A stretch of 64,000 bases of DNA, taken from positions 162,481 to 226,480 of IMG/VR virus record IMGVR_UViG_3300046323_000587, one strand, 5' to 3'. Made by a program: the position numbers and the translations under genes. Shown piece after piece: positions 1 to 64,000 of this stretch (position 1 is the first letter of the stretch; each line of letters opens with the position of its first letter). The notes under the pieces were generated by a model, which was not told the origin of the DNA, did not search any database, and saw only the letters and a list, made by a program, of their open reading frames with translations.

Positions 1-1251
1 TGTTCCGTAAAAAGTTCTTACAGATTCGTTATCTAAATTTCCAAAACTTCCAGCTGGTTGATCTGGTCTCTCAATATTATTAGTAAAAGGGGTTTTAGTA
101 CTTACTAATAAAGGAGAAATATGTTTAGAATTTTTTACATATTTATCAGGTATATATTTATGAGCATTGACACCTTCGTAAATTGATAATGGGTCAAATC
201 TTTTAAGAGATTCTTCATATTGTTCTTTTAATTCATTATTTTTTCTATTTAAATGTAAATCTCTTATTATAGAACTTGCTTCTGGAGTATAAGTGTAAGC
301 ATATTTTTTATCTGGAGTAGCCCAAAATAGTTCTAAATTTTTACTATATTCTGGTTTTACACGTACTTCTCCTTTTTCGGCTCTTTCTGAATTTGATTTA
401 CTTCCACCTCTATAATAAATATCTTGTACTTTACTACCCTTTAATTCTTTTTGTGCTTGTTCTGATTTAGTAGAAAGATAAAGTGCATCTGCTATATCAT
501 CATCTTTTGTATTTAAATCTTTATAATACTCTCTAGCACCAGGAATTTCATCTTTTATTTGTCCATACAATTTACTACCTCTATCAACTTCAATACCTTG
601 TTCTTTTGCTTGTTTAAGAAAATCAGTAAACATTTCAGTATTACTTACATAATCTTTAATAACAGGTTTAAATGTCTTTGCAGCATCTCCAGCTAATCCA
701 AATAATGGTAATACTCCTGCTAATGTCAATGGTGAAATTTTACCTGTTGATTTATATTCTTTCCAAGCATCAGAAGCACCTTTAACATCTCCAATTACTG
801 GTAACATATCTGCAACAGTATTAACAATAGATTTACTTACAGCTTTGTTATCCATTGTTTTATCAAGTTTATCTTTTGTATTAGGAACATTCACATTACC
901 TAATGTAGCAGTAGTATTCTTTTGTCTAGGTAAAAGATTAGCTTCTTGTGATTGTCTTTGAGACATACCAAATCCACTAGCATTACCGCCACGTTCTTTT
1001 TCTATACGTCTCTGAATAGCTAATCTCGTACTCATATCATCACCTTGTTCTTCTGATAGTTTTTCAATCTCTTGTTGTTGTTCTCTTTTATCAGATAATA
1101 AACCTTTATTGATTTTAAATTCAAAATAGCTGATTGCTCTACTATTTTTATGCTTAATAGCATTAGCATACATATTTCTTTCAACTGGTGAAAGATGCTT
1201 ATTAGCACCAACTTGTAATGCTTGTTTATCTCCGTCTTGATATTTATTCAT
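1..1251 (-). CDS. Polymorphic-effector-like protein, runs off the window edge: conserved N-terminal helical domain + pre-toxin-TG-like segment + ADP-ribosyltransferase-like (ART-PolyVal type) domain
   Basis: Not in ORF track; my translation from ATG 1251 is open to base 1: MNKYQDGDKQALQVGANKHLSPVERNMY...VADMLPVIGDVKGASDAWKEY...SKVQDIYYRGG...LFWATPDKKYAYTY...ISPLLVSTKTP. Confidence 0.65.
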   Translation of the reverse strand, partial: MNKYQDGDKQALQVGANKHLSPVERNMYANAIKHKNSRAISYFEFKINKGLLSDKREQQQEIEKLSEEQGDDMSTRLAIQRRIEKERGGNASGFGMSQRQSQEANLLPRQKNTTATLGNVNVPNTKDKLDKTMDNKAVSKSIVNTVADMLPVIGDVKGASDAWKEYKSTGKISPLTLAGVLPLFGLAGDAAKTFKPVIKDYVSNTEMFTDFLKQAKEQGIEVDRGSKLYGQIKDEIPGAREYYKDLNTKDDDIADALYLSTKSEQAQKELKGSKVQDIYYRGGSKSNSERAEKGEVRVKPEYSKNLELFWATPDKKYAYTYTPEASSIIRDLHLNRKNNELKEQYEESLKRFDPLSIYEGVNAHKYIPDKYVKNSKHISPLLVSTKTPFTNNIERPDQPAGSFGNLDNESVRTFYGT

Positions 1252-1256
1252 TGTCG

Positions 1257-3404
1257 TTATTTATTTAATAATTTTATATTCTTTAAGAACTTCTGTTTAT
1301 CAATATTAATCTTATCTTTCTTTAAATCTTTTAATACATAATCAGAGATTTCTTTTCTATTAGACTTATTTTTCACTTTATTAAGAATTGTAGTAATTCC
1401 TGAAATCATTTCTTTAATGTCTGATGTATTCTTTCCTCCTTTACTATACTTTAAAGGTTTTTTAAGTAACAACTCTTTTGGTTTCTTTACTACTTTGCCT
1501 ACATAATCTATCAAATCAGGTTCAATAATAGAGTGAGCTTCGTGTTCAACTGTACCAGGAATTTTATATCTTAGATTGTTCCCAATTTTATCGTACAATA
1601 TTTGTTTTGGTAGAAAAGAAAAATCATTAGTATTTTGAATACCAGTAAAGTATTTTGTTAATTCTGGAATATTATCCATTATCCAATCAGCTGAATTTTG
1701 ATTTGCATTATGATAATTATCAATAATTTCTTTTGTATGGCTTGTTTGAGGTTCTCTATTTAATTCATTTCCAATATGAGTTGTTTTACTTACTTTTTGT
1801 AAAGCGTGAGGAATTTCACTAATTAAATCTTGATAAGAATTTGGATTAACTGTAATCTTGTGTTCTATAGGGGTATAAAAAGCTCTTGTATTATTTTTAT
1901 TTAATTCAATTTCTGGATTTCCTGATTCTTCTAACAGTTGTTTAATCCTAACTTTATGAGAAGGAAGTAAATTTGAGTTAGACAGCAATTTATTTAAATT
2001 ATCTTTTGTCATTTGTTTTATAGAACTTAACTCTATCTTACTTCCTTTTTGAAATTTCATTAAAAATTTAAGTTTGTTTCCTTTTTTATATATTTGATTT
2101 TGTTGTTCTGGTGAACTAGACTTATTTAAATAAGAATTTATTCCAACTGCTGGTAAAGCTACTGCTGGTAATTTATTCATTGCAGAAACAAATTTTTTCT
2201 TGTCTTTAAGGTAACTTAATAAATCTTTTTTATCTTGTGAGAAGTTATTAAAGTTATTGTCTATATCTTGTTCTGTAAGTAATTTATAAGGATCTTTAGG
2301 ATTTATTTGATGTCTAATTTCTTGCATTCTTGCGGATATCTCTGTAGGTTTTAAAAGATATTCAGCATTTCTATAGTTTTTATCTTTATCTAAAATTTCA
2401 TTAAATTCATATAAAGGTTTATCTGAATGTAATTTTTTATAATTATCTCGAATATTGTCTAAATCAGTATTTCCATTTTCTGAAAATCCGTCAAGCAATA
2501 ATTTTTCTTGTTTTGGGTATATTAAATTATTACTTTGAGTTCTATTATGATCTAATTCATGTATTCCAGTATTTTTTATATCTGGCATACTAGGATCTAA
2601 AAAAACATTTGTTTCTGCTTTAACTATTTTATCTGTTGTTTTATTTAAATTAGGTATAGCAGAATATATTTCTTTATTTTCTATTGGAGTATCTCCTAAT
2701 AAAGGATAGTGTACGCCCATATTACCTTGTAATATATCTTGATCCTTAGTAAGTTGTGGTGTAATTGCATTAGTTCTTTTTCTCATTTTAGCTATATCTT
2801 CATTTATATACCCTACTGCTAAGGCCCTTCTTTCAAATTCTGGACTATTAATTTGTTTTCTGTATGCTTCTGTACCAGCATTTAATTCTTTTTGTGCAGA
2901 AGATTTAGTTAAATTATTTTTTAACTCTAAAGCAGCTTCTTTTACTTCTTTACCAAATTGATTTAATTTCTTTTTAGTTACTGTAACAACTGGTTTTACT
3001 ACATTTTTAGCTAAATTGGTTATTTTTTGTACACCTTTTTGAGCTAATTTTTTAACTACTGCTTTACCTAATAAACTTGTACCTCCAGTTAAAGCAGTTT
3101 CAGCTATTTGTTCAAAAGTATCATCTGGATTAATTTTACCTGTTGCCATACCAGTTTTAGCATCAATTAAGCCTTTATTAATTTTATCTTGTCTAGAGCC
3201 TTCTACAACTCTATTTGAAGCTTCTTTAGCTTTTTGTATCAATTCCCTATTAAGAAATACTCCTACATCATTTTTACCTTTACTAGGATTGTTTTGAGAT
3301 TCCCATAAAGAACGTGGTTTGTTGTTTCCTGTACGTTTAATATATTGTTCATAAGTCTCTACTGTTTTAGCAGGAAACTGAAATTTCTTGTATGATTTAA
3401 TCAT
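1257..3404 (-). CDS. Multi-module candidate virion cargo protein with two zincin-like metallopeptidase modules
   Basis: GIHELDH...YLLKPTEISARMQEIR; second degenerate module ISEIPH...VEHEAH; GGK-type tags at the N-terminus, between modules and near the C-terminus. Confidence 0.6.
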   Translation of the reverse strand: MIKSYKKFQFPAKTVETYEQYIKRTGNNKPRSLWESQNNPSKGKNDVGVFLNRELIQKAKEASNRVVEGSRQDKINKGLIDAKTGMATGKINPDDTFEQIAETALTGGTSLLGKAVVKKLAQKGVQKITNLAKNVVKPVVTVTKKKLNQFGKEVKEAALELKNNLTKSSAQKELNAGTEAYRKQINSPEFERRALAVGYINEDIAKMRKRTNAITPQLTKDQDILQGNMGVHYPLLGDTPIENKEIYSAIPNLNKTTDKIVKAETNVFLDPSMPDIKNTGIHELDHNRTQSNNLIYPKQEKLLLDGFSENGNTDLDNIRDNYKKLHSDKPLYEFNEILDKDKNYRNAEYLLKPTEISARMQEIRHQINPKDPYKLLTEQDIDNNFNNFSQDKKDLLSYLKDKKKFVSAMNKLPAVALPAVGINSYLNKSSSPEQQNQIYKKGNKLKFLMKFQKGSKIELSSIKQMTKDNLNKLLSNSNLLPSHKVRIKQLLEESGNPEIELNKNNTRAFYTPIEHKITVNPNSYQDLISEIPHALQKVSKTTHIGNELNREPQTSHTKEIIDNYHNANQNSADWIMDNIPELTKYFTGIQNTNDFSFLPKQILYDKIGNNLRYKIPGTVEHEAHSIIEPDLIDYVGKVVKKPKELLLKKPLKYSKGGKNTSDIKEMISGITTILNKVKNKSNRKEISDYVLKDLKKDKINIDKQKFLKNIKLLNK

Positions 3405-4188
3405 TGTTGTCTAATTTAAATTTATATAAAGAAAATAATTTTCCTCCTTTTGAGTAAGCAGGTATTACAAATGCAGCTCCAGAAAACCCTTTTGCATAAG
3501 TATTGTAATCTTTCCACTGAGCTGTAGACAATTGATTTTTACTATTTGCTTTTGGTTTTGCTGAATATCTTCCCATATCTTGATAAGTAAAATGCAGATC
3601 TTTTGGATTTAATTCATAATCTTTAATAATTTGTTCTCCTTGTTCTTTTAAAACTTCTGGAATTCCAGATACATCTATACCTATTTGTTTACCATTTTTA
3701 TCAGTAAAGAGATAAGTTACGCTTCCTCCACTAAATCTAGAAAAATTTTGATTTCCTGTACTAGATATACTTGTTTCTTGACCTTTTTTTGTTGGAATAT
3801 AATTAGATTTTTGTCCAATTTGCCAACCTGTAGACTTTCCTTTATTATTCCAGTCTATGTTTGCAAAAGAGTTAGATCTAACTGGTAATTTACTATCGTA
3901 ACCTTCTTCGTCTAAATATTTTTTGTTATTTAAATCAATTCCTTTTATATCTTTAAATTTTTTATACCTAACTAAATATTCTCCATTGAGTTGTTTTTTA
4001 TGTTGAGCTATATAAGTATCGGGAGTTTGTGGAATATCTGGTAAAAATATATCTTCGTACTTAGATTTTACTGGACCACTTTTCCAATCACTATGTTGTT
4101 TTGTATTTTTTTGATTTGGTGTAATGTCTCCGTCCATAATAAAATGAGATACACCTAATACATTATTTAATGTACTATCTTTAGACAT
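3397..4188 (-). CDS. Hypothetical cargo-cassette protein (probably the 3' part of a disrupted longer gene starting at 4862)
   Basis: 263-aa ORF ending in YSKGGKLFSLYKFK tag; the upstream sequence reads as protein in shifted frames. Confidence 0.5.
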   Translation of the reverse strand: MSKDSTLNNVLGVSHFIMDGDITPNQKNTKQHSDWKSGPVKSKYEDIFLPDIPQTPDTYIAQHKKQLNGEYLVRYKKFKDIKGIDLNNKKYLDEEGYDSKLPVRSNSFANIDWNNKGKSTGWQIGQKSNYIPTKKGQETSISSTGNQNFSRFSGGSVTYLFTDKNGKQIGIDVSGIPEVLKEQGEQIIKDYELNPKDLHFTYQDMGRYSAKPKANSKNQLSTAQWKDYNTYAKGFSGAAFVIPAYSKGGKLFSLYKFKLDNND

Positions 4189-4862
4189 TTCGTTTTAATT
4201 TAGGTAATACAATTGTTCTTCCTCCTGTAGAGTTATCAAAAGTTCTTTTAAAAGAGTGTAATTCTCCATTTTTATCTTTAGCAACTCTTAACAATTCATA
4301 AGATTCTCTATATTTCTCTTCAGGTGTTTTTGAATTTGATTTTGAGTTTAGTTTTGAATCTGATTTTGAATTGTTGTTAGAAGTAGATTTTTTAGGCTCT
4401 ACTTTAATTAATTTTGATCCTCATCTTTTGTAGTCAATTTATCTCACCCTCGTTTCAATCCTCCTACAACAACAGTAGCGTTATCAGGAGTAAATATCGA
4501 AGTAACTCTATTTACAAATGAAGGTTCTTGATCAGTTTTGCTTGAATTTTTATTCTCGTTTTGAGAGATAAAACTATTTTCTGTAGAACTTTGTTTAAAA
4601 TTGTTTTGAGTGTTTGGTAGTCTATTAAGAGTAATAGGAGTAGTTTTTTGTCTATTTAAAATAGATTTATTTAATTCTAATCTATTTTTATTTGTGTTTT
4701 CTAAATTATTTTGTTTTAGATAATCTTGGTAAGCTTTTTCTGTTTTTGGTCCCCAAGCTCCATTTATTTTTACACCTAAAACAGACTGTATTTTTTTATT
4801 TTTTCAACACCATTTTCATTTATTTTGCCATTATTTTGAAACTTTTCTATAAATTTTTTCAT
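4189..4862 (-). pseudogene. Disrupted 5' part of a cargo gene with a peptidoglycan-binding-like motif
   Basis: ATG 4862 MKKFIEKFQNNGKI; frameshift in A-runs near 4790-4805 into KIQSVLGVKINGAWGPKTEKAYQDY; in-frame TGA at 4444-4446; further shifts near 4415 and 4190. Confidence 0.55.
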
Positions 4863-5185
4863 TGATTTGTTTTAATTAAATTTTAACAAAGTAATACTGA
4901 TATGAGTTTTACATCATTTTTTTTACAATATTATAAATTATTTTATTTACTCTTCCTAATAGCTAGTAGCTTTATTTTGAACCTTAGTCAAATCCTTTTA
5001 TCTTTTCAGTTTCATTTCTATTAGTTTTGTAGTTAAGTTTTAGGTTTTAATTAAGATTTAAAAGTAAAGTTTAAAATTAAATTAGAGTTCAATATTTAAA
5101 AAGTAAAAGATAAAATAAATAGAGTTCTAAATGATAATATATGAGATTTTAATTACTTTATTGAATTAATAGAGTAACCTTATTC

Positions 5186-6115
5186 TTAATATTTATAATA
5201 AGTTTTAATACTAATAAAAGAAGGAAGATTAATATAAAGACATTGATTACGACCAATGAAACCAGATAAACCAGCTTCTGACATATAATTAAATATGGAA
5301 GAGTCATAAACTTGATGTTTAGTATTAATATAGTTCCTTTTTTCATCAAATAATAAACCAAGTTTTTTTAACTTATTGAAGATATTTTTAGCTTGTTGAT
5401 AAGTAACAGATTTAAGTTTTGCTAAAACACTTCTACTTGAAAAAGCAACAGGATTAATTAAATCTTTAAAATTGAATTTAGATAAATTAGAGAAGAAGCG
5501 CGAACCATATTTTGTAATATAATTATCAAAATTCTCGTTTATATGTTTAGTAAGACGAGAAATGATATTTTTATTAGCTTGATTTAATTTTTGCTCACTA
5601 GCTATGAAAATGCCTTTTTCTTTTAATTCATTCTTAACAATTTTATCAATAATAACTTTTTCTTGTTGTTTTTTATTTTGGTCAAGTGCATCTGCAATTA
5701 GAATTTCTTCTAGCATATACAAATCACCACAAGGTACTTTTAATACTCTAGTTTTAGCTACAACGATTTCTGAGTTTTCTGACCAAAATTCGTGAGTACG
5801 AAACACTTTTTTAGTAGCTTGAATAGTAAGATTATTTCCATCTAAAGTAACCCAACCAAGAGCAAGAAGATTTTTAATATGTTTTTTGACCCATTGCTCA
5901 GATGGTGTACGTAAATCACAATCATTTACTACAAATTGATTTATATTTCTAATATCAAGATATTGTGATTTATAGTTTAATATAACACCTCCAACATATA
6001 AAGCTTTCAATTTAAAAAAGAAACAAGTATTACTCATCATAGTATTGTCTAATACCAGATATCTTGATAAACCAACAGGAATAGAAATTTGAGTAACTTG
6101 TTTAATTTGTTTCAT
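5186..6115 (-). CDS. Hypothetical DNA-binding/replication-initiator-like protein with winged-HTH-like segments, inserted in the cargo cassette
   Basis: KKHIKNLLALGWV and SRSVLAKLKSVTYQQAKNIFNKLKKLGLL helices; lacks the cassette tag; flanked by AT-rich spacer. Confidence 0.4.
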   Translation of the reverse strand: MKQIKQVTQISIPVGLSRYLVLDNTMMSNTCFFFKLKALYVGGVILNYKSQYLDIRNINQFVVNDCDLRTPSEQWVKKHIKNLLALGWVTLDGNNLTIQATKKVFRTHEFWSENSEIVVAKTRVLKVPCGDLYMLEEILIADALDQNKKQQEKVIIDKIVKNELKEKGIFIASEQKLNQANKNIISRLTKHINENFDNYITKYGSRFFSNLSKFNFKDLINPVAFSSRSVLAKLKSVTYQQAKNIFNKLKKLGLLFDEKRNYINTKHQVYDSSIFNYMSEAGLSGFIGRNQCLYINLPSFISIKTYYKY

Positions 6116-6173
6116 TTTTATTATTTGTTTAAATGTTAAGAGAGTGTTATGATGTAAATATAACTAAAATAAT

Positions 6174-7172
6174 TTATCTTCTTTTGTCGAAACCAAATTT
6201 TTTTTGTTCTAGTAACAAATATATATAAGGATTTTCGTCTTGTGTATACTGTTTTTGTAAGGAACTTAATTTATTTAAAATTTCTTCTTTAGAATTTTTA
6301 TCTATATTTCTTAACTTATCAAAATCTTTGCTTAAAATTTCTTGTAAATTAGTTTTAAATACAGCTGGAGATCTTTTTTCTAATTCTGGCAATAAATTGA
6401 GGTTATTGATATAATCATCTTTAAGTTTTATTACATTTTTTAAATTATTTTTATCAGATAAAATTTTTAAAAAATTGTCGCTATCTGTAGCAGATTTTGA
6501 CATTTCAGATAAACCTATATCTGAAATATTTTTTATTGGATTAAATTTAGAGCTGATTTGCGAAACTAGTTTATTTTTTAACTGTTTCCCTAAAATAGGT
6601 ATAGTTTTTGCCCCAACAGTTATTAGTGATCCTACATCTGTCACTGGTTCAACTAAATTACTTACACCAGATATAGTATTCTCTAATGTATGTTGTTTAT
6701 TAGCTTCATTTCTTTTTTTATTGTATTGGGTTTGTTGATAAAGCTTTAAATCAGGGTCTTTAGTTTTATTTATCTTACGTTGAGCAACATAGTCTTCCTC
6801 AGTCTTTTCTGGACGGCCTGACACAGCTTCTTTAATATCTGATACAGCTAAACTAATAGAATTTCCTGATAAAGTATTATATAAAGGAATATAAGCTTTC
6901 CAAGAATTTGCATTAGATTGTTTTTCTACTAAATTTGTACCGTCTCTTTGATCTCTTCCAGATAATTCAGAAAGACGTTCAATTTCAGATTGTTGTTCTT
7001 TATTATCTTTAACTAATCCTTTATTAATCTTATTTTCAAAGTAATTTATTAATTTACTATTCTTTTTAGCAACTGCTCCTCTATACATTGCTTGTTCAGT
7101 AGCTGATAAATGTTTTTGAGCACCTTTATTCAAACCACCTAATTGATGTTTTAATATTGATTTTAATTTCAT
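6174..7172 (-). CDS. Paralog of the 1-1251 protein (shared N-terminal domain), different C-terminus
   Basis: GAQKHLSATEQAMYRGAVAKKNSKLINYFENKINKGLVKDNKEQQSEIERLSE aligns with GANKHLSPVERNMYANAIKHKNSRAISYFEFKINKGLLSDKEEQQQEIEKLSE. Confidence 0.7.
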   Translation of the reverse strand: MKLKSILKHQLGGLNKGAQKHLSATEQAMYRGAVAKKNSKLINYFENKINKGLVKDNKEQQSEIERLSELSGRDQRDGTNLVEKQSNANSWKAYIPLYNTLSGNSISLAVSDIKEAVSGRPEKTEEDYVAQRKINKTKDPDLKLYQQTQYNKKRNEANKQHTLENTISGVSNLVEPVTDVGSLITVGAKTIPILGKQLKNKLVSQISSKFNPIKNISDIGLSEMSKSATDSDNFLKILSDKNNLKNVIKLKDDYINNLNLLPELEKRSPAVFKTNLQEILSKDFDKLRNIDKNSKEEILNKLSSLQKQYTQDENPYIYLLLEQKKFGFDKRR

Positions 7173-7176
7173 TGTT

Positions 7177-7494
7177 TTATAATATAAATTTTAATAAAGA
7201 ATTTAACTTACCTCCTTGTTTCCAAGTTTTAAATCTTTTATGCCAATATAAAGGACTAAATGGGTCTTTTGCTTTTGAAGAATCTTTACCTCCCATTCTA
7301 TTCCAGAAGTTATTACGTCTATCTTTATTTTTATGTTGAGTAAAATCTTCCATTCCACGAAATCCTCCTGAAACTATTTTATATTTATCACCTTTCTTTG
7401 CTAATACCTGCCACTTTTTACTTGAATCAGCTGGAGCTGTTTTCTTAACTCCTACTTTATTAAATCCTTTCTTTATATATCTTTCTGGTATCAT
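7177..7494 (-). CDS. Small basic DUF5754/DUF6321-like viral protein
   Basis: KKWQV...KIVSGG.RGMEDFTQHK..DRR..F..R......DPFSPLYW pattern; C-terminal WKQGGKLNSLLKF tag. Confidence 0.55.
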   Translation of the reverse strand: MIPERYIKKGFNKVGVKKTAPADSSKKWQVLAKKGDKYKIVSGGFRGMEDFTQHKNKDRRNNFWNRMGGKDSSKAKDPFSPLYWHKRFKTWKQGGKLNSLLKFIL

Positions 7495-7508
7495 TTTCTA
7501 TTGATAAT

Positions 7509-8303
7509 TTAATTTATTTTAAATTTACTTAAAGAAGAAAGTTTAGCTCCTTTCTTAGCATATAATACACTAGATTTTTGTTTGTTGCTTACTAAACCAT
7601 TCATCATCTCAATAAATTTATTATCCTCAAAAGATTTAATTAAATTTCCCAGTTTCAATCCTTTATGTTTTGATTTAATCAATTCTAAATCTTCTAATTT
7701 AAACTTATCTTCTGGTTTTTTGTTAAGAAACTTTCTCATTCCCATTAACTCAGGATATAATTCGTGTTCTTGTCCATTATTAAATTGATCTACTTCTCCA
7801 GACTTAGTATAACTTTTAATATAATTCTGTAATTCAGAACTTTCATCAAAATGTGTAGAATGAGTAAATTCGTGAACACTTGTACGAGGAATAGATACAA
7901 TACCATCACCTAAAAAATCATTATATTTCTTAATAGTTTTAGGGAAGACTACAACTTGATGTTTATCTTTTAGGTAAGCTCCTGATACACCTTTATAATG
8001 ACGTTTAACTTTTTCAATATCTTCTTTTGTATATGGTGTATCATTAACAGGAGATTTTAAAAACATTTCTCGTTCTATTTCATCTTCAGGTATAACTGAA
8101 ACTGTATTTAATTTGTTTTGAATATTAGATAAAGTTGTATTAGCTTTTTTCTTGTTACCATACAACTTTATCATTTTATCTCTTGTTGTAGGATTATTAA
8201 ACCAATCTTTTACATAATTAAGATGTTCTTTTAAATCTGTTTCAGAATTTACAGAAGTATTTTGGACAGATTTTGTAGGTTTATCTTTGTCAAATTTGTT
8301 CAT
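7509..8303 (-). CDS. Zincin-like metallopeptidase, candidate cargo
   Basis: VHEFTHSTH then QEHELYPELMGMR; C-terminal YAKKGAKLSSLSKFK tag. Confidence 0.6.
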   Translation of the reverse strand: MNKFDKDKPTKSVQNTSVNSETDLKEHLNYVKDWFNNPTTRDKMIKLYGNKKKANTTLSNIQNKLNTVSVIPEDEIEREMFLKSPVNDTPYTKEDIEKVKRHYKGVSGAYLKDKHQVVVFPKTIKKYNDFLGDGIVSIPRTSVHEFTHSTHFDESSELQNYIKSYTKSGEVDQFNNGQEHELYPELMGMRKFLNKKPEDKFKLEDLELIKSKHKGLKLGNLIKSFEDNKFIEMMNGLVSNKQKSSVLYAKKGAKLSSLSKFKIN

Positions 8304-8348
8304 AGCATAAATTTGTTTTATATTGATTTTATTTGATTTATACGATTT

Positions 8349-8606
8349 TTATAAAACATTTGATCCAGAGTTTAACTTATTAATATCTTTACTTAAATCA
8401 GCTAATATCGATTTAATTTCAAGTTTATCTTTTTCTGTAAATGGATTGATTTTTTGAATTTTGTCAAAATTAGGTGTAATCTCAGTTGGGTTGTTTAATT
8501 TGATTCCTGAAATTGATTTTTGGTAAGCTTTTTTTGTAATATTGTCCCAAATACCTGTTTGAGAAATGTTGAGATATTTTTGTAATAATTTTATACGCTC
8601 TTTCAT
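8349..8606 (-). CDS. Small protein with peptidoglycan-binding-1-like N-terminus
   Basis: IKLLQKYLNISQTGIWDNITKKAYQ. Confidence 0.5.
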   Translation of the reverse strand: MKERIKLLQKYLNISQTGIWDNITKKAYQKSISGIKLNNPTEITPNFDKIQKINPFTEKDKLEIKSILADLSKDINKLNSGSNVL

Positions 8607-8626
8607 AATTATTAAATTATTATTAA

Positions 8627-9286
8627 TTAAGCACTAACTTGTGTATTAGGTCTTGGATGTAATCTCCAATACATTTGAGTGTATTTATTCACCATTCTTC
8701 CTATAATATCAGAAACCATCCAATTAGGTATTCCAGAAGGTGTCTCTCCATCTATTTTACAACAACCAAATTCTTCTAAATCTTTTGGATTAGCAGGAAT
8801 AAAATCTACACTAATATATTTAATGTTTTCAGTTGGAGGGTTAAATAAAAACCCATCTTTAAGATTTGGGTGAAACCAGACAAAAGGTTTTGTACGAGTA
8901 AATTTACCATAATCTTGTTGTTTCCAAGTTGGGCCTTTAACTATATTGAATACATATTCTCTATCAACAGTTCCTACAAACTTAATTGGATTTAGAACAT
9001 ATTGAGAAGGTTTAGGTAATTTAAAATGTAGTGTATTATTGAAGGAAGATACATTGCAACATAAACTTAAATCTTGACAATCTAATTCTAAACAATTAAT
9101 AGATTGTATTAATTCATTTTCTTGTAAAGTACCAGATAAAGATAATTGTTTAATTATTGCATCTCTTTCTACTAATATCTCATCTTGTAATTGTTCGTGA
9201 GAATAAGGTTCTTGTAAAGTTGCTCCTTTTAACCCAGCTAAAATATGATTATTAATTGCAGAAGCTATTTGTTCTAGAGTATTCAT
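8627..9286 (-). CDS. crAss-like tail ring/adaptor protein
   Basis: LEQIASAINNHILAGLKG...EQLQDEI...C..LDC and PRPNTQ end resemble crAss-like ring proteins; position in capsid block. Confidence 0.55.
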   Translation of the reverse strand: MNTLEQIASAINNHILAGLKGATLQEPYSHEQLQDEILVERDAIIKQLSLSGTLQENELIQSINCLELDCQDLSLCCNVSSFNNTLHFKLPKPSQYVLNPIKFVGTVDREYVFNIVKGPTWKQQDYGKFTRTKPFVWFHPNLKDGFLFNPPTENIKYISVDFIPANPKDLEEFGCCKIDGETPSGIPNWMVSDIIGRMVNKYTQMYWRLHPRPNTQVSA

Positions 9287-9289
9287 TGA

Positions 9290-10740
9290 TTAAAATTTAA
9301 TTTTATTAAATGAAGATAGTATACCTCCTAATTTAAAAGTCTTATTCATAATTTTTTTAATATTTCTTTTGTTTGTCATTTCGTCAGGTTTAATTTCTCT
9401 ATTAAACAAAGTATTTGCTATTTTAGCAAAGAATTTAGGTTGTTTTTTTGTACTATGATATAATTCATAAGTATCTGTATCTATATCTTCAGAGTTATTT
9501 TCTGCTAAATTTTTCAACTCTTTCCAATTTTTGTTTTTAAATTTTTTTTGTGAATTGTATTTACCTAAATCCTCTAAATTAAACATTGTAGTATATTTTC
9601 TAGCCAACCTTTCATCAGGAATAGATAAATAATCTTTATAAGGTTTTGTTGGTTCTCCATTTAACTGTTCACTTATTTTTTGTTCGATAGCTAAATTTTT
9701 ATGTAAATTTTTAATATAAGCATTTTCATCAGATTCTTTTTTTCCATAGGTAGATTCTAATATATATATATATTTTTATCTGAAAGATTGTTTCCTCCTC
9801 CTGTAGCTGCGTGTGAAAATTCGTGAGTACCTAAATATTTATATATATCTTTATAAGTTCTTTCTACATCTTTAGATTTATTGTAGGGACCTACTTCCAT
9901 AGGAAAAACAAATTCTTTTTTTGAAGGTAAGTTAATTTTTTTTGTATTATTAGAAAAAATTTGTACGTTAGGAGATGTTAAATTGTCTTTTGGGTAATCT
10001 AGCCCTGTATCTTCTAAATTTTTTAATCTTGTACCTATTTGTTTATCATTATATCCAGCAACTTTATTTAATTTTTGACCTCTTTTCGAAGTATAAAAAT
10101 CTATCAATCTTTTTTTATCGGGTTCGTAAGAATCTTTAAAAGATTTTTTATCGGTATAATTTTTTAAATTATAGCCCTCTAATTTTGTAGGTAAAGGTTG
10201 TTGAGATTTACCAGTTAATCTAATAATTTCAGAATCTACATTTTCTTTATGCCAACCAACAAGTTTTTGTTTATATTCTTCAGCATTATTTTTTGCCTCT
10301 TTTAAATTTTGAGTTATTTTTTCTATTTGTTGTTTATCTATAGGATCTAAAGAGTAGTTTTTTGGATCTTCCAATTTTTTAAAAGATTCTTTCCTATTAT
10401 AAAAATCTAAATCTTTTTCTAAGTCTTTTACATGATTTGTATACAATGTATTAACATCTGTTGGAGTTTTTTGTTCGGCTTTTAAATTTTCTAATTCATT
10501 AAGCAAATTTTCTCTATTCATTTTATTCCAAGGGTCTACATTTTCTTGAAATTCTTCTTCAGGTGTATCATAAGTAGGAATATCTGGAGCGTAATAATTA
10601 TTATATTTATCTTTTGAGTCTTTTTTAATATTTCTTTTTCCTTTAATATCTACATTTTTTAGTACAATAGTTGAATTTTGTAAAGTTCCATCAGGTTCTT
10701 GGTATTTTTTAATTTTTTTAAAACTATTTAGTTTTTTCAT
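9290..10740 (-). pseudogene. Zincin-like metallopeptidase cargo gene split by a 2-nt frameshift in a (TA)n tract (ORFs 9757..10740 and 9290..9607)
   Basis: THEFSH upstream; removing one TA at 9760-9773 gives DKNIYILESTYG...YLSIPDERLARKY in frame with the downstream ORF ending FKLGGILSSFNKIKF. Confidence 0.75.
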
Positions 10741-10758
10741 ATCGAATTTAATTTTAAA

Positions 10759-10794
10759 TAAAAAGCCTCAACCCAATGATTGAGTTAAGGCTTT
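10759..10794 (-). terminator. Intrinsic terminator after the capsid gene block
   Basis: AAAGCCTCAACCCAA/TTGAGTTAAGGCTTT hairpin with A-run (U-run on minus strand). Confidence 0.65.
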
Positions 10795-10840
10795 GAATTG
10801 ATTTGTTTTAATTGTTTGTAATAAAGAACTTTAACTAAAA

Positions 10841-11863
10841 TTAAACTTTAAATGCAGCAGCAGCAATAAGAGCAGGAGCAAGTGGAGTTTTATCAAAGAA
10901 TCTCGGAGCAACAAATTTAGTAGCATCAACTGTGGAAAGAACTGTCGCACGATTCAAGAAATCAACTACTGGATTTTGATAAGTTACCAAGCAAGAATCA
11001 TTAACAAAAATTTCAAAGTTACCACTTGTTTCAGCAATACCGTTAACAACACCATTACCACCATTTTGATTGATTCCATTATCATAACTTGACCAAGCTA
11101 AACTTGAATACAAATCGCCTTTAATAGGAGTAGTAAAACGATCAATTGAGTATGGCATACGATCTGCTGTATCAATAAACATTGATTTCAAGTTATAATA
11201 CTCATTTCTACCTGCAAAACCAATTACTTGAGAAGGAACTGTTTGAGTATAAGTAATATATGGAGATACTACATTGTCATCACCAAGAAATTCAATTTTA
11301 ACTAATTTAGCTTGATCAATTGCAGTCAAATCTAAAGCAGTCATTGTAATTGTTTTATTAGCTACAACTGTTGCAGAATAAGGAGCAGCAAGAATAGCTG
11401 TTAAAGAAGGTACAGTTATTAAGTTATTTCCATAAGAAAAAGATTGGAAAATCATTGCATTGTAAAGTTTTGCAAGAACAGTATTAGCTGTATCAGCAGT
11501 ATTTACAACCAATTGAACTACCAATTCTCTAGCTGGATCTCCCATTCTAGTAAAATCAGATTCATTTGAAAAAGAATGAAGAGTAGCTTTCATTTTAACA
11601 ATAGTTCCATTTGGAGTAGACGCACTATAAAAAAAGTTACCTCCAGCAATCAACCGATCTACTTGTTTAGTTCCAGCAACACCTCTATTACCAACTACTT
11701 TGTGTAATTTGTTAATATCAAATCTACCAAAACCTTCAACATCCATATAAGTTCCTAAAAGAGCTGTGGAAGGAGCATAATTTGTATCCCAAAATTTTAA
11801 GGGGAATAATGTAGCATTGTTAATTAATACTTGTTTTGTACCTGTACTAATAAATTGTGACAT
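10841..11863 (-). CDS. Probable auxiliary capsid/structural protein
   Basis: 340-aa beta-rich Ala/Thr protein, P.KG.LY motif, last gene of capsid block before terminator. Confidence 0.5.
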   Translation of the reverse strand: MSQFISTGTKQVLINNATLFPLKFWDTNYAPSTALLGTYMDVEGFGRFDINKLHKVVGNRGVAGTKQVDRLIAGGNFFYSASTPNGTIVKMKATLHSFSNESDFTRMGDPARELVVQLVVNTADTANTVLAKLYNAMIFQSFSYGNNLITVPSLTAILAAPYSATVVANKTITMTALDLTAIDQAKLVKIEFLGDDNVVSPYITYTQTVPSQVIGFAGRNEYYNLKSMFIDTADRMPYSIDRFTTPIKGDLYSSLAWSSYDNGINQNGGNGVVNGIAETSGNFEIFVNDSCLVTYQNPVVDFLNRATVLSTVDATKFVAPRFFDKTPLAPALIAAAAFKV

Positions 11864-11910
11864 AATTTTATTATTATTATTTGTAAATAAATAAATCTAT
11901 TGATATTAGC

Positions 11911-12771
11911 TTAACCAACTTGTGGAGGAGCAATACTCATAGATACATTAGGTTGAGATCCTTGTCTAGGATCACTTGCATTCTCAAAAATTAGTATCAT
12001 CATTTCATTAAGAATTTCTTGACAAATATAATTTGGAAATTCTAGTGTTGCAGAAGTGTCTGTTGATGAACCTGCTAAAGTTTGATCGTTATATTCTGTG
12101 TATGTAAGTTGAATTACTTTTGGAACTCTGATATAACTAATCTCTATTTTTTCAATAGAAAATTTAGGGTGGTTTCCTGTTAATATTTCTATTTCAGCAT
12201 TATTTGCACCCGAAATAAGGTTAGTTCTTACAGTAGTTAAATAAACAGATTGTGCAATATCAGGATTATCAGAAATCAAATATAATACATTAGTATAGCT
12301 GGGTCTTTGATAAAAATCTGTTAATACATACTGATATTGTGAATCTGTAATTCTTCTTGTTTTAATAGCAGGAAATATATCTCCCGGCTGGTAACAATTT
12401 TTTTGTTGTATTGCTTTAAAATATACATTAACTCTTGTAATATGATAATAATCAAGAGGAAGGAGGAATTTAATACCTTGATTAACTGGTGTAATAGTTA
12501 CAGCATTAGATTGGTAATGATCTAAAATATTACCTGTTACCATAGAAGCTATTGCACTTGTAGAAGATTGAATATTTATTGAGATAGTGGTTTTTAATCT
12601 AGATAAATCATCAGTTGCTTGTTGATTTATTTCAAAACCATTATATTTTTTATTAATGTATTGATTTAAAGCTTTGTTTGCAAAATAATTCCATTCTTCA
12701 AGATTAAGAGAAGGAGCATTGACCTTCTTTTGTTCAATTAAAGAATATTCAAATAACTCCTTTGTTGTCAT
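11911..12771 (-). CDS. crAss-like ring (head-tail adaptor) protein
   Basis: APSLNLEEWNYFANKA...FEINQQATDDL...ISYIRVP...LEFPNYICQEI...ENASDPR. Confidence 0.7.
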   Translation of the reverse strand: MTTKELFEYSLIEQKKVNAPSLNLEEWNYFANKALNQYINKKYNGFEINQQATDDLSRLKTTISINIQSSTSAIASMVTGNILDHYQSNAVTITPVNQGIKFLLPLDYYHITRVNVYFKAIQQKNCYQPGDIFPAIKTRRITDSQYQYVLTDFYQRPSYTNVLYLISDNPDIAQSVYLTTVRTNLISGANNAEIEILTGNHPKFSIEKIEISYIRVPKVIQLTYTEYNDQTLAGSSTDTSATLEFPNYICQEILNEMMILIFENASDPRQGSQPNVSMSIAPPQVG

Positions 12772-12879
12772 TGTATAAGTTGTATAAAAAAATAGTTATA
12801 AAATTAATCTACTCATTCAAATTAAGCTTATAACTATTTGTAATTTATGTTTTTTACTTCAATTAAAATGTATCAATAA

Positions 12880-13836
12880 TTATTTTTTACCTTTTTTAGT
12901 TTCTTCTTTTGTGAAATCTGTTGAAAGTTGATCTTCAAAATGAGAGGAATCATTATGTACTTTAGCTGGATCAATAAATTGTCCGTTTACATACAATTCA
13001 GGATACAAAGTTTTTCTCATTTCTGACAATACTTTTGCATTTTCTGGATATTTCATATAAGCAACAACTTGATGTAAACCAACTCCTAAAGTAATTTCTT
13101 TGAAAGAATATACTTCACCAACAATTTTAACAATACTTTTATCAACTAATTGATAAATCATTAATTTATTAGCAGCATCTCTATCATTTTTAATACCTAA
13201 AATTCTTTTTACAGTAGTAAGGTCTTTACTAAATGCCATTTCAGACAAATAATTTCTTATATATCTAGGATGCGTATTATCTAATTTATCTCCTAATAAT
13301 CTCACTTTTTCAGACAATTCGTTATCAGATAAAGATTTTACATAATTAATAGCGTCGGCTCTTGCGTCATTTAATTCTTCTCCTTGACGTTGTTCTTTTT
13401 CTTCATCAAATACAAAGAAATCAGCAGTAGGATCATTTAACATATCTTCATAGCTTAAAGCTATACCTTTACTATGTTGAATCCATTCCCAGTCAATACG
13501 GTCTACAATATCAGATAAATCTAAATAAAAACCTGGACCAATTGTTCTGCTTGTTACATCTTGATCTTTATCTGTTCCATCTTGAACAACATAAGATACT
13601 CTTAATTTTTCTTCTGGAGATAAAGTTTTAACTCCCATCATTTTTCTAGTTCTAGTATCTAATCTAGGATTAATAGTAATTTGAGGGATTCCAAAAACAG
13701 ATTTAAATTGAATAATTCTATTTTCTCTTCGTACTCCATAAATTTTTTCATCTTCTGACAATGTATTATCACTTATTTCAAATTTCATATTCATTTTAAT
13801 TTTTATTGGGTTAAAAAAGTAGGAATTGTATTTCAA
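12880..13836 (-). CDS. Conserved crAss-like protein next to MCP (true start probably ATG near 13794)
   Basis: YLDLSDIVDRIDWEWI motif; synteny directly after MCP. Confidence 0.55.
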   Translation of the reverse strand: MKYNSYFFNPIKIKMNMKFEISDNTLSEDEKIYGVRRENRIIQFKSVFGIPQITINPRLDTRTRKMMGVKTLSPEEKLRVSYVVQDGTDKDQDVTSRTIGPGFYLDLSDIVDRIDWEWIQHSKGIALSYEDMLNDPTADFFVFDEEKEQRQGEELNDARADAINYVKSLSDNELSEKVRLLGDKLDNTHPRYIRNYLSEMAFSKDLTTVKRILGIKNDRDAANKLMIYQLVDKSIVKIVGEVYSFKEITLGVGLHQVVAYMKYPENAKVLSEMRKTLYPELYVNGQFIDPAKVHNDSSHFEDQLSTDFTKEETKKGKK

Positions 13837-13917
13837 ATTCCTACAATAATTATTTTTTAAATAAATTATTCTTGTAATATATTTCTAAAAAGTAAATCAA
13901 ATTAAATAATTTAGTTT

Positions 13918-15306
13918 TTAGATATTTTCTTGCATAATAAAACCAGCATAAGGGTTGAATACAGCTACACCAGAGTAACCAATGATAGATTTAGTTGTAC
14001 CGTCAAAAGTAGAACCCATTGTACCAGAAGTCATACCATCAACTCCACCTAAACCTGGCAAAGTACCTTCAATCATTTCACGTCCTTTAAGAGTAAACAT
14101 AGAAACATTTGCACGTCCTTCTACCATTGTAGTATCAATAAACAAAGCATAACCATATTTATCATAAATTTCAGAAAGAATTGTATCAACAGTAAAGTTG
14201 ATAGTATTTCCCATCCATTGATAAGCTTTAAATGAACCACCAACTGTAATGTCTCCACCATTTTTAGTCCAGTAATAACCTCCATCAATAGCAGTAGACC
14301 TTAATTTATCTTCAAGAGCTTTAGAAATTTGTTTATATCCAATCCAGTTACAAACTACTGTGATATTATTTCCTGTTGTTTTACCTGTTTTTTTAACAAT
14401 ACTATCAATAGCATCTTCAAAAATAGAAGTAGTTAATTTTGTGTAGAAAAATTTATCGCAATAACGTTCAATTTGAGCTAATACCCCGTCACCTGAATCT
14501 AAAGCAGCTCCTGTAATACTATCGTGATCTAAGCAATTGCCGTTAATATCATGGTTATCTCTGCCTAACAACATTGAATTTTCTCTCATATAAAGGAATT
14601 GATCCAAGATTGCTTTTGCAGGTTGCTCCATTTTAAAATATTGTTTATTATCAGCTTGTCCAGCTTCAAAATAAATCATTTTAGCATCATTAGTCCAGCT
14701 ACCATCAACACGTACACGAGTAATATATCCACGGTGTTCTTCTAATTTCAACATACCTTTTTGATTACGTTGATCAACAGAACCATCAGATACGATATTT
14801 GAACGGAACATAGTTCTACGACCTCTTGTGGTGTATTGAGTATTCAGTCCTCTTGACATATCATTGTTTACTAAAACACAAGTATATCTCCAACGATTGT
14901 TATTCATTTTTTCTGGCGCTTGGATAACACGCAATTGAGTTACATTGTCTTCCAAAGAGAAAGTATCATTTGTTGCATAATAATTTTTCTCTAAAATCAA
15001 TGCAATAGGTTGTCTATTAGATCCACTTGAAGTACAATCTTCCATAATCGTTACTTTAGGAATCATATTAGTTTCAATTCTCCAAGTAAATTGCATTGCA
15101 TTAACAGATTCATAACTAGATTTACGATCTCTTACAATAACTCTACCTAAACCTTGTGTAATTGTAGAAATTGTCAAATCTTTTCTTGTTCTAGCCATTA
15201 AACCTAGTGCAGTTGTTCTTTTACCTAAAAGAGAGCTAATATTTTGTATGTTTTGTGTTGTATTCTGCAAATTTTGTGGTAAATCACTTAATTCAATTAC
15301 TCTCAT
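13918..15306 (-). CDS. Major capsid protein (crAss-like, HK97 fold)
   Basis: 462 aa; FTWRIE, N..WRYTC.L, EEHRGYIT..RVD.SW, GDGVLAQIE, GVAVFNPY motifs; follows acidic scaffold gene. Confidence 0.85.
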   Translation of the reverse strand: MRVIELSDLPQNLQNTTQNIQNISSLLGKRTTALGLMARTRKDLTISTITQGLGRVIVRDRKSSYESVNAMQFTWRIETNMIPKVTIMEDCTSSGSNRQPIALILEKNYYATNDTFSLEDNVTQLRVIQAPEKMNNNRWRYTCVLVNNDMSRGLNTQYTTRGRRTMFRSNIVSDGSVDQRNQKGMLKLEEHRGYITRVRVDGSWTNDAKMIYFEAGQADNKQYFKMEQPAKAILDQFLYMRENSMLLGRDNHDINGNCLDHDSITGAALDSGDGVLAQIERYCDKFFYTKLTTSIFEDAIDSIVKKTGKTTGNNITVVCNWIGYKQISKALEDKLRSTAIDGGYYWTKNGGDITVGGSFKAYQWMGNTINFTVDTILSEIYDKYGYALFIDTTMVEGRANVSMFTLKGREMIEGTLPGLGGVDGMTSGTMGSTFDGTTKSIIGYSGVAVFNPYAGFIMQENI

Positions 15307-15342
15307 TGTATTATTTTTGTTTAATTAATTAATCAATTTATT

Positions 15343-16362
15343 TTAAATTGTAATATCATCAATACTTCTAAATCTTTTTTGTTCTGTTGTATTGTTATTT
15401 CTTGTATTATTATTTCTGTTATTATCTGGATTAATTATATTTTTTCCTTTAGATTGATATTTAGTTAAAGCTTCTTTTGCTCCTTCTATTCTAGCTAATT
15501 TAATTTGATTGTTTAAATCTCCAATAATTTTAGGACCAAATTCTAACCAATAAGCAGCTTTATATTGTTGTTCTGGACTTTCCATTAAATCGTTTATAAA
15601 AACTGTATATTCTGGGTCTTTTTCAGAAGGTTCTAATAATCTTGGTGCAAGATAATCTATAATTTGTTGATTGTTTTCATAACCGTCAATTTCATTTATA
15701 CTAAAAAAAGAATTGTAAATTTGTTGTTGTACTTGTTCAATTTCTTTTTCACTTTCAAGTTCTTGCTGATATCTAATATTTTCTTGTTGATCAAATTCTT
15801 GTTCTAATAAAGATTTTCTAATTCCATTTACTGTTTTGTCAAAAGAAGAACTGTCTTTCAGTCTAAAATACTGCTCTTCAATTTCAGATTCATCGCAATC
15901 AGGACATTTGTTAGCTAATTCTAGTTTTACCACATCTTCATCTGATAAGGTTGCAATATAACTATCAGAAAAATTATTTGTATTATCTAATACTCCTGCT
16001 TCTTTTAATAATTCTGCTACTGCTTCTAAATTACCTTCTTTGTAAGCTTGATTAAGTAATTCTAACACTTCATCTGAAGATCCTTCTTCTGGTTGATCAC
16101 CATTTAATTCTTTCTCTTGTTTTGAATATTCTGAAATTAATTTATCCATTTCATCATTTTGAGCAGAATCGTAAGTTTTAGTAGAATTATTTAATATACT
16201 AAATTCATCTAAACTATTTAAACCATCTAAAGAAAAAGACTCTTCTTCTAATTCTTTTCTAGAATCAATTTCATTTGTGGAATCATTTATGATGTTATCA
16301 TTTATTGTATTCAAATCTACATCATCTAAATTTATTGTTTCTATTCCATTGTTATTTTCCAT
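15343..16362 (-). CDS. Probable scaffolding protein
   Basis: Very acidic, coiled-coil, YKAAYWLEFG motif, immediately upstream of MCP. Confidence 0.6.
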   Translation of the reverse strand: MENNNGIETINLDDVDLNTINDNIINDSTNEIDSRKELEEESFSLDGLNSLDEFSILNNSTKTYDSAQNDEMDKLISEYSKQEKELNGDQPEEGSSDEVLELLNQAYKEGNLEAVAELLKEAGVLDNTNNFSDSYIATLSDEDVVKLELANKCPDCDESEIEEQYFRLKDSSSFDKTVNGIRKSLLEQEFDQQENIRYQQELESEKEIEQVQQQIYNSFFSINEIDGYENNQQIIDYLAPRLLEPSEKDPEYTVFINDLMESPEQQYKAAYWLEFGPKIIGDLNNQIKLARIEGAKEALTKYQSKGKNIINPDNNRNNNTRNNNTTEQKRFRSIDDITI

Positions 16363-16437
16363 AGTATTGTATTTTAATTTTCATTGTTAATTATTATTAA
16401 AAATTTTAGTACAAGATACTAACTTTGTACTATAAAA

Positions 16438-16617
16438 TTATACACAACATTTAATAAATGTATCTGCTTGAATTCTATTTCCAAAAGCAATTATAGCTTG
16501 TGCATTATTTATTCCAGTTGTAGTTTGAATAATTGCTAAACTAGCACCAAAAGGAATAACATATTCAGTTTTGACTCCATTTACTTTTTTAATTATTTTT
16601 TTATACGTAATCAGCAT
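16438..16617 (-). CDS. 59-aa stand-alone copy of the N-terminal anchor domain of the adjacent fibre proteins
   Basis: Not in track; MLITYKKIIKKVNGVKTEYVIPFGASLAIIQTTTGIINAQAIIAFGNRIQADTFIKCCV resembles the N-termini of 19201..20355 and 20395..22146. Confidence 0.55.
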   Translation of the reverse strand: MLITYKKIIKKVNGVKTEYVIPFGASLAIIQTTTGINNAQAIIAFGNRIQADTFIKCCV

Positions 16618-16669
16618 ATTTAAAATTGTTTATAAATATTAAACTAAAAATTCTATTAACAAGATTTTT

Positions 16670-18325
16670 TTAAATTAGAGTCAAAACTTTGGTTTTAGTA
16701 TCGTAAGTTAATGTTCCTACTGAGGTACCTAAATTTGTAGTTGCATCTCCATAACCTGGAGATACAGTAGTTGTAGATTTATTTATAGTTTGAGTATTTA
16801 CAAGAGTTCCTCCTCCAATAGAAGGAGTAAATGAATATACAGGAGTAAGAGTTAAACCTGAATATTGTAAAGCTTGTATTGTAATAGCTCCTGTACCAAC
16901 AGAAGTGTCCCACAAAGCTCTTATATCTAATTTAATTTGTGAAACTTTTGGATGTTTGGCAATCATAGTTTTAAAATCTATTACAAAAAATTCTTCTTTT
17001 GTTGTTGTAATATTAGGAGAACTTCCGCACCATACAGCATAAAATATATTATTTCCACTAATATTTTCTTTTAATTGAACATCTGTTGCAAATCCAGCAA
17101 TAAATCCACTATTAGGAATACGCTGTTCCATATAAGGAGTAAATTGAGAAAACATTAATCTAGTAAGTAAAACTGTTGTAGAACTAGCTGCTGTCCAAGT
17201 AAATTTTAAAATGACTAAATCTGTTGCAGGCCCAGGTATACATTTACCTTGAGTATTAGCAAGAGTTTGTTTATTTGCACTAAACCAAGTAGTTGCTTGA
17301 AGATCTGCGTCTGCTTGTGAAACTAAAGAAGTAAATTGACCTAATGTTGTAGAAATTGTTTCTGAACTTCCAACTAATGGAGCACTACAATTATTTTTTT
17401 GTACTAATTCTGTTATTACAACACTTCTATAAGTAACAATATCAATACAATTTAATCCAGCTTTTGCTTGTTGAGTAGCTAAATTTAAAGCTTGATTATC
17501 AGCATCAATTTGAGATATATAAGAATTAATTGTACCTGCTGATACAGTTGATGTATTACTACTAGGTTGTTTACCTGCTCCACAGTTTGCTGTAAAAGTT
17601 TGATCGGTATTAGTATATGTAATAGGTGTACAAACTCCTTGAATATTGGCTATAGATTGTCTAGTTCTATTTAATTCTGCAATAGCTTTATTATCTGCAT
17701 CAATTTGTGAAACGTAAGATTGAAAAGAATTTGCTGCAATATTAACTGTAACATTGCTAGGCGTTGTATTAATTGGACAAGTACTTCTTAGTAATGTAGA
17801 AGTTTGTAGTACATTATAAAATATTGGTAATGGAGTACAAGTACCTTGAGCATTTGCTAAATTTTGTTTATTGTTATTCAAGTAATTAATTGCTAAATTA
17901 TTTGCTTCAATCTGAGTTGCTGCTTTAAATGTATTTGCTGCAATTGTAATTGTTTCATTAGAACCTATATAACCAATAGCACAATTATTTCGTTGAATTG
18001 TTGTAGTTTGAATAACATTTCCAAAAGAAATTGAGCACACAGTTTCATCTTTTTTAGTTCTATTATCTAATAATATTTTAGCTTCTTCTATTGTTGAAGA
18101 TATTAAATTAGCTAAATTAGTAATAGAAATTGAATTTGGTATTATAGTTAAAATGCTTTTTTCTTTTGTTATTGTTTCTAAATCTGTATATGTAAAAAAT
18201 CCATCGTTGAGTCCACTACAAGTATAATTCTTCCAAGCAAATGATTTACGAGATTGCAAAGATTCAATTGTAATTGTAGTACAAGGATTAGATTTAATAC
18301 AAGAATAATTAATTTTAGTTATCAT
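16670..18325 (-). CDS. Fibre/decoration protein with four DUF5977-like repeats
   Basis: Repeated (R/K)NNC...GS...AA..F.S..SQ.DAD..A.......Q..AN.QG.C units. Confidence 0.7.
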   Translation of the reverse strand: MITKINYSCIKSNPCTTITIESLQSRKSFAWKNYTCSGLNDGFFTYTDLETITKEKSILTIIPNSISITNLANLISSTIEEAKILLDNRTKKDETVCSISFGNVIQTTTIQRNNCAIGYIGSNETITIAANTFKAATQIEANNLAINYLNNNKQNLANAQGTCTPLPIFYNVLQTSTLLRSTCPINTTPSNVTVNIAANSFQSYVSQIDADNKAIAELNRTRQSIANIQGVCTPITYTNTDQTFTANCGAGKQPSSNTSTVSAGTINSYISQIDADNQALNLATQQAKAGLNCIDIVTYRSVVITELVQKNNCSAPLVGSSETISTTLGQFTSLVSQADADLQATTWFSANKQTLANTQGKCIPGPATDLVILKFTWTAASSTTVLLTRLMFSQFTPYMEQRIPNSGFIAGFATDVQLKENISGNNIFYAVWCGSSPNITTTKEEFFVIDFKTMIAKHPKVSQIKLDIRALWDTSVGTGAITIQALQYSGLTLTPVYSFTPSIGGGTLVNTQTINKSTTTVSPGYGDATTNLGTSVGTLTYDTKTKVLTLI

Positions 18326-18330
18326 TGAAA

Positions 18331-19179
18331 TTAATATAAATCAATTAAATTAGGAGTTGCTTGATTACTGATAGTTGCATCAAATGTACCAGGAGTAACT
18401 AAATTTCTTAATACCAAACCTGTATAATTACCATCATCAAAACTATAATGAATAGTTCTAGCAGCCATTACTGTTGCAGGATAGTGTGTTGCATATAAAT
18501 TAATATCATTAGTTCCTCTATTAAACATCTGACGAACTTCATTAGGTGTAATTACATACCCTTCACAAATCATAAAATCTGCCATGTGAGAATTATTAAC
18601 TATAAAACTAGAAGTTGCAAAACCACCGTTAATAGGAGCTGCATCTCTTAAGGTTCTTAATAATCCTGCATCATATTGAACTTTTGTTAAATTAGATTGT
18701 GTATTTACTCCAACACTGTCAATATCAATCCCATTAAGATATACTTTAAGATTGTTTACATTATAACCATTCCCACCCTGATTAGTGACCACTATATGAT
18801 CCATTTTTGTATCGTTTTGTCTAGTTAGTGTCAGTGTAGTCGTTTTTAATATAGATGAATTAGTTGGTTCGTTACTCCAGAATATTCCGTCTGAATATAT
18901 AATTAGTTGCAATCTATCGGTAGCTAAAGTAGTTGATCTTCTAGAACTTATAGATTGAAGATTTTTTCCCCAAAATGAGATAGAAAAAGTTACATCAGGC
19001 CTTAATCTATCAATAGCTGTATATCCATTAATATTAAGATATTCTCCATTAGAATTAGTTGCATTTCCTCCTGAAGTAATTACTCCTCCTGTACTATTCA
19101 TTCTTAGACCTCTACGAAATACTCTAGCTTGGTCATTAGACTCCATTTTATGTTCTACGTATTTGTTTCCTGTTGCCAT
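18331..19179 (-). CDS. LamG/concanavalin-A-like structural protein
   Basis: FSISFW...DHIVVT...LKVYLNG...MADFMI...EVRQMFNRG...HYSFDD. Confidence 0.6.
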   Translation of the reverse strand: MATGNKYVEHKMESNDQARVFRRGLRMNSTGGVITSGGNATNSNGEYLNINGYTAIDRLRPDVTFSISFWGKNLQSISSRRSTTLATDRLQLIIYSDGIFWSNEPTNSSILKTTTLTLTRQNDTKMDHIVVTNQGGNGYNVNNLKVYLNGIDIDSVGVNTQSNLTKVQYDAGLLRTLRDAAPINGGFATSSFIVNNSHMADFMICEGYVITPNEVRQMFNRGTNDINLYATHYPATVMAARTIHYSFDDGNYTGLVLRNLVTPGTFDATISNQATPNLIDLY

Positions 19180-19200
19180 AATGTGATTGATTAAAAGTAA

Positions 19201-20355
19201 TTAAACATAATTGAAAGTAAATGTAATGTTTGTAGTTGCTATATTTTTAGCTACAATATGTAATGTATAGTATCCGCTATTAGAAATAAAGGCTGTATCA
19301 ATTGCAGTGTTAAGTGCTGTTAATGTTGTCAAAGTGTAAGTAGTAAAATTAGAAGAATAATTATATAAAACTTCAATACTAAAATTAACAAAATCAAAGG
19401 TTAGTACATCGATTTTAGTATTAAATCCAACTAATGTTTCTAAAGAAATTCCTGTATTTGCATTATAGACAAATACTCCACTATTTGTCACTATTTCTGG
19501 AAAATCATATTGAAATAATATACTTTCATCAAAAATTGAGTTAGAATAATTTTGTAAGTAACAAGTTAAATTAAATGCTCTTTGTCTTGTAGCTACAATA
19601 GTTTGTAATTGATTAAATGTTTGACTAAGATTAGTTTGAGGCAAAGTTCCTGTTTCAAGATAATCAAATAATACCTGAGAAGTATTAGATATATCTGTAC
19701 CCAATAAAGTATTATACAGTTTTAAATTTGCTATAGTATCTCTAGCTATATTAAGTGTTTCTTCGTTTGAATCCGCTCTAAAATGTATTGTATGGTTATA
19801 TTTATTAATAGATTGTAATTGAATAATATTTGTAGGTAATACAGAGCATAAATTTGATATAACCATACCAGTAGGTGGAACTAAATTAAATATAAATGTT
19901 TTGTCTGGATCAACTGTTAAAGAATAATTTATTGTTGTAGTAAATGAGAGTGTTGTTGTTAATATTCCAGAAGCAAAAGAAAAAGTCCCGCTAGGAAAAA
20001 ACCCGCCTGTAAAATCTGCTATAACCGCTGGATTTACTCCTCCAGAAGAAACATTCCAAGTACCAGAAAAAGACGAAGTAATATCTCCTGTTCTAGTTAT
20101 TGTAAAAGTATAAGTATCTCCTTCTGTTGTTCCAGATGTTTTAGTTGCACATAATACAGTTAAAGGACAAGTTCCTGTGTTACCAACCAAAATTCTACTT
20201 GCATTTAATGTTGTAGCTAAACTAATATCTATATTTAATGCTATTGCTAATTGAGCATTTGTTAAAGGATAAGCTAGTCCAGAAGTATTTAAAGAAATTC
20301 CATTAATTGTGTCTCTAACTTGTGTATAATAACTATCTCCATTATTAAAAGGCAT
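19201..20355 (-). CDS. Calx-beta-domain fibre protein
   Basis: TEGDTYTFTITRTGD...ADF...SGTFSFASG...DKTF. Confidence 0.6.
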   Translation of the reverse strand: MPFNNGDSYYTQVRDTINGISLNTSGLAYPLTNAQLAIALNIDISLATTLNASRILVGNTGTCPLTVLCATKTSGTTEGDTYTFTITRTGDITSSFSGTWNVSSGGVNPAVIADFTGGFFPSGTFSFASGILTTTLSFTTTINYSLTVDPDKTFIFNLVPPTGMVISNLCSVLPTNIIQLQSINKYNHTIHFRADSNEETLNIARDTIANLKLYNTLLGTDISNTSQVLFDYLETGTLPQTNLSQTFNQLQTIVATRQRAFNLTCYLQNYSNSIFDESILFQYDFPEIVTNSGVFVYNANTGISLETLVGFNTKIDVLTFDFVNFSIEVLYNYSSNFTTYTLTTLTALNTAIDTAFISNSGYYTLHIVAKNIATTNITFTFNYV

Positions 20356-20394
20356 AACTATTTAATTTAAATTTTTAAAGTAATATTTTTAATA

Positions 20395-22146
20395 TTAATA
20401 ATATAATGTATAAAATTGAACAAACCAACCATCATTTCCACTTGCATTCAATTGTCCACTAATATTAAGTGTAACTTGTGAACCTATTGCAGCTGAATTG
20501 AATCCTGAAAGCAATAATAATTGTTGATAAGTTCCTCCTGATGGTATTGTATTATAAGTAGTTTTATTAAAATTTGCTACCGCATTAAGATTTGGAATTG
20601 TGTTGACAGGAGTCAAAGTATTGGAAATATAAGTTACATTAGAACCTGTTAAATTAGAAGAAACATTTGTGTTTCCTCCATAAAACATAAGGAATTCATT
20701 AGCTGCTGTTCCCGCAAATATTTCACATACTACCACTATATTATTATAGTATCTACCATCAGTAGGTTCTAATATAGTATATCTTTCTGGTGTATATGTA
20801 ACCATTGCATTAGATGTTCCACCTAAAACTTGATTGTTTTTATATACAATATTATCAGGAGAATACATTGATACAAATTCTGTAGTGACTGTTGAATTAA
20901 TTGTAATAGGTAAACTAATATTTCCACTAGCTCCATTTAGTCCTAGTTGTTTTACACTATTTAAATAAATAGCTTTTGTCCATTGAGTTGGATTAGGTAA
21001 ATAATTTAAAAAATAATTACTTCCAATATTAATATTAGTTACAACTCCGTTAGCAGGAGAAGTAGTACCTAAACCTGTATTTCTTTGAGTTACTGTATAA
21101 CTATATTTTACAAATACTATACTAAATGTTGTATTGGTTAATATTGATGAGCTTACAAAATTAGTTGGAAACGGAACTCCTCCATAATAATTATCAGTAG
21201 TTGCTACTCCATTTATTGTAGAAAATGGTAAATCTCCTTGTGTTTGATAAGCAACTTTATATCCTGCATTTGGTGTTACAGTTGTAGTAAAAGTTGTTCC
21301 TTTATCCCAAGTATAAGATCCAATACTTTGATTAGCTACCGTACCATTAGCAGTTGTTTCAAGTTTCACTATAATAGTTTCTTTAACAAAAACTACATCA
21401 ATAGTAATATCAGAAATTACTGTAAAAGAAATATTTTCATTAATAGAGTTTGTAGTTACAAATGTACTTCCAATATAATAACCAAGTATTTTTTGATATG
21501 GATTTGTAATATTAGCTGTAATAGAAAATAAAAATCCAGATTGAATTGTAGTTGCTCCTAACATTGTTACAGTACCTGAACCAGCAGCGTTACCCGATTT
21601 AGTTACTGTTACAGTATAAAATTGTATTTGTTGTATAACTCCTGAAATATTTCCACAAGTATTCATTTGTGCAGTTGGAGGAGTAATAGATATTGAAAAA
21701 GTTTTATCTAATAAAGTTCCAGTTAAAGTTGTATTTGTAACTATTGAAATAGTTTTTATTAACTCATTAGCATTAAATACAACACTTCCAGTTATAGCAG
21801 AGGCAAAATCAGAAGCAATTGCTGGATTTACTCCTGTGCCTATAATAGTCCAAGTAACTGGAACTTGATCTCCTAGACTACCTGTTCTAGAGATATCAAA
21901 ATTTAATGTATTTCCTTCTAATATAGTTGGGGCATTTGAAGATAAACAAAATAAACTTACTGGACATTTATTAGAATCAAATTTAACTACACTGTCTTTA
22001 ATTTGTTGTGCAACAGTTAAACTAACTCCAAGCATAAAAGAGATACTCTCTGCTGTTGAACTTGGAGTTATAGGATAACTTGTTTTTATTCCATTACTTA
22101 CTGTCTTAATAGACGAGTAAATCATATTTCCTGTACTATAAGGCAT
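20395..22146 (-). CDS. Calx-beta + InlB-B-repeat-like fibre protein
   Basis: LEGNTLNFDISRTG...SDF...GSVVFNA; YTVTV...G.GTV, TPNAGYKV repeats. Confidence 0.6.
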   Translation of the reverse strand: MPYSTGNMIYSSIKTVSNGIKTSYPITPSSTAESISFMLGVSLTVAQQIKDSVVKFDSNKCPVSLFCLSSNAPTILEGNTLNFDISRTGSLGDQVPVTWTIIGTGVNPAIASDFASAITGSVVFNANELIKTISIVTNTTLTGTLLDKTFSISITPPTAQMNTCGNISGVIQQIQFYTVTVTKSGNAAGSGTVTMLGATTIQSGFLFSITANITNPYQKILGYYIGSTFVTTNSINENISFTVISDITIDVVFVKETIIVKLETTANGTVANQSIGSYTWDKGTTFTTTVTPNAGYKVAYQTQGDLPFSTINGVATTDNYYGGVPFPTNFVSSSILTNTTFSIVFVKYSYTVTQRNTGLGTTSPANGVVTNINIGSNYFLNYLPNPTQWTKAIYLNSVKQLGLNGASGNISLPITINSTVTTEFVSMYSPDNIVYKNNQVLGGTSNAMVTYTPERYTILEPTDGRYYNNIVVVCEIFAGTAANEFLMFYGGNTNVSSNLTGSNVTYISNTLTPVNTIPNLNAVANFNKTTYNTIPSGGTYQQLLLLSGFNSAAIGSQVTLNISGQLNASGNDGWFVQFYTLYY

Positions 22147-22193
22147 TTTATAATAGATTCAAATTAATTTATTTATTTGTTGAGTGTTTTTTC

Positions 22194-23144
22194 TTAAGGC
22201 AATGTAATACAAGATTGACTTCCTGACCAAGCTAATGTAAAAGGAGTAAAAATTATATCAATTACTTGTGATGTAGTAACATTAGTAAATGTATAAGTAC
22301 CTGATTTCATTTTAGCAGAAGCTCCTGTTAAGTATGTAGATAATATATTTACTTCAGGTGCAGCAATACTTTGTATTGTATTTACTAAAATAGAAGTAAC
22401 CACTAAATTTGGAGCATTAGAATCAAAATCTATAACAAAAGTGTTAGGAAAAGCGTTAATTATATGAACATTAATAGGAGTAAATTTAGAACTTGTTCCT
22501 CCTCCTATAAGATTCACTGTAATAGTTAATGGACTTGTTGAAGCTAATACTAAATTAGATATAACACAATCAACTGTACTACTAACAACTATCTTATATT
22601 CTGTACCTGCGACTAACCCAGTAATATTAAACTGAACATCAGTAGTAAAATTAGTTGAAATTAGTGTATTGGTAGAATTATTGTAAGTTTCTATTTTATA
22701 TGTATTAATACCAATGTTATTCCAACCAATTAATATACTAGAAGAAGTTTGATCTAATATTTTTATGTTAAGAATTGACGTTAAATCTTTTGGTAAAAAA
22801 GTATTGATTATTTCTTCACGATATTTAGCAAAAAGATTTGTATCACAATTAGAAGAGCAATTTAACTTATAACAGTCATTATAAATTTTAGTTAATATTT
22901 CATCTGTTAAACAACAACCATTATCTAAATAATCTGAAATTATTTTTTTTATCATTGCTGATAAATTTATTAAATAATGTAATTTATTTATTTCATTGTA
23001 ATATTGTTTAACAGGTTTACCAATATATTCTAATTTTTGTGCGTCTATAATATATTGATAAGCATCTGAAAATATCTTGTTGTAAAGTGTATAAGTAGAT
23101 TGTTCTAGTTGTTCTATTAAATAATATTTACAAAATGTTGTCAT
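22194..23144 (-). CDS. Structural protein with fibronectin type III domain
   Basis: TSSSILIGW...YKI...FNITGLVAGTEYKIVV. Confidence 0.65.
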   Translation of the reverse strand: MTTFCKYYLIEQLEQSTYTLYNKIFSDAYQYIIDAQKLEYIGKPVKQYYNEINKLHYLINLSAMIKKIISDYLDNGCCLTDEILTKIYNDCYKLNCSSNCDTNLFAKYREEIINTFLPKDLTSILNIKILDQTSSSILIGWNNIGINTYKIETYNNSTNTLISTNFTTDVQFNITGLVAGTEYKIVVSSTVDCVISNLVLASTSPLTITVNLIGGGTSSKFTPINVHIINAFPNTFVIDFDSNAPNLVVTSILVNTIQSIAAPEVNILSTYLTGASAKMKSGTYTFTNVTTSQVIDIIFTPFTLAWSGSQSCITLP

Positions 23145-25558
23145 TATTTACAACCACAGTTAGAAGTTAAATTAGAGTTACTAGAATTATTAGAAAAAGA
23201 ACTATTAGAAAAAGTTGTATTACCTGATTCAACACATTCTTTTGTTTTACAAGGAATACAAAGCTCTTCAAGTTTTTTTCTTAAATCATCTAACTTAGTT
23301 ATAGTAGTCAATTTATTTGTAATATCAATTTCTGTATACACTTGATTCAATTTTTGTTCTTCTTGTACTAACATCATATACATTTGATACAGTGCCATAA
23401 TTTTATTAGTTTTATACTTTGTATCTTCACAAATTTTATCGTTACACGTATCATTAGAACAACAAATAGCTTTACTTAAAAAATCAGTATAACATTTATC
23501 AATAGCACAAAATACATATTCTAATTCAACCCAATTATCAGTAGCAATAGTAGTATTTAAATAATTTATTTTATACACACCATCTTGAAATGTATAATCC
23601 TTTGTCAAAGAAGAATTGAGTGTAAATTGGTCTATTTGAGTAAATACGCCATTAATAGATTTATTAATAGTAATTGTATAGTTATTTGTAGGGCTATTAT
23701 TTACAAATTTATATTTAGTACAATCACAAAGAGTTGTAGTATTATAACAATCTTTTAATAATTCAACTGATTTACACGTATTGATTAACAATTCTTTTAC
23801 AGTTTTAGTGCAACAATTTGTATGAGTTGCAATAACTTTACCTGCGCCTAATTTATCTAATGTGAGACTATAATTGAAATTAGCTAATACAATAGGTGTA
23901 ATTAAAGGATCAGGAACTACATAAGTTAATTTTTTTGCAACATTTTCTAACCAAGTTGAAGTTTTATAATTCCAAGAATAATATTGATAAATTAATGTAG
24001 AAGTTTGACCAACAACACAAGTTACAGCAGGAGTTGTAATTAAATCAATTAAAGTATCTGGATGAGCTACTTGAGTAACTAAATCATCACAATAACCTTC
24101 TGACCAATACCATTCTTCTATCGAATCTTGTTTATCGTTATTTGGATCAAGAGAAGTTGGAATTATGTTTAGTACACTGTTTACAGGATAACAACAATTT
24201 AATACAGGTAGTTCTATAATAGGTTTATAGTCTAATATATTAAATGTATATTCATACCAATCTGTTTCAAATTCAGTTTTTGGTGTAGGAGTTGAATCAC
24301 AACCACAACTATCTGTTTTAACGTAAGAAACATATTTTAATTTAGTTCTTAGTGTTTGAATACCAGTTGAACAAGCATCTGTTGTATAGCAACTTCCAGG
24401 TTTAGAATTAAAACAACTATTCCATACATTTGAAGTCTTCTTTTCAATATAAAAATCTATTTTATCAATTAAACAAGGGTTTGTTATCTTACTATCATCA
24501 CAAACAGTATACAATAAATTACAATTTTGTTGTGTATTAAAATTTAAAGTAGGTTTTATAGACTCTAAATAAAATGAAATACTTTCTTGATAAGGTGTAA
24601 CACCAGTAACAAGTATACCATTAATAAATGTTGTAGCAGTGCCTGTAAATTGGTTTTTATGTTGCTGTAAAGGCCAAGCATTAGTAAATCTTCCTGTTAA
24701 TTTAAAATCAGCTGTAAAATAAGTTAAATTAGGAATAAAATTAGGAGTAGGAATAGTGCATATACTAGAACTGCCATAAGTATAAGTGTATCCGATATTG
24801 CTAGATTTAAAATAAATGGTAAAAATATTGTTTGCTTCTGTTGTAATGTAATATTTATTGTTTTGATAACACGAAAATATTTTAGTACCAGAAGTAGATT
24901 CAACTTTTGTAATATTTGGTGAAGGTGTTTCATATAAATAAGCGGATAAATTAAATGATTGTCCGATAGCTTCAAAAATTAATGGGCTAGTCCCTCCACA
25001 ATTTGCAATTAATCTATATTCAAATCTAGTACGATAAATACAAGTTGTTTCAGTTAAACCTTTTACAATTTTTTGAGAATTTAATGGAACATAATCTACA
25101 ATTTCCCAAAGTGAAGTAGTAGTATTAAATTTTTCTATTGCAATTCTTCCTCTTGTTATATTTGGATTTTGCATCCAAGTTGTATTTGATACAGGTATAG
25201 AATGTGTGTGAGAATTTGTACTTTTAGTTGTTACGTCAATAAAATTAATTGAAGTAGTACCTGCAATTCTTTCATAAATAACTTTAGGTTCAATTACTTC
25301 ATAATTTATAGTTAAATTTTGTAAATCACACGGAGTAGTAGCTGAAAATAGAGTTGAAATTGCATTAAAAGTTGTTGAAGAATTTATACTTATTGGATTT
25401 GAAGGAACCCAAACAATAGGTGAAGGAAAGGGTCCAGGACACACTGTATTCACATTAGAAGTTAACGAAATTAAATGAGCACCTGAACCTCTTGCTACTG
25501 TAATCCAATTATTTGTAATAAATACGTTGATATTATTAATTGGTGTTATTGTAATCAT
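23144..25558 (-). CDS. Large Cys-rich virion protein (portal-vertex/tail-hub-like)
   Basis: 804 aa; DGVYKI...C.I.KCY helical C-terminus ending CGCK; near portal. Confidence 0.45.
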   Translation of the reverse strand: MITITPINNINVFITNNWITVARGSGAHLISLTSNVNTVCPGPFPSPIVWVPSNPISINSSTTFNAISTLFSATTPCDLQNLTINYEVIEPKVIYERIAGTTSINFIDVTTKSTNSHTHSIPVSNTTWMQNPNITRGRIAIEKFNTTTSLWEIVDYVPLNSQKIVKGLTETTCIYRTRFEYRLIANCGGTSPLIFEAIGQSFNLSAYLYETPSPNITKVESTSGTKIFSCYQNNKYYITTEANNIFTIYFKSSNIGYTYTYGSSSICTIPTPNFIPNLTYFTADFKLTGRFTNAWPLQQHKNQFTGTATTFINGILVTGVTPYQESISFYLESIKPTLNFNTQQNCNLLYTVCDDSKITNPCLIDKIDFYIEKKTSNVWNSCFNSKPGSCYTTDACSTGIQTLRTKLKYVSYVKTDSCGCDSTPTPKTEFETDWYEYTFNILDYKPIIELPVLNCCYPVNSVLNIIPTSLDPNNDKQDSIEEWYWSEGYCDDLVTQVAHPDTLIDLITTPAVTCVVGQTSTLIYQYYSWNYKTSTWLENVAKKLTYVVPDPLITPIVLANFNYSLTLDKLGAGKVIATHTNCCTKTVKELLINTCKSVELLKDCYNTTTLCDCTKYKFVNNSPTNNYTITINKSINGVFTQIDQFTLNSSLTKDYTFQDGVYKINYLNTTIATDNWVELEYVFCAIDKCYTDFLSKAICCSNDTCNDKICEDTKYKTNKIMALYQMYMMLVQEEQKLNQVYTEIDITNKLTTITKLDDLRKKLEELCIPCKTKECVESGNTTFSNSSFSNNSSNSNLTSNCGCK

Positions 25559-26040
25559 ACTTTAATTCCTTTACTTAATTTATAATTAAATATATATTTG
25601 TTTATATTAATTTCAGGCAAAATTTTCTCTATAGTATCTCTGTATTTTTCTATTCTGCTTTCTCTAATATATTTAATTTGTTTATTTGCTAATTGAAAAG
25701 GTATTTCTAACTCAGAAATTCTTTTATTAAAGTTATCTTGATTTCTATAATCAACATATTTAGATTTTCTAGAAATATTTTTATATACTATTCTAATAAC
25801 ACATTTTTTATCTTGAGGTCTTCTTTCTGATGTAGTAAATTTCCATAGAAAAGAATGTCTGACTTTATCTCTTGATAATAACCAATCTTTAGTTAAATTA
25901 TTAGAAGATAACAATTTTTTTTCCCATTGAACAGCTTTATCTAAACAACTAAATTTATCTTTTCCATTAAATGTTTTACTACAAAAAGTATTGTCTGGAA
26001 ATATGATAACAATATAAATACCATCTCTAAGTATTTTCAT
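25555..26040 (-). CDS. Basic protein, possibly AP2-like DNA-binding/homing-endonuclease remnant
   Basis: SKTF......CLDKAVQWEKKL; very basic; inserted between portal and structural gene. Confidence 0.3.
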   Translation of the reverse strand: MKILRDGIYIVIIFPDNTFCSKTFNGKDKFSCLDKAVQWEKKLLSSNNLTKDWLLSRDKVRHSFLWKFTTSERRPQDKKCVIRIVYKNISRKSKYVDYRNQDNFNKRISELEIPFQLANKQIKYIRESRIEKYRDTIEKILPEININKYIFNYKLSKGIKV

Positions 26041-26087
26041 TTATTTTATCTTTATAATTATTTATATTAATTTTTATCATTTAAAAT

Positions 26088-28412
26088 TTACCAAGAAACA
26101 TTTTTAACTTCTTTATCTTTTCCACCATTAACTGCTTGAATTTTTTCTATTTCATTACGTTGTTTCTCAGCATCAGTCTTAGCTTGTAAATTTTTTTCTT
26201 TTAATTCTTTATCGTGTGCTAATTTAGTTTCAGTTGTAATAACTTTTCTTTCTTGTAATGATAATTCTTTTGCTTTAGTGTCTAAATCTAATTTTTTCAA
26301 TTTCTCTAGTTCTTTATTAGTTTCTTCCATTTGTTTGTTAATTTGTTCAAGTTGTTGTTTCATTTGTTCTAATTCAGAATTTTCTTTAGCTTTTTTCTTA
26401 TTCAAAATAGTAGATTTCATTTTAGATACAGAATTAGTTGTAACTAATTCTAAAGCTAAATCCATATCAAGAGTTCCATTTTGTGCAAATGGTTGAATAA
26501 ATTGTTCTAGTTTTGCCAGCATAGTTTCTTCTTGACCTGAATCAGATACATAAACAGAATAAGAAGATAACTTAAATAAGTTATTTATTGAATAAATTTT
26601 TTGTTTGGTTCCTAAAAGATAAGCTCCTTTCTGACCTATTTCATAAGATATTCTTGATAATTCTAATAGATCTGTTAATAGACATTCAGTAACTCTATCA
26701 ATAGATGTGAACCAAGTTTTAGTAGAAAGACTTGTTTGCATTAAAGCTTGTTTAGTTACAGCAGCTCCATCACGTTCTTCCATTTGCCCCATCATTTGTC
26801 TATTTACACCTGTAATATCAGCAGCAAGAGCTTCTAATTGTTCTAGTATTTGATTACAAGCTTGAATAAAATTCAGGTCCACATTTGAAGGATAATCTTG
26901 AATGGAAGCATTTTGTCCTCCTTGAAGAATACCTTCTTGAGAAGAATCCATAAGATAAATATTAGCATTTTTACGATATTGAAGAACTTTTTCAAGACGT
27001 TCTTCCATTGTACCGCCTAAAAGTTTTGGTAAAGAAGCTACATCAATAGCTAAACCTCCTAACCTAAATTGAGATTCTGCTTGTTTTCTAAGATATAAAG
27101 TAATGTCGTAATCATCTTGAATTTGTTTTAATAATAAAACCATTGATTCAGGTTTAGTAGAATTTACATTTGCTTGTATAATTCCGTTATAAGAAAGAGT
27201 ACATTTATCAGGAAAATCAAGATCTCTTACAACATAAGGACTTTTTCTTAATTTAAGATATATACCAGCTTCTCCACCAATACGATAGCCTTCGTAACGA
27301 TCCATACGATACTTTGTTATAGTCTGACTATTTTTATCTGTAGTAATATATTCATTATTACTTAACCATTCAGAGTGATACACACAAATATATTCGTGAA
27401 AAGATTTATCTTGATACTTATATTGTTGATATTGATTTATGTTAGAATTTTCTTCATTTAATAGATTGACTGTACCTTGTTGGTATAAACCTAAATCCCA
27501 ATAGTTGTCTGTATCATAAGAAAATAAAGATAGTCGATTAGATAATTCTTTCTTTTCTTCTAATGTCATTTCAGCTCCAAATTTATTTAAAATTTCAGTT
27601 TTAGTCATATACATTTTATAAAAACATTGATTAGATTGAGAAACTTCTTTTTTATAATCGTGTTTTTTATAATAAAAATGTCTTGGATTACAAATATCTA
27701 ATTGAGGAGTTTCACCTAAATTATCAATAAAAGTTCTATAATAGCATTGACCATAAATTAAAAGATGTTCAAATAAATCTGCTGAAAGATTTTTAATATT
27801 AAGTTTAGATACCAAATCATTAAGAACATCTTGAGAGAGGATTTCAATTTCTGAAATAAATTCTGCGTCATAATCAAGAATTAATTTATCTATTTTCTTT
27901 TGATACAATTCATCTTGAATCTTTAATTGCTTAGATTGTTCGTCAGGCTTAGCAAAATGAGTTAATAATTTTAATCTAGCTTGTATGTCTTCAACTATTT
28001 CATTATAAATCTTATTCAATAATCCAGTTTTCTTTTCTTCTTCTATTAAAGTTAAAGCATCATTACCTCTACAACTAATAAAGTAATTAAATCTATGTTG
28101 AAGATGAACTCCAACCAATACTTTTATTCTAGGTAAAATCAATGAAACAAAAGGTAATTCACCTGGATTTGCTAACCCTTCAGATTCCCATAAATAACAA
28201 AATTCATTATTATCTCTTGTTCTATTGTAATACATAGCAGCTTTCTTTAAATCTAATTTATCATAGTTTAAATCTCTAATTACTTTATCAACCATATAAA
28301 TTAAATAATTAGAAGAATTTTTTTCTTCTTCAGAAATTAACTCATTTTCGTAATAATAGTTAGAAAATGAATCTTCGTAATTATCTTGTTTAATTAACTT
28401 TTCTTTTGTCAT
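26088..28412 (-). CDS. Portal protein
   Basis: 774 aa; LI.PRIKVLVG, VYH.EW, RYEGYRIG, LSYNG, ITGVNRQMMGQ.E.RD, C-terminal coiled coil; near terminase. Confidence 0.85.
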   Translation of the reverse strand: MTKEKLIKQDNYEDSFSNYYYENELISEEEKNSSNYLIYMVDKVIRDLNYDKLDLKKAAMYYNRTRDNNEFCYLWESEGLANPGELPFVSLILPRIKVLVGVHLQHRFNYFISCRGNDALTLIEEEKKTGLLNKIYNEIVEDIQARLKLLTHFAKPDEQSKQLKIQDELYQKKIDKLILDYDAEFISEIEILSQDVLNDLVSKLNIKNLSADLFEHLLIYGQCYYRTFIDNLGETPQLDICNPRHFYYKKHDYKKEVSQSNQCFYKMYMTKTEILNKFGAEMTLEEKKELSNRLSLFSYDTDNYWDLGLYQQGTVNLLNEENSNINQYQQYKYQDKSFHEYICVYHSEWLSNNEYITTDKNSQTITKYRMDRYEGYRIGGEAGIYLKLRKSPYVVRDLDFPDKCTLSYNGIIQANVNSTKPESMVLLLKQIQDDYDITLYLRKQAESQFRLGGLAIDVASLPKLLGGTMEERLEKVLQYRKNANIYLMDSSQEGILQGGQNASIQDYPSNVDLNFIQACNQILEQLEALAADITGVNRQMMGQMEERDGAAVTKQALMQTSLSTKTWFTSIDRVTECLLTDLLELSRISYEIGQKGAYLLGTKQKIYSINNLFKLSSYSVYVSDSGQEETMLAKLEQFIQPFAQNGTLDMDLALELVTTNSVSKMKSTILNKKKAKENSELEQMKQQLEQINKQMEETNKELEKLKKLDLDTKAKELSLQERKVITTETKLAHDKELKEKNLQAKTDAEKQRNEIEKIQAVNGGKDKEVKNVSW

Positions 28413-28744
28413 TAGTCTAATTCAAATTTAATTACATAATTAGATAAATCTTCAATAGTTTTTGGATATTTTAAAATTGGTGAAGGTTTATATTCTCTTA
28501 AGACTGAATCAAAAACTAATAAAGACTTATCTTTTAAAAATTTTATATTATTAGTAATGACTTGATAACTTATTTTTAATTTTTGTGAAGCAGATCTCCT
28601 ATTTGTTTTATTTATATTAGCTGTTTTACAAATATATTCTAATAGTTTATATTGAATATTAGTAAGTTTAATTCCCATTCTAATACTAACTAAAATTTTT
28701 AACCAAATCAAAATATAATTCTTTTGATTGACTTTTATTCTCAT
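28412..28744 (-). CDS. Winged-HTH protein
   Basis: RRSASQKLKISYQVITNNIKFLKDKSLL. Confidence 0.55.
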   Translation of the reverse strand: MRIKVNQKNYILIWLKILVSIRMGIKLTNIQYKLLEYICKTANINKTNRRSASQKLKISYQVITNNIKFLKDKSLLVFDSVLREYKPSPILKYPKTIEDLSNYVIKFELD

Positions 28745-28750
28745 AATAAT

Positions 28751-29386
28751 TTACAATAAAATTTTCAATTCTTTTAAATAATCTTCTGATAAACTTCCAT
28801 TATTTAATAATTGTGCTAAACCTGTTTCAAGTAAATCAAATATTCGAGATAGTTGAACTCCTTCAATATTATCAAATAAGTGAATATAAGCAATGTGTAT
28901 ATGTTTATATAAATAATGAGCTATAAACATTGCTAAAATTTGATTGTAAGTAAGTTCTATTTTATTAGACGAAATTTTATTCTCTCTTACAAATTGTATA
29001 ACACTTTTTATTTGGTCTAATAACCTCCATTTATTAAGAGGGCAGTTATTTTCTTGACTTCTTGATTTTGCTGATAAATGACAACCACAACCTAATAAAT
29101 AACCTTCTTGTTGTAGAGACAGATATGTACCTGTTGATAAAGTTTCATAAGAAATACCTTCTTCTTTAATATAAGTAAAAAAATTAGCTATTAATTCTTC
29201 ATCAGGTATTATTTTTGATAATTTTTTATTATTACAATGCTCAGGCAAAATTCCATTTCCTTTATTATATAAAGGGCAAGTATGACAAATTGCTATTCTT
29301 TCTTTATAGAGCACTTCATCTGCTCCAAATAAACTTTTTATGTGCCCTTTTACTATTGCTGTAAGGTTTTTATAATTATTAATCAT
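28751..29386 (-). CDS. Cys-rich (Zn-binding) conserved phage protein
   Basis: RIAICHTCP...GCGCHLSAK.R.....CPLNKW. Confidence 0.6.
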   Translation of the reverse strand: MINNYKNLTAIVKGHIKSLFGADEVLYKERIAICHTCPLYNKGNGILPEHCNNKKLSKIIPDEELIANFFTYIKEEGISYETLSTGTYLSLQQEGYLLGCGCHLSAKSRSQENNCPLNKWRLLDQIKSVIQFVRENKISSNKIELTYNQILAMFIAHYLYKHIHIAYIHLFDNIEGVQLSRIFDLLETGLAQLLNNGSLSEDYLKELKILL

Positions 29387-31475
29387 ATTTTATTGTTCCA
29401 TTTTTATTTTTAGACCTATCTAAATAAGATATTTGTTTTTGTTTTTCATATTTAATTTTTACTTTAGGATCATAACCATATCTTTTATATCCATTTTCAT
29501 CTACATAAAAAGATTTTAGTTGAACAATTTTTTCATTATTTTCTTTAGGAACTAATCTCAACATTTCTAATTCTTTATCTGCTAGTTCACACAATCCTAA
29601 AGCTACAATAATATCATAATTTCCTCTTTTATCTGGATTATAGTTTGAAGCATCTACTAAAAATCTTTCAAATTTAATTTTATCACAATTATCTTCTATA
29701 TAGTTTTTTAAATGATTATCCATTAAATTATTAGTTTCACTTGTAGCTTTTGTACCAAAATCTCTTGTATTATTTGTAATTCTAAATTTATTGCTAAGAG
29801 CATTAGAAGGTGCCATAAATTTATGTGAAAAATCTCCTAGTTTGTGTTCTCTAAAATATTGATATACCATAATACGAGTTTTTTCAAGATTGATTTGACA
29901 ATTGTACCAAATAGATAATTTTAAAGCATTATCAAAACATTCTCTTTCGTCACGAGGTCTGTCACAATAATAAGCAACATAAGTATTATTGTAATCATCA
30001 TACATTGAATTAGTACGTTTTTTAATAATCATTGCAAATTCTGAATTATTTTTTGTTACAGTTAAATCTTCTCCCATATCAATACCATCAATACCAGCTA
30101 TATAAAGATTTGCAGGAGGTTCGCTATTATCTTCTCCTCTATGAGGCGGTTGTAGGATATGTATTTTACCATTTTTGTCTGAAATAAATTCACAACCTGC
30201 AATTTTTCCTTGTTTATCAAATAAAAATTCTAATCGACCTATTTTAATATTAGGTTTATTTGTAGGTTGTTCTAACCAAATTCTTTGATTAACTAATTTA
30301 TCAAGATTAAATATACAAGCTCTAATCTCTCTAAAAGCTTCATCTGGATTTAAACAATGTTCAGCAACATACTTTTGATAATCATCAGGAGATTTTAATA
30401 ATTTTTGTTCTTCTCTTATTTTTAATACATTAGATAAAGATTCTTCTTGATCAATGTTTCCAAACTTATCCATACATTTTATATTAATTTGAGTGTATGG
30501 AAAGAAAAATCCAGATTCTTTATATAAATCTCCATAAATAGAATTATCGAAAGTTTTAAAACCAAATCCTTTAGGATTACGGAATATTTCTTTTAATCCT
30601 TCAATTCCTGCTCCTATTTCACCTCCTGTACCCCAAGCTATAATTTGACCAATAAATGCACCTCCTTCTTCTACAACAGGTCGAATAACTTCAATTGCTT
30701 CTTTTGCTTTTTTAAAAGAACCAAATTCTTCAAGATGTATCTTATAAGCAGACTTACCTCTAAATTTATGTGGATTACTTGCTAACAAACCTAATATTTC
30801 TCCACCTGTTTGAGTTTCTATGTTAGATTTTTCTAGTTTTCCTGAAGCTTTTTTATGTGTAGCTGTATTTGCTCCCATTCTAGCGTGAAACATAGCCATC
30901 TCTGTTTCTTTATCAAGATAGTTTATATTAGCCCAAACAAAAGCTAAAATATTAGTTAAATATTCTTCATCAGTAGCTGCATATATTACTTTGCGATACT
31001 CTCCTTTCATATTAGGTGTTCTTATAGCATAATCTCTTGCTCCCATTGCAGCTTGTTTATAAGACCAACCAGCTCTTCTAGGTTTTAATACTATAAGATG
31101 TTTTTCTTCTTGTTCAGCTTCTTCTACAACATTAAACCAATCATAATCTAATTTCCAAAAATTAGGATTTTTGGTTATTTTTTTAGTTAGTTTTTTACCG
31201 TTTAATATATAATCTTCTTGAAGTTCTATTTGAACATAATTTAAATAGAAATAATGGTATCCAGTAATTCTAACTTCACCTATTGTATAACCATTCATAC
31301 ATTTATCAAACTCACTCAACCAAAATTCTTTATATTGTTGAGTACCTTTTTTATATAAAGAATAATACCCAGTTTTAAGTTTTTTATTTATGGCATCTTG
31401 AAATCGATGTGTATTCATTAAATAATCACCTTTAAAATAAGGTAATTCATCATTTATGGTAGTTATTATATTCAT
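29379..31475 (-). CDS. terL: Terminase large subunit
   Basis: Walker A LKPRRAGWSY, Walker B IHLEEFG, WGTGG, nuclease YIAGIDGID, N.D C-terminal motif. Confidence 0.92.
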   Translation of the reverse strand: MNIITTINDELPYFKGDYLMNTHRFQDAINKKLKTGYYSLYKKGTQQYKEFWLSEFDKCMNGYTIGEVRITGYHYFYLNYVQIELQEDYILNGKKLTKKITKNPNFWKLDYDWFNVVEEAEQEEKHLIVLKPRRAGWSYKQAAMGARDYAIRTPNMKGEYRKVIYAATDEEYLTNILAFVWANINYLDKETEMAMFHARMGANTATHKKASGKLEKSNIETQTGGEILGLLASNPHKFRGKSAYKIHLEEFGSFKKAKEAIEVIRPVVEEGGAFIGQIIAWGTGGEIGAGIEGLKEIFRNPKGFGFKTFDNSIYGDLYKESGFFFPYTQINIKCMDKFGNIDQEESLSNVLKIREEQKLLKSPDDYQKYVAEHCLNPDEAFREIRACIFNLDKLVNQRIWLEQPTNKPNIKIGRLEFLFDKQGKIAGCEFISDKNGKIHILQPPHRGEDNSEPPANLYIAGIDGIDMGEDLTVTKNNSEFAMIIKKRTNSMYDDYNNTYVAYYCDRPRDERECFDNALKLSIWYNCQINLEKTRIMVYQYFREHKLGDFSHKFMAPSNALSNKFRITNNTRDFGTKATSETNNLMDNHLKNYIEDNCDKIKFERFLVDASNYNPDKRGNYDIIVALGLCELADKELEMLRLVPKENNEKIVQLKSFYVDENGYKRYGYDPKVKIKYEKQKQISYLDRSKNKNGTIKYD

Positions 31476-31554
31476 TGTTTATATTTATTACTTATTTTCA
31501 TTTTTTATTTTACAACAAAAGAAAGTTATTTAAAAATAAATTAATTAAAGTTGA

Positions 31555-32118
31555 CTACCATTCTATAAAACCTCCTTCTGCTCCACCTTTATTCAATTTT
31601 TTATCTTGTTTTAATTCTTTTTCTGCAACTTTTCTAAGATTTTGTAACTCGTCCATAATAGTATTACTTTCTTTTAACATCTTCACTGCATCATAAGGTT
31701 GATCGATTCTTTGTCCTCTATGTGGACCTTCTTCAATATATTTATCAAAAGATACTGTTCTATAATGTTCACATAAAGTATCTACTAATTCCATTGAAGC
31801 AGAAATCATATTAAGAACTCTATTAGAATTAATTAATGAGTCAAATTTCTTTTCTGCTGCAAGATATTCAGGTTTTAATACATCTTCAGTAGTTAATTCA
31901 GAAGCAATTAAAGCTGATTCAAATCTTTTCTTTTTGGTTTCCTCTACGTGAGGAGACATTGGATCTTTATTAAGAAAAAGAAATGTAAAATATCTATTAG
32001 TTAAATCTTTATTTTTTGACTTATCTAATGCAACTAATTTTTTAAATTCTGGAATGAGTAATATACCTTCAATATTTAAAGTTGGTACAAAATTTTCATA
32101 TTCAAATAGTCTTAACAT
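31555..32118 (-). CDS. Conserved crAss-like protein upstream of terminase
   Basis: ILLIPEFKKL..LDKSKNK..., C-terminal KGG.EGGF; synteny. Confidence 0.5.
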   Translation of the reverse strand: MLRLFEYENFVPTLNIEGILLIPEFKKLVALDKSKNKDLTNRYFTFLFLNKDPMSPHVEETKKKRFESALIASELTTEDVLKPEYLAAEKKFDSLINSNRVLNMISASMELVDTLCEHYRTVSFDKYIEEGPHRGQRIDQPYDAVKMLKESNTIMDELQNLRKVAEKELKQDKKLNKGGAEGGFIEW

Positions 32119-32193
32119 TTTATTATCATTTACATTAAATTATTAATTAAAATTTTAAAACTAAACACCAACTAAATATTAACTTAACCTTAA

Positions 32194-32547
32194 TTAAACC
32201 TTTTCAATTTTTTGTTTGTATTTATCTAATAATACATTGCAATAGTAAGTGAATTTTTCTAATGATTCAAAATCATTTTTTCCGTCCCAATCAGAAGCTC
32301 TTGGATTAATATAATCTTCTTCTTTTATTGCATTCATTGGAATAACAGAATCTACAATAGTTAAATTATATTTTAAAAGTGTAAGTAAAGTAACTTGATT
32401 TGGATTATAATATAAATAAACTTCAATTTCATTTATTTTTCCAGCTGCTCTTGACATTGTATTAAACGCAATTCCTGATATATCACATTCTACATCAGAC
32501 ATAAAAGAAAATTCTAAGTTGTACCTGTTTGTTGTATCTGTTTGCAT
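32194..32547 (-). CDS. Hypothetical protein
   Basis: 117-aa ORF co-oriented in operon. Confidence 0.55.
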   Translation of the reverse strand: MQTDTTNRYNLEFSFMSDVECDISGIAFNTMSRAAGKINEIEVYLYYNPNQVTLLTLLKYNLTIVDSVIPMNAIKEEDYINPRASDWDGKNDFESLEKFTYYCNVLLDKYKQKIEKV

Positions 32548-32569
32548 AATTTAAACATTTTATATATTA

Positions 32570-32800
32570 CTACATATATTTAGAAGCTACAACTGAAAAA
32601 GCTAAACCAAATACAATAGCTACTCCAATTAAACCTAGAATTACTTTTTGATATAGAGTATTTTGTGTTTCTAATTTTTCTACTTTTTTACTTGCTTCTA
32701 ATAATTGTTCATAATATTTTAAAGATATTGTAGCTTTATCTGTGGATTTTGCTGATTCTTTTGATTCTATTTTATCTATATTTTCATTATTCATTGACAT
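32570..32800 (-). CDS. Small coiled-coil protein with C-terminal transmembrane helix
   Basis: VILGLIGVAIVFGLAFSVVA. Confidence 0.55.
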   Translation of the reverse strand: MSMNNENIDKIESKESAKSTDKATISLKYYEQLLEASKKVEKLETQNTLYQKVILGLIGVAIVFGLAFSVVASKYM

Positions 32801-33683
32801 AGTGATTTAATAATTTAGTTATAATTTCTTGATTTATCTTTAATTCAATTTCTTTACAACAAGGTTGATTATCTACAAATCTTAAATGATGAACAACTAA
32901 TTTTGTAACAGGTTTTTTGTATATCTGTTCAGCAAATAAAGCATAAATATTTAATTGTAATTCGTATTTTCCTAAATCTCCAGAAGGTTGTTCTTTTATA
33001 GGAGATTTCATCATTTGATTATTGTAGCCTTCGTATTTTAATTCTTTGTCATTAGTTTTATAATCGTGTATTTCAATAAAATCTTTTCCTTCAATAACTA
33101 AATCAGCTTGTCCTGCAATTTGATGTTTATGTGAATAGAGTATCTCTTCTGCGTGAATTTTGCACTCTTTGTATCTATCAAATATTTTAGACATATATTC
33201 AAGATAATAGATTATTTCGTCATCAATAGCGTAATTCTTTACAATACTTTCAATAATTTCATTATTATTTAGCATCTTATCTAAACTATAATGTATTGCT
33301 GAACCTCTGTTTGTAGATTGATCTCTAATATTATCCCAATATTTTAATACTTCTTCATAAGTCATACCAAACTTATCCATTGTAGATTTAGCTTTAAATT
33401 TATCAGATTCAAATTTATGTGCATATTTTCCTATTAAAGTAGTTACAGAAGTGTATCTTTTTTTTAATAGTGTGTGAGTGTAAGTATGGTGTTTGTCATC
33501 GTATTCAATATACTCATTAAATTTAAACCTGTCTTGTTTAAATAAATCTAGATTATATTTACAAGTGGTATCTCTTAATAAATGTTTGTTCTTATTTTTA
33601 GCATCTTCTATTTGTTCTTCATAACTTTTAACTACTTTCTTTTGCTTTACTGGAGACGATTTTCTATTATTTGTTAAAGCCAT
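32787..33683 (-). CDS. PD-(D/E)XK nuclease (Cas4/RecB-like)
   Basis: YTSVTTLI, RGSAIH, IAGQADL, IHDYKTN, YELQLNIY. Confidence 0.85.
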   Translation of the reverse strand: MALTNNRKSSPVKQKKVVKSYEEQIEDAKNKNKHLLRDTTCKYNLDLFKQDRFKFNEYIEYDDKHHTYTHTLLKKRYTSVTTLIGKYAHKFESDKFKAKSTMDKFGMTYEEVLKYWDNIRDQSTNRGSAIHYSLDKMLNNNEIIESIVKNYAIDDEIIYYLEYMSKIFDRYKECKIHAEEILYSHKHQIAGQADLVIEGKDFIEIHDYKTNDKELKYEGYNNQMMKSPIKEQPSGDLGKYELQLNIYALFAEQIYKKPVTKLVVHHLRFVDNQPCCKEIELKINQEIITKLLNHYVNE

Positions 33684-33717
33684 TTGTCTAATTTTTATAA
33701 TTTATTTTGTTATGAAA

Positions 33718-33725
33718 CAAATATA
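33718..33725 (-). promoter_or_regulatory. Bacteroidota sigma-A -7 element (TATATTTG)
   Basis: Exact TAnnTTTG 35 nt upstream of the nuclease start. Confidence 0.45.
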
Positions 33726-33727
33726 GA

Positions 33728-34321
33728 TTAATATTTCATTCTTTCCAATACTGTAAAATTATCAGTAAAATATATATTTTTATCAGAAATTCCAATACTT
33801 TTTAAATATCTAGGGACAGAGAAATTAGGACAAGTTTTAAATGTAGGTCTCATAACTTCATTGACTGCAACTTGATTATGTCCTAATATTTTAATATCTG
33901 GATAAGTAGATACATACCATTTTATAATAGATTCCATCATTTTTAATTGATACTCCGTACGATTATCGACAGGAATAAAATTATTTTTACGATCTCTAAG
34001 AATTTTTTTGTTTTCTTGTTTTAAACCTCCTGTATAACAAATATTTACAGAATTACTATTTGATATTTTTATATCTATATTATTGTTATATACAGCTACT
34101 CCATTACTAATTAAATCATCAGAAATAAGTCTTACAACTCCTGAATTTTCTATTTCTGGACTACGAGCTTCTTTTTCAATTACTACGTGATAACCACTCC
34201 TTTTCCAACCTAATGTAAATTTTTCATATCTAGCTATGTCTTCTGCTTTATCAAACTGATTTCCTGCATGACAATGAACAACTAAATATTGTATATTTCT
34301 TATACTTGATAATTGTTTCAT
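33728..34321 (-). CDS. N-acetylmuramoyl-L-alanine amidase (T7-lysozyme/Amidase_2 type), endolysin
   Basis: LVVHC, GYHVVI, SNGV, NICYTGG, DNRT..Q, ILGH, K.CPNF. Confidence 0.88.
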   Translation of the reverse strand: MKQLSSIRNIQYLVVHCHAGNQFDKAEDIARYEKFTLGWKRSGYHVVIEKEARSPEIENSGVVRLISDDLISNGVAVYNNNIDIKISNSNSVNICYTGGLKQENKKILRDRKNNFIPVDNRTEYQLKMMESIIKWYVSTYPDIKILGHNQVAVNEVMRPTFKTCPNFSVPRYLKSIGISDKNIYFTDNFTVLERMKY

Positions 34322-34363
34322 ATATTATTTTATTTTACTTTATTATTTTACTTATTATCTCGA

Positions 34364-34771
34364 CTATTTTTGTTGAAAATTAGGGTACAAATCTAAATCT
34401 AATCTAAGAATTTGTTTTATACCTTGACCTACTGCACTTGTTTCTAATTGTGTAAATTTTAAATTAGCTGGACGATCTACAACTGTCTTAATTTCAAATG
34501 TAGCAGCAGTCACTAAAGTATTATTCTCATCGTATACAGAAGGAGTTACTTCTATTGCTATATCTTTGTAAGTTTCTAATCTATCAAATCTAGTAAAAGA
34601 ATTTTCAGATTCTGTTTTCATTATAATTTTTGTAGGAGACAATAAATTTATTTGATAATAAATTGTTATTGTATTTATAGACCCATCAATATCTACACGA
34701 TATATTTGAATATATCTATCTAAACCTGTAATTGAATCGGCTTCTATTTTCTTTTCTTGTAAAATTCTCAT
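34364..34771 (-). CDS. Hypothetical protein (tail-associated)
   Basis: 135-aa ORF in tail block. Confidence 0.5.
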   Translation of the reverse strand: MRILQEKKIEADSITGLDRYIQIYRVDIDGSINTITIYYQINLLSPTKIIMKTESENSFTRFDRLETYKDIAIEVTPSVYDENNTLVTAATFEIKTVVDRPANLKFTQLETSAVGQGIKQILRLDLDLYPNFQQK

Positions 34772-34786
34772 ATTGTTTAATATTGT

Positions 34787-35998
34787 TTAGTACTCTTGAA
34801 AATTAATTATTCCATTTAATGTTATAGTAGCTGTTATAGGTTGCACACATAAAACTAATGTATTCATTGTATTATTTAAAGTAGAACCTAAATAAGATAG
34901 GTAATCTTTTTCAAAAAGGTTTGTTGGAATTACACTGTTTTGACCTAAAATTCCAGAAGCTAAAACTCTGCCTGGAGTAGTTACTGTAATAGCTATTGCA
35001 GCAGCAGCACTACCATTAGCTTCTTCTATTGCACTATTTGTAACACCAATCCAAGTTAAAGGTGCTGATAACACAGGATTAAGTTGTAAAGACCAAATAA
35101 CAATATCAGCAGCACTAGATACAAATACACCTAAACCAGAAATTCTTATTGCATTATCTCTATTAGTTGTTTTTTTTCTGATTGCTTTTAAAGGATAAAC
35201 TGTACCAATACTAGCAATTGTATTAGAAGAAATTGCAACTGTAGACAAAGATTTAACAGAATTATTATATCCAGACTCACTAATAGAACCTTCTGTGGCA
35301 ACTTGAGAACAGATATATCTTAAACTTCCTGTTCCAGTTGTACTTCTTATTTCATATCTTACAGGTTGATTTGGAGAAGCAATAAAAGTATCTGTTGAAT
35401 TTCCTGAATAATTCATTGTATGAGCTAATATAAACCCTAAATCAGTTTTTAAATATATTCTTAATACAGCTCCACCTAACCAAAGAAAATCAAATGCAAG
35501 TACTGTAAAATTACTCCAATTATAGCTAGAGATTAAATTATAATTATCCCAAGATGTCCAGGGTATATTTATAGTAGTTATACCAAGTCGTTCAGCTTTC
35601 AATCTAAATGTTGTTCCATCATTCTCTAAATAAAATCCATCATAATTAGTTGCAAATGGGGCTACAGTATTAGAAGAAAAATACCCAACTCTTTTAACAG
35701 TATTTGCTTCTATTTGAAAGTTATCAAAAGTGCATTCAACAAATTGAGATTTTCCAGAAAAATAAGGAAAAAATTGAGTTGTTTGACGAACTACATATTG
35801 ACCAGAATTAACAGACAAATTAAATTTATTATTTGCATAAGCTGTAGCTCCTGTTCCTTGATTATCAAATAAATAAACATTATCACTATTTAAAATCTTT
35901 CCATCAAATAAAGTAGTAAAATTAGAAGTTCTAACACGACCTCCTGCATCTATACTAATTTGACTAGGATTAAAATTTATATTTTTGAATCCACTCAT
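34787..35998 (-). CDS. Lectin-like beta-sandwich virion protein
   Basis: DAGGRVRTS, VRQT..FFPYFSGKSQ, DFLWLG, PNQPVRYEI. Confidence 0.55.
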   Translation of the reverse strand: MSGFKNINFNPSQISIDAGGRVRTSNFTTLFDGKILNSDNVYLFDNQGTGATAYANNKFNLSVNSGQYVVRQTTQFFPYFSGKSQFVECTFDNFQIEANTVKRVGYFSSNTVAPFATNYDGFYLENDGTTFRLKAERLGITTINIPWTSWDNYNLISSYNWSNFTVLAFDFLWLGGAVLRIYLKTDLGFILAHTMNYSGNSTDTFIASPNQPVRYEIRSTTGTGSLRYICSQVATEGSISESGYNNSVKSLSTVAISSNTIASIGTVYPLKAIRKKTTNRDNAIRISGLGVFVSSAADIVIWSLQLNPVLSAPLTWIGVTNSAIEEANGSAAAAIAITVTTPGRVLASGILGQNSVIPTNLFEKDYLSYLGSTLNNTMNTLVLCVQPITATITLNGIINFQEY

Positions 35999-36025
35999 AA
36001 ATCATAATTATTTTAAATATTTAAT

Positions 36026-36409
36026 TTATATAATTCTCCAATTACTATTATTACTTATTACATCTAACCATTCTTCAGATTGTAAGTCAATATAAAAAGG
36101 ATTTGTTATAATATTATTTCCTATTGTTTGAGAAGAGATTGTGTGGATTCTAATAATCCCATTACTACAATTTATAATTCTAAAACACTTTCCTGCCATA
36201 CCAATAGCTGAAGGTAAAGTTTGTATAGTATTAGCTGTAATTACTTCTATATTTTTGTCATTTATTGTTGCAGTATAAGAAGTATTTTTTATTGTATAAG
36301 GTTCATAATCTACATATTTTTTAGTTGCAGCTGACTGTAATAGAATAGGGTTTAATAAATTGATTACACCTTCTTGATTTTCAAAATCTAATATTAATTT
36401 ATTTTTCAT
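36026..36409 (-). CDS. Small tail-fibre module protein
   Basis: AATKKYVD; YTAT..D; TLPSA...GK.F.I.N; S..SNWRII. Confidence 0.55.
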   Translation of the reverse strand: MKNKLILDFENQEGVINLLNPILLQSAATKKYVDYEPYTIKNTSYTATINDKNIEVITANTIQTLPSAIGMAGKCFRIINCSNGIIRIHTISSQTIGNNIITNPFYIDLQSEEWLDVISNNSNWRII

Positions 36410-36496
36410 ACATATTAAAATAAAAAAACCTATAAATAACTAAAATAATTAAATATAGGTTTTTAGTTTTAAACTATTTTTTAATTAAATTTTAAA

Positions 36497-37165
36497 TTAA
36501 GAAATTATTACATTTCCAGAAAAAGCAGATAAAGAAGTTAATGTTACTTGTGTAGTTGAAGTACAAACAACTTCTACTTTAACTAATACATCTGTTGCAT
36601 CATAAACTTCTACGACTACAAATTTTCTACTAAGGTTGTGAGTGATTACTAAACCAACTGAAGCTACAAAAGTTACAGCTTGTGTATATCTAGATATACC
36701 AGTAGTATTAGTAACATATTGAGACAATAAGTTAGGAGTAATAATATCAGTTGTATTTAACAATGCAGCAGTTGGAGTAGCTACATCACCAACAGAAGCT
36801 AATCTAGCTATTCCTGCAACTGTTGTAGTAGCTTGGTCTACATTAGATTGAACCACAAAGAAGTCAGCTGCTAATGTTGCACCAGAGATTTTAGCAAACA
36901 AAACATCTCCTATTTTTACTTGTGTAATAGGAGTTAAGCCTGTAATATTTCCAGCAACTGAAACTAACCAATAATCTCCTTTATCAATTGCAGATGCAAT
37001 ACCTGTACCAGTTGTTGGTAATAATCCAGCAGAAGCATCGTGAGAACCTGCAAAAGCTCCAACTCCTGTAATTAAAGTGTCTACATATTGTTTATCAACT
37101 AAAGTTCTGTTTGTAAATGAACCACTATAATCTGCGCCGTATTCTTGTAATGTGTAATTTTTCAT
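36497..37165 (-). CDS. Tail fibre-like protein
   Basis: LVDKQYVD, KGDYWLVSVAG, ATTTVAGIARLA, ITHNL C-terminal domain. Confidence 0.6.
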   Translation of the reverse strand: MKNYTLQEYGADYSGSFTNRTLVDKQYVDTLITGVGAFAGSHDASAGLLPTTGTGIASAIDKGDYWLVSVAGNITGLTPITQVKIGDVLFAKISGATLAADFFVVQSNVDQATTTVAGIARLASVGDVATPTAALLNTTDIITPNLLSQYVTNTTGISRYTQAVTFVASVGLVITHNLSRKFVVVEVYDATDVLVKVEVVCTSTTQVTLTSLSAFSGNVIIS

Positions 37166-37202
37166 ATTTTAAATTGTTATAAAAGGTAAAAAATTATTGT
37201 TT

Positions 37203-38018
37203 TTATTTAAGGATAACTAATAAATTATTTAATGAAGTAAAACTTGTAATGGTAACAGTATTTAATGTTACAGCACTTGTTCCTAATTCTATTATTTCAG
37301 TATTATATATATAAGTAATAATAATATTAAGACTATTTAAATTATGTGTTATAAGATAAGGTATGTTAGAAACAATATTTATAGTTTGTGTGTAACTTGA
37401 ACTTGATAATAAATCTGATAATAAAGCTATTGTACCAGATTTATTTGGTAATAGAATAGTGTTGTTTGAAGTATTATTTGTGAGAGCAGAAAGATTTGTA
37501 GAAAATATAGTTCCATTATTAAATTCTATTTTATTTGAATGAAGTTTTGTATATACACTAGAAATATTGTTTATGATATTAATAGAATTTCCTGTAACAA
37601 TTGTATGATAATTTATATTAGTCAATAAATCTACTTCTTGAAATATTAAAGTAGCTAAATTATTCATTAAATCGCCATTTTTGTCTACAAACACAGAACC
37701 ACCAGAACTATCATAAATAGTTACCCAACCTGTTGTAGAATTATGTTGAAAAGCTTGTGTATCTGTATTATATATTAAAAGAGATTCAATATTTGGCAAT
37801 AAATTTCTTTGAGCTGTTGTAAGTCTTGGTAGTAATACTCCATTATTAATTCCTCCAATATCTAAAGTAGCTTGTGGAGTGTTATTATTTATCCCTAATC
37901 TTTTATTAATTTCATCATATACAAAAAGTGTATCAAAAGTTTGAGTTTGAGTATTACTGCCAAAAGGTATTGTTTGTTGTGGCTGTTCTATTTGTTTACC
38001 CCTAAAAAAATTTGCCAT
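37203..38018 (-). CDS. Tail fibre-like protein (paralog of 41798..43336 N-terminus)
   Basis: RGKQI, LGINNNTPQATLDI, GVLLPRLTTAQRN, LPNKSGTIALLSD, ITHNL. Confidence 0.65.
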   Translation of the reverse strand: MANFFRGKQIEQPQQTIPFGSNTQTQTFDTLFVYDEINKRLGINNNTPQATLDIGGINNGVLLPRLTTAQRNLLPNIESLLIYNTDTQAFQHNSTTGWVTIYDSSGGSVFVDKNGDLMNNLATLIFQEVDLLTNINYHTIVTGNSINIINNISSVYTKLHSNKIEFNNGTIFSTNLSALTNNTSNNTILLPNKSGTIALLSDLLSSSSYTQTINIVSNIPYLITHNLNSLNIIITYIYNTEIIELGTSAVTLNTVTITSFTSLNNLLVILK

Positions 38019-38043
38019 TAGAGTAAATTAAATTAAATTATTG

Positions 38044-38619
38044 TTATTCTATTAAATGATCTTCTGGTTTTGGTTGAGTATTGATTATTTCAAGATATTG
38101 TGCAACAGAAATTACTTTATAGTCTTCATCAAAAAATAAAGCTTTTGTTTCATTTTTATCATACATTACACCAAAAGGATTAGAATGAATATAATATAAA
38201 TCAGTGAGAATATCTTTAAAAATAGTATTGTTATTTCTTTCGTAATATTCTTTCCAAGTTAGTTGTTTAAAAGCAATAGGAGTTTGTGTACCATCTTCAT
38301 TAGTTATCCAATCAGTTTCAATAGTATTATTTTTTAAATACTCTGGAACTGTTGAATTTAATTGAAAATCTTTTAGTTCAATAAAGAAAGGATATTCTTC
38401 AATCCAACCACCATCCAACATAACTTGTTTAAGAAAAGGTATTGTAATCTCATTTGCATCTGAACGATTATCAGACCATAAATATCTTTTACCATCAACA
38501 AATACAGAACCTGTATTAAATGATTCAGAAGATTGATTTAAAAAAGATACTAACATTAATGAGTTGTGATATTTAGATAAAGCTACATCAGTAGCAATAT
38601 AAATTTTAAATTTTGACAT
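38044..38619 (-). CDS. Hypothetical protein (possible fibre chaperone)
   Basis: 191-aa acidic ORF directly after the LamG protein. Confidence 0.45.
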   Translation of the reverse strand: MSKFKIYIATDVALSKYHNSLMLVSFLNQSSESFNTGSVFVDGKRYLWSDNRSDANEITIPFLKQVMLDGGWIEEYPFFIELKDFQLNSTVPEYLKNNTIETDWITNEDGTQTPIAFKQLTWKEYYERNNNTIFKDILTDLYYIHSNPFGVMYDKNETKALFFDEDYKVISVAQYLEIINTQPKPEDHLIE

Positions 38620-38658
38620 AATTTGTAATTAAAATATTTTAAATAATTATTAAATAAT

Positions 38659-41600
38659 TTATTTTTTAAGTTTAAATGTAGCTTTTCTTCTATTTGAAAT
38701 ATCTTGACTTGTATTAGCTTTGATTTTACTAGAACGATTAGATAATATTGTAGAATATGGTAAGTTGTTACTAGCTCCTCCTCCTGTAAACATATAATTT
38801 GCAGAATCTCTTGTTATGACTTCTGGTGCTTGATATTGCCTAAATAAAGTTTCTGCTTCATTGTGCCAAGTTTGATTATAGTTTGATTGAGTTTGTGGAT
38901 TTGTAGCCGTGATCGGTTTGTAAACTTGCAAAGTAGTCCCATTGTTTGTAATTGTTTTTGGATTTGTATTCCTATCATTCAACCCTCTCAAAAACAAAAC
39001 CCTATTTGCTATTTCTGCACTATAATCTGCTTCAGTTGTTGGCAAAGCGTAGCCTCCTGTTGTCCATAAAGCACGACCAACAAACATTCTAAAGTTAGAT
39101 ATATAGCCGTTCCAAAGAGTATTGGTCGCAAAATAACCACCCACTACAAGATTTGTATATGTAAAATTTGTAGAGCTTGTTTCAGTGCTTATTTGAACAT
39201 TGTTGAGATAAACTCTTAAAGTAGTCCCACTTCTTACAACTGCAAAATGTATCCATTGGTTTATTGGCGGAGTGTTGGTAATTATAGTCAAACCATTTCT
39301 ATACAAACCAACAACGGTACCCGCAAATCCTAAAGCTATTGATGGTTGTCCTGCGGTACTATCTAAACCACCAGCAACACTGCTCAATTGAAATATACCT
39401 CTATTACTAGTATCTTTTATATATACCCAACCATCAATAGTAAAATCATCTGTTCCTATATTAAAACTTGCATCAGACAAGGAAAGATTTTGAGTAGTTC
39501 CTCCATTGAAAAAAACACTTGCATCAAAACCTTGTATCAAATTACTATGCACTACATCTTGTCTATTTGCCCAAGCGGCAGGGAATGCAAAGTTGTTAAG
39601 TGTTCCTATATGCCCGCCTGCACGGCTAAATATTCTATCGCCTGCACCTTCTTGTAAAGGAAAGTCAAAAATAGTAGTACCATTTATAGACATAAAATGA
39701 GAAGCATAACGACCATTTAAGTATAAAGGGTCATTTGATTGCCCAATATTATTAAATCCACCCGTAAAAGCATTTGCATAAGCAACCGTAAGCATTGCAA
39801 TACCATTTATAGAATAAGTGATATCCCCTGCTTGTCTTTGTATTCTATATCTATACCAAACATTATCTTGTGGTGCAAAAATATTAGGTGTTCCAGTCAA
39901 TCCATTTACTCCATAAAGAAATCCTGTACCGTTGTTGTAGTATATTTTTATATCTCTGTATGATATTATGTTTTGAAATTGTGCAATAGTTGCAAGCATA
40001 AAATTTCCTTCAATAATGAAGTTGTCTGATGCTGCTATATCTACAGAAGGTAAAGTCACAAAATCATTAGTTCCATCAAAAGTCAAACAATTTGATTGTC
40101 TTAATTGTGCATTATACTTTGCACGGTTGCGATAAAATAATGGTCTTCCTAAAGCATCATCTATAGGATTATTTTCATTACGAGGTATTAAAAGACTTGT
40201 AATATCTACAAAAGTTATAGGTAAATTCAATGGATTATTTACAATGTTTTGAGTATAGATAGCAAGTTTACTAGGGTTTGTAGCTTCTAAATTCTGATAA
40301 TCTGCCCAAGTTGTAGGTGGCGTAAATACATTTGTTCCTATTGTTGTTGATCCTCCCTCTGTCCATACCGCCGAAGGAACAAAACAGATATTTTGCATAC
40401 GCCCATCAAAAGTGAACCCTACAGCATTAAGAATGTCAGTGCCTATATACATTACACTTGTAGGAATTACAGTATTTGCATAAGTAAAACGACCCCTAAA
40501 ATTACCGTTTACATACATTTTGCAACCGTCTGTTCCTGTGTTTTCTCTTACCCAAGCAATATGAAACCAAGTATTAGCTACGATATTATCAGCACCATTG
40601 TAAACATAACCTATATTTGGAATAAATAAAGTAATATTAGTTCCAGCTGTACCAAATTGAAATTGTGTTCCATTTCCTACATTGAAATAATTTGAAAGAA
40701 TTGCTTTCCCTGTGGCACTTGGTATATTGATCCAAGTATGAAAAGTAAAAGCCTGATGCTGTACTATTTGAGCATTTGCACCGTTCCCTAGATTGATACC
40801 ACTCGCATTTGTAAGACCATTAAATCTGACGATAGGAGTAAATCCAAATTGATTTTGCCAGTCAGCCCCAAAACCATCTGTTCTTTGTTGATGAAAAGTA
40901 GCTGGTACTATATTATTCAAAGTTAAGTTGGTATTGCCACCAAGTCCAAGTGTATTTATTCCAAGAGTTCCATCTCCCTCATCACATTTATAACCAAACA
41001 TTAGATTTGCAATATTTGGCAACTGTAAAATAGGTTTTGTACGATCTGACAAACGAATACAATCAGAAACAGACAAAGCAGTATTCCAAGCAAAAAGATT
41101 AGCAAGACTGCCTGAAAGATAAGGAGCTCCAAGTGCACCAAGTTCATTCATATTTACTCCTATACACAAAGGAGCTGTTGTAAGATACGATATATTGAAC
41201 CCTGAATTAAATCCCCCACTAGATGTACCAATCGTGACAGATACTTCTGTGCCATTTACCCAAGCCCTACAATCTGATGCTGTCGCAGTTATATTCGACC
41301 ATCTAGCAACAATTCTGTTTAGTTCAGTAGCTAAATTTGCAACGGGTAAATTAAAACCTACCCAATTTACTCCGTTATCAAAATACAGCTGCATTGTATC
41401 AACAGAAACATAACGAAAAAAATAGCTTTTATATCCACCAAAAGCGCTAGCTTTATTGAAAACAATGCCACCTGCTCCTATAAGTTGCAAATCACAAATC
41501 ATTGAAAATTGATTTGTAGCTGTTTCAAAAGTTGTGCTTGTTCCTGATACTGCATAATCAGTCGATCCATTGAAAAGATAAGACCTTCCTTGTTGTACTG

Positions 41601-41736
41601 GACGTTGTTCTTGCCCCATTCTATCTACTACTTCAGGAATACCTAAGTTATTTGCAAATCCTGAACTACCTTCAAATATGTTCTGAATTGTATTAAGACT
41701 TGTATCTGTATTTTTATTTCTTTTTCTTAATATCAT
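38659..41736 (-). CDS. Receptor-binding/adhesin protein with four LamG-like domains
   Basis: Repeated xxFNG/FDG starts, FTIDGWVY, WIHFAVVRSGTTLRVYLN, GYISNFRM. Confidence 0.75.
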   Translation of the reverse strand: MILRKRNKNTDTSLNTIQNIFEGSSGFANNLGIPEVVDRMGQEQRPVQQGRSYLFNGSTDYAVSGTSTTFETATNQFSMICDLQLIGAGGIVFNKASAFGGYKSYFFRYVSVDTMQLYFDNGVNWVGFNLPVANLATELNRIVARWSNITATASDCRAWVNGTEVSVTIGTSSGGFNSGFNISYLTTAPLCIGVNMNELGALGAPYLSGSLANLFAWNTALSVSDCIRLSDRTKPILQLPNIANLMFGYKCDEGDGTLGINTLGLGGNTNLTLNNIVPATFHQQRTDGFGADWQNQFGFTPIVRFNGLTNASGINLGNGANAQIVQHQAFTFHTWINIPSATGKAILSNYFNVGNGTQFQFGTAGTNITLFIPNIGYVYNGADNIVANTWFHIAWVRENTGTDGCKMYVNGNFRGRFTYANTVIPTSVMYIGTDILNAVGFTFDGRMQNICFVPSAVWTEGGSTTIGTNVFTPPTTWADYQNLEATNPSKLAIYTQNIVNNPLNLPITFVDITSLLIPRNENNPIDDALGRPLFYRNRAKYNAQLRQSNCLTFDGTNDFVTLPSVDIAASDNFIIEGNFMLATIAQFQNIISYRDIKIYYNNGTGFLYGVNGLTGTPNIFAPQDNVWYRYRIQRQAGDITYSINGIAMLTVAYANAFTGGFNNIGQSNDPLYLNGRYASHFMSINGTTIFDFPLQEGAGDRIFSRAGGHIGTLNNFAFPAAWANRQDVVHSNLIQGFDASVFFNGGTTQNLSLSDASFNIGTDDFTIDGWVYIKDTSNRGIFQLSSVAGGLDSTAGQPSIALGFAGTVVGLYRNGLTIITNTPPINQWIHFAVVRSGTTLRVYLNNVQISTETSSTNFTYTNLVVGGYFATNTLWNGYISNFRMFVGRALWTTGGYALPTTEADYSAEIANRVLFLRGLNDRNTNPKTITNNGTTLQVYKPITATNPQTQSNYNQTWHNEAETLFRQYQAPEVITRDSANYMFTGGGASNNLPYSTILSNRSSKIKANTSQDISNRRKATFKLKK

Positions 41737-41797
41737 AATTTACATTTATAATTCGATTATTGACTACTTAATTACTAATAAAATATTAAAATCATAA

Positions 41798-43336
41798 TTA
41801 AGCATAATTAGGTATTGGTATAAATTGATAGTAAGCTCCTCTAATAGGATCAGCTGTTTTATAATCTACTTCAAGTGTAAATCTAGTATTAGGTAAAGAA
41901 GCTGTAAAAGTATTACCTCCTGCGTCAGGTGATATTGAACCTGGTGGGAATGTAATTGTTCTAGCTGTTGTTGCGTGATCTATAACCATAATTTGATAGC
42001 TTCCAGGAGCTGTTGGATTGTTCAGTGTAAGTGTAACATTACCTGTTGAAGTTCTAAGATCAAGAATAACATAATCACCAAGAGTCCAATCAATAGTAGC
42101 GGTAGTACCTCCAACAGTAAGGATTTGTTGAGCACCAGAAGAGTTCATTAAATTAAAGATACTTGTTTTAGCGTGAGTTAATGCAGAAGCATCCCAAAAT
42201 TCAATTTGATCTAAAGATCTATCAATAGTATTTTGTGTAGGTCTATTGTTGATATTAGATGTACTAGGATTGAGTAATTTTTCTGTAAGAGTACCTGCAT
42301 TAGATTCAGCTTGAGTTGCATAGTTAATAGCATTATCTATTTTATTCCAAACTCCATTAGCAAAAAATAACATGTCTCCTACATTCCAAGCAGCTATACC
42401 ATCTAAAGTAGTTGTACCTGCAACACTTACAACATAAAAATTTCCAACTGTACCTGTACTTGATACTAATGCGGTATTAGCAGGAAAAGTTAAATTTGTA
42501 GTAGCATTCCAAGTACCTTTGGGAACTAAAGCTCCAGCTGCAACTAAGTCTACATATCTTTTATTAGGAATAGCATTATTATTTGTAATAAGTACTTCAT
42601 AATTAGTTGTATTACTTGATAATGTACCATCATTTTCAATAGTAAATCTGTTGAGTCCGTTTGTAGTAAAATCTATTTGATTTGGTATTACATCAATAGC
42701 TGAACCATTGACCAAAATTCGATCTCCTGAATTTAATTGAGCTTGACCTGAAGTAATAAGTAATTGAGAACCTGTTGTTGCAGGTATAGGAAATGTAGTT
42801 ACATTTTGACTATCTATTGTATAACTTGAATTATCAAGAATTGTAGTTACTGAAGTTGAAACTGGTCCAACAGTATTAATAAATTGATTTGTTATTTGTC
42901 CTGTTGTACCTTGCACAATTAAATCAAATGTTGTTTGATCGATAGTAGTATTTTGAACTAATGGGCCACCTAATTGAGTTACACCAGCAGTTGTAGTCAA
43001 AGCATTATTAAATATTCCTGAACCTATTGCAGTCCAAGTAAGACCGTTCCAAAATTCAAATTGAGGAGTTGTAGCATCTGTATTAAAAATTAACATAGAA
43101 ATCACTCTATCCCCTAATAATATTGCATTTCTTTGAGCAGTGCTCATTCTTGGTATTAACATACCTCTTGTTGTAGATGTAATATCAACTGCTCCTTGTG
43201 GAGTATTAATGCCTACACCTAAAAATTTATTTGTTAAATCAAATGTAAATAAAGTATCTTCAGATAAACTATTACTAGAATCTCCAAAAGCTACTGTTTT
43301 ACTTGTTTGATTTATTTGCTTACCTTTTATGTCCAT
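41798..43336 (-). CDS. Tail fibre-like protein
   Basis: KGKQI, GVGINTPQGAVDI, GMLIPRMSTAQRN, KGTWNATTN, YATQAE. Confidence 0.65.
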   Translation of the reverse strand: MDIKGKQINQTSKTVAFGDSSNSLSEDTLFTFDLTNKFLGVGINTPQGAVDITSTTRGMLIPRMSTAQRNAILLGDRVISMLIFNTDATTPQFEFWNGLTWTAIGSGIFNNALTTTAGVTQLGGPLVQNTTIDQTTFDLIVQGTTGQITNQFINTVGPVSTSVTTILDNSSYTIDSQNVTTFPIPATTGSQLLITSGQAQLNSGDRILVNGSAIDVIPNQIDFTTNGLNRFTIENDGTLSSNTTNYEVLITNNNAIPNKRYVDLVAAGALVPKGTWNATTNLTFPANTALVSSTGTVGNFYVVSVAGTTTLDGIAAWNVGDMLFFANGVWNKIDNAINYATQAESNAGTLTEKLLNPSTSNINNRPTQNTIDRSLDQIEFWDASALTHAKTSIFNLMNSSGAQQILTVGGTTATIDWTLGDYVILDLRTSTGNVTLTLNNPTAPGSYQIMVIDHATTARTITFPPGSISPDAGGNTFTASLPNTRFTLEVDYKTADPIRGAYYQFIPIPNYA

Positions 43337-43446
43337 TTATTTTTTAATTTTTGCATTAAAATACTTAGTTAAATTCAAACTTTTTAAATAAGATAGGTTT
43401 ATACAAATATTAAAATGTATAAACCTTCAATAAATAATTAAAAAGA

Positions 43447-44190
43447 TTAAGCAAAAGAATAATAAGTTACTTTAACATCATCAGTAGCAGCAATATTAAA
43501 AGCTAAGGCAATTGGGTCTACTGTTGCAACACCACCAGAAGTAGTAATAATACCTGTTGGATTTACACCTAATACAACAGAGGAGTTAGCTGGACTTCCT
43601 GCAAATACAGATTGACCGTTGATAACATAAATTACTGGAGAAGACGTTATTACAGGTCTAGTGATTGTAGATAAAGTATTGACACCAGGAGTGACTACTT
43701 CCCAATATTGTTTACCATTACCGCCATTTGGATCTTGATTGATATTAGTAGCAGTTGTAGCAAGTAAACTATCTGTTGGATAAGTCCACAAACTAAAACG
43801 ATATGGGAATTCAATATCAATGTTTGTAGTAGCAGCAAAAGTGTAAGCAGTATCTACACCAGCTATTTGAGAGAAATAATTGATTGTATAAGTGCCAGCT
43901 AATTGAGTTAATCTACCAAATATTTCATTACCAGTTGCATCAATTAATTTTTTTCTTGTAACTGCATCAAAAATTTCACAATGATTATTACCAGATGTAA
44001 TAAAACCTACTACATTGTCAGCAGTAGATTCTACAAGTGTAGCAAATACACCAGCATAACCTGTAATACCAATTGCAGTAGAAATAGCAGCTGTTACGTT
44101 AGCTGTTGCAGCAGCAGTTGAAGGAAAATTATTTGTTCTTACTTTACCAGCAAGAATACGATCAATTTGTTTGGATTGAAAACGGTTCAT
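43447..44190 (-). CDS. Structural protein (Ala/Thr-rich)
   Basis: QSKQI N-terminus, EIFGRLT...YT..YFS, D.VKVTY end. Confidence 0.5.
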   Translation of the reverse strand: MNRFQSKQIDRILAGKVRTNNFPSTAAATANVTAAISTAIGITGYAGVFATLVESTADNVVGFITSGNNHCEIFDAVTRKKLIDATGNEIFGRLTQLAGTYTINYFSQIAGVDTAYTFAATTNIDIEFPYRFSLWTYPTDSLLATTATNINQDPNGGNGKQYWEVVTPGVNTLSTITRPVITSSPVIYVINGQSVFAGSPANSSVVLGVNPTGIITTSGGVATVDPIALAFNIAATDDVKVTYYSFA

Positions 44191-44250
44191 ATTTTAAATT
44201 GTTTTATTGGATTATTTATTGGTTAAATATTTTAATTGTTGAAAAGACTA

Positions 44251-44769
44251 TTAATAGTAATAAATTTCTATTGTATCAAGTCCGTCTAAAGGAGCTCCTA
44301 AATACAAATCATTGTATAATACACTTGTAGGTGTCATTGAATATCCAGTTCCTTGTGCTATTTTTTGTCCATTTATAAATAACTTACTTACACTAAAAAA
44401 TAAAGGATTTGCATTTACAGTTAAAGGAAATGTTATTACATTAGCTATAGGTGCAACATAAGGTAGAGTTTGAAATAATTCTATTGAAGCAGCTGTTACA
44501 TTTATCCATTGTGCTCCATCATAAATAAGAGTTTCTCCAATAGAAGGTATAGTAATTGTAACATCTGTTAAATCATCTAAACCAATAGGAGCTGGAATCG
44601 CAGCAATAGCAGCTGATAATTGTGCTACTGTGGCTTTAAATTGCATTTCAGCTCCATTGATATGATTGACACTGAAAACAAGTTGATGTTCTGGTAAAAT
44701 TACAAAACTATTTGAAACGTCTTGTAAATCATTAATTAATGAAAAAAGGGATTGTCTAACGTCTGACAT
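44251..44769 (-). CDS. Structural/fibre protein
   Basis: LDDLTDVTI...GETLIYDGAQWIN repeat motif; LFINGQK. Confidence 0.55.
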   Translation of the reverse strand: MSDVRQSLFSLINDLQDVSNSFVILPEHQLVFSVNHINGAEMQFKATVAQLSAAIAAIPAPIGLDDLTDVTITIPSIGETLIYDGAQWINVTAASIELFQTLPYVAPIANVITFPLTVNANPLFFSVSKLFINGQKIAQGTGYSMTPTSVLYNDLYLGAPLDGLDTIEIYYY

Positions 44770-44820
44770 TATTTTATTTATTATTTTCTAATTTTTATAT
44801 TAGATAAACTTGATAATTCA

Positions 44821-45627
44821 TTACAACTTACATATAATATCAAGTTCTCTAACTATTTTATAATTCTTTGCATCAATATCAATTTCAGCACCAGCAAAGT
44901 ATCCAATATAAACAATATCTCCTAGATTATATTGCATTGGAATTAAAGTACCTGATTCAATTCCATACATACCTTGACCAATAGAAACAATTTGGCCTTT
45001 TTCGTATTTAACTTCATCTTGAATCAATCGTTCTCCTAAACGACCTGTTTTAATATGAGAATTTTGATAAATTACTCCTGATGTAGTTGTAGTGTAATCA
45101 ACACGATCTTCAATGATTCTTATTGCTACTTTATCATGACGACAAATTGGTAGTTTAGCATATTCTTGATATGATTTAGTAATGTAATTCCAACAACTAA
45201 AACTTTTACATATAAGTTCATTTATTGGGATATAAATTGTTTTTGTATTAGCATTGATTTTATAGACAATTTTAATATTTTCTGTTGTATCTTCATATAT
45301 AATAACTACAAAAGAATTTACACAAGAATATATATTACCAATAAAAGGAATAGTTGATTTAGGAAATAAATCTTTTTGCCAATCTAATAACTCTTCAAAA
45401 GACACTTGTTTTTTATTCTCAATCAACTCTTCATAAGTCAAAAATTCTACTTCTAATTTATCATCAAATCTATTTTTAACAATATCTTTTGAATCATTTA
45501 TTACAACATTATTAAATACATCATTAAGAGGTGCACGACTTTCAAATTTTACAATATCAGGATTATTTGCTAATTTAATATTTGCTAAAGAAGAATTTAA
45601 TATTTGCTTATTTTCTTTCATATTCAT
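44821..45627 (-). CDS. groES: GroES (Cpn10) co-chaperonin domain fused to ~160-aa N-terminal extension
   Basis: HDKVAIR...TTSGVI...KGQIVSIGQG....GTLIPM....GDIV....FAGAEIDIDAKNYKIVRELDII. Confidence 0.8.
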   Translation of the reverse strand: MNMKENKQILNSSLANIKLANNPDIVKFESRAPLNDVFNNVVINDSKDIVKNRFDDKLEVEFLTYEELIENKKQVSFEELLDWQKDLFPKSTIPFIGNIYSCVNSFVVIIYEDTTENIKIVYKINANTKTIYIPINELICKSFSCWNYITKSYQEYAKLPICRHDKVAIRIIEDRVDYTTTTSGVIYQNSHIKTGRLGERLIQDEVKYEKGQIVSIGQGMYGIESGTLIPMQYNLGDIVYIGYFAGAEIDIDAKNYKIVRELDIICKL

Positions 45628-45715
45628 TGTTATTTAATATTTAATATTTGTTATTCATTATCTATTATTTGTTAATCACTCATTAACTTATTGTTTATTT
45701 CTGAGTGTGATTGTA

Positions 45716-46120
45716 TTAAGATTTCTTTTGAAATAAGTGAGATTTATTAGATTTTCTTGGATCATTTTTAGCTTTATCTAATGGACTGATATACCTAGAT
45801 GCAGCTATTCCAACAGTTTTTAATGTAATTACTTCACTTTCTTGAGAATCTGTGGTATTTTTAGTAGCAGACTTATTTGTATTACTTGTATTACTTGTTG
45901 AAACATTTTCTAATGTGTAAAAATTGAATGTGACCAAATCAATTGAATATAGATCATAATGAAATATAGATTCAATTTGATCAATATTTTCTGCTACAAT
46001 ATAGACAATTTTATTACAATCTGAAACAATTTCTCCTTTAAAATCAAGATATTTTTCAGCTGGAATAAGACATCTAAATAACTTCTTTTCAGATGGAGTG
46101 ACATTTAATTGAAATTTCAT
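45716..46120 (-). CDS. Hypothetical protein
   Basis: 134-aa ORF. Confidence 0.5.
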   Translation of the reverse strand: MKFQLNVTPSEKKLFRCLIPAEKYLDFKGEIVSDCNKIVYIVAENIDQIESIFHYDLYSIDLVTFNFYTLENVSTSNTSNTNKSATKNTTDSQESEVITLKTVGIAASRYISPLDKAKNDPRKSNKSHLFQKKS

Positions 46121-46125
46121 TTTGA

Positions 46126-46416
46126 TTAAAGAGTAATAAGAATTAAATCTTTTGTATTGAATATTTTCTTCTGATACTTATTATCATTAGTAAACCAATA
46201 ACATTCAACACCAAGAAGAATTTTTTGATTAAGATGATCTTTAATAAGATTGCCTTGAGAGTCTACTTTAAATTTAATATCATTCACAAGCATTTTAGGA
46301 GAAGGTATATTTTTAACTGCAACTACGTCTCCTTTATGATAATATTGAACTATATTAGAAAGTATTTCTACTTTTCCAGTTGTAGAAATTGTAATTTCAT
46401 TATATGAATTTTCCAT
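46126..46416 (-). CDS. DUF2158/YodC-like small beta-barrel protein
   Basis: GDVVAVK..PSPKMLV...VECYWF....Q...F...DL. Confidence 0.6.
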   Translation of the reverse strand: MENSYNEITISTTGKVEILSNIVQYYHKGDVVAVKNIPSPKMLVNDIKFKVDSQGNLIKDHLNQKILLGVECYWFTNDNKYQKKIFNTKDLILITL

Positions 46417-46429
46417 TTTTGATTTTTTA

Positions 46430-47500
46430 TAAATTTTATTTTAATTATTGATTACAAATATTTCAAATATTGTTTCAATTTTTTTAATAAAATTTTTTAA
46501 AAGTTTCGAAAAATTTAAGATCTTTAAAAAATTGTTAAAATTCTTTTTATTCTTGAACAGTTTAATTAGTCTAGTTAGTCTAGTGAATTAGTAGAGTATT
46601 ACTATAATACTAGACTGTACTTACAATAGAACTATATAGAACTAGACAAAATACTAAAAGACTAGATAAAGAGAAATTTAATTAATATTGATATTAGAAT
46701 AATACCCCTGGCAGTGAATTTAATAGGAAATTTATACCCCCACTATTGAAGAATTTTATAGGAAATCAAAAAGCTATTAAAAGAGAATTACTTAAAAAAG
46801 AATTAGTTATAAGTTTAAACTATATAATCAATTTAAAATCAATTTAAAATCAATTTAAATTATTTGAGAAGTATCAATAATTGAATTATTAAAGAAAAAC
46901 TATATAAATAATAATATAGTATTTAGTTATTAAGATTTATTTTTATTATTTTTATTATTTTTATTGAATTTTATTGATGATAAATTTAATGTTGAAACTT
47001 AAAAGTTAAACTTTACATTGAAATATTAAATGAATTTTAAAATAAATTAAAAAACAATTAGTAAATAACAAGTAATAATTGAGAGGTTTTAATTTAGATA
47101 GTTGATTAAGAGATTAAAGGGACAGTTTTGATTATTAAAGTTAATTATTAAAGTTAGTTATTAAAGCTAGTTGATGGATTTAATTTAGTTAATTTAAAAA
47201 TTTAGAAACTTTAAAGAGGACTTTTATTGAGAAATTTTATTGAGAACTTTTAAGAATTAATTTTGAAGAACTTTTAGACTAATTTTAGATTAGTTTTAGA
47301 TTAGTTTTTAGACTAATTTTAGGACTTACTTTTACGATTTACTTTAGAAGATTTGAGAAGATTTTAGAAATCTAGTTTAAACTGTAATAAATGGAATATG
47401 CTTTTAAATTTAAAATTTTATTGAATTAGTTTGATAGGATGTGGATTGATTTGTAAAAGGTATAGTGTAAAGTACCCCTACCGTAGTTGGGCGCGGGAAA
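46430..47500. repeat. Low-complexity divergent spacer with short tandem repeats (candidate genome-end/packaging/control region)
   Basis: AATTTAAAATC x2-3, TTATTAAAG x3, TTTTAGA(C/T)TA x4-5, TACCCC x3; separates minus-strand late from plus-strand early genes. Confidence 0.6.
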
Positions 47501-47554
47501 GGACAGAGGTATCAACGTAGATATTCTGTTATTCTTTCTTGCCAACTTTCAAAA

Positions 47555-48910
47555 ATGCCACAAGAAACAAGAGTTCCATCAGTATTCGCAACAGCAAATG
47601 TATCATTTACTTCTGCATTAACAGAAGAACAATTGCAAACAGAATTTTCAGGTATGGCGGTTACTCGTTCAAAACCAACAGCATCTTCTGATGATGTTCA
47701 AGCGGGTCTTTTCAATTTAATGATGAAATTTGCAAACTTAACTTATGCTACTTCACAAGGCGTAGGTGCGTTAGCTATGAATTTCAATCATAGAGGTACG
47801 ACAGACACAGGTTTAGTTGCAAGAGATACGGCGACTTTGAAATGGTTTAAAGATCAAGGTCTTTACATTGGTGCGGAAGACGCAACCAAAACTACTTTCA
47901 AAGGCAAAAAATTTGTTGCAGTTTTGTCCAAATTGGCAGGTGATGACCGAAAAATCAAAACTATTACGGAAGACGAATTTAGCCCTAAAAGCAATATTCT
48001 TTGCCCGATAGGTAGTTTTGCTACACCTGAGGCAGTCATAGCCCATTTTTCGGATATTATGACTTCAAATGTCAAAAAATTGCAATTAGCAAAACTAGTG
48101 AAAGATACATTGGAAATTGTTGAACCTAATCCTAAAACTCACGTAAAAGTGACGATAGAGAAAATTTTAAGCAACGACCCAACAAAACCAACGACAGACG
48201 AAGCCAAAGAACTTGTCAAATTTATTGGCAAACAATTTGCAGGACTAGCTTTTCCTTTGGGAACAATTGATGGCGTTACTTTAACTGCACCTATTGGTCA
48301 GCCAAAAGAAGTGCAAGTAGCTTATAACGGAAAACCAGTATACGCCCCACAAGTTGAATTGTACAAAGCAAGAGTATTTGACTTTGTTACAGGTGAATTG
48401 GTCGCAGAAGGAGTTTTAGACAGCAAAGATTTGTTTAATACAATGGCTTTACCTGTTTCATACAAATCAATCTCTTCGGAGTATTTGGAGAAAAATGAGG
48501 CTTTGTTGGCACAAGCAAAAACAAGCAATTTGCCAATTTTTGGTGTTCATAAAGCAGATTTTGAACACATCTTGCAATTTGATATCAAGAAATCTTTTGA
48601 GACAATAGGCGAAAATTTGATTATGCAAATCAATTTAGATGCTGTTTGTCTAAAAGGAAAAGGTTATGACGAAGCTAGTGCAGATCAAAAATTGACAAGA
48701 TGTTTGTTTAATTTCAGAGGAGAAGTAGTAAAATTGGATACTTTGTCAGACGCGACTAAGAAAGCTGTTGGACATTTTTCAGATCCTGAAAAACTAGAAG
48801 CAATTAAAAGCAAAATAGCTGCTGATGATCTTGCTACTTTAAAAGGGGCTCTTTTAGATAAAGAATATTTCAGAATTACGAAATTATTCCCTGCTTTGGC
48901 AATTAAATAA
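47555..48910 (+). CDS. First early-region protein, unknown function
   Basis: 451 aa, Ala/Lys-rich, higher GC than neighbours, own terminator. Confidence 0.8.
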   Translation: MPQETRVPSVFATANVSFTSALTEEQLQTEFSGMAVTRSKPTASSDDVQAGLFNLMMKFANLTYATSQGVGALAMNFNHRGTTDTGLVARDTATLKWFKDQGLYIGAEDATKTTFKGKKFVAVLSKLAGDDRKIKTITEDEFSPKSNILCPIGSFATPEAVIAHFSDIMTSNVKKLQLAKLVKDTLEIVEPNPKTHVKVTIEKILSNDPTKPTTDEAKELVKFIGKQFAGLAFPLGTIDGVTLTAPIGQPKEVQVAYNGKPVYAPQVELYKARVFDFVTGELVAEGVLDSKDLFNTMALPVSYKSISSEYLEKNEALLAQAKTSNLPIFGVHKADFEHILQFDIKKSFETIGENLIMQINLDAVCLKGKGYDEASADQKLTRCLFNFRGEVVKLDTLSDATKKAVGHFSDPEKLEAIKSKIAADDLATLKGALLDKEYFRITKLFPALAIK

Positions 48911-48916
48911 TTCTAT

Positions 48917-48951
48917 AACCCTATGATTAATTTCATAGGGGTATTTTTTTT
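48917..48951 (+). terminator. Intrinsic terminator
   Basis: CCCTATGA/TCATAGGG + T-run. Confidence 0.75.
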
Positions 48952-49129
48952 AATCAAAAATTCGCTTCCCAAAGATAGTGCTTTGATTTTTTATTATTAA
49001 ATTTTGTTTTAGCTTAGTTCTTTGATACATTTTTTCTGCGTGTACCAAATAACTTATACTTAAAATACTTGAATACTTTGATACCCAGAAACCTTATATG
49101 GTTAGCTGATATTGCATAGAATACTTGGT

Positions 49130-49174
49130 AGAGCGGTAGAAATTTTTAGGTTTACGCTCTTTAATATAAACCTA
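49130..49174 (+). ncRNA. H-type pseudoknot candidate
   Basis: S1 AGAGCG/CGCTCT, S2 TAGGTTTA/TAAACCTA, L1 11 nt, L2 0, L3 6 nt. Confidence 0.45.
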
Positions 49175-49192
49175 TCACTAATAATTATTTAT

Positions 49193-49236
49193 ATACGTAA
49201 TGAAATTGTTTAATAACGTTTCATTACGTATTTTTT
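49193..49236 (+). terminator. Intrinsic terminator
   Basis: ATACGTAATGAAA/TTTCATTACGTAT 13 bp + T-run. Confidence 0.7.
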
Positions 49237-49239
49237 CTT

Positions 49240-49336
49240 AACATAGTTCTAGCCTTTGCTATGTTATTATAATTGCCTGATGAGAGCTAGACGAAACAGT
49301 ATTAGAAGTAGTTACTCTAATAGATTATGGTCGCAA
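49240..49336 (+). ncRNA. Type I hammerhead ribozyme with minimal stem II and pseudoknot
   Basis: Stem I TTGC/GCAA, core CTGATGA (49277) and GAAAC (49293), GTC cleavage triplet (49330-32), loop II GCTAGA pairs with upstream TCTAGC (49248-53). Confidence 0.75.
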
Positions 49337-49352
49337 ACTAAATTTTATTTTT

Positions 49353-49514
49353 ATGTCAGCATTACAAACAAAAGTAATAGAAAAAGTGTTACAAACATTA
49401 ATTTCTAATGGAACTCTTACAGGAGCTAATTTGCTTTCTGTTTTAATTCAAGGAGAACTAAATCAAGAAAAATTAGAAGATATTCTAAACAGATTTATTG
49501 ATTTAGAAAAATAA
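49353..49514 (+). CDS. 53-aa hypothetical protein directly after the hammerhead
   Basis: Not in track; MSALQTKVIEKVLQTLISNG...NRFIDLEK*, followed by terminator. Confidence 0.6.
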   Translation: MSALQTKVIEKVLQTLISNGTLTGANLLSVLIQGELNQEKLEDILNRFIDLEK

Positions 49515-49556
49515 TTTTCACATCTTCAAGACAAAGCTTAATGTCTATAAATAAGT

Positions 49557-49588
49557 AGCCTAGTACATCGTGTATTAGGCTTTTTTTT
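49557..49588 (+). terminator. Intrinsic terminator
   Basis: AGCCTAGTAC/GTATTAGGCT + T8. Confidence 0.75.
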
Positions 49589-49611
49589 CAAACTTTTTAT
49601 TTATCAAATTT

Positions 49612-50100
49612 ATGAAATCTCATATCTTAGAAACAAATTTTACGTCTGTATTAGGTGTTGTAGTAGAATCTGTCCAATTTTCAATCGAAGTTAGACAATT
49701 TGTTGCGCATATAGCAAAAGCACTGTTAAGTGAATTGAATTACGGTGATTATAAAGCTCGTGAAGCTGAATTAGGACGAGTTTATGCTAAAATTCAAGAT
49801 GTGTTTTATTTTTTTAATGTAAACACACATATTAATTCAATGCAAATACGTAACGCCATTCGTGTGTTAGATATGCGTATCAATCATTGTGAAAACTCTT
49901 TGAAAATAGGAGATTGGACAAAAGCAGACTCGCATCCACAACATTTTGAAGGTATTACAGAGAAGACTAGAGATAGTTATATTCGTAAAGACTTTGGTAT
50001 ATTTGCAACTCTCTATAATGGAAAAACTATGGAAGTAATGTTAGCTACAAGACAAATCCTTGTAGATTCATTAATTACAATAACACCAGAATTTGAGTAA
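49612..50100 (+). CDS. Hypothetical early protein
   Basis: 162-aa ORF. Confidence 0.65.
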   Translation: MKSHILETNFTSVLGVVVESVQFSIEVRQFVAHIAKALLSELNYGDYKAREAELGRVYAKIQDVFYFFNVNTHINSMQIRNAIRVLDMRINHCENSLKIGDWTKADSHPQHFEGITEKTRDSYIRKDFGIFATLYNGKTMEVMLATRQILVDSLITITPEFE

Positions 50101-50159
50101 TTTTCACCAAACCTATACAGTCTTTTATTAATGGATAATGTAGGTTTAAATTTGAATCA

Positions 50160-50393
50160 ATGAAACACCTCTTAATACTTCCAGTTCTTTTATTCTTATC
50201 ATTATTAGGAATAAATAAGTTCTCTATTTCCAATCCGCCATTATGGTTAATTAGTATTTTAACTAAGAATGTTGAAGGAGTGGGAAAGAGTGTATATTCT
50301 ATTGGTTTCTCAAAAGAACTGATGGAAATGTATGAAGTAGATGAGTATCAATTAGGTAATTGGTATGTGAGAATATTCTCAGAAATTGTTTAA
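50160..50393 (+). CDS. Small protein with N-terminal hydrophobic helix
   Basis: MKHLLILPVLLFLSLLG. Confidence 0.5.
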   Translation: MKHLLILPVLLFLSLLGINKFSISNPPLWLISILTKNVEGVGKSVYSIGFSKELMEMYEVDEYQLGNWYVRIFSEIV

Positions 50394-50456
50394 ACAACTT
50401 TCACCACTCAATTGAAGTTCTAGGTATCTTGTATTATAAAGATTCTAGTTTATAGA

Positions 50457-50795
50457 TTGAGTATAATTTTAAATCAAATGGCACAATCAGTTATTGAAGT
50501 TGTAACAAAAGTAGTAAGTCCAATTGAGCAAATTCTCTTGGCAATAATAAATTATAATTATCATTGCGACAGAAAAGTTCTATTGAAAGTAGTTCCAGAA
50601 TGTTGTTATCTATACGACAAAAAATCTGGTACAACTCAATTCGTAGAAGAGGTGATGAAAGCTGTTGAAACATTGGGAACACTAGATATTTCACAACAAC
50701 CAGAAGAAATTGGAGCAGTTGGTCAAGCTTACTTGATTGATATCAATGTTCTTTTAGGTCATTTTGGTTTTGCACAAGATGAACCAAATGATTAG
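50457..50795 (+). CDS. Hypothetical early protein (likely start ATG 50478)
   Basis: ORF followed by terminator hairpin. Confidence 0.6.
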   Translation: MSIILNQMAQSVIEVVTKVVSPIEQILLAIINYNYHCDRKVLLKVVPECCYLYDKKSGTTQFVEEVMKAVETLGTLDISQQPEEIGAVGQAYLIDINVLLGHFGFAQDEPND

Positions 50796-50846
50796 TAATA
50801 AAGAGGTGTAACAGCCTCTATTTTTTCACAATTAATTTTAAATCAA

Positions 50847-51227
50847 ATGTCAAAATCGCCAATAAGACTACTTCCAAAAGTAGAACTAGGTACAATAAAC
50901 TTTTGTTTTACTGCTCTTAATCACCTAAGAAGTCAAATTAAAGGACAACACCTTTGTATGACTAAATCAGGTAAACTTGAAAACCCGTTAGAAAATGAGT
51001 TGAATGGTAATCCTTGGTTATGTGAGCTTTCTTTAATTGAAGATGAGGATTTATTTAATTTTCTCTCTCAATTTAAACCGTTGATAGCTTCTCAAAAGAG
51101 GTCTGGTCAAAAGAATTATCCACCAATGAGATGGTCATTACGTAATGGTTTAGCCGTGTATTCTTGGTTACCACTGAATAAAGAGCAAGAAGAGTGGTGT
51201 TTGAATGAAACTTTAAAAGGGGTGTAA
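50847..51227 (+). CDS. Hypothetical early protein
   Basis: 126-aa ORF followed by terminator hairpin. Confidence 0.6.
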   Translation: MSKSPIRLLPKVELGTINFCFTALNHLRSQIKGQHLCMTKSGKLENPLENELNGNPWLCELSLIEDEDLFNFLSQFKPLIASQKRSGQKNYPPMRWSLRNGLAVYSWLPLNKEQEEWCLNETLKGV

Positions 51228-51281
51228 TAGCCTTTATTTTTTTATTTAGTGACACCACTTTAAATTAATTCTTAAAGCAAT

Positions 51282-51349
51282 GCTCTTATAGTTTAATGGA
51301 AAAATCTCTGATTATTCAGATGTTCTTGGTTCGATTCCAGGTGAGAGCA
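51282..51349 (+). tRNA. tRNA-like gene with truncated anticodon loop (pseudo-tRNA)
   Basis: Acceptor GCTCTTA/TGAGAGC, D-arm TAGTTTAATGG, T-arm CTTGG-TTCGATT-CCAGG; anticodon stem TCTGA/TCAGA closes only TTAT. Confidence 0.7.
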
Positions 51350-51374
51350 ATAAACTTTTTAATACCCCAAAACT

Positions 51375-51683
51375 ATGAAAACTATTATCGCAAAAGTTCT
51401 GATTCCTTCATTTGAAGTTGCAGTCAATGAATATTTGAAACAGCCTGCTTTTGCTAATGATTTTGAGAGAGGTTTAGTTAGAGAAACTTTATCAGAAGTT
51501 TGGGAAGACAATTCTCATTCTTTTGCTAAATACGTTCCTAAACATTTATTACAACCTGAGACAACAGAAGTTGTTTTGGAAGATGTAACAAGAATCTGGC
51601 AAAATTATGTCAGAGTAATGTGGAAGGGTAAAGTAGAGAAAATTTGTGAAATCGATTCAATTGTGTCGTATATTCGCAAGTAG
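51375..51683 (+). CDS. Hypothetical early protein
   Basis: 102-aa ORF + terminator 51697-51725. Confidence 0.6.
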   Translation: MKTIIAKVLIPSFEVAVNEYLKQPAFANDFERGLVRETLSEVWEDNSHSFAKYVPKHLLQPETTEVVLEDVTRIWQNYVRVMWKGKVEKICEIDSIVSYIRK

Positions 51684-51756
51684 TCTTGATTATTAAACTC
51701 TATCATTGATTTGGTAGGGTTTTTTAATTTTAAATTAAAACTAAAAAATAATAAAT

Positions 51757-51945
51757 ATGAAACTATTCCCAATTTGTGAGTGTGATAATGAAGAAAAAGC
51801 AGTTAAAATAGCTTCTTTTTTTGTTAATAAAGGACTAATTTTCCATTATGTTTATACTGGAAATTCTAGTAAACCTTATTTGGTAATTTCAAATCAAGAA
51901 GGTTTAACTGCTTTTGAAAAATGGACTATGGAAAATACAAAATAA
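51757..51945 (+). CDS. Hypothetical early protein
   Basis: 62-aa ORF with A-rich leader. Confidence 0.55.
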   Translation: MKLFPICECDNEEKAVKIASFFVNKGLIFHYVYTGNSSKPYLVISNQEGLTAFEKWTMENTK

Positions 51946-52245
51946 GTCCTTTTCCTATTATTGAGTGCAAACTCTAATAGATTTTACTGGTTTTAGGAAA
52001 TCAGATAATAAAAAAATACGTAAAAAAAGATATTAAATACAATACTGTTTTATATAAGGCAATCGGTAAAAACATTTGGAAAAGATGTTCGATTTTCTCA
52101 AACAGAGATGTAGATAATTATATATACACGCGATTCTAAGCGTGTATATGTACTTATCGAAATACATTGAAATAAAGAAGTACATCTTTTTTTTGATAAA
52201 GATCTAAGGGCAAATGAAAAATAAAACTCACATAAATTTTTAACA

Positions 52246-53172
52246 TTATTGTTGTTTTATCATGGTGAACTTACCAGATTTGTATTTTATTAGGTTATTC
52301 TCTTTAAGGATATTCTCTAATAATTCTTTTCTGAAATAACTTTCACTCTTGTCTAGTCTTTTACAAAAAACATCAATAAAGTTTCCCATTGAAATAGGAA
52401 AAGTGATATCTATTAATATATCAAGATATTTTTGTTTCTTATTTTCCTCTGTTTCTTTGATATCAACTACTTTCTTAAACATAGTAGTCTGTTCATCAAA
52501 CTCTACAAAGAAATCAAAGCCTTTTCCCTCTCTTAATTTTGTAGACTTTATTTTATATTTATGTTTGTATTGTGCAATAGCTAATGAAGCAACACTTTTT
52601 TGTTCTAAGAATGAACCTAAGTGTCCTCTTGCTTTTGCATTAATGCCTGCGTCTTCGTTCTGATGAATTATTAATATTATAGAACAATTATAATCTTTTA
52701 TTATCTTATTTAATTCAGATAGTAGAGTGGTTGAGTTGCCTATATCATTAATATTTTCAATGAAATCTGCAAATTGGTCTATGATAATTAGATATGGTGG
52801 GAATTCTTTACAAGCACTATTCACTGAACCTAATTTATCAGGAGTATCCAAATCCCAAAACATTAATAAATCTTCTTTATCTTGACTTACTTGTTCTAAA
52901 ATCTTTAATAGTCTTTTTTGAAGATGATATTTAGACATTTCAGTAGAGAAATAAAGAATTTTTTTATCAGGAGGACAAGGTGTGTATGTTAATCCTAGAG
53001 TATCTTCACCATTAAGAAGACCTACTAACATATTCATTACTAGTCTAGATTTACCTGAACCTACTTCACCTTTTATTAAACAAAAAGAGTTAGAAGTCAA
53101 TATTTCAGATCCATCATTTTGAATTACAATAAGTGGTTGCATATAATTAGAATTTCTTGTTATGTGTTCCAT
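52246..53172 (-). CDS. AAA_25/RepA-like ATPase (helicase-like)
   Basis: Walker A GEVGSGKS, FSTEMS, Walker B LIIIDQFAD, IIHQN, RGHLGS. Confidence 0.8.
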   Translation of the reverse strand: MEHITRNSNYMQPLIVIQNDGSEILTSNSFCLIKGEVGSGKSRLVMNMLVGLLNGEDTLGLTYTPCPPDKKILYFSTEMSKYHLQKRLLKILEQVSQDKEDLLMFWDLDTPDKLGSVNSACKEFPPYLIIIDQFADFIENINDIGNSTTLLSELNKIIKDYNCSIILIIHQNEDAGINAKARGHLGSFLEQKSVASLAIAQYKHKYKIKSTKLREGKGFDFFVEFDEQTTMFKKVVDIKETEENKKQKYLDILIDITFPISMGNFIDVFCKRLDKSESYFRKELLENILKENNLIKYKSGKFTMIKQQ

Positions 53173-53217
53173 TGATTTGTTTTTAAATTAACACTGTTAC
53201 ATATATTTTATTAGGTA

Positions 53218-53225
53218 CAAATGTA
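53218..53225 (-). promoter_or_regulatory. Bacteroidota sigma-A -7 element (TACATTTG)
   Basis: TAnnTTTG upstream of the AAA gene, with TTTG ~22 nt further upstream. Confidence 0.55.
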
Positions 53226-53280
53226 ACATATTTTTTTAAGATAAAATCAAAATAATTGAAAGAAAAAATGAAAACAACAC

Positions 53281-53367
53281 AGTGTCCACAGCACTTTAAA
53301 ATAAATAGTCTCTGATGACTGTGGTGTTCCTGATGCTGGAACTTAATAGAAAAATAGCAAATAGACT
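53281..53367 (+). ncRNA. Degenerate/variant hammerhead-like element
   Basis: AGTCT/AGACT stem I, CTGATGA, CTGTGG pairing with upstream looped CCACAG; no clear stem III/NUH. Confidence 0.3.
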
Positions 53368-53403
53368 TTTAGTAAATCCCAAACCTTTTTAAATCCCCTT
53401 AAA

Positions 53404-53844
53404 ATGGATATCACAAATATCAAATCTCAAGCAATCCTTAATCATTTCTTTGGAACTCTTACACCTGATACAAAGGAAGTAATTGCAGTTCAAAATACTT
53501 TGTATAACAAAGGAGAAGAATCAATTGCAATGAGTATTGAACACGCAATTCAGTTCATTGAAGAAGATCAGCCAGAAGAGTTAACCTTCTTTAAAACTGA
53601 ATTAAAGACTTCTGATGAATGGTTGTATTGGTCAATAGAAGAAAAAGAAAACATTGGAAATTGGAAGCTATTATTTACAGATTCTATTTCTAAGAATGGA
53701 TTCTATGAATTCATTGCTGTAAATTCTGATTACGGTGCGGTATTTGGACATTTGAATGGAGAAATCTATTCAACTTCAAATGAAGCTATGAAGAACTTCT
53801 TTGAGAGTTATGTTCCAGTTCAAGTGGATTGGGATAGAGATTAG
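53404..53844 (+). CDS. Hypothetical acidic early protein
   Basis: 146-aa ORF. Confidence 0.65.
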   Translation: MDITNIKSQAILNHFFGTLTPDTKEVIAVQNTLYNKGEESIAMSIEHAIQFIEEDQPEELTFFKTELKTSDEWLYWSIEEKENIGNWKLLFTDSISKNGFYEFIAVNSDYGAVFGHLNGEIYSTSNEAMKNFFESYVPVQVDWDRD

Positions 53845-53859
53845 TTTTGATATATAAAA

Positions 53860-53900
53860 AGAATAACTTAGAAGAAGTATTGATCTAAGTTATTCTCTTT
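53860..53900. terminator. Bidirectional terminator between convergent genes
   Basis: AGAATAACTTAGA/TCTAAGTTATTCT with A- and T-runs. Confidence 0.65.
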
Positions 53901-53914
53901 TGACTTACTGTGCT

Positions 53915-54454
53915 TTAATTCTCTATAGAACCTTTATAAAAATATTTCGAATTAAGTTGAAATATATTTCTAGATTTAGATAGAAGTAATCCTTTCTTTA
54001 CAAGGTTAGATAAAGCATTATTAAGTGTTCCCAATTTAATGTTTAGTTTACTCGCTAATATTTGTTTAAATGTTTTAATTAAAGCAAATTCAGTATTAGT
54101 AGAATACATTAACAATAATTGGCAATATAGTTTTATCTCTGGCAAAGAAAGACTAGAAGAAAAGAGTTTTAGTAAATCAGATGTAAAGATATGTGAAGGA
54201 GATTCTATTTCAGTTAAGATATTCTCTACTGTTTCTTTTAAAGCCTCTGTTGCTTCAATATTAAACCATTCACCTCTAATTTTATTAGATTGAAAATGTT
54301 TATGAAGTATTGATTCTTCAATATAAGAACCTTCAATTGTAAATAATACTTCTAATTTCTCAGAAGAACCTGTTTGTAATTGTGATAGTCTTTTGGTAAT
54401 GTTCTCTGTTACACCTATTTTGATGTGATGAGAGTTGGAGATGAAGTATATCAT
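53915..54454 (-). CDS. GIY-YIG (T5orf172/MUG113-type) nuclease fused to RepL-like wHTH
   Basis: MIYFI...IKIGVT....RL..LQTG...E..LH..F....RGEWF; C-terminal TLNNALSNLVKKGLL...FQLNSKYFYKG; start moved to ATG 54454. Confidence 0.8.
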   Translation of the reverse strand: MIYFISNSHHIKIGVTENITKRLSQLQTGSSEKLEVLFTIEGSYIEESILHKHFQSNKIRGEWFNIEATEALKETVENILTEIESPSHIFTSDLLKLFSSSLSLPEIKLYCQLLLMYSTNTEFALIKTFKQILASKLNIKLGTLNNALSNLVKKGLLLSKSRNIFQLNSKYFYKGSIEN

Positions 54455-54484
54455 AGTAAATTTTATTATGTTAAACACTATATA

Positions 54485-54492
54485 CAAATATA
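54485..54492 (-). promoter_or_regulatory. Bacteroidota sigma-A -7 element (TATATTTG)
   Basis: Exact TAnnTTTG 31 nt upstream of GIY-YIG start. Confidence 0.55.
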
Positions 54493-54649
54493 TTAAATAT
54501 TTTTTAGTGTAACTAACAATTTAAAGTAATTCTTTGTTTTAAACTACCATACTAAGTTTCAAAGGCTTAGATACATTATAAATGTATAGTAGTGAGGAGA
54601 ACAAACACGTGTAAAATCAACTACACTTGGAATACAGACAAAAATCTGC

Positions 54650-54657
54650 TATCTTTG
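54650..54657 (+). promoter_or_regulatory. Bacteroidota sigma-A -7 element (TATCTTTG)
   Basis: TAnnTTTG with TTG ~20 nt upstream, 25 nt before start of 54682 gene. Confidence 0.55.
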
Positions 54658-54681
54658 TTTATAATTTAAAAAAAAATAAAA

Positions 54682-55521
54682 ATGAATATAAGTAAATTAA
54701 AGCCAGGAATGGTAATCAAGAATTACAAAGAATTATGTGAATTGTTAGAAGAGAAAGTGAAAAATGGTGCAGCTAAAGTGTATCAAATGAAATTATTTGA
54801 TACATTAGTAAAATATAAGAAAGTAAAATATAGTTTTCATATTGAAGAAATCTATAAAACACCCACCAAATTGCTGAATAAAAGAAACATATCTACAAAA
54901 AGATTTACAATTAAATCAAGATTTTCTAACTATAAATTATTTCTTTGTAACGAGTCCAACAAAGATTTATCTTGTAGATCAATAGAGAAAATCAAATTTA
55001 GATGTCAAAACTGTTTCGCTTTAATTAATAAAAAAATTTGTAATGTTTTAAGAAAAAGTGAACCTATTTGTAATAATTGTAAAGCAGAACTAAACTTAGC
55101 AAAATTGTCTATGTATGAAAGAAAAATATTTAACGAATTAAAATTATTTAATTTGTGTTTTGATAGAGAAGTTTTAATTGATGATCTTAAAACTTCTAAT
55201 GGAGCATATAGGTTCGATTTTGTAATATATAAAAACAAGATTCCTTATGTAATAGAATATGACGGAGAGTTTCACGATATAACAGAATCTATAAAAATAA
55301 ATGATTTAATAAAAACTAAATATTGTCAAGAAAAAGGAATAGAGTTATTAAGAATAAACTACAAAGAAAAACTTAATTGGAAATCAATATTATACGAATT
55401 TTTAGCTAAACATAACATTTGTAATATTGATAGTTTAGTAATCTCTTTGTCAGAAGAAAAAGAAAAATTATTAGAAAGAATAAAAGAAATTGAGTTTGTT
55501 TTAATAAAGTATAAAATGTGA
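54682..55521 (+). CDS. Putative homing endonuclease: Zn ribbon + DUF559/Vsr-like PD-(D/E)XK domain
   Basis: CQNC...CNNC; YRFDFVI, IEYDGEFH, ND..KTKYC..KGI.LLRI.Y. Confidence 0.8.
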   Translation: MNISKLKPGMVIKNYKELCELLEEKVKNGAAKVYQMKLFDTLVKYKKVKYSFHIEEIYKTPTKLLNKRNISTKRFTIKSRFSNYKLFLCNESNKDLSCRSIEKIKFRCQNCFALINKKICNVLRKSEPICNNCKAELNLAKLSMYERKIFNELKLFNLCFDREVLIDDLKTSNGAYRFDFVIYKNKIPYVIEYDGEFHDITESIKINDLIKTKYCQEKGIELLRINYKEKLNWKSILYEFLAKHNICNIDSLVISLSEEKEKLLERIKEIEFVLIKYKM

Positions 55522-56454
55522 AATAGCTGTAAAAAGTTGTTTCACAAAAAATTTATTGAAATCAAAAATACCCACACAAACAACACAATTCCAATAATTA
55601 TTCCATTCAAATGCACCCTAAATAAAGGAATTTTACTGAGAGATATCAAGAGAATGGTAAGAATATTAATTCCATAAAAATTAATTTTCAATTCTCTCTT
55701 CTCATCTACTTTTTGTAGAAAATGGATAGATATATTTATGACAAGTTCACCTAATAAAAACATTTCCCATTTTTTCCTCAATTCCACCAAATTTCTTCAA
55801 TTTTTCATAAGAAGGAGTAAGAAGTCTTAAAAAAGAATTAAGTAGTTTTAAGAAGAATTAAAAAAGAATTAAAAAAGGATTAAGTAAAAGAGTGTTAAGG
55901 ATTAAGAAGTATTAAGGAATATCGAAATAATATCGAAATAATATTGAAAAATTAGTTAAGAATTAAGAAGGATTAAGAAAAAGTAATTGAGATTGATGAT
56001 TAAATTAATTAATTTCTCTCTCTTAATATCTTATTTTATTCTATTCTAAAACAACTCTTTTCTGGAACAACTGGAAAAGCACTGAAAAGAAAAAAAGGGG
56101 AATTCATTTGATTTAGTTATTCATTTAACTCTTTATATTTTATTTAATCTAAGAAACCTCGATTCCAGACAAGAGGGTTCAAAAATCACGGCTCTTTTGG
56201 CTGGGATTTGATTTTTGAACCCGTTCAACAAATTAGGCGACAATCCAGATAAATTTCAAGATTTTTAATTCACAAGAATATTATTAGTGAAGAAAAAGTG
56301 AAAGAAAAAGAAATCCAAGAGAAATTTTTAAGAAGTATTTTTTAAGAAGTTCTCTTCTCTTATATACAGGTTGTATTTAATCCTCGTATGTAACTACCAA
56401 TAGATGTATTGGTGTAGCTTGTAAATGTTTTTTAAGGTCTAACAAGTGAAATAA

Positions 56455-56922
56455 ATGGATAGTGGTGCAAAGATGCTCAAACCAAAAATATGTAAAATTA
56501 TGTTACGACATAGAATAAATCTTTATGGTAGAAAAATTTCTGCTGTAAATGTTTTTGATAGATATTTTGTTCAAGGTAAACATTCTCAATGGTTCAAAGA
56601 CAACAATGAATGTGGATTTTTTGCTTCAGATGGGTTTAAAAATAAATATTTTGTTACACCTTACTCATCTATTAAAAAAGATGGAGATGTTTTAAATTAT
56701 TATTTATTTTTTGGATCTACATCAAGAAATGAAGAAGGAAGATTGATGTTTGCAAATTCCTCAAAAGAACTTTTAGCGTTAATTAAATTAGAAGCTTGGA
56801 AAGAGATAAAACAATTGATAGATGAAAAGAAAGCTATTGTAATGTTTTCTATTTATAATCATTGTGGAGAAACTACTAAAAAACATTTAAGAAAACATTT
56901 AAAAAAATATCTGACAAAATAG
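56455..56922 (+). CDS. Hypothetical protein
   Basis: 155-aa ORF. Confidence 0.55.
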   Translation: MDSGAKMLKPKICKIMLRHRINLYGRKISAVNVFDRYFVQGKHSQWFKDNNECGFFASDGFKNKYFVTPYSSIKKDGDVLNYYLFFGSTSRNEEGRLMFANSSKELLALIKLEAWKEIKQLIDEKKAIVMFSIYNHCGETTKKHLRKHLKKYLTK

Positions 56923-56957
56923 TTAGATATTTCTTTATATCTAGAATAGTTTAAACC

Positions 56958-57401
56958 TTGTACTATATTATAAACAAGGGCTTTTTGTTTAATGACAAAA
57001 TGAAAAAGTTGACAATTTTAAATCCTAAATTTATGCTAGTCACACCTGAAGTATTCAATGCTGCTGTAAAAGCTGCTTCACTATTAAATAGTTGCAATGG
57101 TGATTTTAATGTGTATTGTAATAACTTTTTAGTCAATCTTCCAACTAATCATAATTTAGACAGCAATACAAAAGCATCTTTAAGAGTTTCTTTCAATGAA
57201 GCTTTGTGGTATATCAAAACATTTCCTTTGTCAAAGATAACTCTTGGCGAATCTGGTTCTGTGAAAATTGATTTACAATCTCTTGAAGAGGTAAAACAAT
57301 ATTTAATGGAATTGCACGAAAGCCCAGATAGATATATCGATCAAAAGGAGTGTGAACAACATATTAGTTGCCTGGAAAAAGAAATCTCTAAACTTTCTTA
57401 G
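56958..57401 (+). CDS. Hypothetical protein (likely start ATG 57000)
   Basis: ORF in early operon. Confidence 0.6.
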   Translation: MYYIINKGFLFNDKMKKLTILNPKFMLVTPEVFNAAVKAASLLNSCNGDFNVYCNNFLVNLPTNHNLDSNTKASLRVSFNEALWYIKTFPLSKITLGESGSVKIDLQSLEEVKQYLMELHESPDRYIDQKECEQHISCLEKEISKLS

Positions 57402-57404
57402 AAG

Positions 57405-57488
57405 ATGAACTCATACCAACAACTTTTAGCTGAAATGCTGGAAGACCTAAGAGAAATGAATCGCTTATTAAAACAATTAGTAAAATAG
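57405..57488 (+). CDS. 27-aa amphipathic peptide
   Basis: MNSYQQLLAEMLEDLREMNRLLKQLVK*, 3 nt after upstream stop and before terminator 57514-57547. Confidence 0.4.
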   Translation: MNSYQQLLAEMLEDLREMNRLLKQLVK

Positions 57489-57576
57489 TTGTTGAAGTGA
57501 TTCAATTCTTTACAACACCATTTGATTAATTTCATTTGGTGTTTTTTATTCCTTTTTAATATCTTTTCTTTATATA

Positions 57577-57667
57577 GTCTGCACCTATATAATTATACTC
57601 AATTACTACCTTCACAGGCGTTTATATTCCTTATTAGCTTTGGATATAAATCGGAATAGGTGCAGAC
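57577..57667 (+). ncRNA. Structured leader RNA candidate upstream of OmpA-like gene
   Basis: Perfect 12-bp GTCTGCACCTAT/ATAGGTGCAGAC closing stem with two inner hairpins. Confidence 0.45.
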
Positions 57668-57727
57668 GAAATAATTTAGCTAATTATCAGTAAACCCATT
57701 TTAAAAAACTAAAAAACAAAACCCAAA

Positions 57728-58978
57728 ATGAAAAATCTTGTTTTAATTCTCGTATTTGTATTGTCTTTTGTAGCGAATTCTTTTGCTCAGACAGTTTCAA
57801 CAATTAATTTTTCTTCTAATTCTGCTGTATTGAAAAACACAGTAATGAATTTGGAATTGACTGCAACTTCTTCTATCACTGTAATCGGACATACTGATAG
57901 CAGAGGTTCAGAAGAATACAACTTAGCTTTGTCTTTAAGAAGAGCTGAGGAAGTGAAGTCGCATTTGGTATCATTAGGTTATTCTGCTGACTTAATCACT
58001 GTAATTGGAAAAGGAGAATCTCAACCTTTATCTGATAATTCAAGTGTCCAAGGTAGAGCAACTAATAGAAGAGTAGAAATCGTAGTTTCAAGTTCAACTT
58101 CAACTTCAACTATTGAAGATATTATTAATGGAAATAGCAACTCTGATCAAGTTACTTCTTCTATTGATAATGTTTCTAGTATTTCTAGTGTTGTAGTAGA
58201 CTCTTCTTCAATCACTTCTTTGAAAAACTCTTTTATTACAGTTGCAAATGTAATTTCAGATACAATTCATATCGAAGTAGTTGAATCAGAAACTACACCA
58301 GAAGACTATTATGCAATGTATGATTCTTTAATCAAATTGCATAGCGATTCAGTGAAAACTGTAATTGTTCACGAGACTTTTTATTCTTATGAACAAGAAA
58401 AAGTGGTTAAAAAAGCATTTAAAGACTCAGTTGCTAATGAGAAACGTACTCGTAAAGCAATTTATAAAGATTCTTTGAGTTCTTTGAAAGACCAATTGAA
58501 AGCATCAAAAGAGTCAGGAGATCTTGGTTTAGCATTTTGGACAAGAAGTCAAATAGCTATGTTAAAAGCTACTTACTTTAAAAATGATTATGATCCTAAA
58601 GGATTTTTTACTTACTATGAGTATATTCCTTGCTATCCTAATGTATCTACATTAGATTTGAATATTCATAGAATTTTGAATTATTCCCCTTTAGTATATC
58701 CAATTGAGTATGCAGCTCAAGGAATTAAAGCTTTGGCTCATTCTTCATTGAAATCTCGTGCTAGATATCTTGCAATGAAAGCGTTACAACACGGTAGCTA
58801 CCAAGCTTATATTAATATTCGTACAAACCATTATGGTGGGTCGAATATGATTAAATATGCTAAGAAGTATCGTAATCTTTGTAAAGCCAATAAAGGCAAA
58901 GCAGAGATTAAGGATGTGAAAGATGTAGCAACTTTTGAACAAAATGTAGAAGTCTCTTCATCAGATAATGAAAAATAG
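57728..58978 (+). CDS. Secreted OmpA-like peptidoglycan-binding protein with Ser-rich linker and unknown C-terminal domain
   Basis: Signal peptide MKNLVLILVFVLSFVANSFA; IGHTDSRGSEEYNLALSLRRA...GKGESQP...NRRVEI. Confidence 0.88.
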   Translation: MKNLVLILVFVLSFVANSFAQTVSTINFSSNSAVLKNTVMNLELTATSSITVIGHTDSRGSEEYNLALSLRRAEEVKSHLVSLGYSADLITVIGKGESQPLSDNSSVQGRATNRRVEIVVSSSTSTSTIEDIINGNSNSDQVTSSIDNVSSISSVVVDSSSITSLKNSFITVANVISDTIHIEVVESETTPEDYYAMYDSLIKLHSDSVKTVIVHETFYSYEQEKVVKKAFKDSVANEKRTRKAIYKDSLSSLKDQLKASKESGDLGLAFWTRSQIAMLKATYFKNDYDPKGFFTYYEYIPCYPNVSTLDLNIHRILNYSPLVYPIEYAAQGIKALAHSSLKSRARYLAMKALQHGSYQAYINIRTNHYGGSNMIKYAKKYRNLCKANKGKAEIKDVKDVATFEQNVEVSSSDNEK

Positions 58979-59019
58979 TTGTTGACAAATAATTCTTGAA
59001 AAAGAGTTTTTGAAAAAGA

Positions 59020-59416
59020 GCTTCTCATTATCTGATTGTCCATTAAAACCAGTACAAAGTATCTTACAAAATATCTAATACCAATAACTAATTCATTCAA
59101 TCAAATCCTTTTTATTTCTCTTTAATTCTCTTTATTTCTCTTCTCTTAATATTACTATCATCTATTGAATGAAATCTTGAAATCCTGCCCTTGTTGTGAA
59201 ACATTAGTAAAAGATTTCAAGATTGGTTATTCTATCCTTCTACTATTAGAAGTTGATTAAAGAATAATTAGAGTTTAATTATTGGTAATGATATTGAGAT
59301 TGATAAGAATGGAAGATTGAATGGTAAAATTGAATGGTAAAATGGTTTGGTTTGATTGAGTTGGTTATGAAGTATTTGATATATTTGATATATTGTGTTG
59401 GTTTTAGTGAAGAAGC
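59020..59416 (+). ncRNA. Long rod-like fold-back RNA candidate (~370-400 nt)
   Basis: Nested helices with many G-U pairs, e.g. 59041-57/59393-409, and perfect 12 bp 59173-84/59213-24. Confidence 0.55.
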
Positions 59417-59748
59417 AAAGTTTAAATTATTATTCATTTTTAATTCAATTGTTTATGTTTAATTTAGTTTATTTAGAGGCATTTAAAATGCTAAAAGAAC
59501 ACGGAATCAACCTTAAAACTATTTCTGAACAAGAATTAGAAAATAGATTGAGCCTGCATCCAGATTTGAGTAAAGCTGTTGATATTGTAAGATACTACCA
59601 TTCCTTTGTAGACTTACTTATTGTATATAGAAGAGCTTTATCATCTGGAAATTCCACAATTGCAAATAAATCAGAAAAAATTTTGAAGGAAGAATATCCT
59701 AATGAGTTTGATGAGTATTGCAATAGTTTGAATCAAAAATTCGAGTAA
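59395..59748 (+). CDS. Hypothetical protein (likely start ATG 59455)
   Basis: ORF; TATATTTG at 59380-87 upstream. Confidence 0.5.
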   Translation: MLVLVKKQSLNYYSFLIQLFMFNLVYLEAFKMLKEHGINLKTISEQELENRLSLHPDLSKAVDIVRYYHSFVDLLIVYRRALSSGNSTIANKSEKILKEEYPNEFDEYCNSLNQKFE

Positions 59749-60175
59749 GAAATAAGAGTTAATCTTCTCTTTAAAAAGATACCTTATATAATATAATTAA
59801 TATTTAATAATGATTTGATTCAACTTCTTTCGTGTTGAATTGCAAGTCTATTTCTTATTAATTCACTGTTATTTAAGAAGAAGTTATACCAATAATCCAC
59901 TTTAAAAGGATTTCTTAGGTTGTAGTTCAACCGTTTATAGATTTTAATTGTAGTCTCTTTTAAAAATATTTAAAGAAACTCTTAAAATTGAAAGAAAACA
60001 AAACTCTTCTATTACAAGTAGAAGTAAATACTAATCTTGTAGGTGTGATGATTTATACCTTAAAAACAATCCGAAATTTGAATACACAATCTTATCTTAG
60101 AGTAGCTAGTAACTACTATTCCGAAAAGGATAAACTTCTATAAGACTGTTGAAGTATTCAGTACAAAAATATATA

Positions 60176-60244
60176 AGAATAGATTGGTTATATTAATGTT
60201 TAATACACATTGATATAAGTGGGTCCGATTCCCATACTATTCTC
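60176..60244 (+). ncRNA. D-armless tRNA-like element 1
   Basis: AGAATAG/CTATTCT stem, ATTGG linker, 12-bp stem with 7-nt loop, T-arm GTGGG-TCCGATT-CCCAT. Confidence 0.55.
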
Positions 60245-60360
60245 TAAAATGCGCTGAATACTAGAAATAGTTTTGATTTTTACTACAAAATTTTAACAAT
60301 CAAAACTATTTCGATATTTTTATGTAAAAAAATTATAATTTAATTCAAACCAAATAGTTT

Positions 60361-60861
60361 ATGAAAATAGATGCAAAACAAAAAATAAGTTTACTTGGAA
60401 TTAGTCCTTTAACTACAAAAGAATTTTTTAAAATTCCAGTTTCTAATATAGAAACAAAAGAATATACGAAAGAATATTTTGATGAAGAAATTATTTTTAT
60501 TCCTAAGTATATTTATGTAGAAAGAAATGAGTCTGTCAGATATCACAAATCTACATTTAGTAAAAAAGTAATTAGTAGTTTGTCTCCAATTAGTTGTAAA
60601 ATGTTTTTATATTTAATGAGTAATATTAAAAGAAATGCGGATTTTGTAGATATTGATATTAAACATTGTATGAAATGGATGCAAATAACTTCTATAAACA
60701 CATATAAAAAAGCATTAAAAGAAATAATATCTAATATAATAATTGTTCCTACAAAAGAAACAAATGTTTATTGGATTAATCCCGATGTGTTTTATAATGG
60801 TAATAGAATCAAACATTTTCCTGATAATGTTGATATTATTCAAGATATGTCAAGAGGATAA
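60361..60861 (+). CDS. RepL-like winged-HTH protein
   Basis: KMFLYLM...SINTYKKALKEI...YWINPDVFYNG. Confidence 0.7.
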   Translation: MKIDAKQKISLLGISPLTTKEFFKIPVSNIETKEYTKEYFDEEIIFIPKYIYVERNESVRYHKSTFSKKVISSLSPISCKMFLYLMSNIKRNADFVDIDIKHCMKWMQITSINTYKKALKEIISNIIIVPTKETNVYWINPDVFYNGNRIKHFPDNVDIIQDMSRG

Positions 60862-60887
60862 ATAATTGAATATAATTAATCAAAACA

Positions 60888-61331
60888 ATGGGAAAATTAA
60901 TTACCTTCGCTTCTTTTTGTCAGAGTACAAAAGGAGTCTTTAAAATTACCTCTTTGATACCAAGAAGAACGCCTGATTATACATCAAAATCTGGATCTCT
61001 TTATTGGTTTGGAGGCAGTCTCTCAGATTCTGTATTAGCTTCTCTTAAATTGGCTAAAACAGATTCTGATTGGTTAAAGATATATCAAACATTACGTAAA
61101 GAAGAGAAACGTTCTCTATATGTAATAAGATTATCTAATCATTGGAGTTCAAAAGAAGATACTCAAATATCATCAAGACACCATTCAGACAATAATAAAA
61201 TTAATACTTGTAAATGGTTCTTGAAGATACCTAATAATAATCAAAATGATTTAGAGTCGACTGATACTCTTTGTGGTATTGCTAAATTATCTGATTTTGT
61301 TGGTAGAGTGCCTTCTTTTAAAAGAAAATAA
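60888..61331 (+). CDS. Hypothetical protein
   Basis: PDYTSKSGSLYW...VIRLSNHW...C.W. Confidence 0.6.
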   Translation: MGKLITFASFCQSTKGVFKITSLIPRRTPDYTSKSGSLYWFGGSLSDSVLASLKLAKTDSDWLKIYQTLRKEEKRSLYVIRLSNHWSSKEDTQISSRHHSDNNKINTCKWFLKIPNNNQNDLESTDTLCGIAKLSDFVGRVPSFKRK

Positions 61332-61614
61332 AAGAAAAAAAAATTAATTCATCAGAGTTAGACTCTGGAATGTAGTTGTAGTGCTTTAATGTTATTTCGA
61401 TAACCTCTTACTGACAAAAATCAACTATTCATTGACTATAAGACTCTTAGTAATGTAATAGTGTAATATTGCACGAATAGAGATTAAGTAGTGATTACTC
61501 TTTTAAGAAAGAGATTCATAACAAGAATTAAAAATGTTTAGTCATACTATTAGACAATAAAAAATAGTTAATGATGTAATTTCATCTGCTGATAAGAAAT
61601 CAAGAAGAGACTCA

Positions 61615-61678
61615 GGGATTAAGGTTAATTAGATTCTATTAAGGATTTAATTAAAGTGGTTGAACTCCATTAATCTTC
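61615..61678 (+). ncRNA. D-armless tRNA-like element 2
   Basis: GGGATTA/TAATCTT stem, AGG linker, 12-bp stem, T-arm GTGG-TTGAACT-CCAT. Confidence 0.5.
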
Positions 61679-61723
61679 ATTTTTATTTTAATGTTTTGAT
61701 ACAAGATTTTAATCCAAATATTT

Positions 61724-62257
61724 ATGGAACTATCAGACAGATTAATCGATCAGTTCTATCGTCTTCTTTTCAAAGGTTATTTAAAAATCTTTATTGAAGA
61801 AATAGAACTCGCACCAAAAGGTTGGGAAGCCTTAGGTTGGGATAATAAACCTATAAGAGGCTACAATCCACCTACAGAGATAGAACTTTCTTATAGAGAG
61901 TTTCGTGAAAGATTTTCATATCATTGTTTATTTCATCTTTCTTGTCGTACATACAAACCTCTTCCTGAAAAATCATTAGATAATAAAGGAATGGAGAAGT
62001 CTGTAGTACAATTTAATAAAGACTTGAATGAAAAATATAAAGATACATACTTCATTGAAATCTCTGATATGAGAGGAGAGCAAAAGCATTTATTATTCAC
62101 CAAATCATTAGAAAAAGTCAATGAAATCATCGAAGCCTTTAAAGCTATTAAAAATAGTTGGGCTTCTGAGTTTCTTTTTCTAGTGGAATACTTTGAAATG
62201 GAAACTACTTTTGAAATGTATCGGTCTTCAACAGTATTTGAAGATTCTTATACGTAA
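61724..62257 (+). CDS. Hypothetical protein
   Basis: 177-aa ORF. Confidence 0.65.
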   Translation: MELSDRLIDQFYRLLFKGYLKIFIEEIELAPKGWEALGWDNKPIRGYNPPTEIELSYREFRERFSYHCLFHLSCRTYKPLPEKSLDNKGMEKSVVQFNKDLNEKYKDTYFIEISDMRGEQKHLLFTKSLEKVNEIIEAFKAIKNSWASEFLFLVEYFEMETTFEMYRSSTVFEDSYT

Positions 62258-62292
62258 GTTTAATCAATTTAACTCAAAAAATCACAAAAAAT

Positions 62293-63096
62293 ATGAAAAC
62301 CATCACAATCCCTCAAGAAATAGTTGATACTTTATTGTGTCAAACTATTCAGTTTCATAAGTTGAGTAACGAAGATTTTACTTTATTGCAAGAATTTATT
62401 TCTTCAATTCAAGGTAAAGAATTAATCGTAACTCCTATGAACGGTTCTATTGTAGCTAGATTGTTAAACACAATTTACTATAATATGGAAAAAATTTCTG
62501 GTAAGATTGACAGAGAAAACTTCTTAATTCGAGATGCACAAGGTTTGAAAAGAGAATTTATTTCTGAACAAGACTTGGATTCTGTTTTTGTACAAAAAGA
62601 TTTGAAAGGAGTTTACACGGTAAACTTGGATTTCTTAGGTCTTGATGACTATAATAGAAGACGAGCTGAAAAAGATGTGTATCTTTCTGGTGATGTAGTA
62701 TACTCTATTTATTGGAGTATTCTAAGTAAACTTAAAGATGTAATGGCTTTCTTTAATGGTTATTTAACTAGAAAAGAGCTATTATCTTTTCCTTCTTTGC
62801 CTTTCGAAGATTTCTTTTACGGAAAAAGTATTTCAAAGGAAATGTTGAAAGTATTACAAGAAAATGTAGATAATCTAAACTATAATTCTAAATATTTTCA
62901 AGATTCTTCTATGGAAGTTTCCTCAGATAATTATCTTCAAGACGGTATTAGATCAGAAAAAGACTTTAAAGAAATGTTAGAAAATCTTTATTGGGCTTAT
63001 TTTGGTGTAGAGAACCGAGAAGAAAATGGATTGATGTGGGCCAGATGGGACGAATTGGAAGTCGCAGAAAATCAAATTGATTTGTTCGCTTTATAA
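62293..63096 (+). CDS. Hypothetical protein
   Basis: 267-aa ORF; ends QIDLFAL (resembles the QL[SD]LF beta-clamp motif). Confidence 0.65.
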   Translation: MKTITIPQEIVDTLLCQTIQFHKLSNEDFTLLQEFISSIQGKELIVTPMNGSIVARLLNTIYYNMEKISGKIDRENFLIRDAQGLKREFISEQDLDSVFVQKDLKGVYTVNLDFLGLDDYNRRRAEKDVYLSGDVVYSIYWSILSKLKDVMAFFNGYLTRKELLSFPSLPFEDFFYGKSISKEMLKVLQENVDNLNYNSKYFQDSSMEVSSDNYLQDGIRSEKDFKEMLENLYWAYFGVENREENGLMWARWDELEVAENQIDLFAL

Positions 63097-63107
63097 ACTA
63101 ATCCGAT

Positions 63108-63374
63108 ATGATTTTTAATTATCACAACCCTGTCACAGATAAAATAGAAGAAGTAAATACTGATTCTATAAAATCAATGCCTGAATATTATCTGAAAGGA
63201 GAAGATGTAGTTCTTGCATTTGACGCACTCTTTAATCGCCATAAAGATACTTTGAGTATTGTAATCTTAGATGTATTGAATAATATTCGATATAAAGCTA
63301 CAAGATTATCTATACTTGGTATGATTTATAGAGATGAGTTTAAAAGATTTAGTTTTGCTTATTCTAAAATCTAA
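63108..63374 (+). CDS. Hypothetical protein
   Basis: 88-aa ORF. Confidence 0.6.
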   Translation: MIFNYHNPVTDKIEEVNTDSIKSMPEYYLKGEDVVLAFDALFNRHKDTLSIVILDVLNNIRYKATRLSILGMIYRDEFKRFSFAYSKI

Positions 63375-63385
63375 ATCATAAAATT

Positions 63386-63475
63386 ATGATTACAATCATC
63401 ATTGCAGTAACATTATTCAGTATATTCTTCTATTTCAAAGAAAAAAGAGATAGAGATCTACTTGATAAAGAATAA
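63386..63475 (+). CDS. 29-aa single-pass membrane peptide
   Basis: MITIIIAVTLFSIFFYFKEKRDRDLLDKE*. Confidence 0.45.
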   Translation: MITIIIAVTLFSIFFYFKEKRDRDLLDKE

Positions 63476-63502
63476 TCCGTTCACTTTTAAACATCAAATC
63501 AG

Positions 63503-63913
63503 ATGAAATATTTAAAAGAATTACAAGAATTTTACAATGAAGTAGTGGATATCAATCACGCTGTAAGAATGCTTGAAGAAAGATATCTACCTGAATTACC
63601 TGTACCACCAGCTTTAGTTGCATTGTACAACAAAAATCCCACTAAAGAAGAATTTGAGGAATACATCTCTCTTTCTAAACAATTTAATATAGATTGGGAA
63701 ACTTATGAAAAGAGTTGTAATGGATATAGACAATCAAAAGCTACAATTGAAGAAACTATTCAAAAATTTCTTTCAGATAAAGCCGGATTGAGTAATATAG
63801 CTGAAAAATCTCGTGAAAAGGTTTGGTGTTTGGCTTATTCAAGAGGTAAATTATTTGGTTGGCAACAAGTCTATGAAGAACTTGTAGAATTAATTGATTT
63901 ATTCTTAGATTAA
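63503..63913 (+). CDS. Hypothetical protein
   Basis: 136-aa ORF; KVWCLAYSRG...V..EL.EL.DLF. Confidence 0.65.
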   Translation: MKYLKELQEFYNEVVDINHAVRMLEERYLPELPVPPALVALYNKNPTKEEFEEYISLSKQFNIDWETYEKSCNGYRQSKATIEETIQKFLSDKAGLSNIAEKSREKVWCLAYSRGKLFGWQQVYEELVELIDLFLD

Positions 63914-64000
63914 TTAATTCTATTTTCTTTTTCATCAATTTTCCTTTAATTTAAGCTCTTAGTTTTTTTCTTGATGATTATCATTAATAAAGAAAGATGT

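What the first reader, a model, noticed from the sequence alone, without database searches (positions are those of the whole stretch)
49240..49514. Hammerhead ribozyme cutting 20 nt upstream of an unannotated small ORF
Seen: complete core (CUGAUGA, GAAAC, GUC), stem I UUGC/GCAA and a 1-bp stem II. Its loop pairs 6 bp with a sequence presented in an upstream hairpin (AACATAG/CTATGTT); stem III is imperfect near the core. Known: short-stem-II pseudoknotted type I hammerheads occur in bacteria and phages. Inference: cleavage after 49332 creates a defined 5'-OH leader for the 53-aa ORF.
Basis: partly seen in the sequence, partly recalled or inferred. Interest (0 to 1): 0.65.

Follow-up and report, generated by a model that had tools for sequence, protein, structure and literature searches.

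The report
Divergent RAGATH-1-type hammerhead ribozyme in phage
A freshwater jumbo phage carries, between two genes, a self-cleaving hammerhead RNA motif of a type already known from phages; it is a divergent copy that the standard database model misses, and it should cut the transcript 20 bases before a small strain-specific gene.

Summary
The window is the last 64 kb of a 226-kb, 27% GC freshwater phage. At 49240-49336 (+) there is a complete type I hammerhead: all core bases, a 4-bp stem I, a one-pair G-C stem II with a 7-nt loop, and a 6-bp loop-loop pseudoknot to an upstream 7-bp hairpin.

This layout is that of Rfam RF03152, the RAGATH-1 hammerhead. I reached that family by scanning IMG/VR with the core pattern. 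Its pseudoknot and hairpin covary strongly.

The candidate scores only 13.4 bits against RF03152 (gathering score 56.3), though in exactly the proposed register. Its hairpin is longer and its stem III irregular. Rfam also misses several other clear one-pair-stem-II hammerheads.

Chance is excluded: about 1e-4 core motifs are expected per window, and about 2e-7 with all helices. A model built from 25 independent phage examples finds this site alone in the genome (36 bits).

In other lake metagenomes the 105-nt module is identical while the downstream gene is replaced or absent. Cleavage itself is untested.

Verdict: a new, divergent member of a known kind, of modest interest.

The parts
49193..49239 (+). 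Long A/U-rich hairpin (49193-49231) followed by a U-rich tail (UUUUUCUU). It looks like a terminator and ends directly in front of P0.
   Evidence: MFE -16.2 kcal/mol over 55 nt. A comparable strong hairpin precedes P0 in most class members: median -15.4 vs -7.5 kcal/mol in controls, p about 8e-5, though the members are not all independent.
49240..49265 (+). P0 hairpin: a 7-bp stem (49240-46 with 49259-65) and a 12-nt loop. Loop bases 49248-49253 (UCUAGC) are the pseudoknot partner of loop II.
   Evidence: The equivalent hairpin in RF03152 members covaries: 3 of 4 pairs carry compensatory changes.
49266..49272 (+). 7-nt A/U linker (AUUAUAA) between P0 and stem I.
   Evidence: Same length and composition as the RF03152 consensus linker AUAAAAU.
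49273..49276 (+). Stem I, 5' strand (UUGC).
   Evidence: Pairs with GCAA at 49333-49336.
49277..49283 (+). Conserved core CUGAUGA (C3 to A9).
   Evidence: A variant contig in run X6 reads G at 49281, which is position N7, the only free core position.
49284..49292 (+). One-pair stem II (G49284-C49292) closing the 7-nt loop II (AGCUAGA). Bases 49286-49291 form the 6-bp pseudoknot with 49248-49253.
   Evidence: duplex -7.9 kcal/mol. The homologous pseudoknot in the class is 100% paired, with 4 of 5 pairs compensatory.
49293..49332 (+). G12 A13 A14 (49293-49295), then stem III (49296-49331): A-U and C-G at the base, an internal loop, a 7-bp helix 49300-06 with 49316-22, and an apical loop. C17 is at 49332. 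The predicted cut lies between 49332 and 49333.
   Evidence: Stem III energy is -1.7 kcal/mol, at the weak end of the class range.
49333..49352 (+). Stem I 3' strand (GCAA, 49333-36) and the remainder of the 20-nt A/U-rich leader that would carry a 5'-OH after cleavage.
   Evidence: The leader has no Shine-Dalgarno motif, like nearly every other gene of this phage.
49353..49514 (+). 53-codon ORF with no detectable relatives. It is present or absent between strains.
   Evidence: It is absent in an X6 contig and replaced by another ORF in an X4 contig.
49557..49588 (+). Intrinsic-terminator-like hairpin with a U8 tail, closing the small ORF's unit.

Best explanation
This is a genuine type I hammerhead ribozyme with the RAGATH-1 architecture. 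It is transcribed on the + strand together with its flanking genes.

Proposed mechanism:
- As the RNA emerges, the P0 hairpin loop pairs by 6 bp with the 7-nt loop II. This holds the one-pair stem II next to the 4-bp stem I and assembles the conserved core.
- The RNA then cuts itself after C49332.
- The upstream fragment ends in a 2',3'-cyclic phosphate.
- The downstream fragment starts with a 5'-OH at G49333. It carries a 20-nt unstructured A/U leader and the 53-codon ORF, and ends at the terminator near 49588.

The module therefore marks and processes the 5' boundary of a small, exchangeable gene cassette.

Shown here: the motif, its statistical non-randomness, its match to a covarying known class, and its conservation as an island between strains. 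Inferred: transcription through it, catalytic activity, and any effect on the ORF's expression.
For: **Motif.** All core bases are present, plus G10.1-C11.1 and C15.2-G16.2.

**Match to the known family.** The architecture is identical to RF03152, part for part: hairpin, 7-nt linker, one-pair stem II, loop II of the form A-NNNN-GA. Relative to that class, the otherwise invariant pseudoknot pair G-C (P0 loop G, loop II C) is flipped to C-G here, which keeps the pairing.

**Class structure is real.** The pseudoknot is 100% paired with 4 of 5 pairs compensatory. P0 has 3 of 4 pairs compensatory. No shuffle out of 500 reaches the observed values.

**Chance is excluded.** About 1e-4 core motifs are expected per window and about 2e-7 with all helices.

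**Independent model.** Model R1, built from 25 independent IMG/VR examples, finds only this site in the window and in the 226-kb genome: 36.1 bits, E about 3e-9 to 1e-8.

**Folding cost.** Forcing the hammerhead fold costs 10.8 kcal/mol over the MFE. That is inside the range of Rfam-confirmed members (5.7-11.0) and well below chance pattern hits (16-26).

**Context matches the class.** There is a strong hairpin directly upstream and an ORF start 20 nt downstream. The strand is the same as the neighbouring genes.

**Population data.**
- An X4 contig has 49235-49339 identical, then an unrelated sequence with an ATG 22 nt after the cut.
- An X6 contig differs at N7 and by one deleted T at 49273.
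- Another X6 contig joins the ribozyme's 3' end directly to 49528, with no ORF.
- Coding DNA of the divergent strain in the same runs differs by about 11-13%.

**Same island pattern in class members.** L103 vs L124 and L072 vs L104 share only the ribozyme module.

**Literature.** RAGATH hammerhead variants are reported as shown ribozymes (PMC11061315). A one-pair stem II with a 6-bp pseudoknot supports fast cleavage in a type II hammerhead (PMC3088659).
Against: - No Rfam hammerhead model reaches its threshold. RF03152 gives 12.7-13.4 bits against 56.3, and a decoy elsewhere in the genome scores 11.8.
- Stem III has only two clean pairs next to the core. No other class member examined has so irregular a base.
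- P0 is 7 bp with a 12-nt loop, against 4-5 bp with a 9-nt loop in the class.
- Perreault et al. found that small changes in helix lengths around the pseudoknot cut activity by orders of magnitude in their type II construct.
- The hammerhead fold is not the predicted MFE, and the region folds no better than shuffles (z = -0.31).
- A terminator-like hairpin sits directly upstream, and no promoter was identified. Transcription through the element is therefore assumed.
- No RNA data exist for this phage.
- More distant relatives of the downstream gene (45-56% identity) lack the ribozyme.
- R1's seeds were fetched with the candidate's own core pattern, so its high score mostly restates the rarity of that core.
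Confidence: 0.62

Rival explanations
1. It is a true descendant of the RAGATH-1-type hammerhead but is crippled or very slow. The irregular stem III and the enlarged P0 would make it a decaying relic, or a form that needs a helper (a protein or high Mg2+). The region would then be kept for another reason, such as recombination between phage modules.
For: Stem III has 3 mismatches in 9 positions, or a 2x7 internal loop. The RF03152 score is very low. Helix-length changes were strongly deleterious in a related pseudoknotted hammerhead (PMC3088659). The X6 variant may shorten stem I to 3 bp through the deletion at 49273 (depth 2, possibly an error).
Against: Every core base is intact, and the 6-bp pseudoknot and stem I are perfect. 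The only core difference seen in a variant is at the free position N7. The 105-nt module is identical in a contig whose flanks are unrelated, which suggests constraint. Stem III energy (-1.7 kcal/mol) equals that of L103, L124, L129 and L135, two of which pass Rfam.
Confidence: 0.27
2. The ribozyme is active but does not serve the 53-codon ORF. It would be a generic module-boundary processor that separates upstream RNA from whatever lies downstream. After 3' trimming, the strong upstream hairpin (49193-49231) would become the protective 3' end of the upstream RNA.
For: The same module precedes a different ORF (X4) or no ORF (X6). The ORF has no relatives. Class members share only the ribozyme island while both flanks differ. 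A strong hairpin right upstream is a class trait. About half of class members have no ORF start within 40 nt.
Against: ORF starts 10-40 nt after the cut are enriched (46% vs 17%, p about 5e-4). They occur here at 20 nt and in the X4 variant at 22 nt. This suggests the short leader matters. The two readings are not mutually exclusive.
Confidence: 0.35
3. It is a chance resemblance. The two hairpins would be ordinary terminator or regulatory hairpins, and the P0 region would be a promoter (TTAACA, 16-nt spacer, TATGTT with a TG) that starts transcription near 49272.
For: A sigma-70-like match covers 49238-49265. There is no Rfam hit at threshold. The fold z-score is -0.31.
Against: Expected chance occurrence is about 2e-7 per window with all helices. 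Promoter-like sites are no more frequent than in shuffles (3 found vs 5.2 expected). The layout matches a covarying known family part for part. It is the only R1 hit in the genome.
Confidence: 0.02

Closest known systems
Rfam RF03152, RAGATH-1 hammerhead ribozyme (phage-associated type I hammerhead variants)
   Same: The order and kind of parts are the same: an upstream hairpin whose loop pairs with loop II, a 7-nt A/U linker, a 4-5 bp stem I, CUGAUGA, a one-pair G-C stem II with a 7-nt loop of the form A-NNNN-GA, GAAAC, stem III and GUC. The viral context is the same, with a strong hairpin upstream and often an ORF 12-39 nt downstream.
   Different: The score is 13.4 bits against a gathering score of 56.3. 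P0 is 7 bp with a 12-nt loop instead of 4-5 bp with 9 nt. The pseudoknot is 6 bp instead of 5. Stem III is irregular instead of about 9 clean pairs. There is no sequence similarity outside the core.
[quoted passage not shown] 2011, PMC3088659, their Figure 4)
   Same: A one-pair stem II is compensated by a 6-bp Watson-Crick tertiary helix linking the stem I and stem II sides. That work showed experimentally that the pseudoknot is essential for fast cleavage.
   Different: The topology differs. There, stem II is open and its 3' tail pairs with loop I. Here, stem I is open and the closed loop II kisses a separate upstream hairpin loop.
Rfam RF00163, Hammerhead_1 (classical type I)
   Same: Same catalytic core and the same permutation, with stem I open.
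   Different: The classical model expects a multi-pair stem II and a loop/bulge tertiary contact. It gives no match at the locus at E up to 10.
Engineered ribozyme insulators of the RiboJ type (from my own knowledge, not checked here)
   Same: A hammerhead placed just upstream of a coding region trims the 5' leader to a fixed short sequence with a 5'-OH. This makes expression independent of what lies upstream.
   Different: Those are synthetic constructs based on a satellite-RNA hammerhead. Here the arrangement is natural and its effect is untested.

Membership tests
Hammerhead ribozyme (class as a whole) | Conserved core: C3 U4 G5 A6 N7 G8 A9, G12 A13 A14, the A15.1-U16.1 pair, and H17 at the cleavage site | tested here: met
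   CUGAUGA 49277-83, GAAA 49293-96, U49331, C49332. The preferred G10.1-C11.1 and C15.2-G16.2 pairs are also present.
Hammerhead ribozyme (class as a whole) | Three helices meeting at the core (stems I, II, III) | tested here: inconclusive
   Stem I has 4 perfect pairs. Stem II has a single G-C pair, as in RF03152. Stem III has 2 pairs, then an internal loop, then 7 bp, or 6 of 9 positions paired.
Hammerhead ribozyme (class as a whole) | Tertiary contact bringing stems I and II together | tested here: met
   A 6-bp Watson-Crick pairing of 49286-91 with 49248-53, -7.9 kcal/mol. The homologous contact covaries in the class.
Hammerhead ribozyme (class as a whole) | Site-specific self-cleavage giving 2',3'-cyclic phosphate and 5'-OH ends | not testable with these tools
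   No RNA runs hold this phage. This needs a bench assay.
Rfam RF03152 RAGATH-1 hammerhead | Covariance-model score at or above the gathering score (56.3 bits) | tested here: not met
   12.7 bits genome-wide (E 3.2). 13.4 bits locally, in the proposed register.
Rfam RF03152 RAGATH-1 hammerhead | Upstream hairpin whose loop is complementary to loop II, followed by a 7-nt A/U linker | tested here: met
   P0 at 49240-65 with the 6-bp complement, and linker AUUAUAA of 7 nt. The helix and loop are longer than the consensus.
Rfam RF03152 RAGATH-1 hammerhead | One-pair G-C stem II closing a 7-nt loop of the form A-NNNN-GA, then GAAAC | tested here: met
   G-AGCUAGA-C-GAAAC at 49284-49297.
Rfam RF03152 RAGATH-1 hammerhead | Regular stem III of about 9 pairs adjoining the core | tested here: not met
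   3 non-standard pairs among the 9 model pairs. All class members examined have at least 4-5 clean pairs at the base.
Rfam RF00163 Hammerhead_1, RF02275 HH9, RF02277 HH10 | Covariance-model match at the locus | tested here: not met
   No match at the locus at E up to 10. No other hammerhead family is listed for the 114-nt stretch.

The most novel reading that the evidence does not exclude
The unit formed by a strong hairpin, the P0 hairpin, a one-pair-stem-II hammerhead and a leader of about 20 nt may be a portable, recombination-prone 5' boundary cassette for exchangeable small phage genes. It would act as a natural ribozyme insulator. Here it sits in a phage whose genes lack Shine-Dalgarno sites. 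This copy would then represent a divergent subtype (long P0, 6-bp kissing contact, interrupted stem III) that current Rfam models do not detect.
Probability: 0.25. Interest if true: 0.5.

Novelty: new member of a known kind. Interest (0 to 1): 0.3.

Why it matters
Taken alone, this adds one more hammerhead to the thousands known in phages.

- **Detection gap.** This copy and several other clear one-pair-stem-II hammerheads in IMG/VR escape every Rfam hammerhead model. Phage ribozyme counts based on Rfam are therefore underestimates.
- **Natural experiment on function.** The strain comparison shows the same 105-nt ribozyme module in front of a 53-codon ORF, in front of a different ORF, and in front of no ORF. 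Across the class there is a strong hairpin just upstream, an ORF start about 12-39 nt downstream, and sequence similarity confined to the ribozyme. This makes the long-open question of what phage hammerheads do testable as 5'-end definition at the boundaries of exchangeable gene cassettes.

Tried and rejected
**Rfam and model searches**
- Rfam at gathering on the whole window found only a tRNA-like gene.
- Rfam at E up to 10 on 700 nt found no hammerhead family.
- RF02277, RF00163 and RF02275 on the whole genome gave nothing at the locus.

**Searches for other copies**
- No paralogous copy exists in the genome by blastn-short.
- A loose hammerhead descriptor gives 5 hits per genome, so it is uninformative alone. 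The same holds for a loose window pattern.
- Exact-core scans of IMG/VR found nothing. blastn against GenBank phages found nothing. The window's own record may be left out of these searches.
- A metagenome scan with the stem I 3' strand fixed returned 13 high-GC chance hits and no relatives.

**Relatives of neighbouring genes**
- IMG/VR holds no relatives of the neighbouring proteins.
- Homologues of the downstream 162-aa protein (45-56% identity) were fetched. Their upstream regions hold no hammerhead core, and the 55-aa ORF there is unrelated to the 53-aa ORF.
- The 53-aa ORF has no Pfam or PHROG hit and no word-search relatives. I ran no further search on it, so 'no relatives' rests on the word search only.

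**Promoter search**
- Sigma-70-like sites are not above chance.
- The Bacteroidota-type -7 motif TAnnTTTG is absent on the + strand upstream and is not enriched in the window.
- No enriched intergenic k-mer emerged.

**Other**
- No RNA runs hold this phage, so there is no end mapping.
- A second MAFFT alignment (A4) was worse than A3 and was dropped.
- I looked by eye for a kink-turn reading of the stem III internal loop and rejected it. The bases do not give tandem G-A pairs.
- The original description of RAGATH-1 could not be read.
- Downstream ORFs of class members have no known function.

Full report
**Setting.**
The window is bases 162481-226480 of a 226,480-bp IMG/VR virus record with about 95% estimated completeness. 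It comes from freshwater metagenomes.
- The record is 23-34% GC.
- It carries a portal, a large terminase and a major head protein on the minus strand.
- It has essentially no Shine-Dalgarno motifs before its genes.
- The finding lies in a 700-nt gene-free stretch inside a block of plus-strand genes. Upstream is a 451-aa ORF ending at 48910 with its own terminator at 48919-48940. Then come the element, a 53-codon ORF (49353-49514), a terminator (49557-49588) and a 162-aa ORF.

**The observation.**
- P0 hairpin at 49240-49265: a 7-bp stem and a 12-nt loop.
- A 7-nt linker.
- Stem I: UUGC pairing with GCAA.
- Core CUGAUGA.
- A single G-C pair closing the loop AGCUAGA.
- GAAAC.
- An imperfect stem III.
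- GUC, with the cut predicted after C49332, 20 nt before the ATG.
- Loop II bases 49286-49291 are the exact complement of P0-loop bases 49248-49253.

**Database test.**
- No Rfam family other than tRNA reaches its gathering score in the window.
- No hammerhead family appears at E up to 10 in 700 nt.
- Hammerhead_1, HH9 and HH10 give nothing at the locus.
Taken alone, this would look like a refutation.

**Finding the class.**
I scanned IMG/VR for the core with a free loop (CTGATGAG, seven free bases, CGAAAC).
- 41 of them also had G-U-H and a stem I of at least 4 bp.
- Many had the candidate's layout: a small upstream hairpin whose loop complements loop II, an A/U linker of about 7-8 nt, a 4-5 bp stem I and a one-pair stem II.
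- Run against Rfam, six of fourteen such loci hit RF03152, the 'RAGATH-1 hammerhead ribozyme', at 59.7-85.8 bits. That family's consensus structure is this layout.
- Eight others get no hammerhead hit at all, although they have perfect stems and pseudoknots (for example L103, L081, L139). Rfam is therefore not sensitive across this architecture.
- Perreault et al. showed experimentally that a one-pair stem II with a 6-bp pseudoknot supports fast cleavage in a type II hammerhead (PMC3088659).

**Is the class structure real?**
I aligned 15 RAGATH-1-like 5' halves (12 distinct sequences).
- The pseudoknot is paired in 100% of cells, and 4 of 5 pairs show compensatory changes.
- P0 has 3 of 4 pairs with compensatory changes.
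- No shuffle out of 500 and no slid register comes close.

**How the candidate fits.**
- Scored directly with RF03152, the locus is the best hit in the genome but reaches only 12.7 bits (E 3.2). A decoy elsewhere scores 11.8.
- On the 114-nt element, RF03152 is the top family of 4227.
- The loss of score comes from the hairpin, which is dropped by the local alignment because it is 7 bp with a 12-nt loop. It also comes from three non-standard pairs in stem III.
- Feature by feature, the linker length (7 nt), the loop II pattern (A-NNNN-GA), the closing G-C pair and the position of the pseudoknot in both loops agree with the family.
- One pseudoknot pair is invariant in the 12 class sequences (P0 loop G, loop II C). 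Here it is flipped to C-G, which keeps the pairing.

**Chance.**
I used a first-order Markov model of the genome.
- The family-derived core is expected 1.1e-4 times per window and 4e-4 times per genome. It occurs once.
- Planting the core in 20,000 random contexts gives G-U-H, a stem I of at least 4 bp and a stable stem III in 3.7% of cases. Adding a pseudoknot of at least 6 bp gives 0.175%.
- Chance is not a tenable explanation even across many thousands of windows.

**An independent model.**
I built a covariance model (R1) from 25 IMG/VR one-pair-stem-II hammerheads, without the candidate.
- It gives one hit in the window and one in the whole genome, at 49270-49339: 36.1 bits, E about 3e-9 to 1e-8.
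- Caveat: the seeds were fetched with the candidate's own core pattern, so this largely restates the rarity of the core plus stem I.

**Energetics.**
- Forcing the hammerhead pairs costs 10.8 kcal/mol relative to the MFE. Rfam-confirmed members cost 5.7-11.0, and the obviously accidental pattern hits cost 16-26.
- Stem III (-1.7 kcal/mol) is as weak as the weakest members but not weaker.
- The pseudoknot adds about -7.9 kcal/mol.
- The plain MFE fold does not favour the ribozyme, as is also true for members of the class.

**Population evidence.**
No RNA run holds the phage. Contigs from four other freshwater runs were laid on 48400-50200. All these contigs are short and shallow, so each observation is a lead rather than a measurement.
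- In X4, a 189-nt contig matches 49235-49339 without a single difference. It then continues into unrelated sequence with an ATG 22 nt after the predicted cut.
- In the same runs, coding DNA of a divergent strain differs by about 11-13%.
- In X6, one contig covers 49247-49346 with six differences and one gap. The two differences reported away from the contig end are T to G at 49281 and loss of one T at 49273. Position 49281 is N7, the only free core position. The lost T would trim the linker or stem I.
- Another X6 contig joins the ribozyme's 3' end directly to 49528, so the 53-codon ORF is absent.
- The same island pattern is seen among class members. L103 and L124 share only about 150 nt around the ribozyme. 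L072 and L104 share only the 77 nt from P0 to stem I.

**Context across the class.**
- In 12 of 26 non-redundant examples, an ORF of at least 50 aa begins 10-40 nt after the cut, against 17% at random same-strand positions (p about 5e-4). The value here is 20 nt.
- The downstream proteins are unrelated small proteins of unknown function.
- The 55 nt before P0 are much more structured than random segments: median -15.4 vs -7.5 kcal/mol, p about 8e-5. They often form a hairpin with a U-rich tail. Here this is 49193-49239.
- Some members carry an extra hairpin inserted in the linker or in stem III. The architecture therefore tolerates changes in helix size.

**What was not found.**
- More distant relatives of the 162-aa gene (45-56% identity) do not have the ribozyme upstream.
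- The 53-aa ORF has no relatives in the word search and no family match. The source record does call it as a gene.
- No promoter could be assigned.

**Mechanism proposed.**
- Transcription from upstream, either read-through of the hairpin at 49193-49239 or a start in 48941-49190, produces P0 first.
- The P0 loop captures loop II as soon as loop II is made. Stem I closes only when its 3' strand is transcribed.
- The core then cuts after C49332.
- The products are an upstream RNA ending in a 2',3'-cyclic phosphate and a short monocistronic RNA. That RNA has a 5'-OH, a 20-nt unstructured A/U leader and the 53-codon ORF, and it ends at the terminator at 49557-49588.
- Whether the 5'-OH end stabilises or destabilises the message depends on the host's RNases and is open.
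- The steps shown are the motif and its conservation. Transcription, catalysis and the effect on expression are inferred.

**Verdict.**
The element is a divergent, previously unlisted member of a known phage hammerhead type. It fails the formal Rfam threshold but meets the architectural features, except for a regular stem III. I put about 0.9 on it being a genuine hammerhead by descent and about 0.6 on it being active as it stands. Interest is modest.

Noticed in passing
window 51282-51349 (+): A tRNA-like gene (Rfam tRNA, 50.8 bits) has an anticodon arm 3 nt too short: a 5-bp stem with a 4-nt loop UUAU. ARAGORN reports 'tRNA-???' with a two-base anticodon. It is present identically in a second sample (L020).
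   Followed up: partly
whole genome G000 (window included): Of 158 ORFs of at least 120 aa, almost none has a Shine-Dalgarno-like motif in the 30 nt before the ATG (AGGAG 0, GGAG 0, AGGA 1). Leaders are A/U-rich. This points to a host with SD-independent initiation. The host was not identified.
   Followed up: partly
L016:1-320 and L021:100-296 (upstream of homologues of the 162-aa gene): Two distant relatives share a conserved non-coding element of about 110 nt in the position where this phage has the hammerhead. It begins ACUCAAACCAAAGGAU and ends GAAGACCUACUUGUUAGG. It has no Rfam match at E up to 1. It may be an unknown structured RNA.
   Followed up: partly
L017:1093-2411 and L018:482-1927: Other relatives have a 1.3-1.4 kb gene-free stretch upstream of the same gene. 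In L018 it holds tRNA matches, one spanning 156 nt (548-703), which may carry an insertion or intron.
   Followed up: no
IMG/VR loci L103, L124, L104, L041, L027, L081, L139, L048, L040: These are clear one-pair-stem-II, pseudoknotted hammerheads with perfect stems. None reaches the gathering score of any Rfam hammerhead family. The high-GC ones place the pseudoknot partner directly 5' of a 5-7 bp stem I, with no hairpin.
   Followed up: partly
IMG/VR loci L069, L100, L115, L123, L128, L039: These RAGATH-1-type hammerheads carry an extra hairpin inserted in the P0-stem I linker, or large insertions in stem III (up to 74 nt). The core is unchanged.
   Followed up: no
L036:6173-6408; L050:1774-2137: Phage contigs carrying RAGATH-1 hammerheads also carry a permuted tmRNA (63.4 bits) and clusters of tRNA genes within a few kb.
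   Followed up: no
window 44821-45627 (-): A 268-aa protein has a C-terminal GroES/Cpn10 domain (Pfam E 2e-9; PHROG co-chaperonin GroES). The protein is much longer than a normal co-chaperonin.
   Followed up: no
window 49336-49349 and 49508-49521: Short imperfect direct repeats (AAACUAAAUUUUAU and AAAAUAAUUUUCAC) flank the 53-codon ORF. The X6 contig without the ORF reads as if it were joined near these repeats. This is consistent with gain or loss of the ORF by recombination.
   Followed up: partly
window 46417-47554: A 1.1-kb gene-free region lies between the divergent minus-strand and plus-strand gene blocks. Genome-wide there are several others of 1-2.5 kb. Their content was not examined.
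   Followed up: no

What the first reader, a model, noticed from the sequence alone, without database searches (positions are those of the whole stretch)
59020..59416. ~370-nt rod-like fold-back with strand-specific G-U pairs
Seen: nested helices CATTAAAACCAGTACAA/TTGTGTTGGTTTTAGTG, CAAA-ATATC-AATAC/GTATT-GATAT-TTTG, ATAACTAATTCA/TGAGTTGGTTAT, TCTTAATATTACTATCA/TGGTAATGATATTGAGA and AATCTTGAAATC/GATTTCAAGATT. The 5' arm is C-rich, the 3' arm G-rich, and deviations are mostly G-U. That pattern fits selection on a plus-strand single-stranded structure rather than a DNA palindrome. Inference: large ncRNA, RNase III substrate or single-strand origin-like element.
Basis: partly seen in the sequence, partly recalled or inferred. 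Interest (0 to 1): 0.65.

Follow-up and report, generated by a model that had tools for sequence, protein, structure and literature searches.

The report
Long strand-biased hairpin RNA in phage
A 370-base stretch between two genes of a large freshwater crAss-like phage folds into an unusually stable rod-shaped hairpin, which is most likely a structured non-coding RNA; it is real and unusual, but it has no known relatives and its job is not established.

Summary
The fold-back is real. As RNA, the + strand of 59020-59416 folds at -111.5 kcal/mol (z -8.3) and the - strand at -79.4 (z -4.5). In wider context the rod proper is 59041-59410. It is preceded by a separate hairpin (58960-59036) and capped by two small hairpins.

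It is the strongest fold-back in the whole 226-kb genome, which belongs to a distant crAss-like jumbo phage from freshwater. The 5' arm has no G for 107 nt and the 3' arm no C for 172 nt; these are the longest such runs in the genome. 21 of 22 G/C pairs have C on the 5' arm.

Non-Watson-Crick oppositions favour types tolerated in + strand RNA: 12 G.U and 10 U.U, against 4-7 C.A and 2 A.A. With DNA energy parameters the strand difference nearly disappears.

The stretch is non-coding in all six frames. Environmental variants differ about half as much here as in the flanking genes. No Rfam family matched, no homologue was found, and no RNA data exist.

Best reading: a + strand structured RNA, either an intercistronic processing or stability hairpin or a stable non-coding RNA. 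A single-stranded-DNA element and a DNA-level palindrome are weaker rivals. The function is inferred, not shown.

The parts
57728..58978 (+). Upstream gene: 416-aa protein with an N-terminal OmpA-family domain. Its stop codon lies inside the 5' flanking hairpin.
   Evidence: Pfam PF00691 E 3.6e-16. Only the OmpA domain has relatives.
58960..59036 (+). Separate 5' flanking hairpin. It has a perfect 12-bp stem (ATCAGATAATGA / TCATTATCTGAT), and its loop holds four 14-nt tandem repeats (58969-59025).
   Evidence: Inverted repeat I2, fold in 511-nt context, tandem repeats.
59041..59172 (+). 5' arm of the rod, built almost only of A, C and U. It is G-free over 59060-59166 and contains 10-nt tandem repeats at 59111-59142. 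On its own it is almost unstructured.
   Evidence: The arm alone folds at -4.4 kcal/mol, weaker than 99% of same-length genome segments.
59173..59224 (+). Apical hairpin A: a perfect 12-bp stem with an inner small stem-loop. It is the only part with mixed G and C.
   Evidence: An environmental variant has an 8-nt insertion here.
59225..59269 (+). Apical hairpin B, the second branch of the forked tip.
   Evidence: Variant indels at 59242-59244 and a loop change at 59245.
59270..59410 (+). 3' arm of the rod, built only of A, G and U; the C-free run spans 59244-59415. Its 13-nt tandem repeats at 59307-59343 pair with the 10-nt repeats of the 5' arm, leaving regular 2-3-nt G/U bulges.
59455..59748 (+). 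Downstream orphan gene: 97 aa from the ATG at 59455, or 86 aa from the ATG at 59488. It starts 45-78 nt after the rod.
   Evidence: ORF list. Only itself found in 5.8 billion proteins. No Pfam or PHROG family. Atlas structure look-alikes uninformative.
60361..60861 (+). Context: a 166-aa protein with a borderline RepL (plasmid replication protein) match, preceded by a 612-nt non-coding gap.
   Evidence: Pfam PF05732 E 4.5e-4, 20.2 bits against a cut-off of 20.3. Seven distant relatives, each behind a 0.5-1 kb gap.

Best explanation
The element is a cis-encoded, + strand structured RNA: a 370-nt imperfect hairpin (quasi-rod) transcribed with its flanking + strand genes in the small-gene, early-type block of a crAss-like jumbo phage.

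Proposed working, all inferred:
1. The G-free 5' arm cannot fold on itself. It stays open until the C-free 3' arm is made, so the long-range rod forms reliably.
2. The 17+5-bp basal helix is long enough for a double-strand-specific RNase of the host (RNase III type). Cutting there would uncouple the upstream OmpA-like message from the downstream messages and leave each with a protective stem.
3. The released rod has helices of only 4-12 bp, broken by mismatches and regular G/U bulges. It would therefore resist further cutting and could persist as a stable non-coding RNA or protein-binding scaffold.

Shown: the structure, its uniqueness, its RNA-specific strand bias, its non-coding status, and its lower divergence than neighbouring genes. 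Not shown: transcription, cleavage, any partner.

My odds: about 0.55 that it is a functional + strand RNA structure, and about 0.3 for the specific processing and stable-RNA mechanism.
For: - RNA fold z -8.3 on + and -4.5 on -; the centroid is close to the MFE.
- The strand asymmetry is 32 kcal/mol with RNA parameters but 5.5 with DNA parameters.
- 12 G.U and 10 U.U against 4-7 C.A and 2 A.A.
- 21 C-G against 1 G-C pair, and the longest G-free and C-free runs of the genome.
- The 5' arm alone is nearly unstructured.
- Top fold-back of the genome by two independent scans, and the best-folding intergenic gap.
- All six frames carry multiple TAA, TAG and TGA stops.
- Both flanking genes are on the + strand.
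- Environmental variants differ at 6.0% of positions in the element against 12.6% in the flanking coding sequence, Fisher p 2e-5.
- Of the four visible variant changes, 59276 U>C turns a G.U into G-C, 59245 lies in a loop, and 59324 deletes a bulged base.
- Precedent: in the crAss-like phage phi14:2, long intergenic regions near an OmpA-domain gene are transcribed early and abundantly as non-coding RNAs of unknown function (bioRxiv 10.1101/2020.03.07.982082).
Against: - There are no RNA reads: all six runs holding the sequence are DNA metagenomes.
- There is no assembled homologue, so no covariation test was possible.
- Sense strands in this genome generally fold better than antisense strands, so part of the asymmetry is a composition effect.
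- The - strand is also significantly structured.
- A 370-nt rod is far longer than needed for an RNase III site.
- No convincing promoter or terminator flanks it; promoter-like sites are at chance level.
- The variant comparison is biased, because only pieces at least 80% alike were laid, and most differences were not listed.
- One variant contig appears to skip 58952-59089, which would remove the base of the 5' arm.
- The phi14:2 intergenic regions are not rod-like.
Confidence: 0.5

Rival explanations
1. It is a single-stranded-DNA fold-back. When the + strand is exposed as ssDNA, the hairpin mimics duplex DNA and serves as a priming signal (ssi or lagging-strand origin) or as an Frpo-like single-strand promoter for the downstream genes.
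For: - As ssDNA the + strand still folds better than shuffles, z -5.6.
- A weak -35/-10-like pair (TTGAGT, 18 nt, TATATT, with a TG) lies in the 3' arm, pointing at the downstream ORF.
- A DnaB-like/AAA_25 ATPase gene (52246-53172) and a borderline RepL-like gene (60361-60861) are nearby.
- The virion RNA polymerase of the crAss-like phage phi14:2 strongly prefers ssDNA templates in vitro, and its early promoters have no recognisable motif.
- Frpo elements are fold-backs of comparable size upstream of ORFs.
Against: - With DNA parameters the structure is weak: -48 kcal/mol, centroid -16.9. The + and - strands are nearly equal, -48.2 against -42.7, so the G.U and U.U bias has no DNA-level explanation.
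- Promoter-like sites are no more frequent than in shuffles.
- Tailed phages deliver double-stranded DNA, and no ssDNA stage is known here.
- No blastn similarity to any plasmid, including Frpo carriers.
- Non-coding gaps next to helicase and RepL-like homologues elsewhere contain iteron-like repeats or ordinary folds, not rods.
- No DFDxD virion polymerase was recognised in the giant ORFs.
Confidence: 0.13
2. It acts at the level of double-stranded DNA or not at all. It would be a palindrome used as a protein-binding, cruciform or recombination site, or simply the decaying relic of an inverted duplication of a G-poor sequence, which would automatically give a C-poor partner arm.
For: - Both strands fold significantly.
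- The arms are about 74% complementary at DNA level and carry tandem repeats, which suggests duplication and slippage history.
- Other long G-free or C-free runs (104 and 120 nt) exist in the genome.
- The G.U against C.A count alone is only marginal, p 0.04-0.18.
- Homing-endonuclease-like genes nearby indicate a recombinogenic region.
Against: - The combined bias of G.U and U.U over C.A and A.A has p 0.002-0.015.
- There are zero C in 172 nt despite about 26% arm divergence.
- Variants diverge half as much here as in the flanking coding sequence.
- The 5' arm is depleted of self-structure.
- A long DNA palindrome is normally unstable. The one-sided wobble pattern is what would keep an RNA hairpin while weakening the cruciform (inference from general knowledge).
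Confidence: 0.17
3. It is a transcription terminator, attenuator or insulator: a very large hairpin that stops or pauses the polymerase between the OmpA-like gene and the next genes.
For: Its intercistronic position between co-directional genes, and a T-rich stretch about 20-30 nt after the rod.
Against: - There is no U-run directly after the stem, and the terminator scan found none here.
- The size is an order of magnitude above intrinsic terminators.
- The forked tip and regular bulges have no role in termination.
Confidence: 0.07

Closest known systems
Intercistronic RNase III processing hairpins of phage polycistronic mRNAs (T7 R-sites, lambda sib type); from general knowledge
   Same: An imperfect hairpin between co-directional phage genes. 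The basal helix of 17+5 bp is about two helical turns, and internal loops could limit cutting.
   Different: Those sites are about 50-70 nt; this one is 370 nt with a forked tip, three-letter arms and repeated bulged modules. No cleavage data exist. The phage encodes no RNase III or dsRBD protein of its own.
Abundant early long non-coding RNAs of crAss-like phage phi14:2 (bioRxiv 10.1101/2020.03.07.982082)
   Same: The same broad virus group (Crassvirales-like TerL). A long non-coding gap in the rightward small-gene block, close to an OmpA-domain gene. Function unknown.
   Different: No sequence similarity. The phi14:2 gaps are not rod-like and show no + strand bias, and no comparable fold-back exists anywhere in phi14:2. 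The OmpA proteins share only the domain.
Frpo/ssi single-stranded DNA promoters of conjugative plasmids (PMC11541004)
   Same: A fold-back of a few hundred nucleotides upstream of an ORF, strand-specific, with a weak -35/-10-like pair inside the stem.
   Different: The carrier is a phage, not a transferred plasmid strand. There is no sequence similarity. The DNA-parameter fold is weak and not strand-biased. The promoter match is at chance level.
6S RNA (rod-like RNA that mimics an open promoter)
   Same: A largely double-stranded rod with interruptions.
   Different: It is twice as long, has no large central bubble, and gets no Rfam 6S hit.
Engineered long-hairpin RNA constructs with G:U wobbles placed on one arm; from general knowledge
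   Same: One-sided wobble pairs keep the RNA duplex while making the DNA an imperfect palindrome.
   Different: That is a laboratory design; here the pattern is natural and combined with complete G/C segregation between the arms.
Palindromic repeat elements that are transcribed into hairpins (ERIC, Correia, other MITE-like repeats); from general knowledge
   Same: A whole-length imperfect palindrome of a few hundred bases in an intergenic position.
   Different: It is single-copy in this genome, has no terminal target duplication, and has no copies in viral, plasmid or prokaryote collections by the searches made.

Membership tests
Any Rfam family (including 6S, GOLLD, ROOL, OLE, HEARO, raiA) | Score at or above the family's gathering threshold | tested here: not met
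   In the whole window only a tRNA at 51282-51349 passed. The permissive search of 58800-60400 gave no hit on the element.
RNase III intercistronic processing site | Double-helical segment of about two turns in the transcript | tested here: met
   Basal helix of 17 bp, then an A.A mismatch, then 5 bp at 59041-59063/59388-59410.
RNase III intercistronic processing site | Lies between cistrons of one transcript | tested here: inconclusive
   The flanking ORFs are both on the + strand, but no transcript data exist.
RNase III intercistronic processing site | Cleaved by RNase III | not testable with these tools
   Needs an in vitro cleavage assay or 5'/3' end mapping.
Frpo/ssi single-strand DNA promoter | Sequence similarity to known Frpo/ssi elements | tested here: not met
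   No blastn match in 72,556 plasmids.
Frpo/ssi single-strand DNA promoter | Stable ssDNA fold-back carrying -35, -10 and UP elements in the stem | tested here: inconclusive
   DNA fold z -5.6 but only -48 kcal/mol, with a dispersed ensemble. One 9-of-12 promoter-like site at 59356-59385, with site counts equal to shuffles.
Frpo/ssi single-strand DNA promoter | The element exists as ssDNA when it acts | not testable with these tools
   The genome is a tailed-phage record (TerL and portal), and no ssDNA stage is known.
Retron msr-msd RNA | Adjacent reverse transcriptase gene | tested here: not met
   No RVT_1 match anywhere in the 226-kb record.
6S RNA | About 180-200 nt rod with a large central bubble; Rfam model | tested here: not met
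   370 nt, largest internal loop 7x4 nt near the base, no Rfam hit.
MITE-like palindromic repeats | Multiple copies in a genome | tested here: not met
   One copy in the phage genome. The host genome is unknown, so copies there were not testable.
phi14:2-type early phage lncRNA | Sequence or structure similarity to the phi14:2 intergenic RNAs | tested here: not met
   The phi14:2 gaps fold as ordinary branched structures without strand bias. There is only a positional parallel.
phi14:2-type early phage lncRNA | Abundant early transcription | not testable with these tools
   No RNA runs hold the sequence.

The most novel reading that the evidence does not exclude
The rod is a new kind of phage non-coding RNA. 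Its arms are written in two complementary three-letter alphabets (A/C/U against A/G/U), which forces a long-range quasi-duplex that escapes RNase III. It would persist through infection and act in trans, either as a decoy or sponge for a host double-stranded-RNA-binding or RNA-sensing defence protein, or as a scaffold or regulator for the phage's own transcription machinery. crAss-like virion polymerases are structurally related to RNA-interference polymerases.
Probability: 0.12. Interest if true: 0.8.

Novelty: new variant of a known kind. Interest (0 to 1): 0.45.

Why it matters
Large structured RNAs of phages are few, and most have no known function. crAss-like phages are known to make abundant early non-coding RNAs that nobody has explained.

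This element offers a clean, single-copy and very strongly predicted structure. It also has an unusual design rule: no G in one arm and no C in the other, with wobble pairs on one strand only. That rule could be tested directly for its role in folding, RNase resistance or protein binding.

If it proves to be a stable trans-acting RNA, it would add a new class to phage-host RNA biology. If it is only a processing hairpin, it is still an extreme example of a known kind. Its value is limited for now because the host is unknown, there are no relatives, and there are no expression data.

Tried and rejected
Homologue hunting, all without a usable relative:
- blastn against plasmids and phages.
- Peptide-pattern searches of IMG/VR with the three neighbouring proteins.
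- JGI metagenomes: only an unrelated OmpA-domain locus.
- GTDB genomes: nothing.
- DNA patterns from the element in IMG/VR: none. In GTDB, two 20-mer hits that align over only 21 nt in 55% GC DNA, so they are chance.
- Word-based protein searches: the OmpA-like protein matches only through its domain, the 97-aa ORF is an orphan, and the RepL-like protein has seven relatives at 30-40% identity.
- A full HMMER search with the helicase-like protein gave relatives at 40-47% identity, but their contigs are short or not syntenic and carry no rod.
- The only close IMG/VR relative (141 kb, identical TerL) ends before this region.

Other ideas tested and dropped:
- The rod as one of several similar elements: the other well-folding gaps are ordinary branched folds.
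- Hidden coding under a reassigned stop: every frame has all three stop codons.
- A retron or a phage RNase III/dsRBD partner: no RT, RNase III or dsrm domain in the genome.
- Trans targets of the apical loops: only AT-rich matches at chance level.
- A shared promoter word upstream: k-mer counts were uninformative.
- A 6-mer seed scan for rods was too noisy in this AT-rich genome and was replaced by a wobble-aware alignment scan.
- An N4- or crAss-type virion polymerase as context: the giant ORFs have no PHROG hit and no DFDxD motif.

Reads and scans:
- The reads tool showed only DNA metagenomes, so it says nothing about expression.
- Three other phage records scanned (166 kb, 56 kb and phi14:2 at 100 kb) have no comparable rod. 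This is too small a sample to claim the design is unique.

Full report
WHERE IT IS

The window is the last 64 kb of a 226,480-bp IMG/VR virus record, estimated 95% complete, with 27% G+C. The sequence is held only by freshwater DNA metagenomes.

The large terminase (window 29379-31475, - strand) and portal (26088-28412) match PHROG head and packaging families. The terminase is 28-34% identical to those of crAss-like phages of Bacteroides, Flavobacterium and Cellulophaga. The genome is therefore a distant, unusually large crAss-like phage, and its host is probably a Bacteroidota (inference).

Genes run leftward up to about 46.4 kb of the window and rightward from 47.5 kb. The rightward block continues at the start of the record and consists mostly of small orphan genes with many long gaps.

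The finding lies in a 476-nt gap of that block. Upstream is a 416-aa OmpA-domain protein gene (57728-58978). Downstream is an orphan 97-aa gene (59455-59748). About 1 kb further downstream is a gene with a borderline RepL match.

As RNA the + strand of 59020-59416 folds at -111.5 kcal/mol. Dinucleotide shuffles average -71.3 with sd 4.9, giving z -8.3. The - strand folds at -79.4, z -4.5.

In a 511-nt context the six outermost pairs give way to an independent hairpin at 58960-59036. Its perfect 12-bp stem overlaps the last codons of the upstream gene, and its loop carries four 14-nt tandem repeats. The rod proper is 59041-59410.

The rod has about 99 pairs in helices of 4-17 bp, separated by small internal loops and bulges. 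It ends in two hairpins, 59173-59224 and 59225-59269.

In the middle of the rod, three 10-nt repeats of the 5' arm pair with three 13-nt repeats of the 3' arm. The same module recurs: short helices with 2-3-nt G/U bulges on the 3' side.

HOW UNUSUAL IT IS

- It is the best-folding intergenic gap of the genome.
- On a 400-nt grid over the whole genome and both strands, no window reaches its energy. After correcting for G+C it lies 5.45 sd below expectation, against 3.7 for the next best.
- A faster wobble-aware arm-against-arm alignment scan at 60-nt steps ranks it first, with a score of 122 against a mean of 44 and sd of 11.
- The other well-folding gaps nearby are ordinary branched folds.
- The same scan of three other phage records, including phi14:2, found nothing comparable. 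The best hits there are repetitive coding sequence.

COMPOSITION RULE

The 5' arm has no G for 107 nt and the 3' arm no C for 172 nt. These are the longest such runs in the genome. The i.i.d. expectation is 0.015 and 4e-6 runs respectively.

In the rod, 21 G/C pairs have C on the 5' arm and only one has G there, p 1.1e-5.

One consequence is measurable. The 5' arm alone folds at only -4.4 kcal/mol, weaker than 99% of genome segments of equal length. The 3' arm alone is unremarkable.

I read this as a device that keeps the first-made arm open until its partner appears. That is inference. A G-poor ancestor copied in inverse orientation would also give the pattern.

WHICH STRAND, AND RNA OR DNA

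Oppositions that are not Watson-Crick are mostly of kinds that RNA tolerates on the + strand. There are 12 G.U and 10 U.U, against 4-7 C.A and 2 A.A; the range reflects ambiguous loops. Combined, p is 0.002-0.015. The G.U count alone is only marginal.

Sense strands of this genome fold better than antisense strands in general. The mean difference is 4.8 kcal/mol with sd 10.4 in the + block, so part of the asymmetry is a composition effect. Even so, a difference as large as 32 kcal/mol occurs in only 0.7% of windows.

With DNA parameters the two strands are almost equal: -48.2 (z -5.6) against -42.7 (z -3.8). The strand bias therefore has a physical meaning for RNA and little for single-stranded DNA.

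All six frames contain several TAA, TAG and TGA codons, so the stretch is non-coding under any single stop reassignment.

CONSERVATION

No assembled relative carries the region (see the Tried and rejected section). Short contigs of diverged strains in two other freshwater runs do cover parts of it.

Over the pieces listed, the element differs at 29 of 485 positions (6.0%). The flanking coding sequence differs at 199 of 1584 (12.6%), Fisher p 2e-5.

Of the four substitutions or deletions that the tool listed inside the element:
- 59276 U>C changes a G.U pair with 59167 into G-C.
- 59245 lies in a hairpin loop.
- 59324 removes a bulged G.
- 59231 U>C would break a U-A pair, unless 59263 also changed. 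That position was not listed.

Insertions cluster in the two apical hairpins. One contig seems to skip 58952-59089.

These data have limits. Only pieces at least 80% alike are laid, 108 differences were not shown, and the contigs are 150-220 nt. They suggest constraint but are not a covariation test.

WHAT IT IS NOT

- No Rfam family matches.
- The genome has no reverse transcriptase, so a retron is excluded.
- The phage encodes no RNase III or dsRBD protein.
- The element is single-copy.
- It has no similarity to plasmids, which include Frpo carriers, or to sequenced phages.

INTERPRETATION

The best-supported reading is a structured + strand RNA in an intercistronic position. The closest functional analogues are the RNase III processing and stability hairpins of phage polycistronic messages. 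The basal 17+5-bp helix would suit such an enzyme, while the short, interrupted helices further up would resist it.

The length, forked tip, repeated bulged modules and three-letter arms go well beyond what processing needs. A stable non-coding RNA with its own function is therefore a serious possibility.

A relevant precedent is the crAss-like phage phi14:2. There, long intergenic regions near the left end, close to an OmpA-domain gene, are transcribed from the earliest time point. They are more abundant than most mRNAs, stay abundant, and have no known function. Those regions are not rod-like, however, and share no sequence with this one, so the parallel is positional only.

RIVALS

A single-stranded-DNA role (priming signal or Frpo-like promoter) is kept alive by four points: nearby replication-type genes, a weak promoter-like pair in the 3' arm, the ssDNA preference of the phi14:2 virion polymerase, and the general resemblance to Frpo fold-backs. 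It is weakened by the DNA-parameter results, the chance-level promoter count, and the lack of any ssDNA stage.

A purely DNA-level palindrome or a decaying inverted duplication fits the tandem-repeat history. It does not explain the strand bias, the complete absence of C over 172 nt, or the reduced divergence. A terminator role has little support.

VERDICT

The feature is real, statistically extreme and unusual in design. It is most likely an RNA element. Its function is inferred, it has no relatives, and it cannot yet be tested by covariation or expression. I rate it moderately interesting.

Noticed in passing
window 46417-47554: The divergent junction between the leftward and rightward gene blocks is very AT-rich (15-18% G+C). 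It has a 97-nt C-free run (46901-46997), iteron-like tandem words (TTAGACTAATTTTAGATTAG... at about 47270-47320), and a strongly + biased fold (-72.8 against -40.4). The minimum of cumulative GC skew lies just before it. It is a candidate replication origin or main regulatory region.
   Followed up: partly
window 51281-51350: A tRNA gene: Rfam 50.8 bits. ARAGORN could not name its anticodon (reported as tRNA-???, anticodon 'ta').
   Followed up: no
window 59749-60360: The 612-nt non-coding gap directly upstream of the RepL-like gene holds a near-perfect 19-bp hairpin (60264-60312) and a tRNA-T-arm-like stem (60219-60235). Seven distant RepL-like homologues were found; in the three whose contigs were fetched, the gene also sits behind a 0.5-1 kb non-coding gap (loci L005, L007, L008).
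   Followed up: partly
window 53915-54487 (-) and 54682-55521 (+): Two homing-endonuclease-type genes sit next to the helicase-like gene 52246-53172: one T5orf172/MUG113 GIY-YIG-like, one HNH/DUF2726. This suggests mobile insertions in the replication module.
   Followed up: no
window 62321-62920: Inside the 267-aa ORF (62293-63096), the sense strand folds about 40 kcal/mol better than the antisense strand (-97 against -58 per 400 nt). This is among the largest strand differences in the genome.
   Followed up: no
window 58969-59025: Four 14-nt tandem repeats (consensus TGAAAAAGAGTTCT), including a TTGACA word, lie in the loop of the hairpin just upstream of the rod. They could be protein-binding sites or a promoter region.
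   Followed up: partly
window 58952-59089: One low-depth contig of run X4 joins 58951 to 59090, as if 138 nt (gene end plus the base of the 5' arm) were missing or replaced in one strain. Another X4 contig is colinear through the same place.
   Followed up: no
G000:C1:116123-138593 (outside the window): Two adjacent giant ORFs of 3,655 and 3,833 aa, plus others of 1,400-2,300 aa, have no PHROG match and no DFDxD polymerase motif. The 2,342-aa ORF carries a Dda-like helicase domain.
   Followed up: partly
L009 (phi14:2) about 1800-1850 and 4465-4500: The non-coding gaps of phi14:2 (1279-1983 and 2905-4601; the latter is the span the paper reports as highly transcribed) contain tRNA-like T-arm and acceptor words (GGTTCGAATCC...). 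Some of those RNAs may therefore be tRNA- or tmRNA-related.
   Followed up: no
L018 265-1453: A metagenomic relative of the helicase-like gene (44% identity) is preceded by a 1.2-kb gap full of short direct repeats (CGTTTTACGATT-type). This looks like an iteron origin.
   Followed up: no
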